From assembly GCA_017499595.2 (NCBI GenBank), contig CM038998.1, forward strand, positions 4,402,001 through 4,466,000: DNA of 64,000 nt, written 5' to 3'. The stretch is from Psilocybe cubensis. Lineage: Eukaryota. Both the position numbers and the translations under genes were made by a program. The notes under the pieces were generated by a model. That model worked only from the letters and a program-made list of their open reading frames with translations. It was not told the DNA's origin and did no database searches. How positions within the stretch are numbered: position 1 is the first letter of the stretch; every line of letters starts with the position of its first letter. This document shows positions 1-64,000 of this stretch, one piece after another.

Positions 1-250
1 CATCCTTGAGTTCCCAAACATCCAGGAGAGTTGGGATAGGGATAGATGTATGTTTTCGAACAAAAATCATGGCCTCGGCTTCTTGGGTAGCGACGGTCGA
101 ACCCTTGAGAACAGTCCATGGGTCAAGCTTTGTGACTGAACGTTTGAAATCAGGATTTCGATACAGAATACGAGCTATTCGTAGACGTAGTGGGACTAGT
201 AGGCGACCCAACCTGCGCCATACAAACTTGATCAAGTAAAAGAGGAACAT
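1..250 (-). CDS. Aminoglycoside phosphotransferase (APH)-like kinase family protein, 5' part (runs off window start)
   Basis: Manual translation from ATG at 250: MFLFYLIKFVWRR...VLKGSTVATQEAEAMIFVRKHTSIPIPTLLDVWE. The EAxAMxFVRxHTSIPxP motif is typical of fungal APH-like kinases. Not in the ORF track. Confidence 0.7.
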   Translation of the reverse strand, partial: MFLFYLIKFVWRRLGRLLVPLRLRIARILYRNPDFKRSVTKLDPWTVLKGSTVATQEAEAMIFVRKHTSIPIPTLLDVWELKD

Positions 251-776
251 GGGAGATTTCGTTAACATGACAGCAAATCAAAACCTTAACACCTACTTGC
301 CATTTAATAAACAAACCCTGCGTGAGAAAAGTCAATCGTCTTTTGCGCTGTCACGTTCTCGGATTAATCTGGCGCAAATTCAAGGTTTGGCGCTGTGTTG
401 CCACCATGGACGGCCTATACAGCTTGATACCTTTGATCCCTTGACTCAGATTGACTGACATTTGTTCTCAATGGTTCTGCCTTCAAGTTTCAGCTACCAG
501 TACAACCGGATCGCATCTGCTATCAATTATTATGTTTTGCCATCATATCTAAACTTTGGAATATGCACACTGTTTCCTCATCGAGTTTCATAAGATCGAC
601 TTTGAAATAGATTTTGTTGGTTCAGATGTCATTCCACACTTTGCCACTTGGTTTGAATGACGGGACGGTACCAGCCATCAGGCAATTTGCGTCGTAACAG
701 CGCAAAAGGCCTTTGGAGTAGAGAAGAAGAAGCACCATTTGAACCTTCGCTTCGAGGTATGACAGCAAAATCATTA

Positions 777-2097
777 TCAGTGTTTGTTGCGATCGTCCGA
801 AGGGTTTTGACGGTCGAGATTACGAACAATAGTCTATTAGGTGTAATGCATTAAAATACAATTTGCATCAGTGGTTCATGACTATAACTTGCCTCTAGTG
901 CATAGAGATGAGAATCAAAAGACTCGGGCGATAATTGTCGCACTGATTCAACGAGTTTGTAGAGATATTCCTGATTGCTTGTCAGCATCGCATGGCAGGA
1001 CAAGCGCTCAACGATTTGACATGCCTTGTTGGGTCCGGATGGACCTACAGATTTCCAAATTCGGTATCCGAGAGCGTCTAGAGGTTCAGAACCAACTGGA
1101 CACAAGGGTGAGCAACTCGATTTCGGATCGAGTAATCATAAACTTACTAAAAGAAGGGTTGTCGTTACGACCGACGTAGCACTGTCCAAAATACGATTAA
1201 ATGGCACGATGAGTTCAAGGAAGATGCAGATTCAAAAGGTCGCCAACTCACATAAGCCTAACCATACGTATGTTAGCCTAATTTTCTTGCGAGAGTGAGA
1301 GCTAGAACTAACGTCATGAATAATTACGGTCTCTGTACCGTTCGAATCGACGCCATATATATCTAGGGTCTCCATGGTATATCCATCCTGAAGGATAGAG
1401 GGTGTCTAGCCTATGTAACATAATGTAGACATTGAAATACCTTTTCCCTGTAATCTGTAACACAAATACAGATCATGGTGTTATCGGGATATCATAGGAA
1501 TACGTACCCAAATAGTCTCGAACCTCAGCTTCGTAAGCTGGGTCAATGGTATATGCAATTCCTTCAAGAAAAAAATAAGTGTCAACGTTTTAGAGGTTCC
1601 TCATTGGGTTACCAACCCCACACAATGTCGTCGTCTGGGAAAGCGTCCTGAGGGTGTAAAGTCGTTGAGTTATATATTGGGGTTGTTATTAAGTCAGTTG
1701 CCTACGGAACCCGAAAATTTGTCCCAGTCTTCCTTATGGATGAGGGTGACGACTCTTCCTGGACTCTGTAGTCAACATATGAGCCAACGAAAGTTCATTC
1801 ATTTTCGAAGGAAGAAAGTGGACCTCTGGCGTCCCTCGATGGTCATGGGACTTCTGTGCGAAGCGGCGAACATATCCTTTCAGATATCCTGGTGCTAGCA
1901 CATAGTTAAGTCATTTTCTCATGTTTTCGTATTCCTGATAGGTACTTCGTGATATAGTGTGTGGAGGGGGCTATACACTCGAACATCTGTTATCACTGAT
2001 TGCTCCGACTCGCAAGTACCTGAATGGAAAAGATAAATACCTTAAAAATAAGTGATCCATAGCCAAAAACGACAAATGGTTTAGATGTAGATCCCAT
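777..2097 (-). CDS. ChaC-family glutathione-specific gamma-glutamylcyclotransferase (multi-exon)
   Basis: Exons read MGSTSKPFVVFGYGSLIFK, PGYLKGYVRRFAQKSHDHRGTPE|SPGRVVTLI, YLDYREKDGY and SVGPSGPNK|EYLYKL, which are hallmark ChaC motifs. Confidence 0.9.
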
Positions 2098-2341
2098 TGA
2101 TAGGATCTAGGCGTCTAAGCGCCGTTCAAGCGTCTATACTTGAGGGGAACGTGAGGAAGAGGGAAGACCTAGATGGGTGACTAATACTAATAGTGAGCCG
2201 GCGGAGTTCAAAAAAATATTATCTTCCACTTTTGGAAAAAAATATATCCAGCGTCGCCGTGCAAACCTCTCTCCGCCTTCCAACAAAATCATCCATAACC
2301 GCCCACCGCCGGGGTCATATTTGAGGATATTCCATCGGCGC

Positions 2342-4378
2342 ATGCGCTTTCAGGGCATACTAAACCAATTTCTGACAGTGACACGCCGTACGACTGCCAG
2401 ACGATCTGTAGTTGCATTCACGCGTCCGATGACTATGTCTACGACGATTCCACACTCAAGACCATTGTCGGACTCCGAGGCGGAAGGACCCGCTTTAAAA
2501 AAGCAGAGGTTGGATATCGAGATTGAGACAGAGGCTGTAGAACCGACCACAAAAAAGCCTGAAGAGATTGTCATCTCATTGGAGTCGGTTCAGCGTAACC
2601 GAGCCCCAAAACGCAAGAAGAAGAGAAAAGAGCCGCCGCTTCCTGAGGCATGTTCCCCTGCAGATGTGCTATATCAGGAAATCAGGTCGTTGCTGGGTGG
2701 AGATGTCGTTGACTCGATCACAGAGGCTGGAGGCGCGTTCCAGTCACCGTATGAGTATGGAGAAGAGGTTGAGGTGAAGGTGGAAACTATCAGTTCTGGA
2801 GGTGAGTAACATAATGTTTGACGAGTGGTATCTTGTTCAGTTCCATTGCATAGGCACAGGGATCGCGTTGGCTCCAGCTGAGAAAGGGCCATGGGCAATT
2901 GTCGTTCCGTTTGCACTACCTGGAGAGACAGTCCGTGTTCGTATTGGAAAGAGCGACCGAATGCATTCAATAGGTTCGCCTATCGAAGTCCTGACAAGAA
3001 ATCCTGAACTGCGAGACGATTCTCTGGTGCAATGTAAATACTTTGGTTCTTGTGGAGGTTGTCAATATCAGGTGAGTTTCCGTTGCGTGGTCATTCCCAA
3101 TTACAACTCTTAAACTTTTCTATTAAGATGATCTCCGGGGAAAACCAACTGCGCCTCAAGCGAGATGTAATTGTCAAAGCATACAATACTTATTCTCGTA
3201 TGTGGCTTCTGTCATGTTATATTGGCTCCGATTAATAACTTTTAGGATAGAAATGGAACCGACTCTCATTCCTACCATTGAGCCCACTGTAGAATCTCCT
3301 CTGGTGTATGCTTATCGTACCAAAATTACGCCTCATTTCGAGCGCCCACCGAAGCATGTAAAACCAGACGACGTTGCACCTGGTACACAACCTCCCTGGT
3401 TGAAAATTGGCTTCAACCTTACGAACAGTAATGCTACTTTGGACATTGAGGTATGTCGCAATAAACCCGGTTACTTGTACATCGCGTTAACTATGTTCCA
3501 GGAATGCCCCATTGCTACCCCCATATTGAATAATCAATATAAATCAGATCGCGAAAATATCACTAAGTACGTATTCTTAATTTGATGACATTTGACGCTC
3601 ACTCATCTTACGTTGTATTAGAAATATATTTTCGTACAAAAAAGGCGTGTCGCTGATGTACCGTGATTCACTGGACACCTCATTCGATGCGTCGGAAATG
3701 ATGACTCCCCCAATTGACAAACTATCGGACGCATTTACACGACATGTCTGTGTCACTGACCAGAATGGCTCGGCACGAGAAATGGTCGGCGATTATTTGT
3801 TTGAATACAATGCTGGCGGATTCTTCCAAAATAACAATTCGGTTCTCCCTCTGATGGTCAACTACGTCAAGAATCTCATCAATCCCGGCCCGGGTAAAGA
3901 ACACCCCACACATCTCGTCGACACATACTGCGGGGCAGGTTTATTTGCCATCTCGCTCTCCTCGGTGTTTCAAAAGGTCGCTGGCATCGAACTCTCGCAA
4001 AGCGCAATTGCGTCAGCGAAGGCCAATGCAAAGCTGAATTCTATTCCCGATGATAAAATATCTTTCCTATCTGGGGAAGCGCAGAACATTTTCGCAACTG
4101 TGCAAGACTTTCCCCCGGAACAAACAGCGATCGTCATTGACCCCCCGAGAAAAGGGTGTGATGATCTTTTTTTAAAGCAACTTCTCGCGTTTAGGTGCAA
4201 CACCGTGGTATATGTCAGCTGTAACGTGCATACACAAGCGCGGGATGTAGGCAAAATCGTTCGAGAGACTGCAAATGATGGCGAAGGTAGACGATACCGG
4301 TTGGAGAGTTTGAGAGGGTTTGATCTTTTCCCTCAGACCGCACACGTGGAATCTGTAGCGTTGCTTCGACTTTACTGA
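2342..4378 (+). CDS. TRM2: tRNA (uracil-5-)-methyltransferase, TRM2/RlmD family (multi-exon)
   Basis: TRAM-like region (PFALPGETVRVRI), CKYFGSCGGCQYQ, GFFQNN, DTYCGAGLF, IDPPRKG, YVSCN and GFDLFPQTAHVE. Confidence 0.92.
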
Positions 4379-4917
4379 TGTTATGCTATTATTATTTCCG
4401 ATAGTACACCATTGTTGGGACCGAGAGGGATCCTCTCGCTTCATTTCCGATGATCTATTGTCACCAGTGGCGGCAGGCAAGAATCTATTGGAGGTTTTCG
4501 GCCGTAACTGAAGTCGTGGCATCCAATTACTCAAATGGCAAACAATCATCCCCACAGTCAACTTTTTTTTGCGCAACTGGGTGTGTTCGAACATAATCTT
4601 GGTATATCTTCGCCGCAACATGGAACACTGAAGATCTCGAAATTTTTGCATGTTTTGCATGAAGTACTATTGGTCAAGCGCCGCCAAGCCATCTAAGGCC
4701 AAAATTTCCGCTTTGAGTAATACCTTGATAAGATAAGATCCGGCGACCCACAACAACAATTTTTCGATCTCGTGGAGCGCCCTGAATCGCCACAAGTTTA
4801 CCCCGGATGCCCATGGTCCCCCAGCCCTAAATATGACTCGACAACGTATATAAAACCTGACCGTGAACCATACCTTCGATAACAGCACCCATCTCTAGAA
4901 CAAAATACCCGACCACC

Positions 4918-6534
4918 ATGGCCATTGACCACACCCAAAAGACGAACGGGGCTGCGCCTCACCATGCCGAGCTCGATGTGAGTTGAAGATCACAATTTTT
5001 TCCAACGAAATACTCATCCCTGGCTTTTACGTTCGACGACATGTAGGCTTCAAAGCTGGTCGTCACTTTGGCCTCAGAGCTGAAGCCAATACCCGATCCT
5101 GAGACGCTGGTCTTCGGTCAAACACAGACGGACCACATGTTGGTCGTCAACTACGATCCCATTACAGGTTGGGGAATTCCAGAGATCAAGCCTTATGGAC
5201 CTTTGTCTCTTGATCCCATGAGCTCTTGTTTCCACTATTGTCCTAACGTCTTCGAGGGGATGAAGGTGCGTTCGTTATGTATATTCATACGCCTGGAAAT
5301 ACTCACTCGTTTGTGCAGGCATACACAGGAGCTAATGGCGAAGCTCGTCTCTTCAGGCCTGACAAAAACATGGCGCGTCTTGCGCGTTCTGCTGAGCGCG
5401 TTGCCCTGCCTGTGAGTCCCTTTTGCCCTCGCCCTTTTCATACTTTGCCAATCCTGATTCCCGATTCTTGATCATCATTTCTGTCACCTTTAAAATGCAT
5501 ATTTATAGCCATTTGATACCAAAGCCGTCTTGGAACTGATAAAAAAACTCGTTGAAGTTGATGCTCGGTGGATTCCTACTATCCCTGGGTACAGTTTGTA
5601 CATCAGGCCAACGATAATCGGGACGCGTGCTGGTATGTGTTACATTTTTCGCCGATTTTGTATCGCCGCACTCACCGCAACTCGGTTTCCGTCTCACCTC
5701 ACCTGTTAATCAAATTGGCTGAATGTATTGAACAGCTCTCGGTGTCGCAGCATCAGACAGCGCGTGCCTATACGTTATTCTTACACCTGCGGGACCCTAC
5801 TTCCGTGGAACGGCGAAAGGGATCCCTCTGCTTGCCGTTGGTGAAAGCGTCCGATCGTGGCCTGGTGGAACTGGCGGTCACAAATTGGGCTTGAACTACG
5901 CACCAGGATTCCTTCCCCAGAGAATTGCTGCAAAACAGGGTTATGAGCAGATCCTCTGGCTCTTGGGAGACGATGAGAAGATCACAGAAGTCGGAGCTAT
6001 GAATTTCTTCGTCGCGGTCCAGAGAGAAGATGGAGGTATGTCGATGTCCATTTGCGCTTTTCTTGTCATAGCCCTCGTTTTCTTTGTTATTTTAAGCTTT
6101 CGGTGGTGTTGGAATTTGAATTTTGACCTTTTCTTATCCACACAGATGTCGATCTCATTACACCAGCCCTTGATGGTACAATTTTGCCAGGCATTACCCG
6201 CGAATCGACTCTCGCGCTCGCCGATGCCCACACATCCTCCAAAATCACACTTCCTGGTGTGCCTGCCACAAAGAAGATCTTCACCCATGAACGCCCAGTC
6301 ACCATGGCCGAGCTCGCGAAACACGTAGATGCAGGCCGTGTGCTAGAGTGCTTCGGAGTAGGGACCGCTGTGCTCGTCGCGCCAGTGGGACGTATTGGAT
6401 GGAAAGGGCGCGATTTGGTGTTGCCAGTGTATGAAGGCGGCCTTGGACCAATTGGAAAGGGTTTGGAACAGACGATATTGGCCATCCAGACAGGAAGACA
6501 GGAGTTTGAGGGCTGGAGTGTCCCGTGCTTCTGA
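4918..6534 (+). CDS. Branched-chain amino acid aminotransferase (PLP class IV, multi-exon)
   Basis: LVFGQTQTDHML, FHYCPNVFEGMKAY, LFRPDKNMARL, KLGLNYAP, TEVGAMNFF, ILPGITR and ECFGVGTA. Confidence 0.93.
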
Positions 6535-7486
6535 GTTTTTGATTTTTTGACTTCACGGGTTAATCCTTAGGTTAAGGTATGGACCTCGTTGTAGGCGCGT
6601 GTCATGGTTGTCGATTTTTTTGTCTTTTTTCTTGCTATGATGTAAAGTGGAAATTTTAATCAATGCTTTTCAGGAATCTTGGAACCAAATGTACCGTTTT
6701 GATATGTGTGTACGTGCATGAGTTCGTAGGTATTACATGAGTATGATAGCAAAGGTTTGGGTCCATCGATAACATGCTTGACTGCGACCGTCATATGATA
6801 AAATCGATGGACGAACAGGCTCCTTTTGAGACTCCAATTTTGATTTATCTCCGGCGATCTTTTATAGTAGTCTAATGTTATGAGACACTGCCTTGAGAAT
6901 GTGGCAATTCGCACAAGTCCAGAATTTGAAAGCTAAAAGGGAAAAATCTCCCGATGCAGTGCATTCACCATTTTAAATCACATCGGATCTCTTACGCATG
7001 CTAGTAAGACTCTACCTTGCAATGGAAGTTAGAAGATCTATTTACTATCATGCTCATCAAAACATAAGATGTAACAAATTCAAAAAGTAAGAATCCAAAT
7101 GCTGTTGACTTTTCTGCGTTTATGTCAACTACACTCTCCATTGTTCTTTCTGCCACCCGCGGAGAAATTCCGATTTACACACAATGACTCGGTAGAGTTG
7201 ATATATATATAATTCACGTCGTGGTCGATCCTGCCACCGGACAAGTCGTAACCATTAAACTCTCGCACCCTTTACCCTGTAAAAGCCACTAATTTGTGTG
7301 CAGAATACGCCCCTTAAAGCCCGTAGGGCTCCGTCACTGGACGCACGGTGACTTTAAAAACACCCTGACATTTGGAATTAGGGGAAGTTCGCCACTCCTT
7401 GACTTACCTCCTTGTCTTCTAGTGCCCCCTAGGTTTTCTACATATCTCTTCACTGGAAGACAGCGCACACTGTAGCATCACCGAAA

Positions 7487-8229
7487 ATGCCAAGTCTTCT
7501 AGCGCACCACGAATTAGAGCGTCGCCTGCTCGGATGGACAGGATCGTCATACGTTCCGCGGTACCCGTTTTTCGAAGGGCCTCAAGCGAGTGGAAGCAAC
7601 AGCCTAAACGGGAGTACTAGCAGCCTCGTAGCGTCAAGACATTCTCAGGACCTTAACAGGTGGTTTAATGACGTCGAATTGGCGGCACATGATTGCAACA
7701 TCCCACCCGAACAACACCCCGACGTAGCGATATATTTCTTGAAGGGCGATCTACGGGAGGTCATGAGCGAGAGGCGGAATGTTTATTTGAGACAAACGAG
7801 AAAGCTTTTCTGGGCATGGGAGGATTTCAAAGAGGACTTGAGGAGAATTGTCGGTATGTCCATCCTGCTCCCAGTGTGCGAGGGAAGTATACTGATCGAA
7901 TTTTTGTTTTTTTACTGCGATGCAATGCATGTTCGGCAACTATGGAATTAAATAGATGAGGCAGCGAGGAGTAAGTGCCTTAGGCATTTATTTTAAACAA
8001 TGCTGATTAGGATAATTTACTTATCTTGTGGAAATAAGTAGTCATCTCTCCCTCCACTATAGCAAGCGATGCGATTGAACAATTGCAAAGAGCTCACCCA
8101 TATATTGCTGTTTCGGTCAAGCTGGGCCTTATCATCGGGGGAACAGCCGTCCTTTTGCCAGCCCTCGGGGTCATAACGTGGAACAGGCTTCAGACGAGAC
8201 ACCATGTAGCGGTACAGTCACCGCAATGA
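7487..8229 (+). CDS. Hypothetical protein with a Gag capsid-like helical segment and a C-terminal hydrophobic helix (3 exons)
   Basis: Exon 1 ORF reads DLNRWFNDVE...AIYFLKGDL...WEDFKEDL, followed by a GTATGT donor near 7855, a 15-nt exon near 7956-7970, and a last exon encoding HPYIAVSVKLGLIIGGTAVLLPALGVITW that stops at 8229. Confidence 0.6.
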
Positions 8230-9396
8230 ATTATCTAGGAGAACGGGTTCGAGGGCTTTGATATTGATATCCAATAATTTAGGCGTGCTGGTTACTTACT
8301 TTTGTGTTTCGATATTGTACATTGTAATGGATCTATCTGGTATTGAAAGAAGACTTGATAGCGCCATTCTGGACCATGTCCTGAGGACATTCTGGATTCG
8401 GCTAAATGGTAAAATTGAGCTGATTTGTGAAGGATACAGTATTCCCCGGGTGCAAAAGTACGTTCCAAATGGCGGGACACACGGCTAACATTGCTGAGGG
8501 ATCCTTCATATAACAGCCAGCATTCGGCAGAAATTTGTCGTTCGTTCTCCCTGGCAAGGAAGACCCCTGGTAATCTCGTCATTCTTTGTAAGCGCCAGTC
8601 AACTAGATGATTTTTACTTTCTGTGGGCTCAGCCTCCGCAGGAAGAAGTAATCTTAAATCAAACAGATGTAATTTGGCTTGAAGTTCGACGATTAGCGGC
8701 CCTGTCCAGTTATTGCAGAGCAATGTTTACGTGCTTTTGTAGCCCTGAAACCCATATTGAAAGAAAATGGCACTTAGCATTTCATAAGAGGATGTGCTAT
8801 GACTTTGAACCCACCTTCATGGCTAGAAGGCGATTTGGATTTGTCGCGAAGGGAGAGTTGTCAGGTGGTAGCTTTGTTGCCAGAACCACCCTCATTCGGC
8901 ATCTGACCGGTTTAGAATGGGTGTAACAAAAAAAAGGTAGCGCCTTTTACGACAACTATCATTTCCTTTTCTTTTCTGTGATTTCTTCGTTTTTCATCAT
9001 TTGTCGAGGAGAAAAGAAGGTAGTGGGAGAAATAAAGTTGCAGGCGTTGTTTCGGGGCTTGTTTTCAATCCAAATAAACAAGCTAAAATAGGATTCACGT
9101 CCGACGCCGTGTAAACGGCTTTCAACAACGAGACTTGGTCCACGACTCAGACAGCACCAAGGCCTCGTTTCTGCAGGGTACATTGGATATATCACTCAGT
9201 ATGTATTACTCACCTGCACAGTGTCTTCAAGATGGCATCTGACAGTAGTACTTTTCAGCATTATTTTACGACTTTTAGGAGACCTCCTCGACGACGGTCG
9301 CTTGCTGCGCCTTTCAGATTTTGGAGGACGTTCAAATCTTCACCGAGCTCGACTGAATCGGTGACAGAATCGATATCTACACGCGTTTCCACCGAT

Positions 9397-12300
9397 ATGG
9401 AACCCTCTCAGTCCATGACGAATGGCTCGTCGAATCATCATGATCCTTCACCTCCTGCCGAGCCGCCTGCATCTACTTTCGACCCAGAAATCTTTCGTCG
9501 GTATCTGGAAAGTCTTTTGCCGCCTGTTATTGGCGCCAAAATATCGGATCTTGACTCGTTATTCGATGAGGAGTTTGATGAACGCGTCAGTCGCTTCGCT
9601 TCTGATACAGGTGGTGTAATATATGTTGTACAAGTGAAAGAAGAAACGGAAGGCGACGGTACGTTTCAGTCGTTCTTTTATGCACTGATCCTTAACATAA
9701 TGGCGCAGATGGCTCGAATACGACATATACATATCATCTTACGCCTCAACTCATGTATCACCCTTCACACGTAACAACACTCGCGCTCATTAAACGCGGA
9801 CCAACACTCGACCCAACAACACCGCTTGCTACCCAACTTCATTTTCTAAATCTATTTGGAGGCGATGAAACACCTTATGAGAGCTTACACGCTGTGGTTA
9901 GCTGTGGTGTTAAGCCTTGGTTTGATGCTTTCGTTGGAGCGAGGGGAGCGGGCAAAGATGGCGGAGACACCAAAATGGGTGAGTGGTCTCATTATTCTCT
10001 TCGATAAGGACTTTTTTCAACGTCACTAGGCATTCCTATGACCAAGAAAAAGTTTGCGGAACTTGAGTTGTCCTTATTGCACCTCCAGCAAAATGTCGAA
10101 ATTCCAGAGACACACCTAATCATTCACCCTATCATCCAGCGGGCCGTGGAACAGGTGAATATTTATTCTCCTGTTTTCATTTTCCCATTCGAGAAATCAG
10201 TGGTCATAATAAATCTCACTATCCATATTGACTTTTTTGTTCGTACTACTATGCTGACACTATTGAACCTATAGGCACATGCTGCCGGCCAGAGACCAAA
10301 CATTTCCAACCTCCCACCTAAACTACTCAACGACAGTTCTTTCCTTAATATGCTACACAACCACGTCAATGCATGGATCAAATCTATCCAGTCTGTCACC
10401 AAATTAACTCGCGATGTCTCTTCAGGATCCGCATCCCAGGAAATCAACTTTTGGTTAAGTTTAGAGAGGGCATTGGAGGCGATTGAGGCGCAGCTTCGGA
10501 GTGACGAGGTCTTGATGGTCATGGACTGTCTTCGCAACGCGAAACGTTTCCGTGCTACTGTCAGTTTCATGGCTGATACAGGGTTGACAGACGCTACTGA
10601 CATGGGTGAGTCCATACTTTGCCCAAGAGTAAGACTTTTCCAAAATATGCTAATATTTCGTCAGTACACAAATATAACCAGCTCATGAAAGATTTCCCTC
10701 TCAACGAGCTTCTATCTGCAACTGACCTGGACAAAGTTCAAGAATCTCTCGTGCTTATCTTCGGCCATATCAACCGCAAGCTACGTCTCTCGCCCTACCC
10801 TATCCGACGTGCGCTGCCGCTCGTCGAAGCCATCTCGCGTGACTTCAACGAACAGCTGTTGCGTATTCTCACCTCACACCGTTTGCCATACACACCTTAT
10901 GATACATTCGAGCGGCTGCTGTCGCAGACGATGAACATCTTCCGCACATGGGACGACCAGATCAAAGAGTTCACAAATGTCGCGCGTGAGGTGACGAGGA
11001 AAAGAAATGAGCGGTTCATTCCGATTAAGGTTGTGCCGGCCCACCTCAAGTTACAAGAGAGGACGAGGTACCTGAGGGATTGGAGGAAGCAGCATGAACA
11101 GCTGGCAGTGATGACGGGACCGACGAAGGGCCTTGGAGGAGTTGGTATGGAAGTTGGTGGTATGGACATGGAGGAGGAGGTTAAGGAGGCCTATGAGGTT
11201 GTGAAGAGGGTTGATGTACTGGACGTCAGTGTCGGTACGTATTCATCCACTTCAAGTTCTGGGACTTGTCAATTGAACAACATTTCTCGGGTCTGTAGAG
11301 GGGACGGAGATTTGGGTTGCTGCTGAAAACGCGTACAATGAGCGTGTATCAAGGGTGGAAAACCAGATCATTGCTCGTTTGCGAGACCGACTTGGGACAG
11401 CTAGGAACGCTAACGAGATGTTCCGTGTTTTCTCGAAGTTCAACGCACTCTTTGTGCGAGCCAAGGTACGGTTATTTCTATTTGTAAGCTCTATTAAATA
11501 CTAATCATTATGGATACAGATTCGGGGTGCTATTCAAGAATATCAGACACAGCTCATTGATTCTGTAAAGGAAGATATTAAACATCTACACGAAAAAGTG
11601 CGTTAGTACTCACGACTACGTTCATGCTTGCTCTTATATCTATTCTTCAGTTCAAAACGCAATATCGCTTCTCCGAAGCGTACCATATGTCCCAGATGCG
11701 CGACCTTCCACCCATCGCAGGTGCCATCATCTGGGCGCGCCAAATCGAACGACAGCTTCAGACATACATGAAGCGCGTCGAAGACGTCCTCGGAAAAGGC
11801 TGGGAGCACTACGCCGAAGGCCAAAAACTTCAGTCCGAAAGCACTGCCTTCCGCAAAAAGCTCGACACGCGCCCGGTATTCGACGCGTGGATGCAAGACA
11901 TCAACCGACGCAACATGGGCGTCGACGGTCGGCTCTTTGAGATCGTGCGCCTGCGCGGTGGCGGATTCCAGCTCGCGGTGAACTTTGACCCCCAGATTAT
12001 CACGCTGTTCAAGGAAGTGCGGAATTTGCTGTGGTTGAATTTCCAGGTGCCGCATACGATCTCTAATATGGCGAAGGATGCGAAGAGGGTGTATCCGCAT
12101 GCAGTGAGTTTGATGGAGACGGTGAGGACATATGGGCAGACGCTGGATTTGGTGGAGAATAATAAGGGCATTGAGTGGTTGGTCGCGGAATATAGGAATG
12201 AGTCGCAGAGGATGATCAGCAAGGGTGAGCTTTTTTTTTCTTTTTCATTGTTGATACCCTTCACTAAGCGGACGATTAGGTATGAACATTCGATGGGATT

Positions 12301-13743
12301 ATTTTGTTAACCAATATGATACATCAAGATATGTGCCCAGCTCGGACGGGCGGGACAATAGGCATATCCAATTTGTTCGCGAATTTGCTAGCATTGTCTC
12401 GGTTCTTCAGGCAAGTATCAGTTCCTTGAATAGAAGGATATCCCAACGCTAACTCTATCCATATCGTTATCACTTACAGGACAAAACCAACAATGTGATT
12501 GATCTGTACAAAGACATTCTTCGGGCCGTAGAGGATCTCGCTACTTGCTCATACACTGCTGAAGCATTTTCAGAACTGCTAAGCAAGATTCAAGGCGCGG
12601 TAAGTCCCTGTTTCCTCCGTGTTATGCCAGTTAAACTTACTTCTACGTTGCTGCAGATTGATCGACTGAATTTGGAAGGATATGCCAATCTTGACTACTG
12701 GGTCGCGGAATTAGACAAGCGGATAGAGACTATCCTTCTCCAGCGACTTACACATATCATTCAAGTTTGGTGTTCTGAGTTTGATCGCACGGATGACGGC
12801 GATACGAGACGGGATATTGCATCCACACGAGATCTGACGAACAAACGAAGAGATAAGAGGATGAAGGAAGAGAAGGTTTGTTCATCTTTTTTGTGTCGTT
12901 CTGTGAAGTCGGTATCTGATGTCCCCGATTTCTTACTTGTTAGTTCTTGGAAGGAAATATGACAGTCAAGCCGATCGTTCATGAAATCCGGATACAGAAC
13001 CAAGTTATCTTCCTGGACCCCCCGATAGAGTATGCCAGAGCGACGTGGATCAAGCAGCTCCATGATTGGCTGGGTATGTTATCTAACTTATACTTCATGT
13101 TCCGAAATGTTTATCTTCTTGTAATTCTAGGCGTTGTATGCCGATTGCGTCGCATTCAAAGTTCACGATATGAGATTGGGTTGCAAATGCAAGGTGCTAG
13201 CGCGGTCGAGACCACATACACGTCCCTTGTACGTCTACTTCGTTTGGTCTTTTATTGCGCTGTACTTAAAAATAATCTTCGCAGCTAACCCGCTTCCCCG
13301 ATAACACACTTGAGCGACCATTCTCCTTGATCGAGATTAAAGTCCAGCACATCAAAGACTATGTTGGCAAATGGCTTCAATTCCAGTCATTGTGGGATCT
13401 AGAAGCGGAATACGTGTTCAACCGGCTAGGAGACTCACTAGCCAACTGGCAACAACTGCTGACAGAAATCAAGAAAGCACGCACAACATTTGATACCTCC
13501 GAAACACAGAAATCGTTCGGAGTGTGTGTGATTGACTACGAGCAGGTGCAGGCGAGGGTGAATGCCAAGTATGACTCTTGGCAGAGGGATATTCTGAGTC
13601 GGTTCGGAGTCAAGTTGGGTAATGCGATGAAGGAGATGCATGCCTCGATTTTGAAGGCGAGAAACGACCTCGAGCATCACTCAATCGAAGGTTTGATTGG
13701 TGGTGGTGGTGGCGCAGGTGCTGCAGGCGCCAGAAGATTCTGA
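9397..13743 (+). CDS. dhc1: Cytoplasmic dynein heavy chain, N-terminal tail half (split-gene dhc1 type)
   Basis: [78 protein letters not shown] and [10 protein letters not shown]. Stops after HHSIEG plus a Gly-rich tail; no AAA motor exons follow. Confidence 0.93.
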
Positions 13744-15201
13744 TGAATTGGATGCAGAAGGCGACGGGTTGCTGTGCATGTCTTACGATTCTTTTTTTTC
13801 GTTTCTTTCCTGTTTTCTATTCACTATGCATCTCATTTCTCTGTCTCTCAGTCTCACTCCTCGATACCCGCATATGTAGGGAATACTCACTCATTTCTTC
13901 TCGCTCGTTACTTCGTTCTCCCTCTTCATGCTTTCCTGTCCAGTTACTCTCACGTCCATTTTTCTTTTACAATCTCGGAATAATGACTTTAGTTTTACTC
14001 TATCATTATTGCGTACGTGAATATAATAGCTAGGTCTGTACTAACTACAGATTAACTTGGTTTGGGACATAAGTACCAGCGAAATACGCATACCGAAGAA
14101 AGGTTCGGCGAACTACTAAATTTGACCTACCCGGCCGCTGAAGGTAAACCCAAGCACGTGATTTTGTTAAGGATCGTCACGGGGATGGTCCGTGCGTCTA
14201 TCCGTCACTATATAACCCGGGACCCTGCGAAAATAGTTCCCCATCTCTTGTGCTCGGGCATGTACTGTCGCCAGTGAGGTTTCTACCGAGGCACAGTTTT
14301 TTTGCTGATTGCAAATTATACATCCGAACCCGTCTGTTAGTGCTCTGCACTTTCAGCAATTTTTGGAAAACCCCCCTTCAATCTTATTTTCTCCTTTTTT
14401 CTTTTCCTGGTGATGGCGCTGAAGAAGTGCTTGAAGGAATAGTTGGGAGATGATTTGGTTCATATTGAACTTGGTTCGGAATAGCTATTAGCTAGATAAT
14501 ATTTGCAATATATCTGTTTTTCTTATCATAATTGGTGTGATGTTTTTGTTCAAGAAGTTTCAAGTGGAAACAAATCATTTCAGAGTTAAATGTCTTCCAG
14601 GTGGTATTTGATTTATGAGTTTTGGGAATTGTGGCAAAGTTGATTATCTTTTGACTGCCTGGTGGGCGCTTAATTTCGTGGTGTAAGTCTGCCAAATCTT
14701 ATCAGTCGATTTCACAATTTAACCATTCATTCCAGTTTCAAGTCTTGCATTTTTTTGCGTTGTTTATATTCAAGTTCACGCTTGGGCACCCAGTATACAA
14801 TAGAACTGCAAGCTAAAACATACCTGGTGCACCTCACCCTTGGAACGCGTTTGTCTAGCAGGTCAAATGTGGGGATGATGCTTCGCAACCGGGCTACGGC
14901 GTCCTCTCCCTCAAGTCTAGCGGCAGTCGCTGTTCTAAACCAACAATTTATATATATAACTCAGCAGAAACGCCTTCTCACGGTATTTATGGTGGTGTCC
15001 GGCGAAAACGCCAGAACATTTCCACGAATAGTCGATGTCTCTATGTATACGACTAGGGAGATCGTTTTTGATTGCCAACTCTATATTTGTTACTCCGAAC
15101 ACTCATGAAGCTAGCTTGTCGTTGACGATTGAGCGCGAGCCCTCCTTCCCCTGCGAAAAACATCACACCCGAACGACGCATATCTGGGTTCTGCTTTTGC
15201 T

Positions 15202-17190
15202 ATGTCTGACGGGTTGGGACTTCCACTTCAGGATTTCGGGTTGAATCAGTACAATACGGCCGGAGCCATCTTCATTGGGTCTACGGTCTCATACGTGTAT
15301 GTTGTTCTGCTTTCTTAAGATCTTTTGAGATGTGGTTGATTGAAGAATCGATGTAGATTGTACGGACTGGCTTTCTGTCAGGTTATGACGTATTATCACA
15401 ATTACCCTCGCGACTTTGGGAGCTTGAAAGTTCATGTAAGTGCGACCTGAACTGTTTCATTTCTTCTGCGCTAAACTATCTGCTGCAGGTGGGTCTGGTG
15501 TGGGCGGTAAGCTTGAGATATGGCCCTTAAATTGGACGATTAATCAACCTGAACAATGCTCTAGGCGGAAACGGCCAATGTCTTTCTAATGACACCCGCA
15601 ATATGGTTCTACTTGATCAGACGCGGTGCGGATATATCCTTTGAACAATTCGTGTTCTGTAATGACTGGTGCGTGTATATGTCTGCGACGAGCAGGTGCG
15701 GCGTCTGATCTTATCGTAGGACTCTTATCGTTAGTGAACGCTCCAATTGTCGTCATGGTCTTTTGTACTGAACGAGTTCCAAGGCCCAGGCGATTCCAAC
15801 TGTGAGAAACTCTGCCTCGGTCTGCAGACATCTTTGCAAATTAACGTTGACTCTTTCAGGAGATATGCTGTTTGCTCGTAGAACTGTGAGTTCGTTTCTA
15901 ATAACCAATATTACATGCCGATGTATTTAATATCACTATAGGTTCTTCATTATGCGTATGTGGCGAGGTGAGATTGGCATTCGAGTTCCGAGAGACAAAG
16001 ATCTAGTTAAACAAGCTTTTTCTCACTGTCGTTCAGTTGCCAATTCCAAGCCTGTTGCGATGATAACGGTGAGAGATAAGTCACTCGTTGGTTTGACTTC
16101 AGTTGACGTTGACGGGTTTTGAAGACGTTGCCTTTCTTGAGCGGCTGGGGTTTTAACCTTGGTATGTCTTCAATCATCAGGGTCCCCCATGCGTATGTGC
16201 TGAACCTCTATATCGCAAGTATACTGCGTTGGAATGTACGTGATTATTGATTGTTGACTGAACACGCGACCTTTATTCACAACTTGTTTTTATAGGTTTC
16301 GACTGCGATGCTATCCAGACTTCAAAGTGAATGATGTGAGTTCGTGTATCGCGGGTTCCAGTGGGGCTTCTGCTCAACTTGCCGTAAACTGCTTCAGCCG
16401 TGGTTGTTTTCCTCGTACGGGTCACGGATTGTATCTGACGGGCTCATCGCGGGGACGATGTGCTATATGCTTTGGAAGAAGCGCCCAGAGTCGTTGTCCC
16501 AGTGGGTACCCTTCATCTCGTAAATTTGACCGTCTGTGTGAATGGAGTCCGATTATAGCTCGAGAACGCTACGGATGATCAATCGCATAAGCCTTTGGGC
16601 TCTTACCACAGGCCTTCTGATGTGGTGCGCAATTTCGTTCGCACATATTTATACTTTACATTCGGGCCTCATGGTACATTTAACTTCAAGGATGTCGGCC
16701 GTTGCGTTTATGGTAGCGGTAAGTCAACCAAGTCGTTTCTCGTAAATATTTTCTGACAGTACTACCTTCAGTATCTGATTGTACCCACCACGCTCATTGC
16801 CCCTGCGGTATACCTGCTACGCGGACGAAGTACGTTTCCCTTCAATCGCCCGTCTGAGGGTTCAGCAAGGATGCTAACGAGAATCTGGTCAAGTACATTC
16901 TAATACGATGCTAGCCGTGTATGTACTGCCATCATCCTAACTAAACTCTAGACCATCTAACTAAACTGGTTCCTTTGCTACGTTGTGGTTTTTTTGTTTT
17001 TAGCTTGAACAGCCGGAGATATATTCGCAAAATTGGGAACCAGTCAATACCTCTTCAAACACAAGAACATGTGGCGTTGCAGGATCTGAGGTACGTGTCG
17101 TTTCTGGAATGGACTATTGAACCGGTGGTATCTGCACTTACTGTGTTATTTGTAAATAGAGGTATTGTTGCGACTTCGGATGTAGGTTAA
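15202..17190 (+). CDS. Multi-pass membrane protein, probably the agaricomycete DUF6534-type family (many small exons)
   Basis: Exons encode GAIFIGSTVSYV|LYGLAFCQVMTYYHNYPRD, MINRISLWALTTGLL and HSNTMLAV|LNSRR, which fit that family's pattern. Confidence 0.65.
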
Positions 17191-17664
17191 TGAGTCAGTG
17201 GTGAGGTCTTGACGAGTATGCGTTGTTTTGTATTTATGATGTATATTATTGCACCTTTTGTTTCGCTATACTTTCACCCTGTGGAAGGAGGTTAAATAGA
17301 GCATAGCAAGCTTGTAAATGTAGAGGGAAAAGATAAGAAAGTAACGCGCGTTATACGGTTGCTTGTGTTCTGCGCGTCTGTTCGAGACTCCTATATCGTC
17401 GCGTCTCTATCACCTGACAAAGAAAAACGGCTACGAGTCACTCAACAAGCGGAGATAATGAGGGAGGATAATTCGCCGTAACGTTGATAAGGGCAGCGGG
17501 ACACTCTTTCTACTCTACTGTTCACCACAGAGGCTTACAACTTCTGAAGGGACCATCTCATTTTTGAATAGGTTACCATTCGATACACAGCGGCTTTGTT
17601 ATCGACGCTACACACAAGTCATACACATACCATACCACCTGGTCTTTGGTGAAATCGGATACAC

Positions 17665-18618
17665 ATGGAGCAAGCAAGATCCCAGGGATCCACCGTACTC
17701 CATTCAGAAATCACAATTCAGTCACTTCCTGTTGAACTCATTTTTGATATATTCACTTATTTCAAACTCAAGACTTACATCATCGCCCACGGAGTGTGCA
17801 AAGAATGGCGCCGCCTTCTTCCTCTCGCTCCCATTAACCCAGTACGCCGCCGTCTCTTCCAGCTGTACCAAAACATGATAAACACCCCGGATTTTATCAA
17901 AACACGCGTGTGGATAGTTGATAATCTAGCACCTTTCGACAGGCAGGCATACATCGATGCCCTCCTCTCTCAATATCCAGCCATTCCGGAGGAATTTCGC
18001 ATATGGATACTCGAGTGGCCTGCTCGAGCTGTCATTGCCTGCATGTGGCCAGGTTTACCTTTCTCAGTTTGCTATTCCGTCGGACCACAACGACGATACG
18101 GCGTCAATTGGTTAGGGTATAAGAAACATTCACCCAAGCTTCTCGCGCCTATCTATTGCCACGGTTCCCGTACTTCCAAGTTTTCGCCAGCTCTCTTGAT
18201 TTGGCGAGCTACATATATCACGGAATATTTGTCCTTCGATGAAAGCGAGCCTGCGCTCTTTGGCCGTGTTGTCGTTAAAGACTACATGGAGCATCAATCG
18301 CCGGCGCTCATTTTTCATCATCGGGGAGCGATATATATGTCCGGTGACAAGAAAACCGCACCATCAAACAATGACGAAAACTCGTATACGCTCAGCGGCT
18401 CCTTTCCAGATTGGATCTGTTATCTTGAGTACCAATGGGCAATTACCGTCGAGCAAATTCATTACGTTGGTTCAAGTCAGATAGATACAGGATTTTTAAT
18501 TGAGGAAGACAGAGTAATGACCTGTTTCAATCAGGATATAATGAACACACGTCCTACAATGGAATGGACAGAGAGGCAGAGATTTTTGGATCATCTTACC
18601 TTTCCTTACTACGGTTAA
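17665..18618 (+). CDS. F-box protein, copy 1 (F-box plus putative SUKH/SMI1-KNR4-like domain)
   Basis: Intronless 317-aa ORF with F-box IQSLPVELIFDIFTYF...VCKEWRRLL and the family core PFDRQAYID.LLSQYPAIPEEFRIW.LEWP. Confidence 0.85.
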   Translation: MEQARSQGSTVLHSEITIQSLPVELIFDIFTYFKLKTYIIAHGVCKEWRRLLPLAPINPVRRRLFQLYQNMINTPDFIKTRVWIVDNLAPFDRQAYIDALLSQYPAIPEEFRIWILEWPARAVIACMWPGLPFSVCYSVGPQRRYGVNWLGYKKHSPKLLAPIYCHGSRTSKFSPALLIWRATYITEYLSFDESEPALFGRVVVKDYMEHQSPALIFHHRGAIYMSGDKKTAPSNNDENSYTLSGSFPDWICYLEYQWAITVEQIHYVGSSQIDTGFLIEEDRVMTCFNQDIMNTRPTMEWTERQRFLDHLTFPYYG

Positions 18619-18906
18619 ATGCCATAAAGTCATGTATTTCCATCCATGTACGCCGTCGATAGCCGAAATTGCAGAATTAATAACCAGTGAAGTGGCTTAT
18701 TCTCCGACATTTATCTGGTGCTACTTGACCAGTGGAATTGGTTCTTTTCAGTGATGGATACCATTTAGCTCTGCCAATGCTATATAATGGGTGGAATTGG
18801 GCCTTTTCGCCAGTTTTGAGATGACATTCTTTCAATGCACATCAGTAGGATGTACTCATTTCACACCTATAAGTTTAACTTTGTCTAGTACTTTCAGCAA
18901 CTTTCC

Positions 18907-19125
18907 ATGGACAGTGCACGCGTCGCCTCCTATCATTTCAGGCGCGACGGGTGCGATGATCACATGACGGTGGTGTGCAGCTATTCTTCATACACGAGGT
19001 CGAAAGTAAAAACGTTGGGCTCCGAAAAGTCGCAAGCTACGTCCACCACGGCCAGGGTGAAGGCTACCCATTCCCATTCCCCACCTACAAACAAAATCTC
19101 TACTCCGAGAGCGATATTTATATAG
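18907..19125 (+). repeat. Upstream module shared by F-box copies (also ~20850-21068, ~22580-22795, and 31628-31849 on -)
   Basis: Shared cgtcgcctcctatc..tcaggcgcgacgggtg.g.tgatcac.tgac...tacacgaggt.gaa.gtaaaaacgtt...aatctctactccgagagcgata...tatagATGGG. Confidence 0.85.
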
Positions 19126-20244
19126 ATGGGCCAAGTTCACTCGTTGTACAATGGTCTTTCATTTCTCACTGGGCGACTCTTGTCAATCTTCGGTATTCAA
19201 CGCCTGCTATTTGGTGGCAACAAACTGCTCTTTGAAGAATCAAAATCAGAGGACACTGCTGTGCACCTTCCCAAAACCACATTCCAGTCACTTCCTGTGG
19301 AGATAATTCTTCATATCTTCTCTCATTTGGAGCTCCAGCCATACCTCTTCTCTCGTGGTGTATGCAAAGAGTGGCTGCGTCTCCTTCCGCTGGCTGATAT
19401 CCATCCAGCACGGCGCCGTTTGATTTATCTGTATTTGAAGATGGTTAACACGCCGGATTTTATCAATACCCGTACATGGATAGTTGACAAACTCCTGCCT
19501 TTCGATCGCCAAGCATACATTGACTCCCTCCTGTGCCAATATCCAGCAATTCCGGAAGAATTTCGCATCTGGCTTCTCGAGTGGCCAGAAAGAGCGACAA
19601 TAGATTGTACCTGGCCCGGCCTACCGTTTGTTTCATGCAATGATATCATTCCCAGCAAAAGGTCTGGTGTTAATTGGATGGCGTACAAAAGACATTCACC
19701 TCAGCTACTCGCACCAGTTTATAGGCAGTGCACTCCCTTTGCCAAGTTTGTCCCTGGACTTCTAATTTGGAGACAAAGTGGTTTGACAGACTGGCTCATT
19801 TTTGATAAAGATGAACCTGAAGTATTTGGTCGTGTGTATATCACCGACCTTGTGGAATTTGAAGATCCAGCGGTCATCCCTCATGAACGACAAAAAATGC
19901 TCGACGACGACGACGACCCCATTCCTATCTCCGTCAGTCCTGGTTCCGATGAAGAAGACAACGAATTCCGAGAAGATCATTCTCACGAACTAGAGGGAGC
20001 GGGCGACAAGGATACAGAAGGCTATCTCAACGTACCCCATCCCGACTGGGTTGCCTATTTAGAGAGCTGCTGGGCTGAGAATGACATTAGGCTGCAATAC
20101 CATGGAGTGCCCAACCTGATAAATGACTATCTTATCCCTGAATCTCAGGTGACTACGGAATTCAACGGGTCTTGTGTTACTACACTCCCTGCTGTTCCGT
20201 GGAGCTTACGGGAAAGATACACAGAATATCTTACGAAATTTTAA
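19126..20244 (+). CDS. F-box protein, copy 2
   Basis: Intronless 372-aa ORF with FQSLPVEIILHIFSHL...VCKEWLRLL and the same family core. Confidence 0.88.
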   Translation: MGQVHSLYNGLSFLTGRLLSIFGIQRLLFGGNKLLFEESKSEDTAVHLPKTTFQSLPVEIILHIFSHLELQPYLFSRGVCKEWLRLLPLADIHPARRRLIYLYLKMVNTPDFINTRTWIVDKLLPFDRQAYIDSLLCQYPAIPEEFRIWLLEWPERATIDCTWPGLPFVSCNDIIPSKRSGVNWMAYKRHSPQLLAPVYRQCTPFAKFVPGLLIWRQSGLTDWLIFDKDEPEVFGRVYITDLVEFEDPAVIPHERQKMLDDDDDPIPISVSPGSDEEDNEFREDHSHELEGAGDKDTEGYLNVPHPDWVAYLESCWAENDIRLQYHGVPNLINDYLIPESQVTTEFNGSCVTTLPAVPWSLRERYTEYLTKF

Positions 20245-20395
20245 CGAACTGCTCTGTTATATACTCAGGTCTCTATACATTGCATTAAGCACCATTCTGC
20301 ATGCTTTAAACAGCCTTGAAAAATTTTCATCATTCGTCATCTAATATCTTAGAGCAGGCATATTTGCTACACTACGTGGTCGAAATTTTACACAG

Positions 20396-20585
20396 TCATG
20401 TAGTGCTATTTAACGAAGAGCCTTCTCGTCCATCACTGGCCCATGATTACTACGGGACTATGCAGCCGATGAGATGCAAAATAGACATCAAAATATAAAG
20501 CCACGCACACAAGCGGGCGCTTTCTGCCCTGTACACAATTCGTAACCCCCAAATGATCATCGTTTCATTAGCCAGAAACTGAGCA
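20396..20585 (-). pseudogene. Internally deleted 3' remnant of a paralog of the deaminase-like gene at 24049-25143
   Basis: Reverse complement reads QFLANE..GLRIVYRA, then an intron-like stretch, then SWASDGREGSSLNSTT*. The intact gene reads QFLANNE...GLRIVDRA and ALWASDQQGDFSSNSNA*. Confidence 0.75.
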
Positions 20586-21068
20586 AGATACTAATTGTTC
20601 CTGCAAAATCTCATCGATTGCTTTTTGTATCACATAGTCAAAGAATATATAGTAACTTTAATTCGATTCCCAAACCGAAATTGCAGAAGTAATAACCACT
20701 GACCAGGAAGGTGGTTATTCGGCGCCTGCATTACCACTAATCAGGTGTAATATTACATATTTTCTTGCATCAGTAGGCTGTGATACCTCTATAAACATTT
20801 TTGTCTCAAACTCCAGTAACTTTCCCAGTTGATTTGATTTTGCCTTCTAACTGTGCGCACGTCGCCTCCTATCTCTCAGGCGCGACGGGTGCGATGATCA
20901 CCTGACGGTGGTATACAGACATCCATATATACACGAGGTTGAACGTAAAAACGTTGGGCTCTGAAAACTTACAAGCAACGACCACCACGTCCAGGGAAGA
21001 GGTAACCCATTCCCATTCTCCGCCCACAAGCCTAATCTCTACTCCGAGAGCGATACCTCACTGTATAG

Positions 21069-22127
21069 ATGGGCCAAGTTTACTCGTTGTACAATGGCCT
21101 TTTCTCTCTCAGTCAATGGTCCATTCTCAGTATTCGCCGACTACTATTTAGTGGAAACGAACTGCTACTGGAAGGTCCAAAATCAGAAGAAACTAAAGAT
21201 TATCCCAAAGCAACACTCCAATCACTTCCTGTCGAAATACTTCTTCATATTTTCTCACATTTGGAGCTTAAACCATACCTCTTCTCTCGTGGTGTATGCA
21301 AAGAATGGCAGCGCCTTCTCCCACTCGCTGATATCCTTCCAGCACGACGCCGTCTGCTCGAGCTGTATTTAAAGATGATTAATACGCCGAATTTCATCGA
21401 TACCCGTTCATGGATACTCGAGAATCTCCAGCCTTTTGACCGCCAGGCTTATATTGACACCATCCTCTCTCAATATCCGGCAATTCCTGAGGAATTTCGT
21501 ATATGGCTTCTTGAATGGCCAGAACGGGCAACTATAAATTGTATCTGGCCAGGCCTACCGTTTGTTTCATGCAATGACCTCAGTCCCAGCAGAAGGGATG
21601 GAGTTAACTGGGTGGCGTACAAAAGTCATTCCCCTCAACTTCTTGCGCCAGTCTATAGGCAAGGTACCCCCAATGCCAAATTTATTCCAGGTCTTTTGAT
21701 CTGGAGGCATCACTATAGGACAGAATGGCTTATTTTTGATAAGGATGAACCCCAACTCTTCGGTCGCGTTTATGTAACCAGACTCATGGAACTTGAAATG
21801 CCAGCGGACATCCAACATGAACGTCGACTGACTGCCGAAGATGATGAAGAAGACATCGAGTCTCTAGAATATTCTCTTGAAGAAGAGGGCACGGACGACA
21901 CGGACGGCAGGTTCAATGTACCATATCCTGATTGGATTAGCTATTTGGAGAGCTGCTGGACCGAGAACCTCAGGAGGTTGGAAAAACGGAGAATATTTCT
22001 CCTAAAAGACGATATTATTGATGAATCTGATATCGGACCTTATTTCAATGGGCACAACGATACAATGCTTCCTGCTTTCTCATGGAGCTTACGAGATTCG
22101 TTTACAGAGTGCCTTGTAACAAGTTAA
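21069..22127 (+). CDS. F-box protein, copy 3
   Basis: Intronless 352-aa ORF with the same F-box and family core. Confidence 0.88.
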   Translation: MGQVYSLYNGLFSLSQWSILSIRRLLFSGNELLLEGPKSEETKDYPKATLQSLPVEILLHIFSHLELKPYLFSRGVCKEWQRLLPLADILPARRRLLELYLKMINTPNFIDTRSWILENLQPFDRQAYIDTILSQYPAIPEEFRIWLLEWPERATINCIWPGLPFVSCNDLSPSRRDGVNWVAYKSHSPQLLAPVYRQGTPNAKFIPGLLIWRHHYRTEWLIFDKDEPQLFGRVYVTRLMELEMPADIQHERRLTAEDDEEDIESLEYSLEEEGTDDTDGRFNVPYPDWISYLESCWTENLRRLEKRRIFLLKDDIIDESDIGPYFNGHNDTMLPAFSWSLRDSFTECLVTS

Positions 22128-22303
22128 TTCTGGAAGGCTGTTGCGTACATAAAGATGTATACATTGGTAGTCCTGTTTGAATACTGCAGGGAAATTATTC
22201 TATGCACCAAGTAGATGTTGAAAACTCCTCTCATACAGTACTAAAGATTTGAAAGTGGATTTATACATTGCTCTATGCAATTGAAATTGTGCATGGCAGA
22301 TAG

Positions 22304-22446
22304 CTAGGCAGTACTACTTGATGCAGAAGGTATGCCTGCCCCTTGTCCACTGGTAAATAATGCAAGCTAGAAAGGCCGAAGGATCAGTACAAATACTTTT
22401 AGGAATATGAAGATACGTACAGTTGCCTCGGATTGATATATTGCAT
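22304..22446 (-). pseudogene. 3'-terminal remnant of a deaminase-like paralog
   Basis: aatatgaagatacgtacagttgcctcggattgatatattgcat (~22404-22446) matches aatatgaagacacatacagtggcatcggattgatatattacat (~24145-24187). It retains IYQSEAT, a GT..AG intron and a last exon LALFTSGQGAGIPSASSSTA*. Confidence 0.75.
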
Positions 22447-22795
22447 TACCGCTAATCAGTTGTAATATTACATATGTTCTTGCATCAGCAGGCTGTGATA
22501 CTTCTATAAAGATTTTTGTCTAAAACTCCAGTAACTTTCCCATGATTTGTATGTTTTGCATTGATTTGATTTTGCTTTCTGACTGCGCACACGTCGCCTC
22601 CTATCTCTCAGGCGCGACGGGTGTGGTGATCACATGACAGTGATGTACAGACGTCCATACACGAGGTTGAACGTAAAAACGTTGGGCACTGAAAGTTACA
22701 AGCTACGTCCACCACGTCCACCGAGGAGGCTACCCATTCCCATTCTCCGCCCACAAACCTAATCTCTACTCCGAGAGCGATACCTCACTGTATAG

Positions 22796-23896
22796 ATGGG
22801 CCAAGTTCACTCGTTGTACAATGGCCTTTTCTCTCTCAGTCAATGGTCCATTCTCAGTGTTCGCCGACTACTATTTGGTGGAAACGAGCTGCTACTGGAA
22901 GGGTTAAAATCAGAAGAAACTACTGTGTACCTTCCCGAAGCAACTTTTCAATCACTTCCTGTCGAGATAATTCTTCATATTTTCTCACATTTGGAGCTCA
23001 AACCATACCTCTTCTCTCGCGGTGTATGCAAAGAATGGCAGCGCCTTCTCCCACTCGCTGATATCCATCCAGCACGGTGCCGTTTGATTGATCTGTATTT
23101 GAAGATGGTTAACACACCAAATTTCATCGACACTCGTACATGGATAATTGACAATCTCCAGCCGTTCGACCGACATGCGTACATTGACACCCTCCTTTCG
23201 CAATATCCAGCAGTTCCTGAAGAGTTCCGAATTTGGCTTCTAGAGTGGCCAGAAAGGGCTACTGTGAATTGTATCTGGCCTGGTCTGCCACTCGTATCGT
23301 GCACCGACTTCAGACCCAGTAGACGGTGTGGCGCTAACTGGGTGGCGTACAACAGGCATTCTCCTCAGCTTCTTGCCCCAGTTTATAGGCAGCATACCCC
23401 CTTTGCCAAGTTTGTCCCCGGTCTTTTAATTTGGAGGCAAGGTAGCTCAACAGAGTGGCTCATCTTCGACAAAGACGAACCTGAACTCTTCGGTCGTGTC
23501 TATGTCACCGATCGGTTGGAAAATGAAAAACCGGCGGTCATTCCACACGAGCGACAAAAAATCCCTGATGACGACGATGACGAGCCCATCTCTGGATCCG
23601 AGGATGAAGACGGTGAGTTCCGAGAAGAGTTCTCTTCTGGACTTATGCTAACCGACGACGTGGATTCAGAAGGCTACCTCAATGTACCATATCTCGATTG
23701 GATTAGCTTTTTGGAGCGTTGCTGGGATAAAAATGCCCGCACGCTTCAATATCATAAGGTGCATGGTTATCTAAAAGACCTTGCTATAACTGAATCCGAT
23801 ATGGGTCCGGAATTCAACTCGTTTTATGAAACTAGACTCCCCGCTTTTCCGTGGATCGCACGGGAGTCATTTACAGAGTATCTCTTGAAGAAATAG
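22796..23896 (+). CDS. F-box protein, copy 4
   Basis: Intronless 366-aa ORF with the same F-box and family core. Confidence 0.88.
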   Translation: MGQVHSLYNGLFSLSQWSILSVRRLLFGGNELLLEGLKSEETTVYLPEATFQSLPVEIILHIFSHLELKPYLFSRGVCKEWQRLLPLADIHPARCRLIDLYLKMVNTPNFIDTRTWIIDNLQPFDRHAYIDTLLSQYPAVPEEFRIWLLEWPERATVNCIWPGLPLVSCTDFRPSRRCGANWVAYNRHSPQLLAPVYRQHTPFAKFVPGLLIWRQGSSTEWLIFDKDEPELFGRVYVTDRLENEKPAVIPHERQKIPDDDDDEPISGSEDEDGEFREEFSSGLMLTDDVDSEGYLNVPYLDWISFLERCWDKNARTLQYHKVHGYLKDLAITESDMGPEFNSFYETRLPAFPWIARESFTEYLLKK

Positions 23897-24048
23897 TCTA
23901 CTACAATTCTTTACTTACAAGGAAATCTATTGTTACTTCAGCTTTCTCTAACCTTTCAAAGAACTATAGAAAACGGTCATCCAATTTCCCAGAGCTGGCA
24001 TACTTTATACATTATGCGGTTGACAATACACACGTTACGCTAGTAGTA

Positions 24049-25143
24049 CTATGCATTGCTATTTGACGAAAAATCTCCTTGTTGGTCACTGGCCCATAGT
24101 GCATACTAAATGAAACAGTGAGTAAGTCAGAAAAACCCTATAACAATATGAAGACACATACAGTGGCATCGGATTGATATATTACATGTGCCCTATCCAC
24201 AATTCGTAAGCCCAGAGTCTTTCTAACAAGATCTGTAGCATGGCGCCTGCAATTCAGGCAGAATGCTATCGGTTCTTTAGCGGTACTCATACTCAAAGAA
24301 TATACACTGATCACTCGATTGCCTTGTTCATTGTTAGCCAAAAACTGGATGGCAGCCTTCAGGATGTAAGGTAATGCAATGTTTTCAGCGCATTGCTCCA
24401 CAGGGCGTTCCTCCAAAGATTCTTCGTGCGGGTTACTGCCGTTAAGGGTGGGAAATACTAGAGCTCGGCGATAAAGACGATCCATTTTTTTCTCTGCTTC
24501 AGTGGGTTTGCGTCTGACCCTGGAAGCTGCCGAGCTGTGACCATAGTGGTCTGGGATGGTTTTCTCTTCTGTTTCCACAATGCAAAAGGCATTGAACTGA
24601 GACTTCGCGATATTGTTTCCACGGCTGTGGATATAAGAGTCGATAAATCTCCCCAAGGAAAAGTATGGATTGCGAGTTCCATTGGGATCCGTTGCTTTAG
24701 GATGTTGCAAGCTATACGCAATGGTGCGCAGGATTCGTTGATAGAAAGGGTCGTGAGTATAGGCGGGCAATGTGTCGTCGTCTCGGATCCCTATCATGGC
24801 AGGAGAAATTAGGCCTTTCTCAATCCAGTGCTTAACACAGTTGTCAAGGTAATTTGCTTTTTCCTCGTCAGACGCCGTGTCAAAGTTGAACGGAACTAAA
24901 GATTGTCAACAGGTTCGACGACTATGAGCTTGGGGTACAGACAGCAATAGAGAATCACTAACAGGGGGGATACGCTTGAGGATCAACAAGTGGTTTGTTC
25001 AGGAAAGAGGCAATTTCCTCAATATGGAACAAACAAGCGTTGAAAAATATCATATCACTCTCATTAAGAGGAGTTTGAATCATGTCTGAAGCTAGGCTCA
25101 ATTGAGTATGATTATATCGTCATATGGAACACCACATACTCAT
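24049..25143 (-). CDS. Putative Zn-dependent deaminase-fold protein (CAE...CxxC), about 4 exons
   Basis: Predicted spliced product MTSDMIQTPLNES...PVEQCAENIALPYI...VYSLSMSTAKEPIAFCLNCRR...GLRIVDRA...DAT|YALWASD...*. Predicted introns near 25093-25139, 24896-24962 and 24106-24161. Confidence 0.65.
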
Positions 25144-25401
25144 TGTTTGGCGTGAGTTGAGAATAAAGTGAGTACTTTGGCTATTGTCAAGTGGGTGCTC
25201 AAGAATAATCGATGAGATTTCGTGAATAGTTGACCTCTGCTTTTATGCATTTGCTAGGCTTGAGCGACGTTCTCCTCATGGCTAAGGGTTTAGTGAAAAT
25301 GCCTCGCATTACTGGTGCATAACATGCTAAGCTCTCAAAGAAGTCGTAGAAATGGCCTGTGTATCCTCGCGTTGTACACGCATTTTTTGAGAAGATGAAG
25401 G

Positions 25402-25417
25402 TTTGACAGCTGTCAAA
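25402..25417. promoter_or_regulatory. Perfect 16-bp palindrome TTTGACAGCTGTCAAA (TALE-homeodomain dimer-like site)
   Basis: Seen directly, ~260 bp upstream of the deaminase-like gene start. Function is inferred only. Confidence 0.3.
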
Positions 25418-27297
25418 AAGAGAAGTTCAAATCTTCATTGATTTTCCTGAGCCATGATGCAGAGCGGTTGCGTATACAACCGTTTTGCGTATACACGAGT
25501 CATTTACGCACAATATAGTTTTTACGGACGTAAGGGTAACAACATACTGCCATAAGCCCATAAGCGCCTGCAGGTAGTTTTCTGGGCTCAGATGGATAAA
25601 AGTCCAAAGGTGAAATCAAGAAAAACTTCTCTAGATGAGGGATACGCACTGTGACTCTAGCCTCTAATCTCCGCTTTTGGCCCTGAGAATATCATAGATC
25701 GCCGTCCATCTACCTTGACTCATTTGATGTGCTCTAAGAATACGGCAATCACCTCGTTCCCTTATCTCGCGCCCACAATGTAACTCCATCAATGTTACAC
25801 TTAGTAATGAAATCAAAACACGAACTATACGACTTCCGCTAAAACGTGAGTCTCAGGGACTGAACTGTGAGGGATATTTAAAATACGTGAGGTTTGACCT
25901 CATGTGATGATCCTTAGTAATTAAGCGCCCGTGAATGGCACACCAAAGTTTTAAGCCAAATACGTTGATTGAAGAAAGACAAGTAACTAGAATCCTCAGA
26001 TTATAGCCTCCTCCGTTGTACCTCAATGGCCCACTTTGCTTGCTTGGCATTTTGACCCAATGCTTCGTTTCGCACACAACATGTGCCGACCATCCGGGTC
26101 TAAAAATAATACACACGCTTCCACCTCAAGTTGTTATCTCGCGCCCACTGCATGCTAGCACTAAAAAAGAGTTCCTACCTCAGAAAGTCTCAAATATGAG
26201 CATATTAGGACTTTGAAAATATTAATCAAGAAGCGAGACGTACACCCTCCACGCTCAGTCGGACCGGCTTTCATTTGTGGATCTGAACAATCAAACGTGT
26301 ACACTTTTGACAATCACAGACTGGGTGTGGTTTCACGGTACCTCCACTCCAAAAGTCCTCAAAGCGCTCAGATAAGTCAGATCTTACCCACATCCTTGGA
26401 GAGTTATCAACGTGGCTTAGGAGTGAGTCAGGTTGAGTGAGCCTGGGGGTATTTTTTTTTAAATAGAGCGATAGTAGAGGCTACAATGAAGTGGAGATAC
26501 ATCGGTGTGCCCTTGTATAAAGGAGACCGACCCTTACGCAGTATCTCCATGAATGATTAAGCGAAATGTGGCGCTGCGCATTCTCAGAGCAGTATTAGAC
26601 AGGCTCGACCTTCAGCGCCGGGGAACATAAGGGCCCATCGTAGTACACGCCAAATAGACCGACGACAGTAATTTTTCTCCAGTACTAGACAGTGATGATC
26701 TTACAACTGGAAATATGAAAGACCCGACTATTGTCAAAATGGACGCTGTGTCTCCTTCCGTTGTGGGCGGGCATACTTCTAGTTCTGAAGGTTTCCACGC
26801 CACTAAAGTTGTTCTCGAGTTTCTCAGACTCTGTCAATTGATAGGTTTGCGCAGCGGCTGACGAATAATGACTCATAGCGCGCATTTGATGAAAGGTATT
26901 GGTCTTATTGCCGTGAACACAGAGGAGCGGATCCTCCTTGGATTTTAATGACCAGCCTCACTTACGCGTCAAAGTTAATTGCAATAAGAGCAAGTACACC
27001 GCTTTCATCAGGTTTGCTAAAGGATTTCAAATGTGCTTACTGATAGCCTTTTTGGTTTAGGTACAGACAAACAAATTCGCAAGACGTGTCCAGAATGCAG
27101 TAAGCATCTTTATACCGCTGTCAACCTGTTTTCTCATTATTCAAACAGCATCGGGATCTTCGGAGGGCCTCATACCTTCGCGTCGACTGAAATTTTAGGG
27201 CATAGTATGAAACTTCCACTACATTCAAGAATAAATAGCGGTCCAAATTTCAAAATTTGTCACTTATCCTCCTCCACACATCTCACTCCTAACCAAC

Positions 27298-28830
27298 ATG
27301 CCAGCTTTACAGTCCAACTCAGGTGTAAAAGTGCTCGTCACAGGAGCCAACGGATTTGTTGCAATGGCAATTATCCAGCGTCTTCTTGGCCTTGGCTTCT
27401 CTGTCCGTGGAACAGTGCGATCGCAAGAGAAAGCGGAAGAGACCAAGAAAATATTTTCATCTTACGGTGACCGTCTTGAGTTACTGATTATCGAAGACTT
27501 GACCCAGGTAAGCACCAGTCATTTTCAGGCTAATTATCGTCATTGTCACTGATCACGTCAACTCTCCAATAATCCATTAACCTGCAGGATGGAGCACTAG
27601 ATGATGCCGTTAAAGGAATCGATGCCATTGAGCACACGGCATCTCCTGGCCCAGGTCACTTGCCTGATGAAGATCCTTACGAAAGTAGGTTTTGAAAATT
27701 TTATATTCAGCGCATTGGAATTTATGTCTAAGCTGAACGGTTCTAGTTTACATTAATCCTGCTGTTCAAGGAACTCTGAGCATTTTAAATAGCATCCTGA
27801 AGAACGGGTACTTGCGTCTCCTACTCCACGACCCAATCAATTAGTAAATGAATGTCACAGCTCCCAGGTCAAACGTGTCGTTATAACGTCCTCTCTCGCT
27901 GCTATGATGAGGCCTATTGACGGACCCACCGTTCTGGATGAAAACGACTGGGGAGATGAGTATGTCAGGATTGTAGAAACACAAGGGAAAAGTGCATCTC
28001 CGATGGAGAAATATTATGCGTCAAAAACTCTCTCGGAGAGAGGTGAGTGGTTGTAAACGCACACTTATCGCTTCGAACTCATTGTGTGGCCCTAATAGCT
28101 GCGTGGGACTTCTGTGAGAAACACAAGGGAATGATTGGCTGGGACCTCGTCACAATCAATCCATCTCTGGTATCGTGTTCAACATATTTTTTCTTCAGTA
28201 AAGTGGTCTTATAAATTGGTACAGATTATAGGTGTAAGAGTGATCAAAATTGGCAGCTTTCTGATATTGTGCTGATCGCAACATAGCCCTTGCTTCAAGA
28301 CTTTCAGGAGTTGCACGAAGTAACTCCGTCTGTCCGCCTCTGGTTCCATTTTATGGCCACAGAACAGTCCGAAGAAATTCTGAAATCTACCTTGTCATAC
28401 GTGGATGTTCGCGACGTCTCCGCGGCTCACGTTAACGCGCTGAAAGTTGAAGATGCAGGCGGCCAGCGTTTCATCTTGTCTGCAGGTTTTTACCGTTTAT
28501 TTTGACTATGATAACCAAGTATCAATGATAATTATTCATACAGAATCAATAACTTGGCAGGATTCGCGTACGTTTCCCTATGCTTATATTATTGCATGAG
28601 ATTGACTCATACCCCAATCAATTTATCACACAGGAAATCATCTACTCGATCGCAAGCCAGAATATTACACCTCTGGAATCTTTAAGCGAGGCAATCCGAA
28701 CCTGAAGTCATACATACCATTGACTCTAAAAACTCAGAAGGCCGAGAGTATTCTTGGAATAAAGTACAAAAGCCGTGATGAGACACTTCTCAGTGTAGCA
28801 GAAGAATATAGACGCAGGGGATTTCTGTAG
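27298..28830 (+). CDS. Extended SDR, NADPH-dependent aldehyde reductase II/GRE2-like (multi-exon)
   Basis: VLVTGANGFVA, VRGTVRS, IEHTASP, VKRVVITSS, YYASKTLSER (YxxxK) and YVDVRDVSAAHV. Confidence 0.92.
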
Positions 28831-29456
28831 ACTCGCTCAAGTATGAAATAGCCTGTGATCTGCATATTACAGTTTATGAAAGGGAAACTTCAAGTTATGG
28901 TGTTTACACATTTTTGTGTGTAATATGTTTTCTTACCTCACGTAGTTTGTACTTGAGAAATTTTTGATAGTGCGGATAGACCTGCCACTATCACTGCGAG
29001 TCTGCTTACGAGCCTGCAATCGCGGCATGATATTGTCCGGCCTCGCGCGATGCGGACGCGTTTGAATTGGTACCTGACACGAGCATCCGAGTCATCGGTT
29101 TGCCATCACAACAGAGGCGGCAACTGTGACGAATTGTTTTGGAGCAACCTAAGACCAGCGGGATCCAAACGTCCCAAGAAGACTTTCGTATTTTTGACAC
29201 TCAAGCACGACCTTGATTTAATGTGACTGATTCCTCGCCCGTAAATCGTTTGCAAAGTTCATGACTCTTGCGGAAGTGTGTACAACTCGTAACCAAAACT
29301 GGTTAGAAAGCGGAAAAAATATGCGTGAATGTTTGGGAAGTAGTAGTAGTACACAGCTATACACAGACCACATACTCCAAAGCCCAATAGCTAACTTTAT
29401 GTCCGTCAACACGTATAAGATAATTTTATAGGAGACCGCTCACCAGAACAAACATA

Positions 29457-30158
29457 TCAAACCTCCGCGGCCTTTCCCTCCAGCATTGAAGGATTAGATC
29501 TTGTCAGTGCAGGAGAAGACTTAAGCTCTTGTCTGTGATGCAAAAAACACACTGTAGTGATCGAAAGGATAATAGCCGCCTCTATCGCCGAAGCAACAGC
29601 AGACGTGGTCACCGCCCATAGGATATCCGCCATCCATGTACTGCAGGCGTTTATTGGAGTTCCATTGGATCCTATCCCAGGAAAACAGAGTACAATATCG
29701 TGCTTTCTGGCGCGGTGAAAGCTGATTGCTCGCTCGACGACAGACGCCATCCACAACAACCACAAAAGCGTAGCGTAGGCAATAACTTTCGGAGAACATG
29801 GCGTGAAAGGGAGAATGGAGTCGGTGTGGTGGCGCTGTAACCATACGAGGAGCAACGTCTCTCCGTGGTGGGGCAGTGTCAGCACGAATGCCAGGATAAT
29901 GGGTATCAGCAGTTTAGGATTCTGCGAGCGGATGACATTGTCGATGACGGTGCATATGAAAGCAACGAGCGCTAAAGGGAGGGATGCACTGATGAGCTTG
30001 GCGAGATATCGAGGTATCCGATTCGGCGGTGGCTTTTCGACGTCGACGAGCGTCGACGCGATGGACGCTGTCTCTGATTTGTCGTTCTGCTGCGGTGCGA
30101 CAATCATCTCAATGTCGTTGATGACGAAGACAGCACTAGACTGCTGCGCATCTTTCAC
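29457..30158 (-). CDS. Hypothetical membrane protein with about 4 hydrophobic helices; true start uncertain
   Basis: Open 233-codon frame with hydrophobic segments (LISASLPLALVAFICTVI, LLIPIILAFVLTL, VIAYATLLWLLWMASV, AVASAIEAAIILSITTVCFL). Confidence 0.6.
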   Translation of the reverse strand: MKDAQQSSAVFVINDIEMIVAPQQNDKSETASIASTLVDVEKPPPNRIPRYLAKLISASLPLALVAFICTVIDNVIRSQNPKLLIPIILAFVLTLPHHGETLLLVWLQRHHTDSILPFTPCSPKVIAYATLLWLLWMASVVERAISFHRARKHDIVLCFPGIGSNGTPINACSTWMADILWAVTTSAVASAIEAAIILSITTVCFLHHRQELKSSPALTRSNPSMLEGKAAEV

Positions 30159-30586
30159 CGAGCTAAGTTCATAAGTCCGGCAAGTAGCTTCCGCTGCGCC
30201 GGATAACTGTTAGTTGATTGAAGCGCAGGTCAGACTGTGAAAGGTAGAAGCAGTGCACATCGTACACATTTGATGCATGCTTGTTACTGAGCTAGTGAGC
30301 ATAGTTAAAGGTTGCGAGTCAATCACTGATGAGTATGCACTGTGGCTACTATGTGACTCTGATGATCGTATCAGGTCCAACCTGTCGCGGGGCACGTTCG
30401 CAGTGAGAGATAGAAGTAGAGCAGAAGAAGCTGATTGTGTGCTTCATTTTAGTTAATGCTTTGTTGAGTCGAATCATTAAGAGCCCCCGTGGATTGATTC
30501 ATCCACAATGAAATTGTCCCACCAGCTGCTGTGACGTCTTACAAAGTAACAATATACGGAATTGTTTTTAATGGGCAGTGGAATAG

Positions 30587-31627
30587 CTAACTATTCATGA
30601 GATTCTCTGTAAACGACTCCCGTAAGCTCCATGGAACAGTGGGGAGTGCAGTAGCATAAGACGAGTTGAATTGCGGGGTGATTTCGGATTCAGGAATGAC
30701 GCGGTCCTCAAACGGACGGCACGTTTCACGGTGTTCGAGCCTTCTAACATTTTCGGCCCAGCAGCTTTCCAAATAGGTGATCCAATCTGGATATGGCACG
30801 TTGAGATACCCATCTGCGTCCGCGTCATACGCTTCTTCCAGCTCGTCGTCGTCATCGGGAATTTTTTGTCGTTCGTGAGGGATGACCCCCGATGATTCAA
30901 GTTCCAACAAACTGGTGACATACACACGGCCAAAGAGTTCAGGTTCATCTTTATCGAAAATAAGCCACTCAGTCAAGTGACTTCGCCTCCAGATTAGAAG
31001 GCCAGGGACAAACTTGGCGTAGGGAGTGTGCTGCCTATAGACTGGCGCTAGAAGTTGAGGGGAATGCTTTTTGTATGCTACCCAGTAAACGCCAGACCTT
31101 TTACGGGGGCTGAAGTCGATGCATGATATAAATGGCAGACCAGGCCAAATACAACTTACAGTCGCCATTTCTGGCCATTCGAGAAGCCATATGCGAAACT
31201 CTTCCGGAACTGCCGGATATTGGGAAAGGAGGGTGTCGATGTACGCTTGTCGGTCGAATGGCTGGAGATTGTCAATTATCCAGGTACGAGTGTCGATAAA
31301 ATCTGGCGTATTAACCATCTCCAAATAAAGCTCAGCTAGACGGAGCCGTGCTGGATGGATATCAGCCAGCGGAAGGAGACGCTGCCATTCTTTGCATACA
31401 CCACGAGAGAAGAGGTATGGCTGGAGCTCCAAATGAGAGAAAATATGAAGAATTATCTCCACAGGAAGTGATTGAAAGATTGAGTTGGGAAGGTACACAA
31501 TGGTTTCTTCTGATTTTAACCCTTCCAGTAGCAGTTCGTTTCCACCAAATAGTAGTCGGCGAACACTGAGAATGGACCGTTGACTGAGAGAGAAAAGGGC
31601 ATTGTACAACGAGTGAACTTGTCCCAT
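30587..31627 (-). CDS. F-box protein, copy 5
   Basis: Intronless 346-aa ORF of the same family. Confidence 0.88.
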   Translation of the reverse strand: MGQVHSLYNALFSLSQRSILSVRRLLFGGNELLLEGLKSEETIVYLPNSIFQSLPVEIILHIFSHLELQPYLFSRGVCKEWQRLLPLADIHPARLRLAELYLEMVNTPDFIDTRTWIIDNLQPFDRQAYIDTLLSQYPAVPEEFRIWLLEWPEMATVSCIWPGLPFISCIDFSPRKRSGVYWVAYKKHSPQLLAPVYRQHTPYAKFVPGLLIWRRSHLTEWLIFDKDEPELFGRVYVTSLLELESSGVIPHERQKIPDDDDELEEAYDADADGYLNVPYPDWITYLESCWAENVRRLEHRETCRPFEDRVIPESEITPQFNSSYATALPTVPWSLRESFTENLMNS

Positions 31628-33014
31628 CTATATAGTGAGGTATCGCTCTCGGAGTAGAGATTAGGTTTGTGGACGGGGAAAGGGAATGGTTAGCCTCCCT
31701 CTGGACGTGATGGACGTAGCTCGCAACTTTTCAGAGTCTAACGTTTTTACATTCGACCTCGTGTATGAAGAATAGGTGCACACCACCGTCATGTGATCAT
31801 CGCACCCGTCGCGCCTGAAATGATAGGAGGCGACGCGTGCACTGTCCATGGAAAGTTGCTGAAAGTATTAGACAAAGTTATAGGTGTGGAATTTGCACAT
31901 CCTGCTAATGGCCACTCCAGTATCCATATTCAAAATTCCTCTGGAATTGCTGGATATTGAGAGAGGAGGACATCAATGTACGCCTGCCTGTCAAAGGGTG
32001 CTAGAATATCAACGATTCATACGCGTATTTTGATAATTCGGGGTGTTTATCATGTTTTTGGTACATCTGGAAGAGACGTCGGCGTATCGGGTTAATGGGA
32101 GTGAGCGGAAGAAGGCGGCGCCATTCTTTGCACACTCCGTGGGCGGTGATGTAAGTCTTGAGTTTTAAATAAGAGAATATATCAAAAATGAGTTCAAAAG
32201 GAAGTGATTGAACTGTCATTTCTGGAAGGAATACGGTGTATTCCTGGAATAATGCTTGCTCCATGTGTATCCGATTTCCACCAAAGACCAGGCGCTATGT
32301 GTATGGCTTGAGTGTAACGCCGATAAAAAATCCACTGTTTATCGAATGTTAACCTATTCAAAAAATGATATGGGTCCCTCAGAACTTGTAAGGTTTTGTT
32401 GTGAACAGTAGATTACAAAAAGTGTCCCGTCGCCTTTATCAACGTTACAGGGAATCATTCTCCGTCGTTATCTCCACCTGTTGAGTGTAACCGTTGATAG
32501 GAGTCTCGAGCAGAGCCGCAGCACACAAGCGACCATATAACACGCGAAATGTCTCTTTTGGCGACTATGTAAGTTTGGTTTCTCATCCTTTCCCTCTACA
32601 CTAGCCTGCTATGCTCTATGTAATTAACCTCCTTCCACAGCGAAGTATAGTGAACAAAAGGTGCAATAATATACATCATAAATACACAATAACGCATACT
32701 CGTCAAGACCTCACCACTGACTCTACAATCAACCTACATCGAAATCGCCCCAATGCCATTATTTAAAATAACACAGTGAGTGCAGACACCACTGGTTCAA
32801 TAGCTCGTTCCAGAGAGGAGACCTACCTCAGAGATCCTGCAACGCCACTTGTTCTTGTGTTTGAAGAGGTATTGACTGGTTGCCAATTTTGCGAATATAT
32901 CTCCAGCTGTTCCAGCTAAAAACAACAACCACAACGTAGCGAACGAACCAGTTTAGTTAGACGGTCTAGAATTTAATTAGGATGATGGCAGTACATACAC
33001 GGCTAGCATCGTAT
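31628..33014 (-). repeat. Inverted duplicate of ~16903-19125 with an internal deletion of ~18020-18839
   Basis: The reverse complement matches the last exons of the 15202-17190 gene, the intergenic DNA, the 5' part of F-box copy 1, and then the upstream region of copy 2. Confidence 0.9.
31911..32264 (-). pseudogene. F-box pseudogene, copy 6 (truncated duplicate of copy 1)
   Basis: MEQALFQEYTVFLPEMTVQSLPFELIFDIFSYL... with indels near 32030-32060, CGC>TGA in EEFR, and truncation after LEW. Confidence 0.85.
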
Positions 33015-33371
33015 AAGGATGTAACTAACATAGTCTGTAACTTAAAAGACTGTCTATGTTACTAATACCATACGACGATTGCTCGTTTTAATTCTTTAAA
33101 ACAAGTAATTGCCGTCTCATCCTATATTGAACGGCCTGAACTTGCAAAACCATTTAACCCACACCGTCGAGTTAAGTGTCAGCCTTGAGGCAACATTGTG
33201 TGTGTCTCATATGCCCTGTTCCCGATATATATTCTGTGCCGCTGAACGAAAGGGAGGCGAACCTTGTTAATCGAACAACACTGCCTTCTCAAACGCATTT
33301 TGACGAACAGTTTATGCAACTTTTCATACAGAAGTAGAGTATACAGAGTGCTCTTTAATGGACAGTAGCAA

Positions 33372-34475
33372 TCAATTATTCGCGAGATACTCTGTACATA
33401 ACTCCCGTGAGATCCACGGAAAAGCGGGGAGTCTACTTTCATAAAACGAGTTGAATTCCGGACCCATATCGGACTTAGCGATAACACGGTCATCTAGATA
33501 GCGGTGCTCCTCATTATATTGCAGCGTGCGGGCATTTTTATCCCAGCAACGCTCCAAAAAGCTAATCCAATCGGGATATGGTACATTGAGGTAACCTTCT
33601 GAATCCACGTCGTCCGTTATCACAAGCCCAGAAGAGAGCTCTGCTCGGAACTCACCGTCTTCATCCTCGGATCCAGAACTGGGCTCGTCGTCGTCGTAGT
33701 CAGGAATTTTCTGTCGCTCGTGGGGGATGACCGCCGGTTTTTCATTTTCCAACCGATTGGTGACATAGACACATCCGAAGAGTTCAGGTTCGTCTTTATC
33801 AAAGATGAGCCACTCTGTTGAGATACCTTGCCTCCAAATTAAAAGACCGGGGACAAACTTGGCAAAGGGAGTACGCTGCCTATAAACTGGCGCGAGGAGC
33901 TGAGGGGAATGCATTTTGTACGCCACCCAATTAACACCACACCGTCTACTGGGTCTGAAGTCGATGCATGCTACGAGTGGCAGACCAGGCCAGATACAAT
34001 TCACAGTAGCCTTTTCTGGCCATTCGAGAAGCCAAACGCGAAACTCTTCCGGGATTGCCGGGTATTGTGAAAGGAGGGTGTCGATGTACGCCTGTCGGTC
34101 GAACGGCTGGAGATTGTCAACTATCCATGTACGGGTGTCGATAAAATTTGGTGTGTTAACCATCTTTAAATACAGCTCAACTAGACGGCGCCGCACTGGA
34201 TGGATGTCAGCAAGAGGAAGGAGGTGTTGCCACTCTTTGCATACACCACGAGAAAAGAGGTAAGGTTTGATCTCCAAATGTGAGAAAATATGAAGCATTA
34301 TCTCGACAGGAAGTGAATGAAGCGTGGCTTTGGGAAGGGGTAGAGTTCCTTCTTCTGCTTCTGTTTCCTCAAGTAGCAGCTCGTTTCTACCAAATAGAAG
34401 AGTGTGAATACTGAATATTGACCACTGACTGAGATAGTTCAAAAACCCATTGTACATCGAGAGAGCTTGACCCAT
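33372..34475 (-). CDS. F-box protein, copy 7
   Basis: Intronless 367-aa ORF; C-terminal two-thirds very similar to copy 4. Confidence 0.88.
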   Translation of the reverse strand: MGQALSMYNGFLNYLSQWSIFSIHTLLFGRNELLLEETEAEEGTLPLPKATLHSLPVEIMLHIFSHLEIKPYLFSRGVCKEWQHLLPLADIHPVRRRLVELYLKMVNTPNFIDTRTWIVDNLQPFDRQAYIDTLLSQYPAIPEEFRVWLLEWPEKATVNCIWPGLPLVACIDFRPSRRCGVNWVAYKMHSPQLLAPVYRQRTPFAKFVPGLLIWRQGISTEWLIFDKDEPELFGCVYVTNRLENEKPAVIPHERQKIPDYDDDEPSSGSEDEDGEFRAELSSGLVITDDVDSEGYLNVPYPDWISFLERCWDKNARTLQYNEEHRYLDDRVIAKSDMGPEFNSFYESRLPAFPWISRELCTEYLANN

Positions 34476-35001
34476 TTAAGTCTCGCTGTGAGTTTGTGGA
34501 AGTACCAAGTAAGTTCTAGCTTGGAATGGCAGAAGCCGAGTGGACGGATTCCCTTTATAACGTGGTGCGGTGGTGGACGCAAGTCAAGGAATGTTCAACG
34601 AGCCTCGTGTGCGCATCATAGCGGCCATGTGACTCTGACGCCTATATCGGGTGATCCTGACACGCGTCGCGTCGCGCCATGAGTGTAAGAGATAGGGTTC
34701 AGCGAGAATACAGCATTCAATATGCTTTCATACACTTTATGAATACCTAAAGATGTAGAAACTGCCAAAATTTTACCTAGTAATATATTCCACGCACTGG
34801 GAGCCTCAGACTTACGCCACGAACCGCGATTACCATGCAACCTTGCATGATTGGAGTTCAATTACAGAGATAGTGTTCAGATTTAACCATACATTTCACA
34901 ATTTCGATCGCGGAGCTTCGTGGAAGAAGGAGCACATATCAGCTAGACAATTATCCAACATTGGTATCTCTACCGCCAATACGTTACGGACTAGTTCAAG
35001 C

Positions 35002-36188
35002 TCACGAACTTCCACTGAACCTCTTGAACCAATTGATAATACTACGAGCGGATTCCTCTTTGGCCCAACCTAGCAAATAAACAAAAGCAGAAAGCAGTTA
35101 ATACAAGATGGAAAGAAGTGGGGAGGGAGGATGTTGGTTAGGAATACACTTACGCGACTGTTCGACCTCTGGGTCACCACGCGTGGCGAATCCATGGGAC
35201 ACACCCGAGAAGACTTGGACGTGGTAGGTAGCCTTGACCTCAGCCAAAATGTCCTCTGCGCGGCGACGCGATTCGGAGGGGAATGTCTGGTCGACCTCTA
35301 TTCAACAATAATACATGAAAACGGGGTGCATATTTTTTGTTTGTGTCAAATACCTGCGCAGGAGAGCAACAGAGGCTCTGAAGATGCGAACATCAAGTCA
35401 GAAACATGAAAACGGATAGGAATATTTAACTTGAGCTTACTCTTGATGTTCCTGAAATGGTCTTCGTTCAAGAAAGCTGGGTGAGCAAACGCAGCTAAAA
35501 TAAAAGGTGTGAACTCGATGACTCTCGATCAAATATCAATGAATTTTACATGCTACAACGTCATCGGTATTCGCAAGCTCAAGGGCGAATGGACCACCGA
35601 AGCAGTATCCTTGATATGATAATTACCCTTAGCACAAAGAATAGAATTATAGTATAGGGGACGCTTACCAACGGCAGTATACTTTGCGTCAGATCCTGAT
35701 TTTTTTGAGCCCTTTGCTTTGATGAATAGATCTCACTTAAGACTTACCATAGATCTCACGAACAGCTTTGATCCATTTTGGCGTTTCCTCGTTGGCAGCT
35801 TTTCTGGACTTGGCAAACCAGGCATTTCTGTCCCAGTTAGGCTCATCGGTGTGTAGGGAAATGGGATCTCCAAAGAAGTAATCAATTCCAAGCACGTAGA
35901 AACCTATCACAACTTCATACTTTAGTTTCTTCAGAAGTGGCATAATGACGTACCGTTGGACGCAAAGTAATCTTGGAGCAGTTTGGCGTTGATGTAAAAC
36001 GGCCCATAGACGTCGGCAAAGAAGAGAACGACTTTCTTGGGACCTGTAGTACCCTCTGGAGGTTCAGATACATATGTGTCTATATCTGCGATTTTGATAG
36101 TCTTTCCAACAGCATCGCCAAAGTGCTTTACACCTTGAACACAGCAGTCTCCGGGCGGGCCAGCAAGGACAGGAGAGGTGTTCGACAT
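35002..36188 (-). CDS. Dienelactone hydrolase family alpha/beta hydrolase (AIM2-like, multi-exon)
   Basis: MSNTSPVLAGPPGDCCVQGVKHFG, VLFFADVYG, AVGYCFGG, AFAHPAFL, FSGVSHGFATRGDP and WAKEESARSIINWFKRF. Confidence 0.92.
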
Positions 36189-36767
36189 TGTTTTAGCGGT
36201 AGACCTGTTTGCTTGCTGGGTGATATTGCGCGTAGATGTAGGCGGGCGATAAGGCTGCGTGTGGAATCTGCTCCCAGTCGTTATAGTCGGCTTTATACAG
36301 ACAGTGGCTCTGTCGTGAGAAACGAGGTTCGCAAAGCTCGGCTTGAAGGAATGACGAGCTATCACGGAATGCTTGGGTCAGCTGCAAGAATGCATATGGC
36401 TCAAGTGAAAGAGTATATTTGTGGGCAGATCCTCATGATGAAAGAAGGCTTGATAGACACTCAGGCGCAGACGTACATGCGACTTTCAAATTCAACCATC
36501 GATTCATTATTAGGAGTTTCCGTTGTAAATAGGCCCTATGCGTACGCGTTGGTACTTGTAAAATGGTGACCGCGAAAGACGCAGTTGGTTGAACTGCTTT
36601 AGTTGGGTAGAGTCGAAGAGTGAGAACAAGGTAAGGAAACCGCCTCAAATTTTCTCACCTTAATTATATCCCGTTCTAAACCTGCATTCACTCTTTCTCA
36701 TTGCAGTGCTTAGGCAAGGAAACGGCAATCATAGCTGGCGGGAAAATCCGCTGGATTACTATTTCGA

Positions 36768-37856
36768 TTACCACCCAATTCTGAAGTACGCGTATTCGAT
36801 TTCCTCCCCTGATTTGCCGCTATCTGCGTAGCAAACTATTATTTCTTTATGCTTGATGACAAGCCCTTTCCCATCAGGCGGAAATACCTGTTCAATTGTG
36901 TTCGACTCGGCTGAATGCGTGGCGCGCAAGGGGATGATAAGATGGAACGTTGGGTTTGGATTAGACGATGTCGGCTTTCGAAGAAGCTTTTCCAGACACG
37001 ATTTGATCCAAATTGCGTGTTGCGATTCGTATACGATGTCAGCTCCGTAGACAACATCAAAGCCATCCTCAAACACCGAATTTGGAGCAGAGTCGCAAAA
37101 GGTAGACCAATCCAGGTGTTGTGTGGAGACACGAACGTGTTTTTTGCACGAAGCGCGCAGATTTGAATCGAGGTTGTGGGCCAGGTTGGCGAGCACCGAG
37201 GGGTAATAGTCCGTTGCGACCAAATCGACTTCTAGTTTGAAACTTTCGACGCTGTGCAATATCTTGGAAGCTATGAGGCTCACGAGGCCCGTACCTGCAC
37301 CAAGTTCGAGATACCTAAGACGCCCTGCTGGTTGCCGCGACCAAGGAAGAAAAAATGTGTCTGGGTCTTCAGCCATCATCTCTGCCATAATGCAAGCCCC
37401 TCCCCACGTTTGAGCGCCCACACTTGCATAATCCTGATTGTCCAAAGGAACATCCGTCAAATCGACAGTGATCTGTGTCGACGTATCGGCTAAATCGAAA
37501 GTAAATCGACGCGTAACAACGCCAGCCGACGCCGTTCCAGCACATATTGCGAGAAGAGAGGCCGCCTCCTCTACCAAGATTTCTTTGCGACTTTGATTCA
37601 AATGTTCTTCGCTGTCCATTTCCAATTCGCACTGAGACACCAAAGCCGTTAGCCATTTCATCGAGTAACTGCGCTCAAAATCATCGGTTCGCAGGTCATC
37701 AGAAGCGTCTTTTTCCTTGTGAGCTGTTCTTCGTCGAGAACCACGCACTGGTGGATTGTATATCCCCCAAAGGTAACGAACTGCTTTTTCGAGATGTTCC
37801 AGTGGCTGGGTTTCTAACGATTTTATGGGAGGAAGTCGTGAAGTCGGAGGCTGCAT
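36768..37856 (-). CDS. SAM-dependent protein lysine methyltransferase, family 16 (EFM2-like)
   Basis: Intronless 362-aa ORF with VGAQTWGGA, LELGAGTGLVS, VATDY, HLDW and FDVVYGADIVYE. Confidence 0.88.
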   Translation of the reverse strand: MQPPTSRLPPIKSLETQPLEHLEKAVRYLWGIYNPPVRGSRRRTAHKEKDASDDLRTDDFERSYSMKWLTALVSQCELEMDSEEHLNQSRKEILVEEAASLLAICAGTASAGVVTRRFTFDLADTSTQITVDLTDVPLDNQDYASVGAQTWGGACIMAEMMAEDPDTFFLPWSRQPAGRLRYLELGAGTGLVSLIASKILHSVESFKLEVDLVATDYYPSVLANLAHNLDSNLRASCKKHVRVSTQHLDWSTFCDSAPNSVFEDGFDVVYGADIVYESQHAIWIKSCLEKLLRKPTSSNPNPTFHLIIPLRATHSAESNTIEQVFPPDGKGLVIKHKEIIVCYADSGKSGEEIEYAYFRIGW

Positions 37857-38206
37857 ATTTGTGGTGAAAGAACAAGCGAAAATTATTTTCAGCCATCACG
37901 AGTATTCATGGGTATCTGGCCCCTATCTCGGTCATTTTACCCATTTTTGTGAACAAGTTAAGAGTTCATTGGAGTCCTTTAACGATTACTGGCCTTTAAG
38001 CAGACGACATATGATAATCATAATGATAATATGATTTGAGTGGATGATCAAGAAGTAGAAACGACATTGAAGTTGAATTTCGTATCACAAAGTGATTAAA
38101 AAGGCGACATGGGGATAGAAGAAATCGTGTAAAAACATGAAGACATGACAACATAACAAACATAATGCATTTCTAGTTACAGAACCTTTCCAGACATTGC
38201 AAAGGA

Positions 38207-41200
38207 TTAATTTGGAGCAAGAGAGAGTAGCTGAGTGCGGTCTTCGCGAATTCCATATAGTAAAATATAGGAATGGCCCTCAGATTTACGTTTGATGGCT
38301 GCTTCTCGCACAGTTTGAGCATAGCCAGAGTGTTGAGGAGGAAACATAGCCCAGATGACTTTCCAGGCTTCTTCGTCGGTGACCCAAGCAGAACTTCTGA
38401 TCATAGCATCGAAGTGGGCGGGAGAGACATCGACAACAAGAACAGGCATGCCATTCTGGAAAGAATTTTTGATAGCAAGAGCTTTTTCAAAAGCTGAAGA
38501 AAAAGTTATATAAGATATGGCTACACGGGAAATGAAGGAGGTAATCAAAAAACCTTTTTCTAAAAACAACTGTTTCATTTGCTTGCGTTGCTTTTTTGGA
38601 TCCGGGAGCACGAGCTGAACATCTGGCACAACTGCAGTATCCTTGATAACAGGAAGGTTTGGGGCACTTTCGGGAAGAGTAGTGGCACCTGATGTGGCAG
38701 CATCGACTCTCTTCTGATCGGCTATTTGATGTTGAAGCCAACTGACAAGCTCTTGGCGAGACACTATACAGTCTTCAGAAAAAAGAGACACGAGGCTATT
38801 GAAACTACAACTCACAATCCACTTCCGTTCCTTTCAAGATACTTTTAACTTTGAACGCAGGAAGATTTCTTCCAGTACGAGGGCGAGGGTACACAGTAAA
38901 TCTGTATCATGACCATATTAGAACCAGCCCTTTACGAAACGCGAAAACACGTACAAAATGCCCTCTCTGGCACATATATCCAAATGATTTTCATGTTCAG
39001 CATCTGGTAACCCAGATTCATACATAAGATCAGCACTGATGTTATGTTCCCATAGGTATGAGACCACTTCAAGTCGTTCCTGCAGATACCCAGCTTGATA
39101 GGAGACGACATACACGTCGCATCGTCTAGGACTCCAGAACCCAAACGACCGCTCCTCTTTCACCAATGTCTTGATAGAGGCACTTTGATAGGAAGCAAGG
39201 GCAGCAGTAATCTTTTCGACTGCAATTTGGATACCAAAGGCACAAACAGGATCAGGTTTCTGTTTCAGAGATTGGAATCGAGTGATGAGGTTGTCATATC
39301 TGTAGAAGGTATGTATAAGCAAGGGCATTTTCACAGGAAATGGCGTGGCAACTCACCGGCCTCCTGCAGCAAGTACATCTCCCTGTTTGTTCCGCCTAAC
39401 AACTTCAACCATAATACCATCCTTGAAGTGATTATTATGTGCGCCTAACATAAGAGGGTGGAAGTAGATCTGCCGTTTGACTCCTGCAGATTGTGTGTAC
39501 TGTATGGTTTGCCTGACTTCCTTGATCCATGGTTCTAGAATCGTAGCTATGCCTGTGCCCAATTTTTCTAGCCGTAGCACCGTTTCTTCGAGATCCTCCT
39601 CTAAAGACCCACATTAACCACACAAGTAAAGTATCCTTACCAGTCCCAAGTACTCACCAACATCGGACAAAATTTCTAGTTCATCGGCTGTACTCCTAAC
39701 GAGACCCTTCTTCAAAAGAAGAGCACGTTTCTGCATGATTGATGACTTGGGTTGATTGAGAATTTCCGCAACAGCCGCACGGGTTTCAGCGGGGACCCGA
39801 TTCAGCGCTACCTCAATTACTGAATAGACGATATCTCAACAAATGCGCATAGAGTTTACAAAACAAGACGTACTCTTTGAGTGAGATATATGGATATCGT
39901 AGTTCTGAGAAAGATTTGGGAATGTGTCCAAGCAGTCATTAACCACGGAAATAATCTCTGCTCCAGCTGCTAGAGGACCATATCTTAAATCCGGACTGAT
40001 TATATCGAACAACGCAGCTTTCGTGAACTTGGGATGTCCTGGGACGGTACTGGAGGTCAACAAGTCAGATCAGCGGCAGAATGAAGCCCACGATGAAACA
40101 CATACTTTGGCCGATAGACATTGGTGATATGATATCTCTTAATACGTCGAATATTCTGTCGACCAGCCAGCCTTGCAAAAGGCACGAGAATGTTGTTTGG
40201 AAGAGATACAATGTCGCCTTGGCGGTCAATGAAGGTGGCCTGATTTTTCTCCTCTTCGGGATCCATGATCGGCATTAGTAAAGGCGGCTCCATGTCAACT
40301 GCGCCGTGTAAATGAAATATAGCGACTAGCTGATCTTGGACAGTCTGATTTAATGGAGCATAATCAGGAGAATCAACGTCTTGGTCATAGACAACAGCTC
40401 TGGAAAGACGAGGAGGTTGCTTGAAAAGCGTTGCAAGAGCAGTCTGGTGGTGGGTGGTATCAGGCTTCGCTAAAGAACGATGTCGGTTAGTAAGGATGAA
40501 AAGAACAGTAATAAATAAATCGAACCCATTAATCGAAGTGCGTTTTTAAAGTATTCATCCTCCAATCTTTCAGGCAAAAGGGGACTTTGAGAGAGCTCTA
40601 GGGCAGTGGGTCGCTTGTCCGGATCATGTTGCAGCAACCAGGTAATGACTTGGAAAGTATGTCAATGTTTATAGAAACAGATGAAAACTTTAAGGCGCGC
40701 AGACTCTCACTTTCTTTTTGCCTGATCCTGTGTGGATCCCATCCCGCAGGGAATGTTATAGATGGTTTTCGCAGATCCTCCAGGACGGCAATTCTTTCAG
40801 CGCCCGTGTTGAATTGGAAATTCATCTCGAAAAACACAATCTGGAGCTAGTGTCAACAAATCGAAAAGTAGGGCATAAAATTCAACATACCCCTAAAGAG
40901 TACATGTCAGCTTTAGAATGATCTCGGGGACCTCTAACTCGTCGATGAGACTGCACTTCTGGAGCAATGTACAAGCGAGTGCCGACCTCTGAAATATTGT
41001 TAGCAAAAAAACAGAATCAAAAATCCAGTGCTATAAATGTACCCAAAGTCATATCGGCTCCGACAAAGCCAGAGGATGCGGACACATCCGAAGGGTCTAC
41101 TGAAAGACTGGAAGTAGCAAGTCCAAAATCACCGACTTTACAATCACCCTTTATATCTGCGATGAAGAAAGCAGAGGTGAGATGGATGCCATGTCAACAA

Positions 41201-44200
41201 CAAGACAAACATACCTATGAAAATATTCGTCAACTTGATATCTCTGTGCAAGATGTTCATGGTAGACATATGCACTAGAGCATCGACAATTTGCTGGAAT
41301 AGTCTCCAGCCCTCCTTCTCGTCGGCAGGCAGTCCTTCGTCCACTCGCTATCAGATGTTAGATGGTTGAAGATCTACATATTCAAAAAGTCTCACTTCTT
41401 TCAATGTTTGCCGCTCAACGAACTCCTACAGAAAACTAGGTTACACATGAAGACTCAGTTGTACAGACAACGAATATACCATTTGAATATAAAGAGTTGT
41501 CTGAGGAGCTGGGGTATCGGGGGGCAAAGAATTCAATGCCAAAGACGCGGGTCCCGACCTCGATCGAGATTTCGTGGATTTAAACAACCCTCCGAATTCG
41601 TCATCATCTTCGCTGCTACTGGAAGTATCTCCTCCAGAATCCGATCCAACAGAAAAGTGGATACTAGGGAAAGATCCACGCGAGACAGAGATATCATCGA
41701 AATCATCGACATTGAATTGGAATTGACCGTTAACTGGAAGGTGCTTTTCGCTGGTGATTCCAGGGACAGATGTTAAACCTTCCTCCAGTTCTTCGTCAAT
41801 TGATGATTCCGTGCTGGATCCTCCGGATGCTGCGGCTGACGTAGGGTCGGACACCTCAATCCACGTAGTGTAGTATCGAACGATGTTACGGTGGAAAAGA
41901 CGACTTAGAGCGTCGACTTCTCTCTCGATCTTCTTGTCATTTTGAGGGGTTTTGGAGAGGCGGACCTTCTTGACTAAATATGAATTTAGTAGGTGTTATG
42001 ACCGTTCACGAGTAAGACTGAATATTTACCCGCATATATGCGTGAATCGATCTTGTTTCTGGCTTTAACTACAGAGCCAAATGCACCTCTTCCCTATAAA
42101 CAGAAATAAGAATGTCGGTCACTAAATGATTGTTGGATCACACACAAGAAGCTCCAATTCCTCCCATTCCGTCTTCCATCGACTGGTTTGTTTCTCTCTC
42201 GGAGTCAACCTAAAATAGTCGGGGCCTTCAGGTGAACCGTATGGCAGAGTTAAAGGGGTGCGCGGATCTAAACGAAGTCAGTGCCGGAATCTATGCACTA
42301 GGAATATGGAAGAAAGGTACCATGTGAGGCAAAGGAGATTCCGCGACTAGTGACAGGACTCTGGGCCACACCATTGAGGTCAGTCAACAAACTGGCACAG
42401 GTCACCGACCCCTTCTTCGGTGGTTCGAGCATCAACATTATCTGTCGCGCTAACGTGGGTGATATGGATGCTGCACCAAATGACGTGAATAAGCGACGTG
42501 GAAGAAGGACAGAGATATACACGTACAACTGTGAATAGCGCTACCAGGCTCCGAATACCGCTCGCACACATCCAACCCTAACAGCATTTGCATGAACACA
42601 ATGCCTACGTCATGAATATCGCGTTTGCGGGTATACAACAATGCTGATTCGTTGACATCTCGCGAAAGCCAGCCTTCCGGAAGTTTGGGCTCCTCGGGTA
42701 TCGGTGGGGTGTGTGGCCCAAATGAGTTGGAGCGATGCAAATCCAGTAGATAGGTATGGAAAGGGGCTTTGCTGATTTTGACTGTTTTAGGCTGGCTGGG
42801 ATTATCGGTAGACGTTAAGCCAATGCATCGAGTTGTAATTCCTTTGTGAACGAGGCCACTGCAATGGAGGGCATTCAACGCGGTGAGAATTTGAGCGATA
42901 TAGTCCTATCACTAATATGAGTCATCCTTCGAATACAAGGGCTAAACAACGTACAGAAGCACGATCTTCCCTCAGAGAATCACAATCCTCCAGAACATCA
43001 TGCAGTGTCAACGCTGGGGTTTGCTCCGTCAAAACCATAAGCTGAGGAGAGCCGCTGGAGCTCGGCAAATGAAGTTTGACACCGTAGATAGTGAGCAATT
43101 TCGTGTGGCGGATATTGATGAGATTCTTGATTTCTGATTCAAGCTGGGTCAATTTCTTTCTTCCCTGTGATGTTGTATAGTAGTGCTCTTCGAAAGTGAC
43201 AACATAAAGTTCTAATGGGGTGGCGGTGCTGAAGTCGTCCACGACAGGGTCCGCCATGTAAACGAGACCGAGATGTGCTTCCTGGGAGTCAGTATCTCCA
43301 TGCGCCTGATCTGAAGCTATTACTCACATACTCGAGGGTGAAAGACCCTCACTGTGTTGAACTTTACACCATTGATTTCCATGTCGCGGAAAGTCTCCGT
43401 AGGCGTATCGATTTCAACGGTCGCGGGCACTTCTGTAGCCTCTGAATTGGCACGTTTTCGCGCTTTGTATTGTTGCTCCTTCGCCATCATCTGACGCATT
43501 GCGTCTGCCTGTATCTGTTCGTTGAGTTCTTCGGCGGCTCTGGTGGCCCTCTCTTCTTCCTCTGCTGCTTGTTCAATTTCTCGCTGACGTCGTGCCTGTT
43601 CAACATGAGCAAATGGGGGACATTGCAAGAGACCAGGACTTACTCGTTCCTCATCCTGTGCCCGTTGCGTCATTTGCAATGCTAACGAACCAACAACTTC
43701 AACAGGTGGTGTGATATTCTTCTCTATCCAATCTTGACAGAATGTGATAATCTGAAAACAATTGAAGCCTTCGCCATAATGGACTGGGTATAATAGCGTA
43801 CCGAGAAGACCATCTCAAACCCTTTAAGTTTCTGCGCCTCCGAGTTGACTTCCTGCGACAATCGCGAAACTTGGCCCTCATTGATGCCAACGATGGGTTT
43901 TTCGATGGTGAATGTGGGGCATGCGAGGCGTGGATATGTTTTTGGAAACCTGATCGAGAACTTTAGGCTATAGATCCGGTGCAGAGATAACAGTCCCTCG
44001 CTCACTTTACGTGAAGATTGAAATGGATCTTGGACGCATGAATAGGTTCTGGGTGTGACACTCTAATGATGAATTCGTGCAACCTAGCCGCACCCTCGAT
44101 GGGGGTCAGTATTTATAGCCTTAAACAACACTAGAAATCCGGCTGGCTGTCAATAACTTACCTTCCATGCTTTCGGGGGTGGACATTCTATGAAATCTTC

Positions 44201-44260
44201 TGCGTAAATAGACTGCAACGCAGTAATCTCAAGAAGCTGCGAGTCTTCTGTTGAATCCAT
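38207..44260 (-). CDS. GCN2: eIF2-alpha kinase GCN2 (multi-exon)
   Basis: N-terminal RWD domain (EITALQSIY, FPKTYP), pseudokinase region, kinase (LYIQM, LFQQIVDAL, ILHRDIKLTNIF, GDFGLA, GTRLYIAPE) and HisRS-like region (VLAAGGRYD, LWEHNISAD). Confidence 0.95.
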
Positions 44261-44660
44261 GGGGACCTAAATAAGGACGACACTGGTGTTGTTCGGTGGG
44301 TCTTGTGTCTCTTGTTTTAAGGTGGCTATTTTGACAACTTGAAAAGAAGGACAGTCTCCAGGCTTGTGGCCTCAGAGACAGCGAACAAAGATCTTGAGAA
44401 GGGGAGGGCCCAATGGACCTCGGCAACTCAAGTCTCCATGGCTGACGATGCAATAAAATGTGTTGGGTGTAAGAAAGTGAGTGAGCTGAGAAAGGAGGAG
44501 AAAATTTAGTGGCATTGTCTTGAATATATAACATATCTGCAACGTGCCTGATGCCCTACCTCGGTAAAGGGGACAGAAGGAGAAAGAGGCGTCAGTCATC
44601 GCAACGTGTTGAAATAGAACCTTAGACTAGGGTTTATATAGTTGTGATTAGATATCGGAC

Positions 44661-47178
44661 TCAATTGAAAACAAATAAAGGCAGCCCCTTTCTTTCCTCA
44701 GGTACCCCATTCAAGTCACCCGTGCGCACAGAGGGCGATATAATCTGTGACAAATTCCAAACAATGTCTGCCTCCGTGCATGTCATCTTAAACCTCAACA
44801 ACAGCGTTGCGATGATAATCTCTACGATAATCACGAATCAGAACCCCAAAAATATCACGAGAAGCGGAATTTAGCATGGGATTAGACTTACTCATCTCAA
44901 TTTGGGCGAATCTGTACCCACTGCAAAATTGATATCTGCGAATCAGCGAGCAGTATTAGCGACGAGTCCGGGACTGTCTTTACTTACACACAGGATCTGC
45001 CACCCCCAAGGAATGACATCCTAGTATTAGGATTGACCCCGAGTCAATGATAGAGTTATGCCAACCATTGTGTATCCTACTCACATGCCAGAATAAATTC
45101 CAGGTAGGCGACCGGCAGTTGAGTCTTTACTATCCTCCAACCACCTCTCAGGTCTCCATTTCTTGGCATCTGGGCCCCATATTGATTCCAATCGGTTGCT
45201 ACCTGCGATGCTCACGAAGAGGATAGTTCCAGCGGGGACTCTGACTGAGGATAGTTTGGAGTGGTCTTCGTGATGGGAATATTCTAGTACTGTCTCTTTT
45301 ACAGCTCTAAAAATAAGGATCAGAGAATGTTGTAAAGAACGCACAAAGCCCTTACGTTCTTCGGACAAATGGAACGGGTGGGTATCTAGGAAAGAGTCTG
45401 TGAGTTTTCATAATTGTGGAGAATAATAACTGCTCTAACAATCTGAGGGTTTCTTTGACTACGGCGTCTAACCAGGGAAGCTTGGAAAGCGTGTCAAAGT
45501 CTAGGCGCCTATGCCCTTCATCAGAGCATTTTTCTTGTATTTCTTGCCGAACTTTATCCTGAACATCTGTGTTCATAGCAAGAAGATGGAAAACTCGTGA
45601 TAAGCATGATGACGTTGTATCTTGGGCTCCAAATATGAGGACTCTATAATATCCTTGTCAATAGATGGAATCGTAATATACGTTGCTAAGCTCACGTCAT
45701 TTGACCAGTTAGCTCAATATCACTGAGCTGCTCTCTGCCCTCCTTCTTTGCTTTGTCGTTGAGACGTACTAAGAAAAAAGGCCCGTTTACGAAATTGAAT
45801 GAACATATGATCAAGGAGAAACAACGCACATAAGATACTAATGATATCCTTGTCATCGTCCTCGTGGTCTTCAGCGCTTTGCTGAAGGTGTGCCCTTTTC
45901 TTTTGCAAAATTTCTGTAGCTGTCTCGTGCATAACGTCCGACATTTTCATAACCTTTTGCACAGCTTTATGCGGCGTCCATTCCACCAATTTTCTTCGGA
46001 ACCAAGGTGGACCAAGTCTCACCAAGAAAGGTGCAAATTGACGCACAAGCGCCAGGGAGAACAAAGTTGGACTACAAAATACACGTTGGCAAGTATACTC
46101 AGTTAAGTTGTGCCAAAATGTTTACTCACATGAGATCTTTGATCGCAGAAGTATAAGGGTTGTTGAAAGGTGAGTCCAGAGGGTCAAATGAGTATCCCAT
46201 GAGTGTTTGTCCAACCGATTCTAGGGCCACACGACACATCCAGTCAGACATGTCTATCACAGCACCTCGTCTATCTTTTTGACCAATATTTAAGTTTCCC
46301 GAATCTTTTGATTCGTTGGCGTGCGATAATTTTTGATCAATTTCGCTCTGAATCACATCGGCCAGCTGTAGATAGAGGCATGGTGCATTTGTTAGTAAAC
46401 TTGTGCACGCCCTAATTTTACTGCACTTCGAAAGTATTTCACCTTTTCCGCAATATCATAAAAGACTGGTGTCAGTTTCTTTAGGTGAGGGACTGCGAAG
46501 ATTGGGTTCACAACCCGTCTCTGTCTTTTGTGTTGTTCACCTCGATTATGTTATTGAGATAGAAGAACAAGTATAAGCGAGAAACTTACCTGTCGTTGCC
46601 ACAAGACCAGGACCGAAGATGACTTTGTTGGTCCTATAGATATTTTTCAAACCATGGCCTTCAAAATCTCAAAGTAGTTATCACATACTCGGTGAAAACG
46701 GCGGTTTCTTCAAACGAATCTTGGTCTTTAATGATAATACTCTGCAATGCACGGGGATCGGCAATGTACAATTGCTCATCCTTCGGTTTATCAAAGATGA
46801 GCAGACAACTCTAAAGAAAAAATAGCAAGCGTACTCCGAAGAAACCGTAGACCCTGACCATACCTCCATACATATCTACGAGTGACTGATGAAACGGGAG
46901 GCCCTTCGCATTGAAGAGTTGGCCCAAATTACCTGCAAACAGTTCAGGATGTAAAATAACGTGGTTGATGATTGCATACCCATAATCCATGACACTGGCT
47001 TTGGACCTGGAAGAGCATTGAAAGGTTTTTCAGAGAATCCCTTGCCCAAGAATAGTTTCAAAATTTTTATAGTGGAATAAAGCCCAAGAAAATAAAGGAC
47101 AGCGTCTGTTGCATTGATAGATATGGACGAGTTGTGAATCAAAGATGAAAGGAACGAGAATGGTGACGTTATATTCAT
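44661..47178 (-). CDS. Cytochrome P450 (multi-exon)
   Basis: N-terminal membrane anchor and PGPKP, I-helix IFGAQDTTS, KETLR (ExxR), WRPERW and heme motif FLGGGRSCVG. Confidence 0.93.
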
Positions 47179-47817
47179 GTCTGCATATCAGTCGGAGGAC
47201 CAAAAGAACGTCTCTCTTTATATGACTTTGTCTCCGACATCCAGGGCCCGCGACATCATTTTGATCACCCAGTAGGAGTCGATCCTCCAGGTGGCAAATT
47301 TGTAAGTCAATAGAGTTGCATCCTTGGAGTTCTCGGTCGAATGCAAATATATGCGATCGGAATTTCGAAGGCATATCAATCTCGATTGTACGCTGCCCGT
47401 CATCTCAGTTTGAATGTTTGAGCGCCCGACTCTTCCAATTTGCCTCTTCGCAGTTTTCTAATTTCCGAACTCCTGATCTGTTGTTAATGGGTGCTAAGTG
47501 AGCTCCGTGAGGACCGATATTACATCATTCCTCAGTTTTCAGTACTGAGAATCAGAGACACAGGAGGTAACACCCTGATGGAGGTGGAATTTCGGTAAAA
47601 GCGCAGGTAAAGGGAGAAGAGCAGAAAACGAGAAATATGGGACACCCTGAGTCTCTTTGTCACAAGGGTGACAGAGTTGTCACGTGACTGTTACGAGACG
47701 CGCGTCAATGAAATTTGTAAACAGAACCAAATGCTTCCAGAACGCTCCTGTTCAAAGCCTTGAACTCCTTTCACCCCTTTTCTAAACTCTACTTTGTACA
47801 TCACTATTTCTATACCC

Positions 47818-49737
47818 ATGGCAGGTCCTAAATACCCCAAAATTGTCGGTACGTGATGTTGATCAATGTCTGAAACGATGATGTTGAAATGGTATCATTG
47901 TAGGATTCGAATTGGTTGAACAGATCGGCGGCGGCGGTTTCGCAACGTATGAAAGCGTCCCCAATCAATTTCATGTCCAAGATACTTAATTATATATGCA
48001 GCGTATTTCGAGCTGTCAACGTAGCCCAGCACCGAGTTGCAGCATGCAAACTCATCATGTTCACCGAAGAAACCACAGAGAAAGAGCGGAAAACCTTTGA
48101 CAAGGAGATGCGGATACACACCGCCCTGAAGCACGAGAACGTCCTGGAGTTTATGAACGCAGTCATCGTCGAGCTAAAACATAAACTGATTTACATCCCT
48201 GGGATATACATGTTGCTCGAGCTAGCAAGCGGTGGAGATCTCTTTGACAAAATCGGTGTGCTCGCTTTTTGTCAGAGTCACGCTATAGTCTGATCTTCAA
48301 TCTAGCTGCGAATGTCGGTGTGAGCGAAGAAGTTGCACATCTATACTTTAACCAGCTTATCGCCGGAATGGTACGCTCCCCACTTGCCTCTGTTGTACCT
48401 CAAGCTGAACGTAGTTCAGCATTACATCCACGAGCAAGGAGTGTGCCACCGTGATCTAAAACCGGAAAACTTGCTACTTGACGCCGCCGGAACACTCAAA
48501 ATCACCGACTTTGGTCTATCTGCAGTATTTCGCCTCAAAGAATCTGGAAAAACCCGGATGCTGACAGAGAGATGTGGAAGTTTGCCGTATGTTGCCCCTG
48601 AGGTATGTCAGATTGTTTTTGGTGATATGAATGGGCTGAAATAAGTTCATAGTTGAACAGCGATAGACCATATCACGCAGAACCGATCGATGTTTGGGGA
48701 GTTGGCGTGATTCTGTTCACTCTGTTAGCAGGGAGTAGGTCAAACTTAGGTTATACTCTCATTGGACGCGGTACTTATTACACATTAGATACACCATGGG
48801 ATGAACCGTCTGCCAAAAGCGCAGAATTCCGAAGATACGTTTCTGGAGAAATTTTTTCTGAAGATCCGTGGTGCAGAATTCCATATGAGGCTATGTGTAT
48901 GCCATGGATTTACCATCTGAAAATGAATTATGCTCATCAACTCCTTTAGCACTTATCAAAGGAATGCTGACCGTTGATCCAGAGAAGAGGCTGACCTTGC
49001 GTGACGTTTTCCAGCATTCGTGGGTTATGAGGTACGCTCATTCTCGTTTCAACATCGACCCTGCTCACCGAAGGCATCAAGACCAAGCCAATTGGCTTCC
49101 TCTCGAAATCCTGCCGAATTGGCGATGAGACTCACCCAAAATCTCAGAGAAAATGGTGATTTAGGCCTTGCAGCTCCCAATTTTACCGGGAAGTCGGACG
49201 AGTACGTACTTTTCCCAATCTATTGCTGGGGGCTAATCCATCTTTGTACAGCGCCATGGACGTGGACGGGCCTTCTGCACATAAATCACAATTCACTCAA
49301 AGCCTTATGCTCTTCGTACGTCGTTTCCCCTTGATTCCGCTACATCCTGCTCACATTTGTTCCAGTCGCAAACCCAGCACGGCTCCCGATACACGCCCAA
49401 TCTCACCCGCTTCTACTCCTCCCTTGGCCCATCCCTTCTCATCGCACTCATCAAGGAATACCTCGAACAACCCGACGTCGGAGTCAAGTGCAAGCTCGGG
49501 GCCGAACCGATCGTCAACGAGCGCGGGATCGAGGTGTACCGGATGCGAATCGGAGGATGGGACGCGCGAAAGCAAATGTTCAAGGGCTGGGTGGACGTTG
49601 AGAAGTTTGCCTATCGCGGCGAAGAGGGCGCCTTTTGCTTGATGCGCCGCGACGAGGGAAGCCCGATCTCGTGGAGGCAGCTCTGGAAGGCGATCATCCT
49701 CAGTCCTGCGGTTGAACCTCATGTTCTCAGGAAATGA
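47818..49737 (+). CDS. CHK1: Checkpoint Ser/Thr kinase Chk1 (multi-exon)
   Basis: [59 protein letters not shown], and a C-terminal LTRFYS...[11 protein letters not shown] (KA1-like) region. Confidence 0.92.
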
Positions 49738-49990
49738 AGTGTCATGAGCTGATTGATTTGTATGATTATGCCTGAGTCTCTGCCTACTTTTAATATTTCT
49801 TTCCGTTTTTTTGTAATTACATCCCCTATCATGTCTCTGTATCGATATCATGTTTTGTCTTTTCATCAATATGTATATAGATCAATTTCTGTCAATATCA
49901 TCTCATCTTTCGGCACACACCAAATTACATTCCACTCGTGAGGAGATCCATTCGACGTTGACAATTGGTTACATGAATGTCACGAAATAC

Positions 49991-50884
49991 TTAAAGATTG
50001 TATTCTTTGATGATGTCGCTTTGAAGTACAGCGAAATGGGCATTGAAAACGGGCCCATTGACGTGTCGGATAGAAACCAAGTTTACATGGGAGAAGTTCA
50101 AGCCGAAGCCGCCATCGAGTCTCCACTCATCAGAGATGGAAGCAAGCTGTGCATCCCATCCCAAGGGGTGTGATCCCCTGGAATCCTCGTCGGCTTGTAT
50201 GGTAATTGCCTGTATATTGCACACTTATGAGTAAATGTACGAGTAGCTCTGGAAGAACTACACACCGTGCATAAAAGGTGAAAACGCTGGATAACTAGGC
50301 TTACCAAGTCGCCCTGCATAATCATCTCAATTCTACCCGACGGCTGCTTTTGCAGCATGTTAACCTCGAGCGTCCATGCATCAAAGAATCCATAGCCAGG
50401 CCACTAAAAAATTAGATTAATGCCCACCAAACCAGAAAGGGACTCGCATTGGCCAAACGAACTCACGTAAAATTGGATTTTTACCTTCCCACTGGCGCTT
50501 ATACGCAGCCATTCGACAGAGAAACGCTTGTCAGCACCAATGAAAATTTCACTCAAAGGTCTTGTCGTAAACAACCATTCTTGCATCCTAATTCCGTATT
50601 CGCCGTATTTCGACATACAATAAAGCGCTGGACCTCCTACGTTCGTGGGCAGACGTGGAGAGGGCACAAATTTGAAAAGGCTCTGGAGAAATTTCAATCG
50701 ACCGAGTCATTGTACAGCAGATGCCAGGAACGAAGGGACGTACACGAGGTGGTAGCGGGGGCAAGGATGGGACTTTGTTGGTAATGGATTGATTTTCCGG
50801 TAGACTTACATTAACGCGTACTGGAGTAACCGAGGCGCTGGCTCTCAATTCTGTTACATCTGAGGCACTGTTTACGTTGGCCAT
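49991..50884 (-). CDS. Hypothetical agaricomycete protein with a WPGY-motif domain (possibly DUF6741-like); paralog of the 53074-54680 C-terminus
   Basis: Exons read GEYGIRMQEWL...EWLRIS..GKVKIQFY|WPGYG...QGDLVSLVIQRFHLLCT|...VNLVSIRHVNG and align with the gene at 53074-54680. Confidence 0.6.
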
Positions 50885-51360
50885 TTGTTGGAATCCTTGA
50901 GGTGTAGACAGACCTTGAGGGGGGGAGACGATAATAGTACGGTGGCAAGACTTTGCGTCAAGTATTTGTAGAAGTGTTCAAGCTCAAATCGTGGCCTACA
51001 CATTGTTCAAGGGCACATTGAGGGCACAGTTAAGACAAAGAGAGGATTCACGGCTGAGCGCCAGGGGCCCATGGACGAGTGTCCCGTAGCGACCGCCTAC
51101 TTGTGCCACTAGCTAGAGTTTCTAGTAAATCCATATAGCATTGCGACACAGAACCTTTGTGCCACTAAACGGAAGCTTTTAGAGCCACTTGTAGGTAGGC
51201 TATTCAGTGTATGTCGAAAGTCGAGACAAAACCACAAAGTCAGCGGCGATTCGCAAATTGCCCTACAGATATATTCCCACGGTCACAAAAAAGTTCTGAA
51301 ATCAAATGAAATTATTTGAAGCATTTTGATATTTGAAGTCTGTTCCACAACCTACAAGTC

Positions 51361-52498
51361 ATGGCCCCTCGTTCTACATCAAAGGCCGGCTCGAGCACTG
51401 GATCTGATTCAGATTCAGATGTTCCTGAAGCCATCTCACTTTCCCAGTCCAAAAAGAGTGCAAAACAACTCGAAACCACCCGTCAGAATGCGCTCAGGGC
51501 AGAACGGCAGACGAGGCGCGCACAGAATCAGCAGCGGGATAAAAGCTTGAAGGAACGCGCGGAGAGAAATAAAAGACTTGTTGAAACAAAATCGAAAGGA
51601 AAGGGCAAACAGAAAGAAGACAGCAAGGCGGTGGAAGATCAGGACGAAAAAGATGATCAAAAAGACGAAATGAGCAGTTCAGGCGACGAAGACTTGGATA
51701 AAGACGAGGAAGAAGGCCCCTCAGACGGACTTGAAGCTAGAATGAGACGTGCTATGAAGGAAGCGCAAGAGGAAGAGTCGGACGAGGACGAAGAAGAGTA
51801 TGAGGGTTTCGAAGGCGTTCATCTCAACGAGGATGCCGAATCAGACGAAGAAGGCAGCGCCAGTGACTCTCAGGATACCGAATCTGGCTCTCAGTCAGGC
51901 TCAGAACTCGATGACGACGACGACGACGGTGATGAGGAGGAGGACGAAGAAGACGAAGAGGAAGAGGAAGATTCTCATCCGCCTTCCAAGAAGCCTCTAA
52001 AAACCAAAACCAATCCAGAGCATCTCCCTGACGAACTTTTCGAGGCTGCCTTTGCGTCGCAGTCGAATACAAAGCGTACTTTTTCGGAAACAGACAACGA
52101 CACCTCTACCCCCGCCTCACGGCCCTCCAAAAAGCGTAAACGAGCTAACAGGTCTCGTCCTTTGAAGGATGTGCTCGTCGGGTATGTGTTTTGTATCCGG
52201 TTTACAACGAAAATTTGATTGGAAATAACATCACTTTTATAGTACTCGTGCTATTCGTGTATTGGAGACCTCGTCTCATCCAAAGACACCGTCAACTTTG
52301 CCTTCTGGGAAAGTTAGAAAATTTATAGACAGGACCCTTTCATTCAAGGAGGGAAAACAGCGCGCCAAAGGATGGGAACGCAGACCAGGTGTGCTTTAAT
52401 TGCACTGTATGATGATTTGGGCTTATGATCCTCTCAGTCAATATCGGTGTTTTACGACATGGCAGCGGTCCAGCGGCCAATTTTGTTAGAAGCCGTAG
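51361..52498 (+). CDS. Acidic, low-complexity nuclear/nucleolar protein (Bud21/Utp16-like N-terminus, tentative)
   Basis: SDSDVPEAISLSQSKK, a coiled coil, D/E tracts, HLPDELF, NLS-like PSKKRKR, and two further short exons ending at 52498. Confidence 0.6.
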
Positions 52499-53073
52499 CT
52501 AATGGAGTCATTGCTGAACGGCCTCCCGTGGCTTGATGCTCAAAAATGTTATACAAAAACATACCATGATTTCGTTATTCTAGGATGCACAATCGCAATG
52601 ACAACCCAGATTGGACAACTTGATCGAAATTCGAACAAACTACAGATCGTGCTCCCGAACTCTACCGGAACAGCGCAATCCCAATTGACCATCTGCTTCT
52701 CCGATCACTTTACCAATTCTCTTTCTACCTGTCCCTCGTTTATGTTCCCTCCCTTTTTTAAATCTAATATGCTGGCCTCTCATTTGTTTTGAGCACCCTC
52801 TCACCACCGGCGTCCTAGTGATATCTGGTTCCCTTGAGTCCTTTCTGGATTGGTGAATAATTCCATCACTGGCACACAGCAATAAGTGGCCCTTTAATTT
52901 TGCTATAATCATTCTTGCATTTGAACTGATGGGCAAACAAAGCGAACGGGGGCCAGGCCGAATAGGGCCCGCATATGGCACTGATGGGCCAACTGCTGTC
53001 CTATAATAACATATCCAGGAATCTCGTTTCGCGCTTGCATTTCTTTACTTACCCACATTTCTCTACCTAGACA

Positions 53074-54680
53074 ATGGACCCGCGACACTACCTTCAGCGC
53101 CATGACGCCCACATGGACGTTGACGAAACCGGGAACTTCGCAGAGCATAGACAGATACGCAATAATATGCTATTGCGCAGGGATAACAGTCTCTCGTCAA
53201 TTTCTAGTACTCCCAAGCCCATTTCACGTCAATCCTCTTTTGTGCAGGGATATACAAGACCTGGCGGAAATCCATTGGTGCGCAGAAAAAGCAGCCTTTC
53301 CTCGGTCACCACTATATCTAGACCATTGTCTCCTCCGTTGACTGTAGAAACTGAGTTTGGTGACGATTCAGAGTCAGCGTTGGAGGATCCACAACTTCTT
53401 GCCAATCGAGATGCAAACGTTCAGGCTTGGTTGAGCCAGAACAGTAGTTTCTCCCCAATCAACACTGACTCTACACCTGTTTCTCGACAGCCGTCGTTTA
53501 CCTCTGATCGGAACAGAAAACAAAGGAATGGGGCAGAACAAGGACGTTTAAGAAACCTCAGGGGCAACGCTGGGTTACAAAGGGATAGTAGTTTCTCTAC
53601 AGTTACCACTGCTTCGAGACCCCCTTCTCGACTGTCCACTATATGCTCTGATGTGGACACATATCCACCCTCCCCCACACTTACCATGACCAGCAGACAG
53701 TCCACTCCCTCCACTCCCGTGTTTCCAAGCTTTTCGGATACTCTGACCGGACATTCTCAGTATCTACAACAAGGAAAGCCACAAGAGGCACCCACCGCCG
53801 ACCCTTCACTCCAGAGGCACCCATACCAAGTATATCCTGGGGGATACCGGACTTCGATTCTGGAAGAACGTGAAGTAAAGACGCCTGATGAAACCACGAA
53901 AATGCAACTTGCGGCTCCATTTCCGCTCTCTTCTGATGTATGCTAATTGTTGTGTTATAAAGTATCTCAGACTAGCTAAAGCACAAAATTTTAGGGTCCA
54001 TCCAGTTTCTTAGAGCAAAATGATGCTGATATCACGGTGTTAGACCTTTTACTGGGTCTTTTCTTCACAGACAAGAATGGCCGAAATGGAATCCGGATGT
54101 GGGAATGGCTTGACACTATGCATTCAGCTCAGGAGCTCTTTCCTGATGCACATGACCCTATTGCGTTAGAGTGGTTGGAAGTATCTTTTCTTGGTGAGAT
54201 AGTGATACAGTTTCGGGTAAGTTTTCTTGCTATCGTTGTGGTTATCAGATTTGTTGACTCGCAATTCATTTATTTTCTGAATTAGTGGCTTGGCTATTCT
54301 GCATGCCCCGAAGACTGGGCGCTTCGCATTAACGTTATCAAAGAATTTGGTCCATATGGGCCCGTTATGATGACGCAGGGAGAAGTAATTACCCAGGTCA
54401 TTAGGCGATTCCATTTTTTATGCACGGTAATACCAATGTCCATCTTTTTCAACAAGTGCTCAATCGATTGTCACATTTTCTTTAGTCCGGCCAAACAAAG
54501 TCTGATGTCACCCGGAGGAACGTTCTCGCCTTCGAGCCTTGTAATACAGCGTTCCTTTCTACCAAACCTAAAGGCAGTCAGGATGGATATAAATGCCGAA
54601 ATTTCAAGAACGTAGTGTTGAAATCTATCAGATATTGTGAAGGAACCACTTTCGAAGCATGTATTTTTGCCTCTGTCTAA
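53074..54680 (+). CDS. Hypothetical protein: Ser/Thr/Arg-rich repetitive N-terminus plus WxGY-motif domain (4 exons)
   Basis: The 290-aa exon splices in frame (SD|GPSSFL) into GRNGIRMWEWL...IVIQFR|WLGYS...QGEVITQVIRRFHFLCT|...VVLKSIRY..FASV*. Confidence 0.6.
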
Positions 54681-54718
54681 ATAAATTACCAGTAAATAAT
54701 GGTCGTCTTGACTTGGAG

Positions 54719-54830
54719 GCGACGCGTCGCGACGCGTACCCGTGTCAGGTGATACAACCATTTCCATCACATGACCAACCCGGTGCCTCTCGAGTTGCGC
54801 CGCGCGCGCGCGTTGGTGTAACGCACCAAC
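54719..54830. promoter_or_regulatory. CGCG-rich palindromic cluster upstream of F-box copy 8
   Basis: Perfect palindrome ACGCGTCGCGACGCGT (54722-54737, two MluI/MCB-like boxes), ATCACATGAC, a (GC)n run, and the hairpin gttggtg-taacg-caccaac. Confidence 0.4.
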
Positions 54831-55167
54831 TGAGACTCTAGAAATCTTTCCAACTGACTCCCAAATGACATGGTGGATAAAACAACATTATCTCGCATGA
54901 CCAGACATTACAGGTAGTCTATTTGCTGTCATGTTTCACCAGAATCCCGATTAACGACCACTAGTGCCGACAATGTTTCGGCGACTCCCTGCAAAGCGGC
55001 CAAGCCGTACACCTCGGTGATGAGCTGAGGAAGTGAGCTGGGCCTGAGACTGCTGATCCTGGACTTATGTCTACCGCATTCTAGCGCATAAATCAATACC
55101 GGGGTCCGGGAAGGTTTTCGTTCAACAGAAACACCCATCCTACTCTACTCAACTCTACGTATTGACT

Positions 55168-56226
55168 ATGGAAAGAATACCGTCACTCGTACTGTGTTCT
55201 GTTTACAAGTACTGCTGCCGCCTCATACCGCATGTTGGAGAAGAACCAAATCAGCCGACATTCAATGGTATAGTAGCCACCCCTTCACAAGTCGGAATTC
55301 AGAATCTTCCAGTAGAAATTCTGCTCCTAGTATTTTCCTTCCTAGAGCTCAAGCCGTATATCATCGCGCATGGCGTGTCAAGATACTGGAGGAGTCTTTT
55401 ACCTCACGCAGATATATACCCACCTCGGAGACGCCTATTTGCACTTTATCATAACATGATAAACACTCCCCACTTCATCAACTCTCGTTCATGGACGCTT
55501 AAGAATCTCCGTCCGTTTGATCGACAAGCCTATGTGGACTCTTTACTTTCCCAGTACCAAGAGATACCTGAAGAATTTCGTTTATGGATACTGGAGTGGC
55601 CGAACTGTCTTGCGATTTCTTGCATGTGGCCTGGTCTCCCGTTCGTCGATTGCTTCAAGGGAAACGCGGAGAGGCGGTATGGCGTCAATTGGTTGGGGTA
55701 CAAAAGTGAATCACCACAACTTTTAGCAGCTATTTGCCAATCTGAGACACCGAACGTCAAATTTGTACCGGGTTTATTGATATGGAGAGCATTCACCACA
55801 ACGGAATGGCTGGTTTTTAGTCGTGAAGGCGATTCTCTCTTTGGTCGGGTGTATGTCAAGGATTTCATGAAGTTGGAGTCCTCCGTTATCATTCCTCACG
55901 AGTCACTAGTTGAATATGCTGGCGGTCGGACAGAGCATGAGGACTTCGAGGACGAGCAGATGTACCCAGGTTTGACAACACAATACTTACCATAAACGCC
56001 ACGCAAACTGACATTGAATTCAACAGATTGGATAAGCTACTTAGAGCATCATTGGCAGGTTTGCAGCAGAAATCTCCTACTAACAGGGAAACAGCATATC
56101 TATTATGACAAACCAATACCTCAGCCAGTAAAAACCCTTTTTAATCACAGCACAGCGGATACACTTCCTACATGCCCGTGGAGCTCACGGTTTGAACACA
56201 TAAATTACTTACATATGAATGAATGA
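55168..56226 (+). CDS. F-box protein, copy 8 (divergent, one intron at 55970-56026)
   Basis: IQNLPVEILLLVFSFL...VSRYWRSLL and PFDRQAYVDSLLSQYQEIPEEFRLWILEWP. Splicing restores YPDWISYLE. Confidence 0.87.
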
Positions 56227-56394
56227 ATTGTTCACGATGGGTACTTGGACCGTTCGCCTCAGTTTGATTGTCCGATAGATGACTTTCTTCCGGGTTCCCT
56301 TTATTGTACAAAAAATACACTTACTTGGCTTCTAAGGCTTCTTCCTTCACCATGTAAGATCCCATATCCCCTCATGAGTCCTGATGTGTACCAC

Positions 56395-58561
56395 TTATAT
56401 ACTCCCGTAGCTGATCAGGTTGCCTTCAGGTACCCTTCGTGGGGCACAGGGTATTAGAGGCGAATGCTCTGTGCTCGCTGCTCTGCGTGGATGTTCGACA
56501 ATGCTGTAGCAATATTAAGCTGAGTACCCAATTTATGGGAACAGAAAGAATACTCGCCTGCCAAGTATGTTGGTAGTCATCTGACGATGCGCCCGTTTCT
56601 TGCTCTGATTGTCTTCGTACATGTCTGTTTCATCTACAATTTCTTCAGAAATAATTTCCTGTAAATAGCGAACATGAACTTGTGTCAATAAGTTGTCGTA
56701 GGCCAGCGTGATATCCTTACCTCTATTATATCTTGGATTTCATGAGAGTGAGCCGTCAATAGAGAAAGGGCTAGATATGAGGTCGTTACCTTCCAGTGTT
56801 ATGATGCCTAGGGCACCACCAATTTTTCCAGGTGTGCGACTAATGAGAATCAAGTGCGCTCTTCCTGTCTGGCTATTCAAAGGTCGTGATTGATGAGTCC
56901 TGCCAATAAGGTTTAAGGTTATGACACCCACAAGTAGTCTAGTGCTTGGAAGCAGTTAATGGAAGGTGGTGCCTCGGGTAAAATGGATAGTGGGAAAGCG
57001 GATACAGGCAAAGCTTCCTTGGGATCGTAAGTTAAAAGCTGTATTGTCAAACTTAGCGCAAGCGTCTGTGAATTTAAAAGCGCAATTCGGCACCGTTTTC
57101 ACAAGGAGAAGTCCAATAAATGCAGACTTGTTCCCTTTCTCGTGGACCGGGAATCGTGAATATCCACTCTGTAGGCTTATCGGAAAGAATCAATTACAGG
57201 AACCTGACATGAAGTAACAGGCATACATTTTGAGCACTGCCGGATAATCGAGAATATCGTCAGAGGCCAGCACCACTGTATCCTAAAGCATTTTTAAATC
57301 CTTTACTCTAAGTGACTTCGGAGACAACGTACCTTCAGGGGTGTCATGATGCTTTCCACCCTTGTCGTGTTGAGCTCCAGCACTCCATTAAGGATATTAA
57401 TTTCGTCTTCCCGCAGAGGCTCGTCGCCGGTCCGGTGGAACTGGAGAAACGTCTTCAACTCTGCTTTCTTATACGTATGTTGTTCATTTGCCCCCAAGAC
57501 CATATCGAGCAGTTTGGCGATCGGCCATGCGACGGGAGCTGGAATCCGATAAGCGTCGGAAGATATGCAACCATTTGGATAGTCTTACAAAGAAGAAACA
57601 TCATTCCGAGGACAAACGGTGCACATTTTGCACCTATTGATAGACCGTACCGAACACTGACCGCTTGTGGAATGATTCTTTTTGAAGTGTCTACTATCAG
57701 CGTGGGTATTTTGGGGCAGGTGACAGAGAAAACGTACTCTCTAGCGGAGGAAATGGTCCAACGTAGTCAGTCAACGGAAACGCCAGAAGGCAGAGCGGAA
57801 GCCTACCCGAAAATGACTGAAATAGCAAAATGTCAGTTAAATCGGGGTACCTCGTGTAACTGAAATGCTCTACCGATGGAAACTGTTGATATTGCGATGG
57901 CGGTATATCCTCCACCAAGCTGAATTAGAAGATTAGAGTGATTAGAATGTGGTGACCCATTAGGAACCTACCGCCGAGTCCAAAAATATTGGAAGACTCT
58001 CGTTTACGATCTGCAAAAATCGTTGTGAGGTTCTAGTGCTTTTTAACGACATGTATATTGAGACCAACCACGTTTCCGAGCAAGAGAACCTGGTTGGTTT
58101 TAACGAATGGTGGAGGATTTGACACAACTGGTAGTTACATACCACGAGTACCCAGTGTTTGCCTCTTTGCATCAGGTTAAGGACTGATAATGCGGTAAAT
58201 GCAACTACAATAAAAAAAAGTTTACTCGCGCGACTGTACCTTTCTGAGCGTCCCGTCTTTGCGTGAGATCCTCTGAAGAGTGAGCCAAGACTCGAAGATG
58301 TAATTGATCAAGTCCCATGAGTCCTAATGTCAACCTATGATGAGGTATAAACGTATGTTGATACCTTTAAACTCAACTTGCTTACCCGGCAAACATACCA
58401 CCAGCTAGCACGAGGCATGCACTAACAGTTACATGGAACCAAAACTCTTCCGGTGCTGGTTGAGGGTGCCCGATTTTAGGTTTCCTTTGGGCATGATGAT
58501 GAGGAGACGCTGCGCTCACGGCGCGCAGAAGTAAGATGAGGGTCGGTATTCTGAACTGCAT
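56395..58561 (-). CDS. CNNM/DUF21 plus CBS-domain membrane protein (MAM3-like, multi-exon)
   Basis: Signal-like N-terminus, LVLAGGMFAG|LTLGLMGLD, GKHWVLVV|LL, NESLPIFLD, IIPQAVSVRYGL, YKKAELK, GVLEL, MTPL, GYSRFPVHE and GIITLED. Confidence 0.92.
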
Positions 58562-60627
58562 GAGGACGTATCTGTGAAAGATTACTTCCAGGGTTAACCT
58601 TTATGTAGCCGAAGTGCTGGATCTCAGTTTTTTTGAACCATCAAACCGCCGGCTTCTGCCGTATCTAATTATATTTCTTCGGTGAGAGTCTTGGCAATGC
58701 CCACGGTCCGTCAACGTGTCCAGAGGACTTGACAGAGAATCACTGTGTTTATGTACACCAAGGTCATAAAGAAGTACCGTGTACAGAAACCATGTATACA
58801 TACAATTGAATAAGTAAGGCACGTAACGATCGATGCAAAACCTGTGCAGCTACTAATAATCTCTGTATATATTGTCATGGGCGCCAAACTTCAATAACTA
58901 CAGCTGCTTCATGGTATGTCCTCAAGTATAAATCCATAACATAAAAGAGACTAGATTGAAAGGAGACAGGCCGGCGGAGTAGCTCGTGAATTGTTCTCAT
59001 TGCCACGGTGACATCAGCTTCTCCCTCTCTATGACATTCTTTTCACAGAGGGCATCAGCGAACAGCGCTGGAAAACTAGATCAAGCGAGCAGACTTCAGA
59101 GAAGATGTACGTTATTGCTCAAAGTAAAGCCTTATCAATGCCAGGACTGCGGTCTTCGATTCGTCCTGCGAACAAATTAACGATGTCCATAACTCTTATC
59201 AGGAAACCAGATCGTCGGTTCCTAAACCAGGACAGCAAGAGGCCTAAGGTTCCCAAATGTGACATTGAGCTTTAAATCATGTTTGAAGAGACCTGATATA
59301 CACAATGTCAAGTGCTACGAAGATTCGGGTTTTTACATCGGGTAGAAGTCTGGTGACTCCGTGGTAGGTTGTCATTATGCACATAGCTACGTGACTACGC
59401 AGATATCTGATACATTAACAGTATCCACAGTCGTTGGACACTTACACAACTAAAGAGAAACGAGGGACCGATAGGTCATTCTAATAGGTTGAATCCCTAA
59501 TGAGTTTCTCAGATTTAGGAATGAGAAACATTTTGCTCAGATCGGTAAGCTTTGATTTCTTCCTAAAAATAATGATGCATGGAGGTAATATCTAGTAGTA
59601 TCTAGCAGTATCCAGTTCTCTATAGCAGTTTTTGTACTTGAACTAAGCCATAGGAAGATCTCCGCTAATACTGTGTAGCACTATATAGCGCCTATAGCGG
59701 CATTCTATAGCAAAAACAAGTTCGGGAACTGAGCCCACCTTAATGCGAGTTTTATTTGGAACAATAGTCTCAGTAGATATCAAACATGGGAAGATATATT
59801 CTTCTGTCTTACTGTATCACGACCGACTCAAGTGGCATGTACATCAAGTTGAATTTGTCCCATATGTGGGCGGTTTCTGCTCAATCTTCAGTAACAATTA
59901 GTGACTATCTTTTCGGAACCCACTGGCATGCAACCATATGTTTCTAGTGTTTTGTTAAAATAAGCTGCTTAACAAAAGACATGAGAACATTTTAATTGAG
60001 AGCGAATTGGCAAGAACGCTACCAGTACTGAGCCTTGAACTTGACCAAGCCTGAGCGATCGTCGGAAGGGCATGAGCCAAGTCTCAGGCTAGTTCCGATA
60101 ACTTGAGTCGGAGTTTAAATTTGGTTTGACGGTGTTTTCATTCCCTGTCATTATCATCAAGTTGATTGCGAACTTCATCGCGCTCTTTCATACCGGTTCA
60201 TCGGGAAAACCGCAACAAGTGTGCCTTACGATCCATTGACAATGCAAGGGATAAAATGCGTAAAATACACGGGTAAATAGGTCTTACATTAGATTGGTAA
60301 TGGACTACATTAGGTTCACATAAAAAGCATGGATTGTAATAAAAACATGTGCGAGAACAATCATAATTTACCAATCATGGAGGAAAATAAAATACAAAAA
60401 CAGACTCTCACCCCCTCTTATTGCCTTCCACTGCCTTCCAACATTATACAAAGTTTTTTATTCACTAGAAGCCAGTGGAAGATTGCCTATTTATGGTTCA
60501 AGAATGGGATACGATGGTTGGTGGACGGTGGTATCCTATATAACCGGCCTGTGATTTTTGAATCAGGCATCACACCATTGGTTAGAAATAGAAAACGTGG
60601 TAGTGACATTCAAAACCATTTACACAG

Positions 60628-60681
60628 CACGTAACGACAGTCATAGTAATAGGAGCCACGTAACGACAGTGATAGTAACAG
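60628..60681. repeat. Short imperfect tandem repeat, 2 x ~29 bp
   Basis: cacgtaacgacagtcatagtaa and cacgtaacgacagtgatagtaa. Confidence 0.6.
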
Positions 60682-60868
60682 AAATGTATAATAAAAATGA
60701 CGAGCAGTAAACGAAGCTTTGAAAGGGAGCAAAGAGTATGGATTACCGTAGGCAAGCAAATACATTTGAACGAAACTTGACCGTAACCGAATAAACATAA
60801 CCCGGATATAATGGCCTTGGATCTGGGAATGAGTCAAAGAGCTGTTAGTATGAGAAATTAGGGGAGAA

Positions 60869-63286
60869 TCATAAGGAGTGAGCAGACCAGCCACTGCCGC
60901 GGTTATAATATGATTCACTAAATACCAGTGCACGAGAGGGGGACGACTGGGTGCCACCTGCAGACCTCGCTTTTTGGGTTGGCCGTCCACTATTTTCTGA
61001 CTCGTTATCCGATACAGCAGGTTGTGGTCGCTTTCCAAGCACTTTGGCTGACGAGCGAGAGCTTGAATGGTGCTGGATGGCTGGTGGACTTGTAAACTCC
61101 GAACCGGCCTCGCGAAGGGTTTGAGAAGACAGGTGCGGTACATCCCTTTCAGGAGTATACCCATTGTCATCCAATTTGCGAGCTGGACTATGCGAGTAAG
61201 ACCGGCGACGAGAACGCGATTGTTGATACAAGCGAGTTGTTTCATGCAAGGGAGATGAATAACGATGGTTGGGAGAGTGAGCCTGGTGATAATGCGTGCG
61301 GGGTTGACGAGAGTGAGACCTTCGGCGAGATGGGGACCGCCTGAGAGATGGTGAGTGGTTGCGAACCTTACGATCTAAACGGTGCTGAGATGAAGGTGTT
61401 TGCTGTGGTGGTCGAGATCGATGGCGACGAGGGGACCGACCACGAGGAGATTGAAGATATTGGCGGGGGGACCGACCACGGGATGGAACATCATGACGAC
61501 GGGGAGATTGTGATCGATTATGTTGACGTGGTACAGGTACAGCTTGTAAAGAATGGTGGGATGGGGGTATGGGTACGCAGGTTAGGTTACAATCTACGTT
61601 CTATCTTTTCAATGACTTACCAACCCGTCCAGACTCCGTGATTGGTGCGCCACCCTTTCCTTGACTAGATCCTCCTTTTTCCTTTCCCCCAACTGCAGCA
61701 GTGGCAGCCATAGTCATAGATTTGCGTGCCTTCCGAGCTCGTCGTTGTTCGGCAATTGTATCGTAAGTTGAAGGGCCATCCAGATTTTCTTCGGACTTTG
61801 CTGAGCGAGGGTCCTTGTTCAGGACCTTTCTGTAAAGAAAATAAGATATATTCAATGTTATACAGCATGAGATATAAACAACTTACGCATTCCACCACTC
61901 TATGGTGTCTGTTGACCAATCCGAGTCCCCGTCGTCTTCCTTGTCTGGTTCAAAAAGTGAAATTATATAATTGTAAAAGCCCTGACGATCGAAAACATTG
62001 TCTTCGATACGCCAGTCTTCAATGCCGGAGATTGAATAGCGAATCTGTACAATAATGAGAAAAACATTCTGATTAAGGAATTAAACTGCTTACGAGTAGA
62101 CAGGCATATGCTATAGAGGCAGGGGTGACGGTTTTCATGTGGTGTAATTTGGCTTGAGAGCTTCGAGTTTTTGTTTGACCAGGCTTATCTTTAAGGGCCG
62201 ACGATGGGGAGGTAAAAATATGTTTCCAAACCTAATAACACTGTTAGAATCGAACCTCTAATGAAAGAAAGACGTACCATTACTAGAAGCCGCGTTCGAA
62301 ACATGTCCGAGTCCCAGTCCTCAGGGTCAAACTTACCTGGCTCCCACAAAAATGTTGGCAGGTCCTTAGCAAGCACATGCACTACATCTTCGTCGAGCTT
62401 TCGCATAAATCTGAAAGTAAGAAGGCATATATATGGTTAGAATCATTTCGGTATAGCATAATACGCTTACTCGTCTGGATTAGCATCAAAATCCTCAAGA
62501 TACTTCATCGGACAGAGAAGACGGGCAAGAACCTTGTTCTTGAACCCGCGCGATTCGGATTTGGTTGCTGTTGCACTGATTTCCACTTTATTTGTTGGCG
62601 AACACTCGTTAATATACGTAATTATTGCGCTTTGAAGTGTTGATATATCCTCGGACCTGGCTGCCCCTGATGCAGCAATCATCTGGAAAATCAAAAGTAA
62701 GAAGTATACATTAGACAGTTGAACCACGTATACATAGAACATACTTACTGCCTTTGCTAGATCATCCTTTCGTTCGACATTTCGAGGCGACACAAAGTAG
62801 GATAAGTCAGACTCAAAGCATTTGATATGAGTGATCATGTCACTGAACACGTCGAGTTCTTTTTGATACTGGTTTTCGAACCTATGAAGGTTATATGAAT
62901 AGATATATGCGCATATATTAACTTCTGGAACTCACGTTTTCATGTCGGTACCCTCATACATGTCCATGTAATATGCAATACCTCGGTCCAAAACCTCGTA
63001 CCAATTCTCAAACAGGTTTTTACTTCGAGTATGCCACCGAGCAAAGGAGGTATAAGGCCTAAGAATTGCCCTAGACAGTACATGAGGATTGGAAAAAAAT
63101 AAGGGTAAAAAATACTTGCGCTGATTGCTTCGTTTTGCCTTGACCATCAAGGGCTTTATTAAGGGCCTTGACACGTTCCGGATCCAATTGAGGGTTATTC
63201 TTGTCATTTTCAGTCTCGGATTCTCCTTCTTCACTGTGGGTCGAATTAGGAAGGGGAGGATTGCGTGAAGAAGTAGTAGGAGCCAT
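60869..63286 (-). CDS. Hypothetical agaricomycete protein (DUF6698-like) with an Arg/Ser/Pro-rich C-terminal tail, probably transposon-associated
   Basis: Exons read KSESRGFKNKVLARLLCP, LPTFLWEPGKFDPEDWDSDMFR, WKHIFTSPSSA, HMKTVTPASIAYAC and IEWWN. A downstream exon has repeated RSPR/SPRR; its link to the upstream exons is inferred. Confidence 0.6.
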
Positions 63287-63495
63287 GATGGGAGTGAGAG
63301 AAAAAGAAGGCAAGTAATAACCATGCAGGTAAACACGGTGCTTAGTAGACTCACGTGACTTCTGCTATTGCGCGACACCCACGTCCCACAGTGACAATCC
63401 GGCCCTTTACCCTACCGCTCTACTACGCAATCCATGCTCCTCTATCTAACAATTCAATGAGACTGATATATCTATTTCTTCTGGGACTACTTGCC

Positions 63496-64000
63496 ATGGT
63501 ATTTACCTGTAGTGGATGCGCTGCCCCTCCCTTCAAAAATCTGCAAGCTCTGACTGTTCATCGGAGGAACTGCAAAGGAGCAGCAAGAAATTCACAACAA
63601 ATAATAGAAAGCTCATCAAAAGCTTTATCTCGAAGGAATAAGCGTCAGCGTCTTTCAAATGACCAAGAAGATACGCTGGATTTATCGGTATCTTTATTCT
63701 ATATCATTTTCTTTTTACAATACAATTATACACACTGTTTACAGCACGATACGGAGCCAACGGCGGCCATTAATACCAATCGTAATGATACAGAGCTGGA
63801 TGCTGGCGAAGCTGTGAACCATCCGGCTTCTCCTACATTACCAACATTTGTTCCAGTACCTACTCGGAGTGGCCGTGAACGTAAATTCCCCAAGCATTAT
63901 ACCGATATGCTGCCAAATTCCTCGACATACTTGCCACATCTTCCTCCGGCTCCTCCTCGGCCAAAAAAAGAGCCTTCTAGACGAAACAAAAAGCCAGAAT
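63496..64000 (+). mobile_element. 5' end of a probable Plavaka-type transposase-associated gene (runs off window end)
   Basis: MVFTCSGCAAPPFKNLQALTVHRRNCK (C2HC zinc finger), an intron near 63688-63743, then PTRSGRERKFPKHYTDMLP. Divergent from the DUF6698-like gene. No catalytic domain is visible in the window. Confidence 0.45.

Follow-up and report, generated by a model that had tools for sequence, protein, structure and literature searches.

Among described systems, the bacterial YwqJ/SUKH polymorphic toxins are one of those closest to the locus studied here: as set out in Iyer et al. 2011 (PMC3239186) and Zhang et al. 2011 (PMC3113570), the gene of a protein with a CxE/HxE...CxxC signature lies beside a SUKH-like gene. 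SUKH3 is listed as a YwqJ immunity protein and the YwqJ clade has basidiomycete members, Laccaria included (Iyer et al. 2011, PMC3239186). Two further traits in these accounts, the piling up of solitary immunity-like genes in arrays and the fast divergence of the toxin-like partner, are common to the bacterial systems and the mushroom genes. FBXO3 and the F-box+SUKH-4 fusions of filamentous fungi likewise have an F-box at the N terminus and behind it a SUKH-type domain, which, as in the mushroom family, occupies the substrate-recognition position (PMC3113570). Degradation of a deaminase through an F-box protein is also on record, since yeast SCF-Saf1 targets the adenine deaminase Aah1 (PMC8501602). 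In that account it serves as ordinary regulation. As general background, Aah1 has an amidohydrolase fold and not a cytidine-deaminase fold, the genes of Saf1 and Aah1 are not known to be neighbours and, to our knowledge, Saf1 has no SUKH domain. Two other likenesses also belong to general background: in peel-1/zeel-1 of Caenorhabditis elegans the antidote, a relative of a cullin-ligase substrate receptor, sits in tight linkage with its toxin, and Vif neutralises the deaminase APOBEC3G by recruiting it to a cullin E3 ligase, although Vif is a viral antagonist and not a genomic neighbour of APOBEC3G. The protein families of both systems are unrelated to those of the mushroom pair, and we know of no SUKH domain or YwqJ-like deaminase in either.

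The locus lies in a 64-kb stretch of Psilocybe cubensis DNA, the whole of which was analysed and is called the window below. Compared with P. cubensis proteins it shows 98–100% identity. It contains an array of genes for F-box proteins with a SUKH-like domain, one of which adjoins a gene for a deaminase-like protein with a CAE...CxxC signature. Unlike the bacterial toxins, this pair is eukaryotic and cytoplasmic, and Pfam picked out no trafficking or secretion module in it; its genes are monocistronic, bear introns and vary in orientation, and both proteins fail the Pfam model of their bacterial counterpart. The SUKH-like protein also differs from bacterial immunity proteins in having an F-box, so that neutralisation would proceed by ubiquitylation and not by binding alone. 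In contrast to FBXO3, the mushroom family is without an ApaG/DUF525 domain, and compared with the F-box+SUKH-4 fusions its matches to Pfam SUKH-4 and SMI1_KNR4 are not above threshold. It is further set apart by tandem multiplication, by its occurrence in Agaricales only among the named matches and by the linked deaminase-like gene; for FBXO3 and the Aspergillus proteins no deaminase link is described in the portion of PMC3113570 available to us.

Table 1. Positions of the F-box/SUKH-like paralogs and of the deaminase-like sequences in the window.
Feature	Position	Strand	Remarks
c1 F-box/SUKH-like paralog	17665..18618	+	317-aa ORF without MGQ leader; Pfam F-box-like E=5.7e-6
c2 F-box/SUKH-like paralog	19126..20244	+	372-aa ORF; Pfam F-box-like E=4.3e-6
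Decayed 3'-terminal deaminase-like fragment after c2	20398..20671	-	tblastn; ~270 nt
c3 F-box/SUKH-like paralog	21069..22127	+	352-aa ORF; Pfam F-box-like E=5.1e-7
Trace, after c3, of the end of deaminase-like exon 2 and the intron behind it	22391..22446	-	repeat D11, blastn
c4 F-box/SUKH-like paralog	22796..23896	+	366-aa ORF; Pfam F-box-like; partner of intact deaminase-like gene
Deaminase-like gene	24012..25083	-	convergent with c4, directly after c4
c5 F-box/SUKH-like paralog	30587..31627	-	346-aa ORF; Pfam F-box-like
c6 truncated paralog, mirror of c1	31910..32264	-	87-aa ORF
c7 F-box/SUKH-like paralog	33372..34475	-	367-aa ORF; Pfam F-box-like
c8 solitary eighth family member	55057..56211	+	tblastn with c4; beyond the first-pass coordinates

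The first-pass annotation had placed seven F-box paralogs, one of them truncated, between c1 and c7, and open reading frames and repeats agree on all seven, with Pfam matches in the six intact ones. The eighth member at 55–56 kb was found with c4 as query (aa 48-363 on 55288-56211, 44% identity, E=8.5e-81), and its ORF at 55057-55995 has a Pfam F-box-like match (E=8.2e-7). The copies are joined by direct and inverted repeats of 300–1062 nt with 70–91% identity, well above chance: c7 is 88% identical to c4 over 1062 nt (I1), c5 is 87% identical to c4 (inverted repeat I2), c2 belongs to repeat families D1, D2, I3 and I4, and c6 matches c1 in the inverted repeats I8 (91%) and I11 (88%). The homology of c6 to c1 ends at 31910; a contig of run X3 continues beyond this point into c1-like coding sequence, as judged by eye. 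Transcript-like contigs in runs X1 and X2 represent c3 and, at a length of 1.17 kb, cover c1. In c4 an in-frame stretch of 57 nt (23612-23668) is absent from an X2 contig with a GT..AG joint at 23611>23669, and a 57-nt joint in an X1 contig corresponds to 33599-33655 in c7, likewise in frame and with GT..AG ends; both stretches are most likely introns.

The F-box proposed for these proteins is borne out by Pfam and by a structural profile. All six intact copies among c1–c7 match PF12937 and PF00646 above the curated cut-off, as does c8; across the family 62 of 70 members do so, and in the PDB the profile of the family finds F-box chains of Skp2 (E=1.5e-5). For the C-terminal part we found moderate support for the SUKH-like domain that had been suggested. 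Aligned by hhalign to 33 bacterial SMI1_KNR4 domains, it gave a probability of 58% (P=1e-4, score 32.5) over 99–115 columns, with the motifs IPEEFRxWLLEW and WLIFD..GRV falling on the SUKH core. None of 100 column shuffles reached this score (0/20 and 0/80; maximum 14.5), and a reversed control also stayed below it. The AlphaFold model of c4 is confident (pLDDT 83.8), and its top match in Foldseek was FBXO3 in an SCF complex, the best structural counterpart of the family, at E=0.023, TM 0.22 and 235 columns, with no match at E<=0.001. Among the 70 family members Pfam SMI1_KNR4 matched a single one below threshold (E=0.016), and SUKH-4 and the other SUKH models matched none.

Directly behind c4 lies the one intact convergent CAE...CxxC gene of the window, just as the first reading of the array had it; in a six-frame translation it is the sole match to its family HMM (E=1.2e-82). 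Its initial ORF of 219 aa (24138-24797, minus strand) was lengthened to 25083 by a gene model with exon 1 at 25083-24963 and exon 2, which holds CAE and CxxC, at 24895-24162. The junction of these exons is backed by alignment to P. cyanescens P0002 and to the paralog P0076. The 3' end is either a stop at 24138-24140 or an extra exon at 24137-24012; this third exon found no backing among homologs, and in the three-exon model the stop codons of c4 and the deaminase-like gene are 115 bp apart. Convergent deaminase-like sequence had also been reported after c2 and c3. It is present at both sites, but as 3' fragments of ~270 nt and 43–56 nt. Behind c2, tblastn aligned 20522-20671 to aa 232-277 (42% identity over 50 aa) and 20398-20445 to aa 299-314, and the translation contains stops and an internal deletion that takes out the CxxC region. 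Behind c3, repeat D11 is a 56-nt trace with 80% identity to 24132-24187 (43 nt at 88%, 22404-22446, by blastn), and the upstream homology of the next unit (D7) begins at 22442, directly after it. Tblastn and the six-frame family HMM search of the window found no deaminase-like sequence after copies 1, 5, 6 or 7. The proposal that older toxins had decayed while their antidotes were kept finds no support in these fragments: they match the 3' end of the gene only, are of unequal length and abut the next repeat unit, as duplications born truncated would be expected to leave them. Tandem duplications breaking inside the deaminase-like gene are a better explanation than the decay of once complete genes.

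The strongest result of the analysis is that the two families are linked in other genomes as well. Nine deaminase-like genes come from genomes whose locus tags give positions, those of P. cubensis, P. cyanescens and Agrocybe pediades. Six of the nine adjoin an F-box family member, with adjacency taken from locus-tag numbers and contig sizes and not from sequence (the window pair, CVT25_009503/04, and D9613_003635/36, 003675/76, 003686/87 and 010033/34); one further gene lies 11 genes from a family member. In two metagenome contigs of a distant lineage an F-box family gene follows 1.9 kb downstream of the deaminase-like gene, and in Laccaria both families occur on a single 345-kb scaffold. In Cyclocybe aegerita the members of the two families among the matches listed sit on separate contigs. 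Unlinked homologs had been named in advance as the finding that would speak against a pairing, and the pairing has come through this comparison; the same metagenome contigs, however, carry the pair head-to-tail, unlike the tail-to-tail window, so that a fixed tail-to-tail unit is not supported. Among the four A. pediades pairs the two families have concordant identity matrices (r=0.92, 6 distances), though three of these pairs belong to a single gene cluster and are perhaps not independent of one another. Since the pairing recurs in other gilled mushrooms, the F-box and deaminase-like proteins probably work together.

The explanation that we favour, to which we give an even chance of being correct, is a conserved two-gene module of Agaricales derived from a bacterial pair of deaminase toxin and SUKH immunity protein. 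One gene would encode a substrate receptor of an SCF ubiquitin ligase, with an N-terminal F-box and a SUKH-like binding domain behind it, and its neighbour a protein of the cytoplasm bearing the CxE...CxxC zinc-binding signature known from the YwqJ clade of nucleic-acid deaminases. The ancestral polymorphic-toxin pair would have consisted of a YwqJ-type deaminase and its SUKH immunity protein, and the immunity-like protein would have acquired its F-box in the fungus. It could then bind the deaminase partner and pass it to the SCF ligase for ubiquitylation, a hand-over that would restrain a potentially mutagenic or RNA-editing enzyme. Tandem and inverted duplication of the F-box gene has produced the eight copies in the window, some duplications probably breaking within the deaminase gene and leaving its 3' fragments; the partnerless copies are kept by purifying selection, resembling orphan immunity genes. 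The pairing would perhaps represent a domesticated bacterial toxin together with its immunity protein. Of this picture, the domains, the layout of the array, the linkage across genomes and the co-divergence are observed, whereas the deaminase fold, the binding, the degradation and the descent from bacteria are inferred.

An unlikely alternative, in line with the first-pass annotation, is that the locus is a selfish or conflict element of a deaminase-like toxin and an adjacent F-box antidote. The pair would serve allorecognition once hyphae have fused, kill spores or ward off nuclei or viruses that invade, with the surplus F-box copies as an antidote stock against the toxins of other strains. 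The tight, conserved linkage and the co-divergence of the pairs would suit such an element, as would the role of bacterial YwqJ deaminases as toxins with SUKH immunity proteins (PMC3239186). Divergence of the deaminase-like proteins is fast (24–47% identity among the paralogs of one genome, A. pediades, vs 39–58% for their F-box partners), the array is not built alike in the isolates or haplotypes sequenced, as loose ends at 22136, 31910 and 33023 show, and the last 69 residues of the F-box paralogs evolve fastest, with an omega of 0.96 in the youngest pair. Against this stand the age of the F-box paralogs (dS 0.34–1.0) and the purifying selection on them (omega 0.17–0.26), which are unlike the rapid turnover of an arms race. 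The deaminase-like gene was present in both DNA runs examined (X3 and X5), with no presence/absence polymorphism seen across them, although the structure of the array differs from one run to the other, and a scan of ten flanking ORFs found no HET, NLR or transposon domains. We consider it unlikely that an ancestor of the Agaricales acquired both genes of the bacterial pair together and that the pair became a toxin–antidote system, in which SCF degrades the cognate deaminase and the solitary F-box/SUKH arrays form an antidote repertoire against the deaminases of other nuclei. If it did, such loci would control whether nuclei or hyphae of mushrooms are compatible, or would control spore killing.

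Also unlikely, and slightly more so, is an ordinary lineage-specific expansion of F-box genes, in which the CAE...CxxC gene has no functional tie to the array and has stayed beside it through synteny and segmental duplication. Agaricomycetes are reported to have F-box, BTB and RING families that evolve fast and have expanded markedly (PMC10282164), the F-box family has a broader spread and more members than the deaminase-like one (8:1 in the window, seven of the eight members having no deaminase-like neighbour), and segmental duplication could yield the clustered trio of A. pediades pairs. Yet adjacency holds across P. cubensis, P. cyanescens, two separate contigs of A. pediades and the metagenome lineage, and it outlasts both the divergence of the deaminase-like proteins and a change of orientation. 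It would also be an odd coincidence for the partner's domain to resemble the immunity protein of the neighbour's own toxin clade.

That the CAE...CxxC gene, labelled deaminase-like in the first-pass annotation, encodes a YwqJ-like zinc deaminase is suggestive only: the CxE...CxxC signature and a YwqJ profile match speak for it, whereas Pfam, solved structures and fold models lend no support. Among 41 relatives, which include a Laccaria bicolor protein, E170 is invariant, and C168, C212 and C215 are each kept in at least 90%. By hhalign the family aligned to 50 YwqJ-related deaminases with a score of 23.8–23.9 (P=0.009–0.004), CAE falling on HAE and FCxNC on ACHNC; none of 190 shuffles reached this score (0/40 and 0/150), the match being weak (probability 4–9%) and column shuffling a permissive null where two short Cys/His motifs are concerned. 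No similarity was seen to TadA-like deaminases (P=0.39–0.5) or to SUKH (P=0.3). Among the Pfam deaminase models none matches the family; for PF14431 (YwqJ-deaminase) none of the 41 members was significant, the single match at E=2.3 being noise. The family profiles match no solved structure, a search for prokaryotic relatives found none, and Foldseek with the AlphaFold model, which is poor (pLDDT 48.5), returned nothing at E<=0.001. The G of the Gx[CH]xE signature of the YwqJ clade is missing in most members (present in 3 of the 21 aligned sequences displayed), the conserved histidine is only in part retained, and there are inserts of ~45 and ~10 residues. In the low-confidence model the order strand-strand-(insert)-helix[CAE]-strand-helix[CxxC]-strand is compatible with a deaminase core. 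It is very unlikely that the protein is instead a small, non-enzymatic zinc-binding protein that converged on a Cys/Glu/Cys zinc site, for instance one with a regulatory role or one that serves the SCF receptor as its dedicated substrate or cofactor: this would account for its going unrecognised by family models, structures and fold search and for a profile match resting mostly on two short motifs, but that match is specific to YwqJ and not to any Cys-rich profile, and the sole residue invariant in all 41 sequences is the CxE glutamate, the proton shuttle of deaminases, which a purely structural zinc site would not need.

The array of F-box genes spans 17.6–34.5 kb of the window, with four copies (c1–c4) on the plus strand and three (c5–c7) on the minus strand. 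ORFs were found at each place where the first-pass annotation had put these seven paralogs, including the truncated c6, and all six intact copies (c1–c5 and c7) passed the Pfam F-box-like model. The ORFs of the window are 98–100% identical to P. cubensis proteins carrying JR316_ tags. Direct repeats with a period of 1.57–1.93 kb link the copies, and inverted repeats among them reach 1062 nt at 88% identity: c1 and c6 are mirror images including their flanks, and c7 and c5 both mirror c4. An eighth family member, c8, lies 21 kb past the array; it has no deaminase-like neighbour, and its reading frame shifts near 55995, owing to either an intron or a frameshift.

Window coordinates of the F-box family members, the deaminase-like gene and its longer fragment
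Feature	Coordinates	Strand	Basis or remark
c1 F-box gene	17665-18618	+	ORF, Pfam F-box-like
c2 F-box gene	19126-20244	+	ORF, Pfam F-box-like
c3 F-box gene	21069-22127	+	ORF, Pfam F-box-like
c4 F-box gene	22796-23896	+	ORF, Pfam F-box-like
c5 F-box gene	30587-31627	-	ORF, Pfam F-box-like
c6 F-box gene, truncated	31910-32264	-	ORF
c7 F-box gene	33372-34475	-	ORF, Pfam F-box-like
c8 eighth family member	~55057-56211	+	44% identical to c4; beyond the range of the first-pass annotation
Deaminase-like gene, exon 1	25083-24963	-	gene model, directly after c4
Deaminase-like gene, exon 2	24895-24162	-	gene model
Deaminase-like fragment after c2	20522-20671 + 20398-20445		two collinear pieces matching the last third of the protein

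The C-terminal domain of the F-box proteins had been proposed to be SUKH-like. Pfam sees the F-box alone in this family, apart from one of 70 members that matches SMI1_KNR4 (E = 0.016). An AlphaFold model built from 70 sequences was confident (pLDDT 83.8, pTM 0.79) and its top Foldseek match in the PDB was FBXO3 in an SCF complex (235 columns, E = 0.023, TM 0.22); the remaining good matches span the F-box helices only. When the C-terminal columns of the family were aligned by hhalign to 33 SMI1_KNR4 domains from proteobacterial genomes (SUKH-4, found in one of 401 genomes, was too rare for a reference alignment), we obtained a probability of 58%, P = 1e-4 and a score of 32.5, with the helix IPEEFRxWLLEW and the strands WLIFD...GRV in register with the SUKH core. 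The reversed control gave P = 0.7, and none of 100 column shuffles reached the score (maximum 14.5). A Protein Atlas search with the C-terminal part yielded no usable match. The proposal has moderate support: the label ‘SUKH-like’ is probably right, short of proof of membership.

Directly after c4 lies the convergent deaminase-like gene, whose exon 1/2 junction is backed by alignment to a P. cyanescens homolog and a P. cubensis paralog. Homology of the protein ends at ...YQSDAT, and the 3′ end of the gene is compatible with either a stop at 24138-24140 or splicing to 24137-24012. Deaminase-like sequence does follow c2, c3 and c4 and is intact only after c4, as first described; however, what follows c2 and c3 are just 3′-end pieces of unequal length. 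The piece after c2 contains stops and a deletion taking out CxxC, and the trace after c3 amounts to a match of 43–56 nt. Each of them lies against the point at which the upstream homology of the next repeat unit begins (20727 after c2, 22442 after c3). Nothing comparable was seen downstream of c1, c5, c6 or c7, and a search of the six-frame translation of the window with the family HMM gave no second copy of the gene. Read from the sequence, this is the pattern expected of tandem duplications in which one of the breakpoints fell within the downstream gene. The first-pass annotation had instead taken the pieces for older toxins that decayed. Because they are 3′-terminal, unequal and abut the next unit, full toxin genes with later decay are not required; duplications truncated at birth suffice, and we rejected the decay of whole genes after c2 and c3.

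Members of the deaminase-like family are few: when 1.84 billion representatives were searched with a profile, 39 proteins scored E ≤ 0.001, and the named ones all belong to Agaricales (Psilocybe, Agrocybe, Cyclocybe, Flammula, Laccaria, Mycena and Tulosesus). Across the alignment of 41 members only the CAE glutamate is invariant, and the three cysteines of the motifs are retained in 90% or more. No Pfam model matched any of these 41 members, PDB sequences gave no match to the family profiles save noise (pyridoxal kinase, E = 0.58), and none of ten prokaryotic pattern matches was upheld by tblastn. The AlphaFold model was poor (pLDDT 48.5) and Foldseek found no meaningful match to it; in this low-confidence model the elements run strand, strand, helical insert, helix from CAE, strand, helix from CxxC, a predicted order that is that of the deaminase core. 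Alignment by hhalign to 50 YwqJ-related deaminases, all proteobacterial, covered 110 columns with scores of 23.8–23.9 (P = 0.009–0.004), placing CAE on HAE and FCxNC on ACHNC; a YwqJ-deaminase was present in one of 401 and none of 41 Pseudomonadota genomes sampled. No column shuffle of 190 reached this score (maximum 20.7); shuffling sets a low bar for two motifs this short. Comparisons of the family with TadA-like deaminases and with SUKH domains gave P = 0.3–0.5. As a yardstick, YwqJ deaminases set against the TadA-like ones, genuine relatives within the superfamily, reached only P = 0.017, marking hhalign as a weak method here. The Protein Atlas provided a weak lead, a cluster with 11% YwqJ-deaminase members (score 0.91, recognition below the mark). 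In PMC3239186 the YwqJ clade extends to basidiomycetes, Laccaria being the example given, and SUKH3 is listed among the immunity proteins for YwqJ. A Laccaria bicolor protein also belongs to our family, which does not imply identity with that example. Taken together, we consider a deaminase fold for the CAE...CxxC protein moderately likely.

Linkage of the two families in other genomes had been set beforehand as a test of the pairing. Six of nine deaminase-like genes in genomes with positional locus tags adjoin an F-box family member; adjacency here is read from tag numbers, three of the pairs come from a single cluster, and the list of F-box members is incomplete. These are the window pair (c4 and the deaminase-like gene), CVT25_009503/009504 of P. 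cyanescens and four pairs of Agrocybe pediades (D9613_003635/003636, D9613_003675/003676, D9613_003686/003687 and D9613_010033/010034). Among the other three, CVT25_008982 lies 11 tags from the F-box member CVT25_008993, and JR316_0001441 and D9613_010817 have no partner among the listed F-box members. In another A. pediades assembly, contigs of 146,978 and 9,761 bp are shared by several genes of the two families, and in Laccaria both families are found on one scaffold of 344,946 bp; in Cyclocybe aegerita the listed members of the two families are on separate contigs.

An independent check in a distant lineage concurs. This lineage is represented by three metagenome contigs that are 97–100% alike and were counted as one. 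In two of them a member of the F-box family (family-HMM E = 2e-77 and 2.5e-78) lies ∼1.9 kb downstream of the deaminase-like gene on the same strand (contig L151, 5481-8860; contig L152, 162-3946), and the third stops 386 bp past the deaminase-like gene. No long ORF was seen between the two genes in L151 and L152. The two families are therefore linked beyond the window, as predicted; the tail-to-tail unit originally proposed is not fixed, since the order in these contigs is head-to-tail. The four A. pediades pairs fall into the same grouping in both families, three close and one distant (r = 0.92, six distances), and the identity among their deaminase-like paralogs has fallen to 24–47%. A neighbourhood retained despite such divergence argues for a functional tie.

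Pairwise dN/dS among c2–c5 and c7 is 0.17–0.26, with tight constraint on the F-box (0.04–0.14) and the SUKH-like core (0.10–0.19). The final 69 residues are least constrained, with 0.96 in the youngest pair c4/c7. With dS of 0.34–1.0 these copies are old genes that have been maintained. Divergence is uneven when codons 1–90 are set against the rest: dS is 0.09 in the leader versus 0.67 in the SUKH-like core for c4/c5, and 0.19 in the F-box versus 1.28 for c3/c4. The low 5′ values in some pairs suggest gene conversion of the promoter-proximal part. Contigs from two DNA sequencing runs (X3 and X5) depart from the window sequence at 22136, 31910, 33023, 18754 and 34432; past 31910 the X3 contig reads as c1-like coding sequence (∼19 of 30 letters, by eye). 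Another isolate or haplotype thus seems to have a longer, or even a complete, version of the truncated c6, and the array is structurally polymorphic.

The domains, linkage and co-divergence of the pair are observations, and their best-supported reading is a conserved receptor–substrate pair. The SUKH-like domain would bind the deaminase-like protein, the F-box would hand it to an SCF ligase for degradation, the deaminase-like protein would act as an enzyme, and the pair may descend from a bacterial toxin–immunity pair. Co-folding of c4 residues 88–366 with the exon-2 protein scored 0.00, in a run that used no alignments and with a partner of uncertain fold, and carries no weight either way on binding. 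The data do not separate two readings of such a pair, routine control of a dangerous enzyme and a genuine toxin–antidote or allorecognition element; the structural differences between isolates and the fast-evolving deaminase keep the latter alive.

Each half of the pair was known. F-box proteins with SUKH domains (passages of PMC3113570, with FBXO3 and Aspergillus fusions) and basidiomycete YwqJ-clade deaminases (in part of PMC3239186) were each noted in 2011, and F-box expansions in mushrooms are on record in sections of PMC10282164. In the literature searched we found no paper linking fungal F-box–SUKH proteins with YwqJ-clade deaminases; supplements of the 2011 papers might list basidiomycete YwqJ members along with their neighbouring genes. 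Among the many expanded but uncharacterised F-box families of mushrooms, a conserved pair would yield a first candidate substrate. Such a pair would, in addition, provide a concrete example in a eukaryote of a bacterial toxin–immunity pair that stayed together after transfer, with its immunity protein now tied to the ubiquitin system. An active deaminase would be a candidate source of mutagenesis or editing so far unexplained in basidiomycetes. The pair is compact and lends itself to direct tests in yeast.

Contigs from two transcript-like runs (X1 and X2) cover c1, c3, c4, c5 and c7. That these runs are RNA is a guess, no run being on record as such, with which spliced joints and gene-restricted cover agree. 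Within the acidic linker, a 57-nt GT..AG stretch, most likely an intron, is missing from spliced contigs of c4 (23612-23668) and c7 (33599-33655); as it keeps the frame and contains no stop, forms with and without it are both translatable. They leave a gap at 24212-29620 that takes in the bulk of the deaminase-like gene and is uninformative on its expression. One X1 contig (23675-24084) starts inside c4, passes the c4 stop at 23896 and reaches what may be the final exon of the deaminase-like gene; if it is read rightly, the 3′ ends of the two transcripts may overlap. Counted by eye, 17 of 27 aligned F-box family members start with MG, often as MGQxxS, and such N-termini occur in c4 (22796-22813), c2, c3, c5 and c7. 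We take these to fit the N-myristoylation consensus, and proteins so modified may be membrane-anchored.

The surroundings of the array resemble housekeeping genes (ORFs at 3596-4378, 10610-12310, 27298-27552, 36768-37895 and 38207-38833), with a tRNA U5-methyltransferase-like gene, pieces of a dynein heavy chain N-terminus, an NAD-dependent epimerase, a lysine methyltransferase and an anticodon-binding domain. Transposon, HET and NLR domains were absent from the ten flanking ORFs scanned. Between the arms of the array an ORF on the minus strand (29457-30209), without a Pfam family, encodes a predicted multi-pass membrane protein and is covered by transcript-like contigs.

Follow-up and report, generated by a model that had tools for sequence, protein, structure and literature searches.

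A decayed fragment of a deaminase-like gene lies behind the second of four tandem F-box genes in the 64,000-nucleotide stretch of Psilocybe cubensis DNA analysed here (the window). This fragment, remnant A, is a non-functional, truncated duplicate of the 3' third of gene B, the intact gene at the end of the array; most likely, tandem duplication within the array produced it, and it would have lacked the catalytic CxE motif from the start or from very early on. An earlier note on this DNA had proposed a once larger paralog that was inactivated while its F-box partner stayed intact. A dead paralog remnant beside an intact F-box gene is indeed present, but its lesion is a different one from that proposed, and a former whole gene is not in evidence.

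The F-box array and its repeat units

In the open-frame listing, the window holds a plus-strand tandem array of four F-box genes, and gene B adjoins copy 4 in convergent orientation. The following features make up the array:

17653-18618, plus strand: F-box copy 1, open reading frame
18663-18712, no strand assigned: piece behind F-box copy 1, matching only the spacer end of the copy-2 remnant
19126-20244, plus strand: F-box copy 2 (also copy 2 of the earlier note), intact open frame of 372 codons
20672-20726, no strand assigned: spacer of 55 bp from remnant A to the next unit, also found behind F-box copy 1
20727-21068, plus strand: start of the next repeat unit (homolog of 22442-22795), lying upstream of F-box copy 3
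21069-22127, plus strand: F-box copy 3, open reading frame
22259-22441, minus strand: shorter gene B remnant behind F-box copy 3, made up of 3' flank, last exon, intron and the 9 codons that end exon 2
22796-23896, plus strand: F-box copy 4, open reading frame
24049-25083, minus strand: gene B (JR316_0001479), intact; exons 25083-24963, 24895-24162 and 24105-24049; 303 aa

The intactness claimed for F-box copy 2 holds, as its open frame matches the Pfam F-box-like family (E 4.3e-6) and shows 0 differences from the X10 contigs that lie on 19121-19305 and 19380-19640. Copy 4 matches the same family with E 7e-7. Runs X10 and X11 were guessed to be RNA, which their spliced contigs support.

The repeat structure is seen between copies 3 and 4, where 20727-21823 aligns with 22442-23553 at 83% (BLASTN) and the 32-mer at 20727 is seen again at 22442 with 2 mismatches. 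The F-box upstream regions (20727-21068, 22442-22795 and 18910-19125) are 85-90% identical (309/345; 179/211), while four-fold degenerate sites in the coding regions of the tandem F-box genes are just 57-61% identical. This contrast in the sequences suggests that promoter and 5' UTR undergo gene conversion or are under strong constraint.

The pattern of 20675-20699, within the spacer, is found again at 18663-18687 with 23/25 matches; two matches were seen in 0/100 shuffles. Compared with gene B 24331-24470, the spacer region 20672-20726 gave a score of 12, which 92% of 1000 shuffles reached, and no B-like sequence was found in 20672-20745. By eye, the spacer also contains a 9-bp perfect inverted repeat, AATAACCAC and GTGGTTATT, separated by 11 nt (20692-20720). 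In the remnant behind copy 3, the block 22391-22446 matches gene B 24132-24187 at 80% over 56 nt (E 2e-9), and the similarity of flank and last exon to gene B is weaker than that of this block. This remnant ends with NAIYQSEAT and a GTACGT donor and meets the next unit at T[A/G]CAT microhomology.

The apparently continuous open frame of F-box copy 4 includes a 57-nt in-frame GT..AG intron (23612-23668), which is removed in X10 and X11 contigs. Transcript-type contigs, which are unstranded, run from the coding region of copy 4 to 24084, beyond the gene B stop codon (24049-24051), so that copy 4 and the convergent gene B appear to overlap at their 3' ends (23897-24105 of the window).

The window contains extra F-box copies at 30.5-34.5 kb (minus strand) and at 55.3 kb. 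Those in inverted orientation lie on the minus strand at 34478-33376 and 31846-30544, and the former is 87% identical to copy 4 in the coding region alone, the homology beginning 3 nt ahead of the ATG and ending at the stop. No gene B remnants were found behind the minus-strand copies.

Gene B, a predicted deaminase

The exon-2 translation of gene B is a 100% match to the P. cubensis hypothetical protein JR316_0001479 (P0001). The three-exon model forms a single open frame of 303 codons, of which the 230-aa NCBI model P0001 is a suffix. Its introns have the borders GTTAGT..TAG and GTATGT..TAG, and intron 1 is absent (spliced) in an X10 contig. The CxE codons lie at 24392-24384 and the CxxC codons at 24260-24249. 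BLASTN, tblastn and the family HMM revealed no other occurrence in the window of the 5' part of gene B or of its upstream DNA.

The family of gene B is small: a profile search (E 1e-3 or better) found 39 representatives, and those with names belong to P. cubensis, P. cyanescens and Agrocybe pediades. Another P. cubensis paralog, JR316_0001441 (P0007, 350 aa), is encoded on the same 4.68-Mb contig outside the window, 38 locus tags from gene B, and shares 37% identity with P0001 (BLASTP). Across a 37-sequence alignment E138 of the C-A-E motif is invariant (37/37), and C136, C180 and C183 are each conserved in at least 90% of the sequences. No Pfam family, of deaminases or otherwise, matched any of 41 sequences (the exon-2 ORF and 40 family proteins; E cut-offs 1, 10 and 0.1), and among these 0 deaminase matches the OTT_1508 deaminase model of Pfam is likewise absent. 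A PDB sequence search with the family profile gave chance-level PPAR matches only (E 0.25 or worse).

The AlphaFold model of gene B (pLDDT 87.7, pTM 0.84) places C136-A-E138 at the start of helix 2 (138-154) and C180 and C183 at the start of helix 3 (181-193), and a hairpin of strands 197-201 and 205-207 comes after the CxxC helix. Foldseek ranked blasticidin-S deaminases best (2z3h_A, E 0.027, probability 0.96). VIA-align, a search independent of Foldseek, found the blasticidin-S deaminase 3oj6_A (Z 7.7, rmsd 3.2, 103 aligned), the cytidine deaminase 3b8f_A (Z 7.1), the dsDNA deaminase DddB 9k3e_B (Z 6.2), a type VI secretion cytidine-deaminase toxin (Z 5.8) and PPR-DYW (Z 5.2), and its first 11 rows were all deaminase-fold proteins. 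Since these Z values are middling (all <8), the deaminase case for gene B rests on fold and motifs jointly. The gene B model shows the three-layer alpha/beta/alpha fold expected of the CDA superfamily, with [C/H]xE (a zinc ligand and the catalytic Glu) at the start of helix 2 and CxxC at the start of helix 3. Gene B is predicted to encode a zinc-dependent deaminase with the cytidine-deaminase fold.

The closest structural matches, blasticidin-S deaminase and CDA, share with gene B the zinc-ligand pattern Cys-x-Glu ... Cys-x-x-Cys. They differ in that identity is 10-15%, that gene B has no sequence-level match to any PDB chain, and that gene B carries an N-terminal extension of ~60 residues and an insert of ~50 residues. 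According to Iyer et al. 2011 (PMC3239186), CDA, BSD, DYW and YwqJ belong to the division with a C-terminal hairpin, a few YwqJ-like paralogs are reported in mushrooms, and the OTT_1508-like fungal deaminases, with lineage-specific expansions in mushrooms, form a clade of the helix-4 division. Gene B differs from the OTT_1508-like proteins, as strands 4 and 5 form a hairpin in its model and enzymes of the hairpin division match it best.

Gene B resembles YwqJ-like deaminases in several respects: its model has CxE in helix 2, CxxC at helix 3 and the strand-4/5 hairpin, its language-model features are nearest to YwqJ-deaminase clusters (0.90 and 0.88), and paralogs are few in its family too, with 2 in P. 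cubensis. On the other side, the Pfam family PF14431 was matched by 0/41 gene B family sequences, and only 4/37 have the Gly at -2 of the clade signature Gx[CH]xE. Both inserts are present in gene B and its family, but the 37-sequence alignment shows no family-wide conservation of the YGHS His and no strictly conserved His within the insert. Because PF14431 gave no match and the clade signatures are partial, we call gene B deaminase-like, possibly YwqJ-like; the label deaminase-like holds for a protein whose modelled fold is confident and whose CxE and CxxC motifs are conserved.

The remnant behind F-box copy 2

On the minus strand, remnant A (20336-20671) follows gene B collinearly through the 3' flank, the last exon and intron 2 and through the last ~50 exon-2 codons. 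The local alignment of the two regions, which the earlier note had suggested as a check, is significant: it scores 52, whereas the highest score among 300 shuffles was 27. From the 3' side, remnant A consists of four parts:

20336-20395, minus strand: 3' flank, matching 23976-24048; 44/60 aligned columns identical
20396-20443, minus strand: last-exon remnant, WASDGREGSSLNSTT and stop (20396-20398); 35/48 nt identical to 24049-24096, no indel
20444-20512, minus strand: equivalent of intron 2 together with the first three exon-3 codons and the HVIYQSDAT end of exon 2; 39/55 aligned columns identical
20513-20671, minus strand: exon-2 tail remnant with strand 3, CxxC site, helix 3 and strand 4, recognised by tblastn, HMM and DNA score

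The shared 3' flank had been noticed before and is borne out by BLASTN (20336-20444 versus 23976-24097, 66% over 122 nt, E 4e-5); the part 20336-20395 probably serves F-box copy 2 as its 3' UTR as well. Further collinear BLASTN blocks cover 20398-20509, 20525-20549 and 20598-20649. The second of these contains the earlier observed match of tgccctgtacacaattcgtaaccccc (20525-20550) to gene B 24189-24214, which is 88% identical over 25 nt and lies on the collinear diagonal. The last exon persists as well: WASDGREGSSLNSTT pairs with WASDQQGDFSSNSNA of gene B without an indel, and the stop is at the identical position. As the equivalent of intron 2 is kept at 20444-20512, remnant A is a DNA-level duplicate and not a retrocopy; an origin as a processed pseudogene is thereby ruled out.

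The minus strand of the exon-2 tail indeed translates to YLAQFLANETMIIWGLRIVYRA, with QFLANE next to GLRIVYRA. The earlier note had concluded from this junction that ~35 codons with the CxxC segment were lost, which would make remnant A a complete second deaminase gene inactivated by an in-frame deletion. The loss of these codons is refuted by the alignments, and we consider the reading as a whole scarcely credible. What speaks for it is that both sequences contain QFLAN in the frame of GLRIV, and that the underlying ttagccagaaactg and ttagccaaaaactg are identical at 13/14 nt. This match, however, is off the diagonal of the three collinear matches by ~102-111 nt, and a 14-mer with at most 1 mismatch occurred in 16/200 shuffles, so on sequence grounds the QFLAN match is out of register and compatible with chance. 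In register, AQFLANET of remnant A is the remnant of helix 3, located after the CxxC site, and the distant relative P0025 has AQTLADET at the same place.

The segment supposed to be deleted is in fact there, collinear and mutated. Remnant A 20671-20522 is collinear with gene B residues 159-203 (tblastn, E 5e-4), and the family HMM recognises it at positions 199-243 (i-E 4.7e-6). At the DNA level, 20551-20671 aligns with 24215-24330 with a score of 31, and 0/1000 shuffles scored as high. The main diagonal also holds matches at 20633-20651, although this part would lie upstream of the supposed deletion. The remnant A reading GNRIKVTIYSLTM-stop-YKKQSMRFCRNN-stop-YLAQFLANETMIIWGLRIVYRA pairs with GNRV-ISVYSLSMSTAKEPIAFCLNCRRHATDLVRKTL---GLRIVDRA of gene B in one frame throughout. 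The decayed strand-3/CxxC segment at 20599-20671 reads VTIYSLTM, a stop, YKKQSMRFCRNN and a second stop. Its first Cys codon is kept (TGC, 20605-20603), while the position of the second is now AAT (20596-20594), and the two in-frame stops of the exon-2 tail are TGA at 20632-20630 and TAG at 20593-20591.

Other lesions are an 11-nt frameshifting deletion relative to gene B in the HVIYQSDAT codons (global alignment) and in-frame TAG and TAA at 20452-20450 and 20449-20447, in the equivalent of the intron-2 3' end and the first exon-3 codons. The N-terminal ~60% of gene B, including the catalytic CxE, is missing. With four stops, AAT at the second Cys and an unrecognisable CxE region, remnant A is not an intact member of the gene B family. 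Beyond 20671 homology is no longer recognisable, and after a further 55 bp the next repeat unit starts at 20727. Upstream of GNR, the 18 codons APNNHLPGQWLLLLQFRF are faintly like AENIALPY...QF of gene B; remnant A may once have reached the CxE codons, although this resemblance in sequence is not significant, and an extension into the CxE region is supported neither by the HMM envelope nor by DNA alignment.

Origin of the remnant and variation among strains

Most likely, the F-box array expanded through tandem duplications. The duplicated unit, of ~1.7-1.9 kb, would begin ~350 bp upstream of an F-box gene, run through this gene and extend into the convergent gene B. The far breakpoint of the unit would lie inside exon 2 of gene B, downstream of CxE or at most at CxE. 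Every new unit would thus have carried a promoterless, CxE-less gene B tail that was dead on arrival, and the last unit alone would run into the whole gene. Remnant A would since then have undergone roughly neutral decay, with stops, loss of the Cys codon and the 11-nt deletion, and its sister fragments behind copies 1 and 3 would have been shortened further by deletions.

Since F-box transcripts reach past the gene B stop, duplication of a complete F-box transcription unit would include the last exon of gene B, and the shorter remnants behind copies 1 and 3 make it most likely that the array grew via a unit with its breakpoint inside gene B. Ungapped blocks of remnant A and gene B are 62-88% identical (BLASTN), which is comparable to the F-box four-fold sites and thus consistent with co-duplication and neutral decay. 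The earlier note had allowed that only a short 3' fragment was ever duplicated; this agrees with the repeat boundaries, but the fragment is longer than was then seen.

A full-length paralog could instead have been co-duplicated with the F-box gene and have lost its 5' 60% later, followed by decay of the remainder. The remnants behind copies 1 and 3 did undergo deletions, which shows such losses in the array, and weak hints come from the in-frame indels and the kept stop position of remnant A. Such a course, however, needs an extra deletion that ends exactly at the start of a repeat unit, and this deletion must predate the split of units 1 and 2, because both share the spacer. Moreover, the 5' region of gene B and its upstream DNA belong to no unit, and the divergence fits neutral decay since duplication. 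We therefore regard a later truncation as unlikely.

Some observations do not sit easily with a tail that was dead on arrival. Both indels of the exon-2 tail relative to gene B are in frame (+1 and +3 codons), and the last exon keeps its frame and stop position. The copy could thus have been under selection for a time, the probability of two such indels by chance being ~1 in 9. In addition, helix 3 of remnant A is strongly different from helix 3 of gene B.

As a truncated tandem duplicate, remnant A resembles partial tandem-duplicate pseudogenes at array junctions: it is an intron-retaining DNA-level copy cut at a repeat-unit boundary, lacks promoter and 5' exons, has stops and a frameshift, and is accompanied by nested shorter remnants in sister units of the F-box array. 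Nothing about it is unusual in this respect, save that part of it probably doubles as F-box 3' UTR, given that the F-box gene and gene B converge and share transcribed ends at the intact locus.

An intact allele in another strain, which the earlier note had suggested looking for, was not found in X5, a DNA run of another strain. Its contig over 19614-20889 shows the same decayed remnant A with 9 differences, and a contig over 23801-25400 shows the same gene B with 2 differences. X10 and X11 have no contig on 20070-20497, an absence that carries no weight, and X12, whose only three contigs (151 nt each) do not differ from the window, is of no use as a sister species.

One X10 contig (1109 nt, depth 122) represents a variant of gene B. 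On gene B 24349-24894 it has 49 differences and is about 91% identical. It is without intron 1, and its SDAT codons are joined directly to the YALW... last exon, so intron 2 is missing as well. Its strand-3/CxxC patch is placed on remnant A 20597-20655 (at least 85% identical) and not on gene B, while the flanks of the patch, KFLANGNGTRV and CKRHTRSLT, are B-like (24/35 positions match gene B; there is no match to remnant A). By this one contig, some strain expresses a B-type gene whose FCRNC site is intact and in which a patch of ~60 nt is closer to remnant A than reference gene B is. Because of this expressed variant, the history is not one of simple copy and decay of reference gene B. As far as the sequences tell, gene conversion between the remnant and a live gene could account for the patch, as could uneven divergence.

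The variant contig, with its A-like CxxC patch between B-like flanks, would also suit a remnant kept as a sequence reservoir, from which short gene-conversion tracts diversify the zinc-site and substrate-facing part of a polymorphic deaminase. It is, however, a single contig of one run, and it may stem from a paralog elsewhere in that strain. Remnant A and gene B already agree at 44/56 positions, with gaps, within the patch, so the excess similarity is modest; any exchange may have run in either direction, and the tract in remnant A has a stop inside. A reservoir role is thus improbable. We hold it slightly more doubtful still that the array remnants as a group are not inert but exchange sequence with the live gene B by gene conversion, giving alleles ~9% apart that differ most at the zinc site. 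If this were true, the array would be a eukaryotic counterpart to the orphan C-terminal cassettes by which polymorphic deaminase toxins of bacteria are diversified, and exchange between remnants and gene B would possibly serve non-self discrimination between fungal individuals.

Variation at the locus is not restricted to this contig. X10 and X11 contigs on gene B (24349-25091) and on F-box copy 3 (21285-22114) are 5-9% off the window, whereas those on copies 2 and 4 are identical. X5 contains both forms of F-box copy 3 (variant depth about 10 of 19-28) and the reference form only of gene B. By the pattern in X10, X11 and X5, either the locus is mosaic and highly polymorphic or there are paralogs that were not assembled.

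Taken as a truncated tandem duplicate, remnant A is an ordinary junction pseudogene, a by-product of tandem duplication. It matters little in itself but records how the F-box array grew, and the first reading of it is corrected in that the zinc-site segment is mutated, not deleted. Of wider interest is gene B, which together with about 40 relatives forms a mushroom family without a Pfam entry, with a confident deaminase fold and intact catalytic motifs. To our knowledge, fungal C-to-T mutators and editing enzymes are still poorly assigned. Judged by its structural model, the gene B family is a candidate nucleic-acid or nucleoside deaminase in fungi. The gene B locus, moreover, gives a hint of unusually high polymorphism across P. 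cubensis strains and of possible recombination with the remnants.
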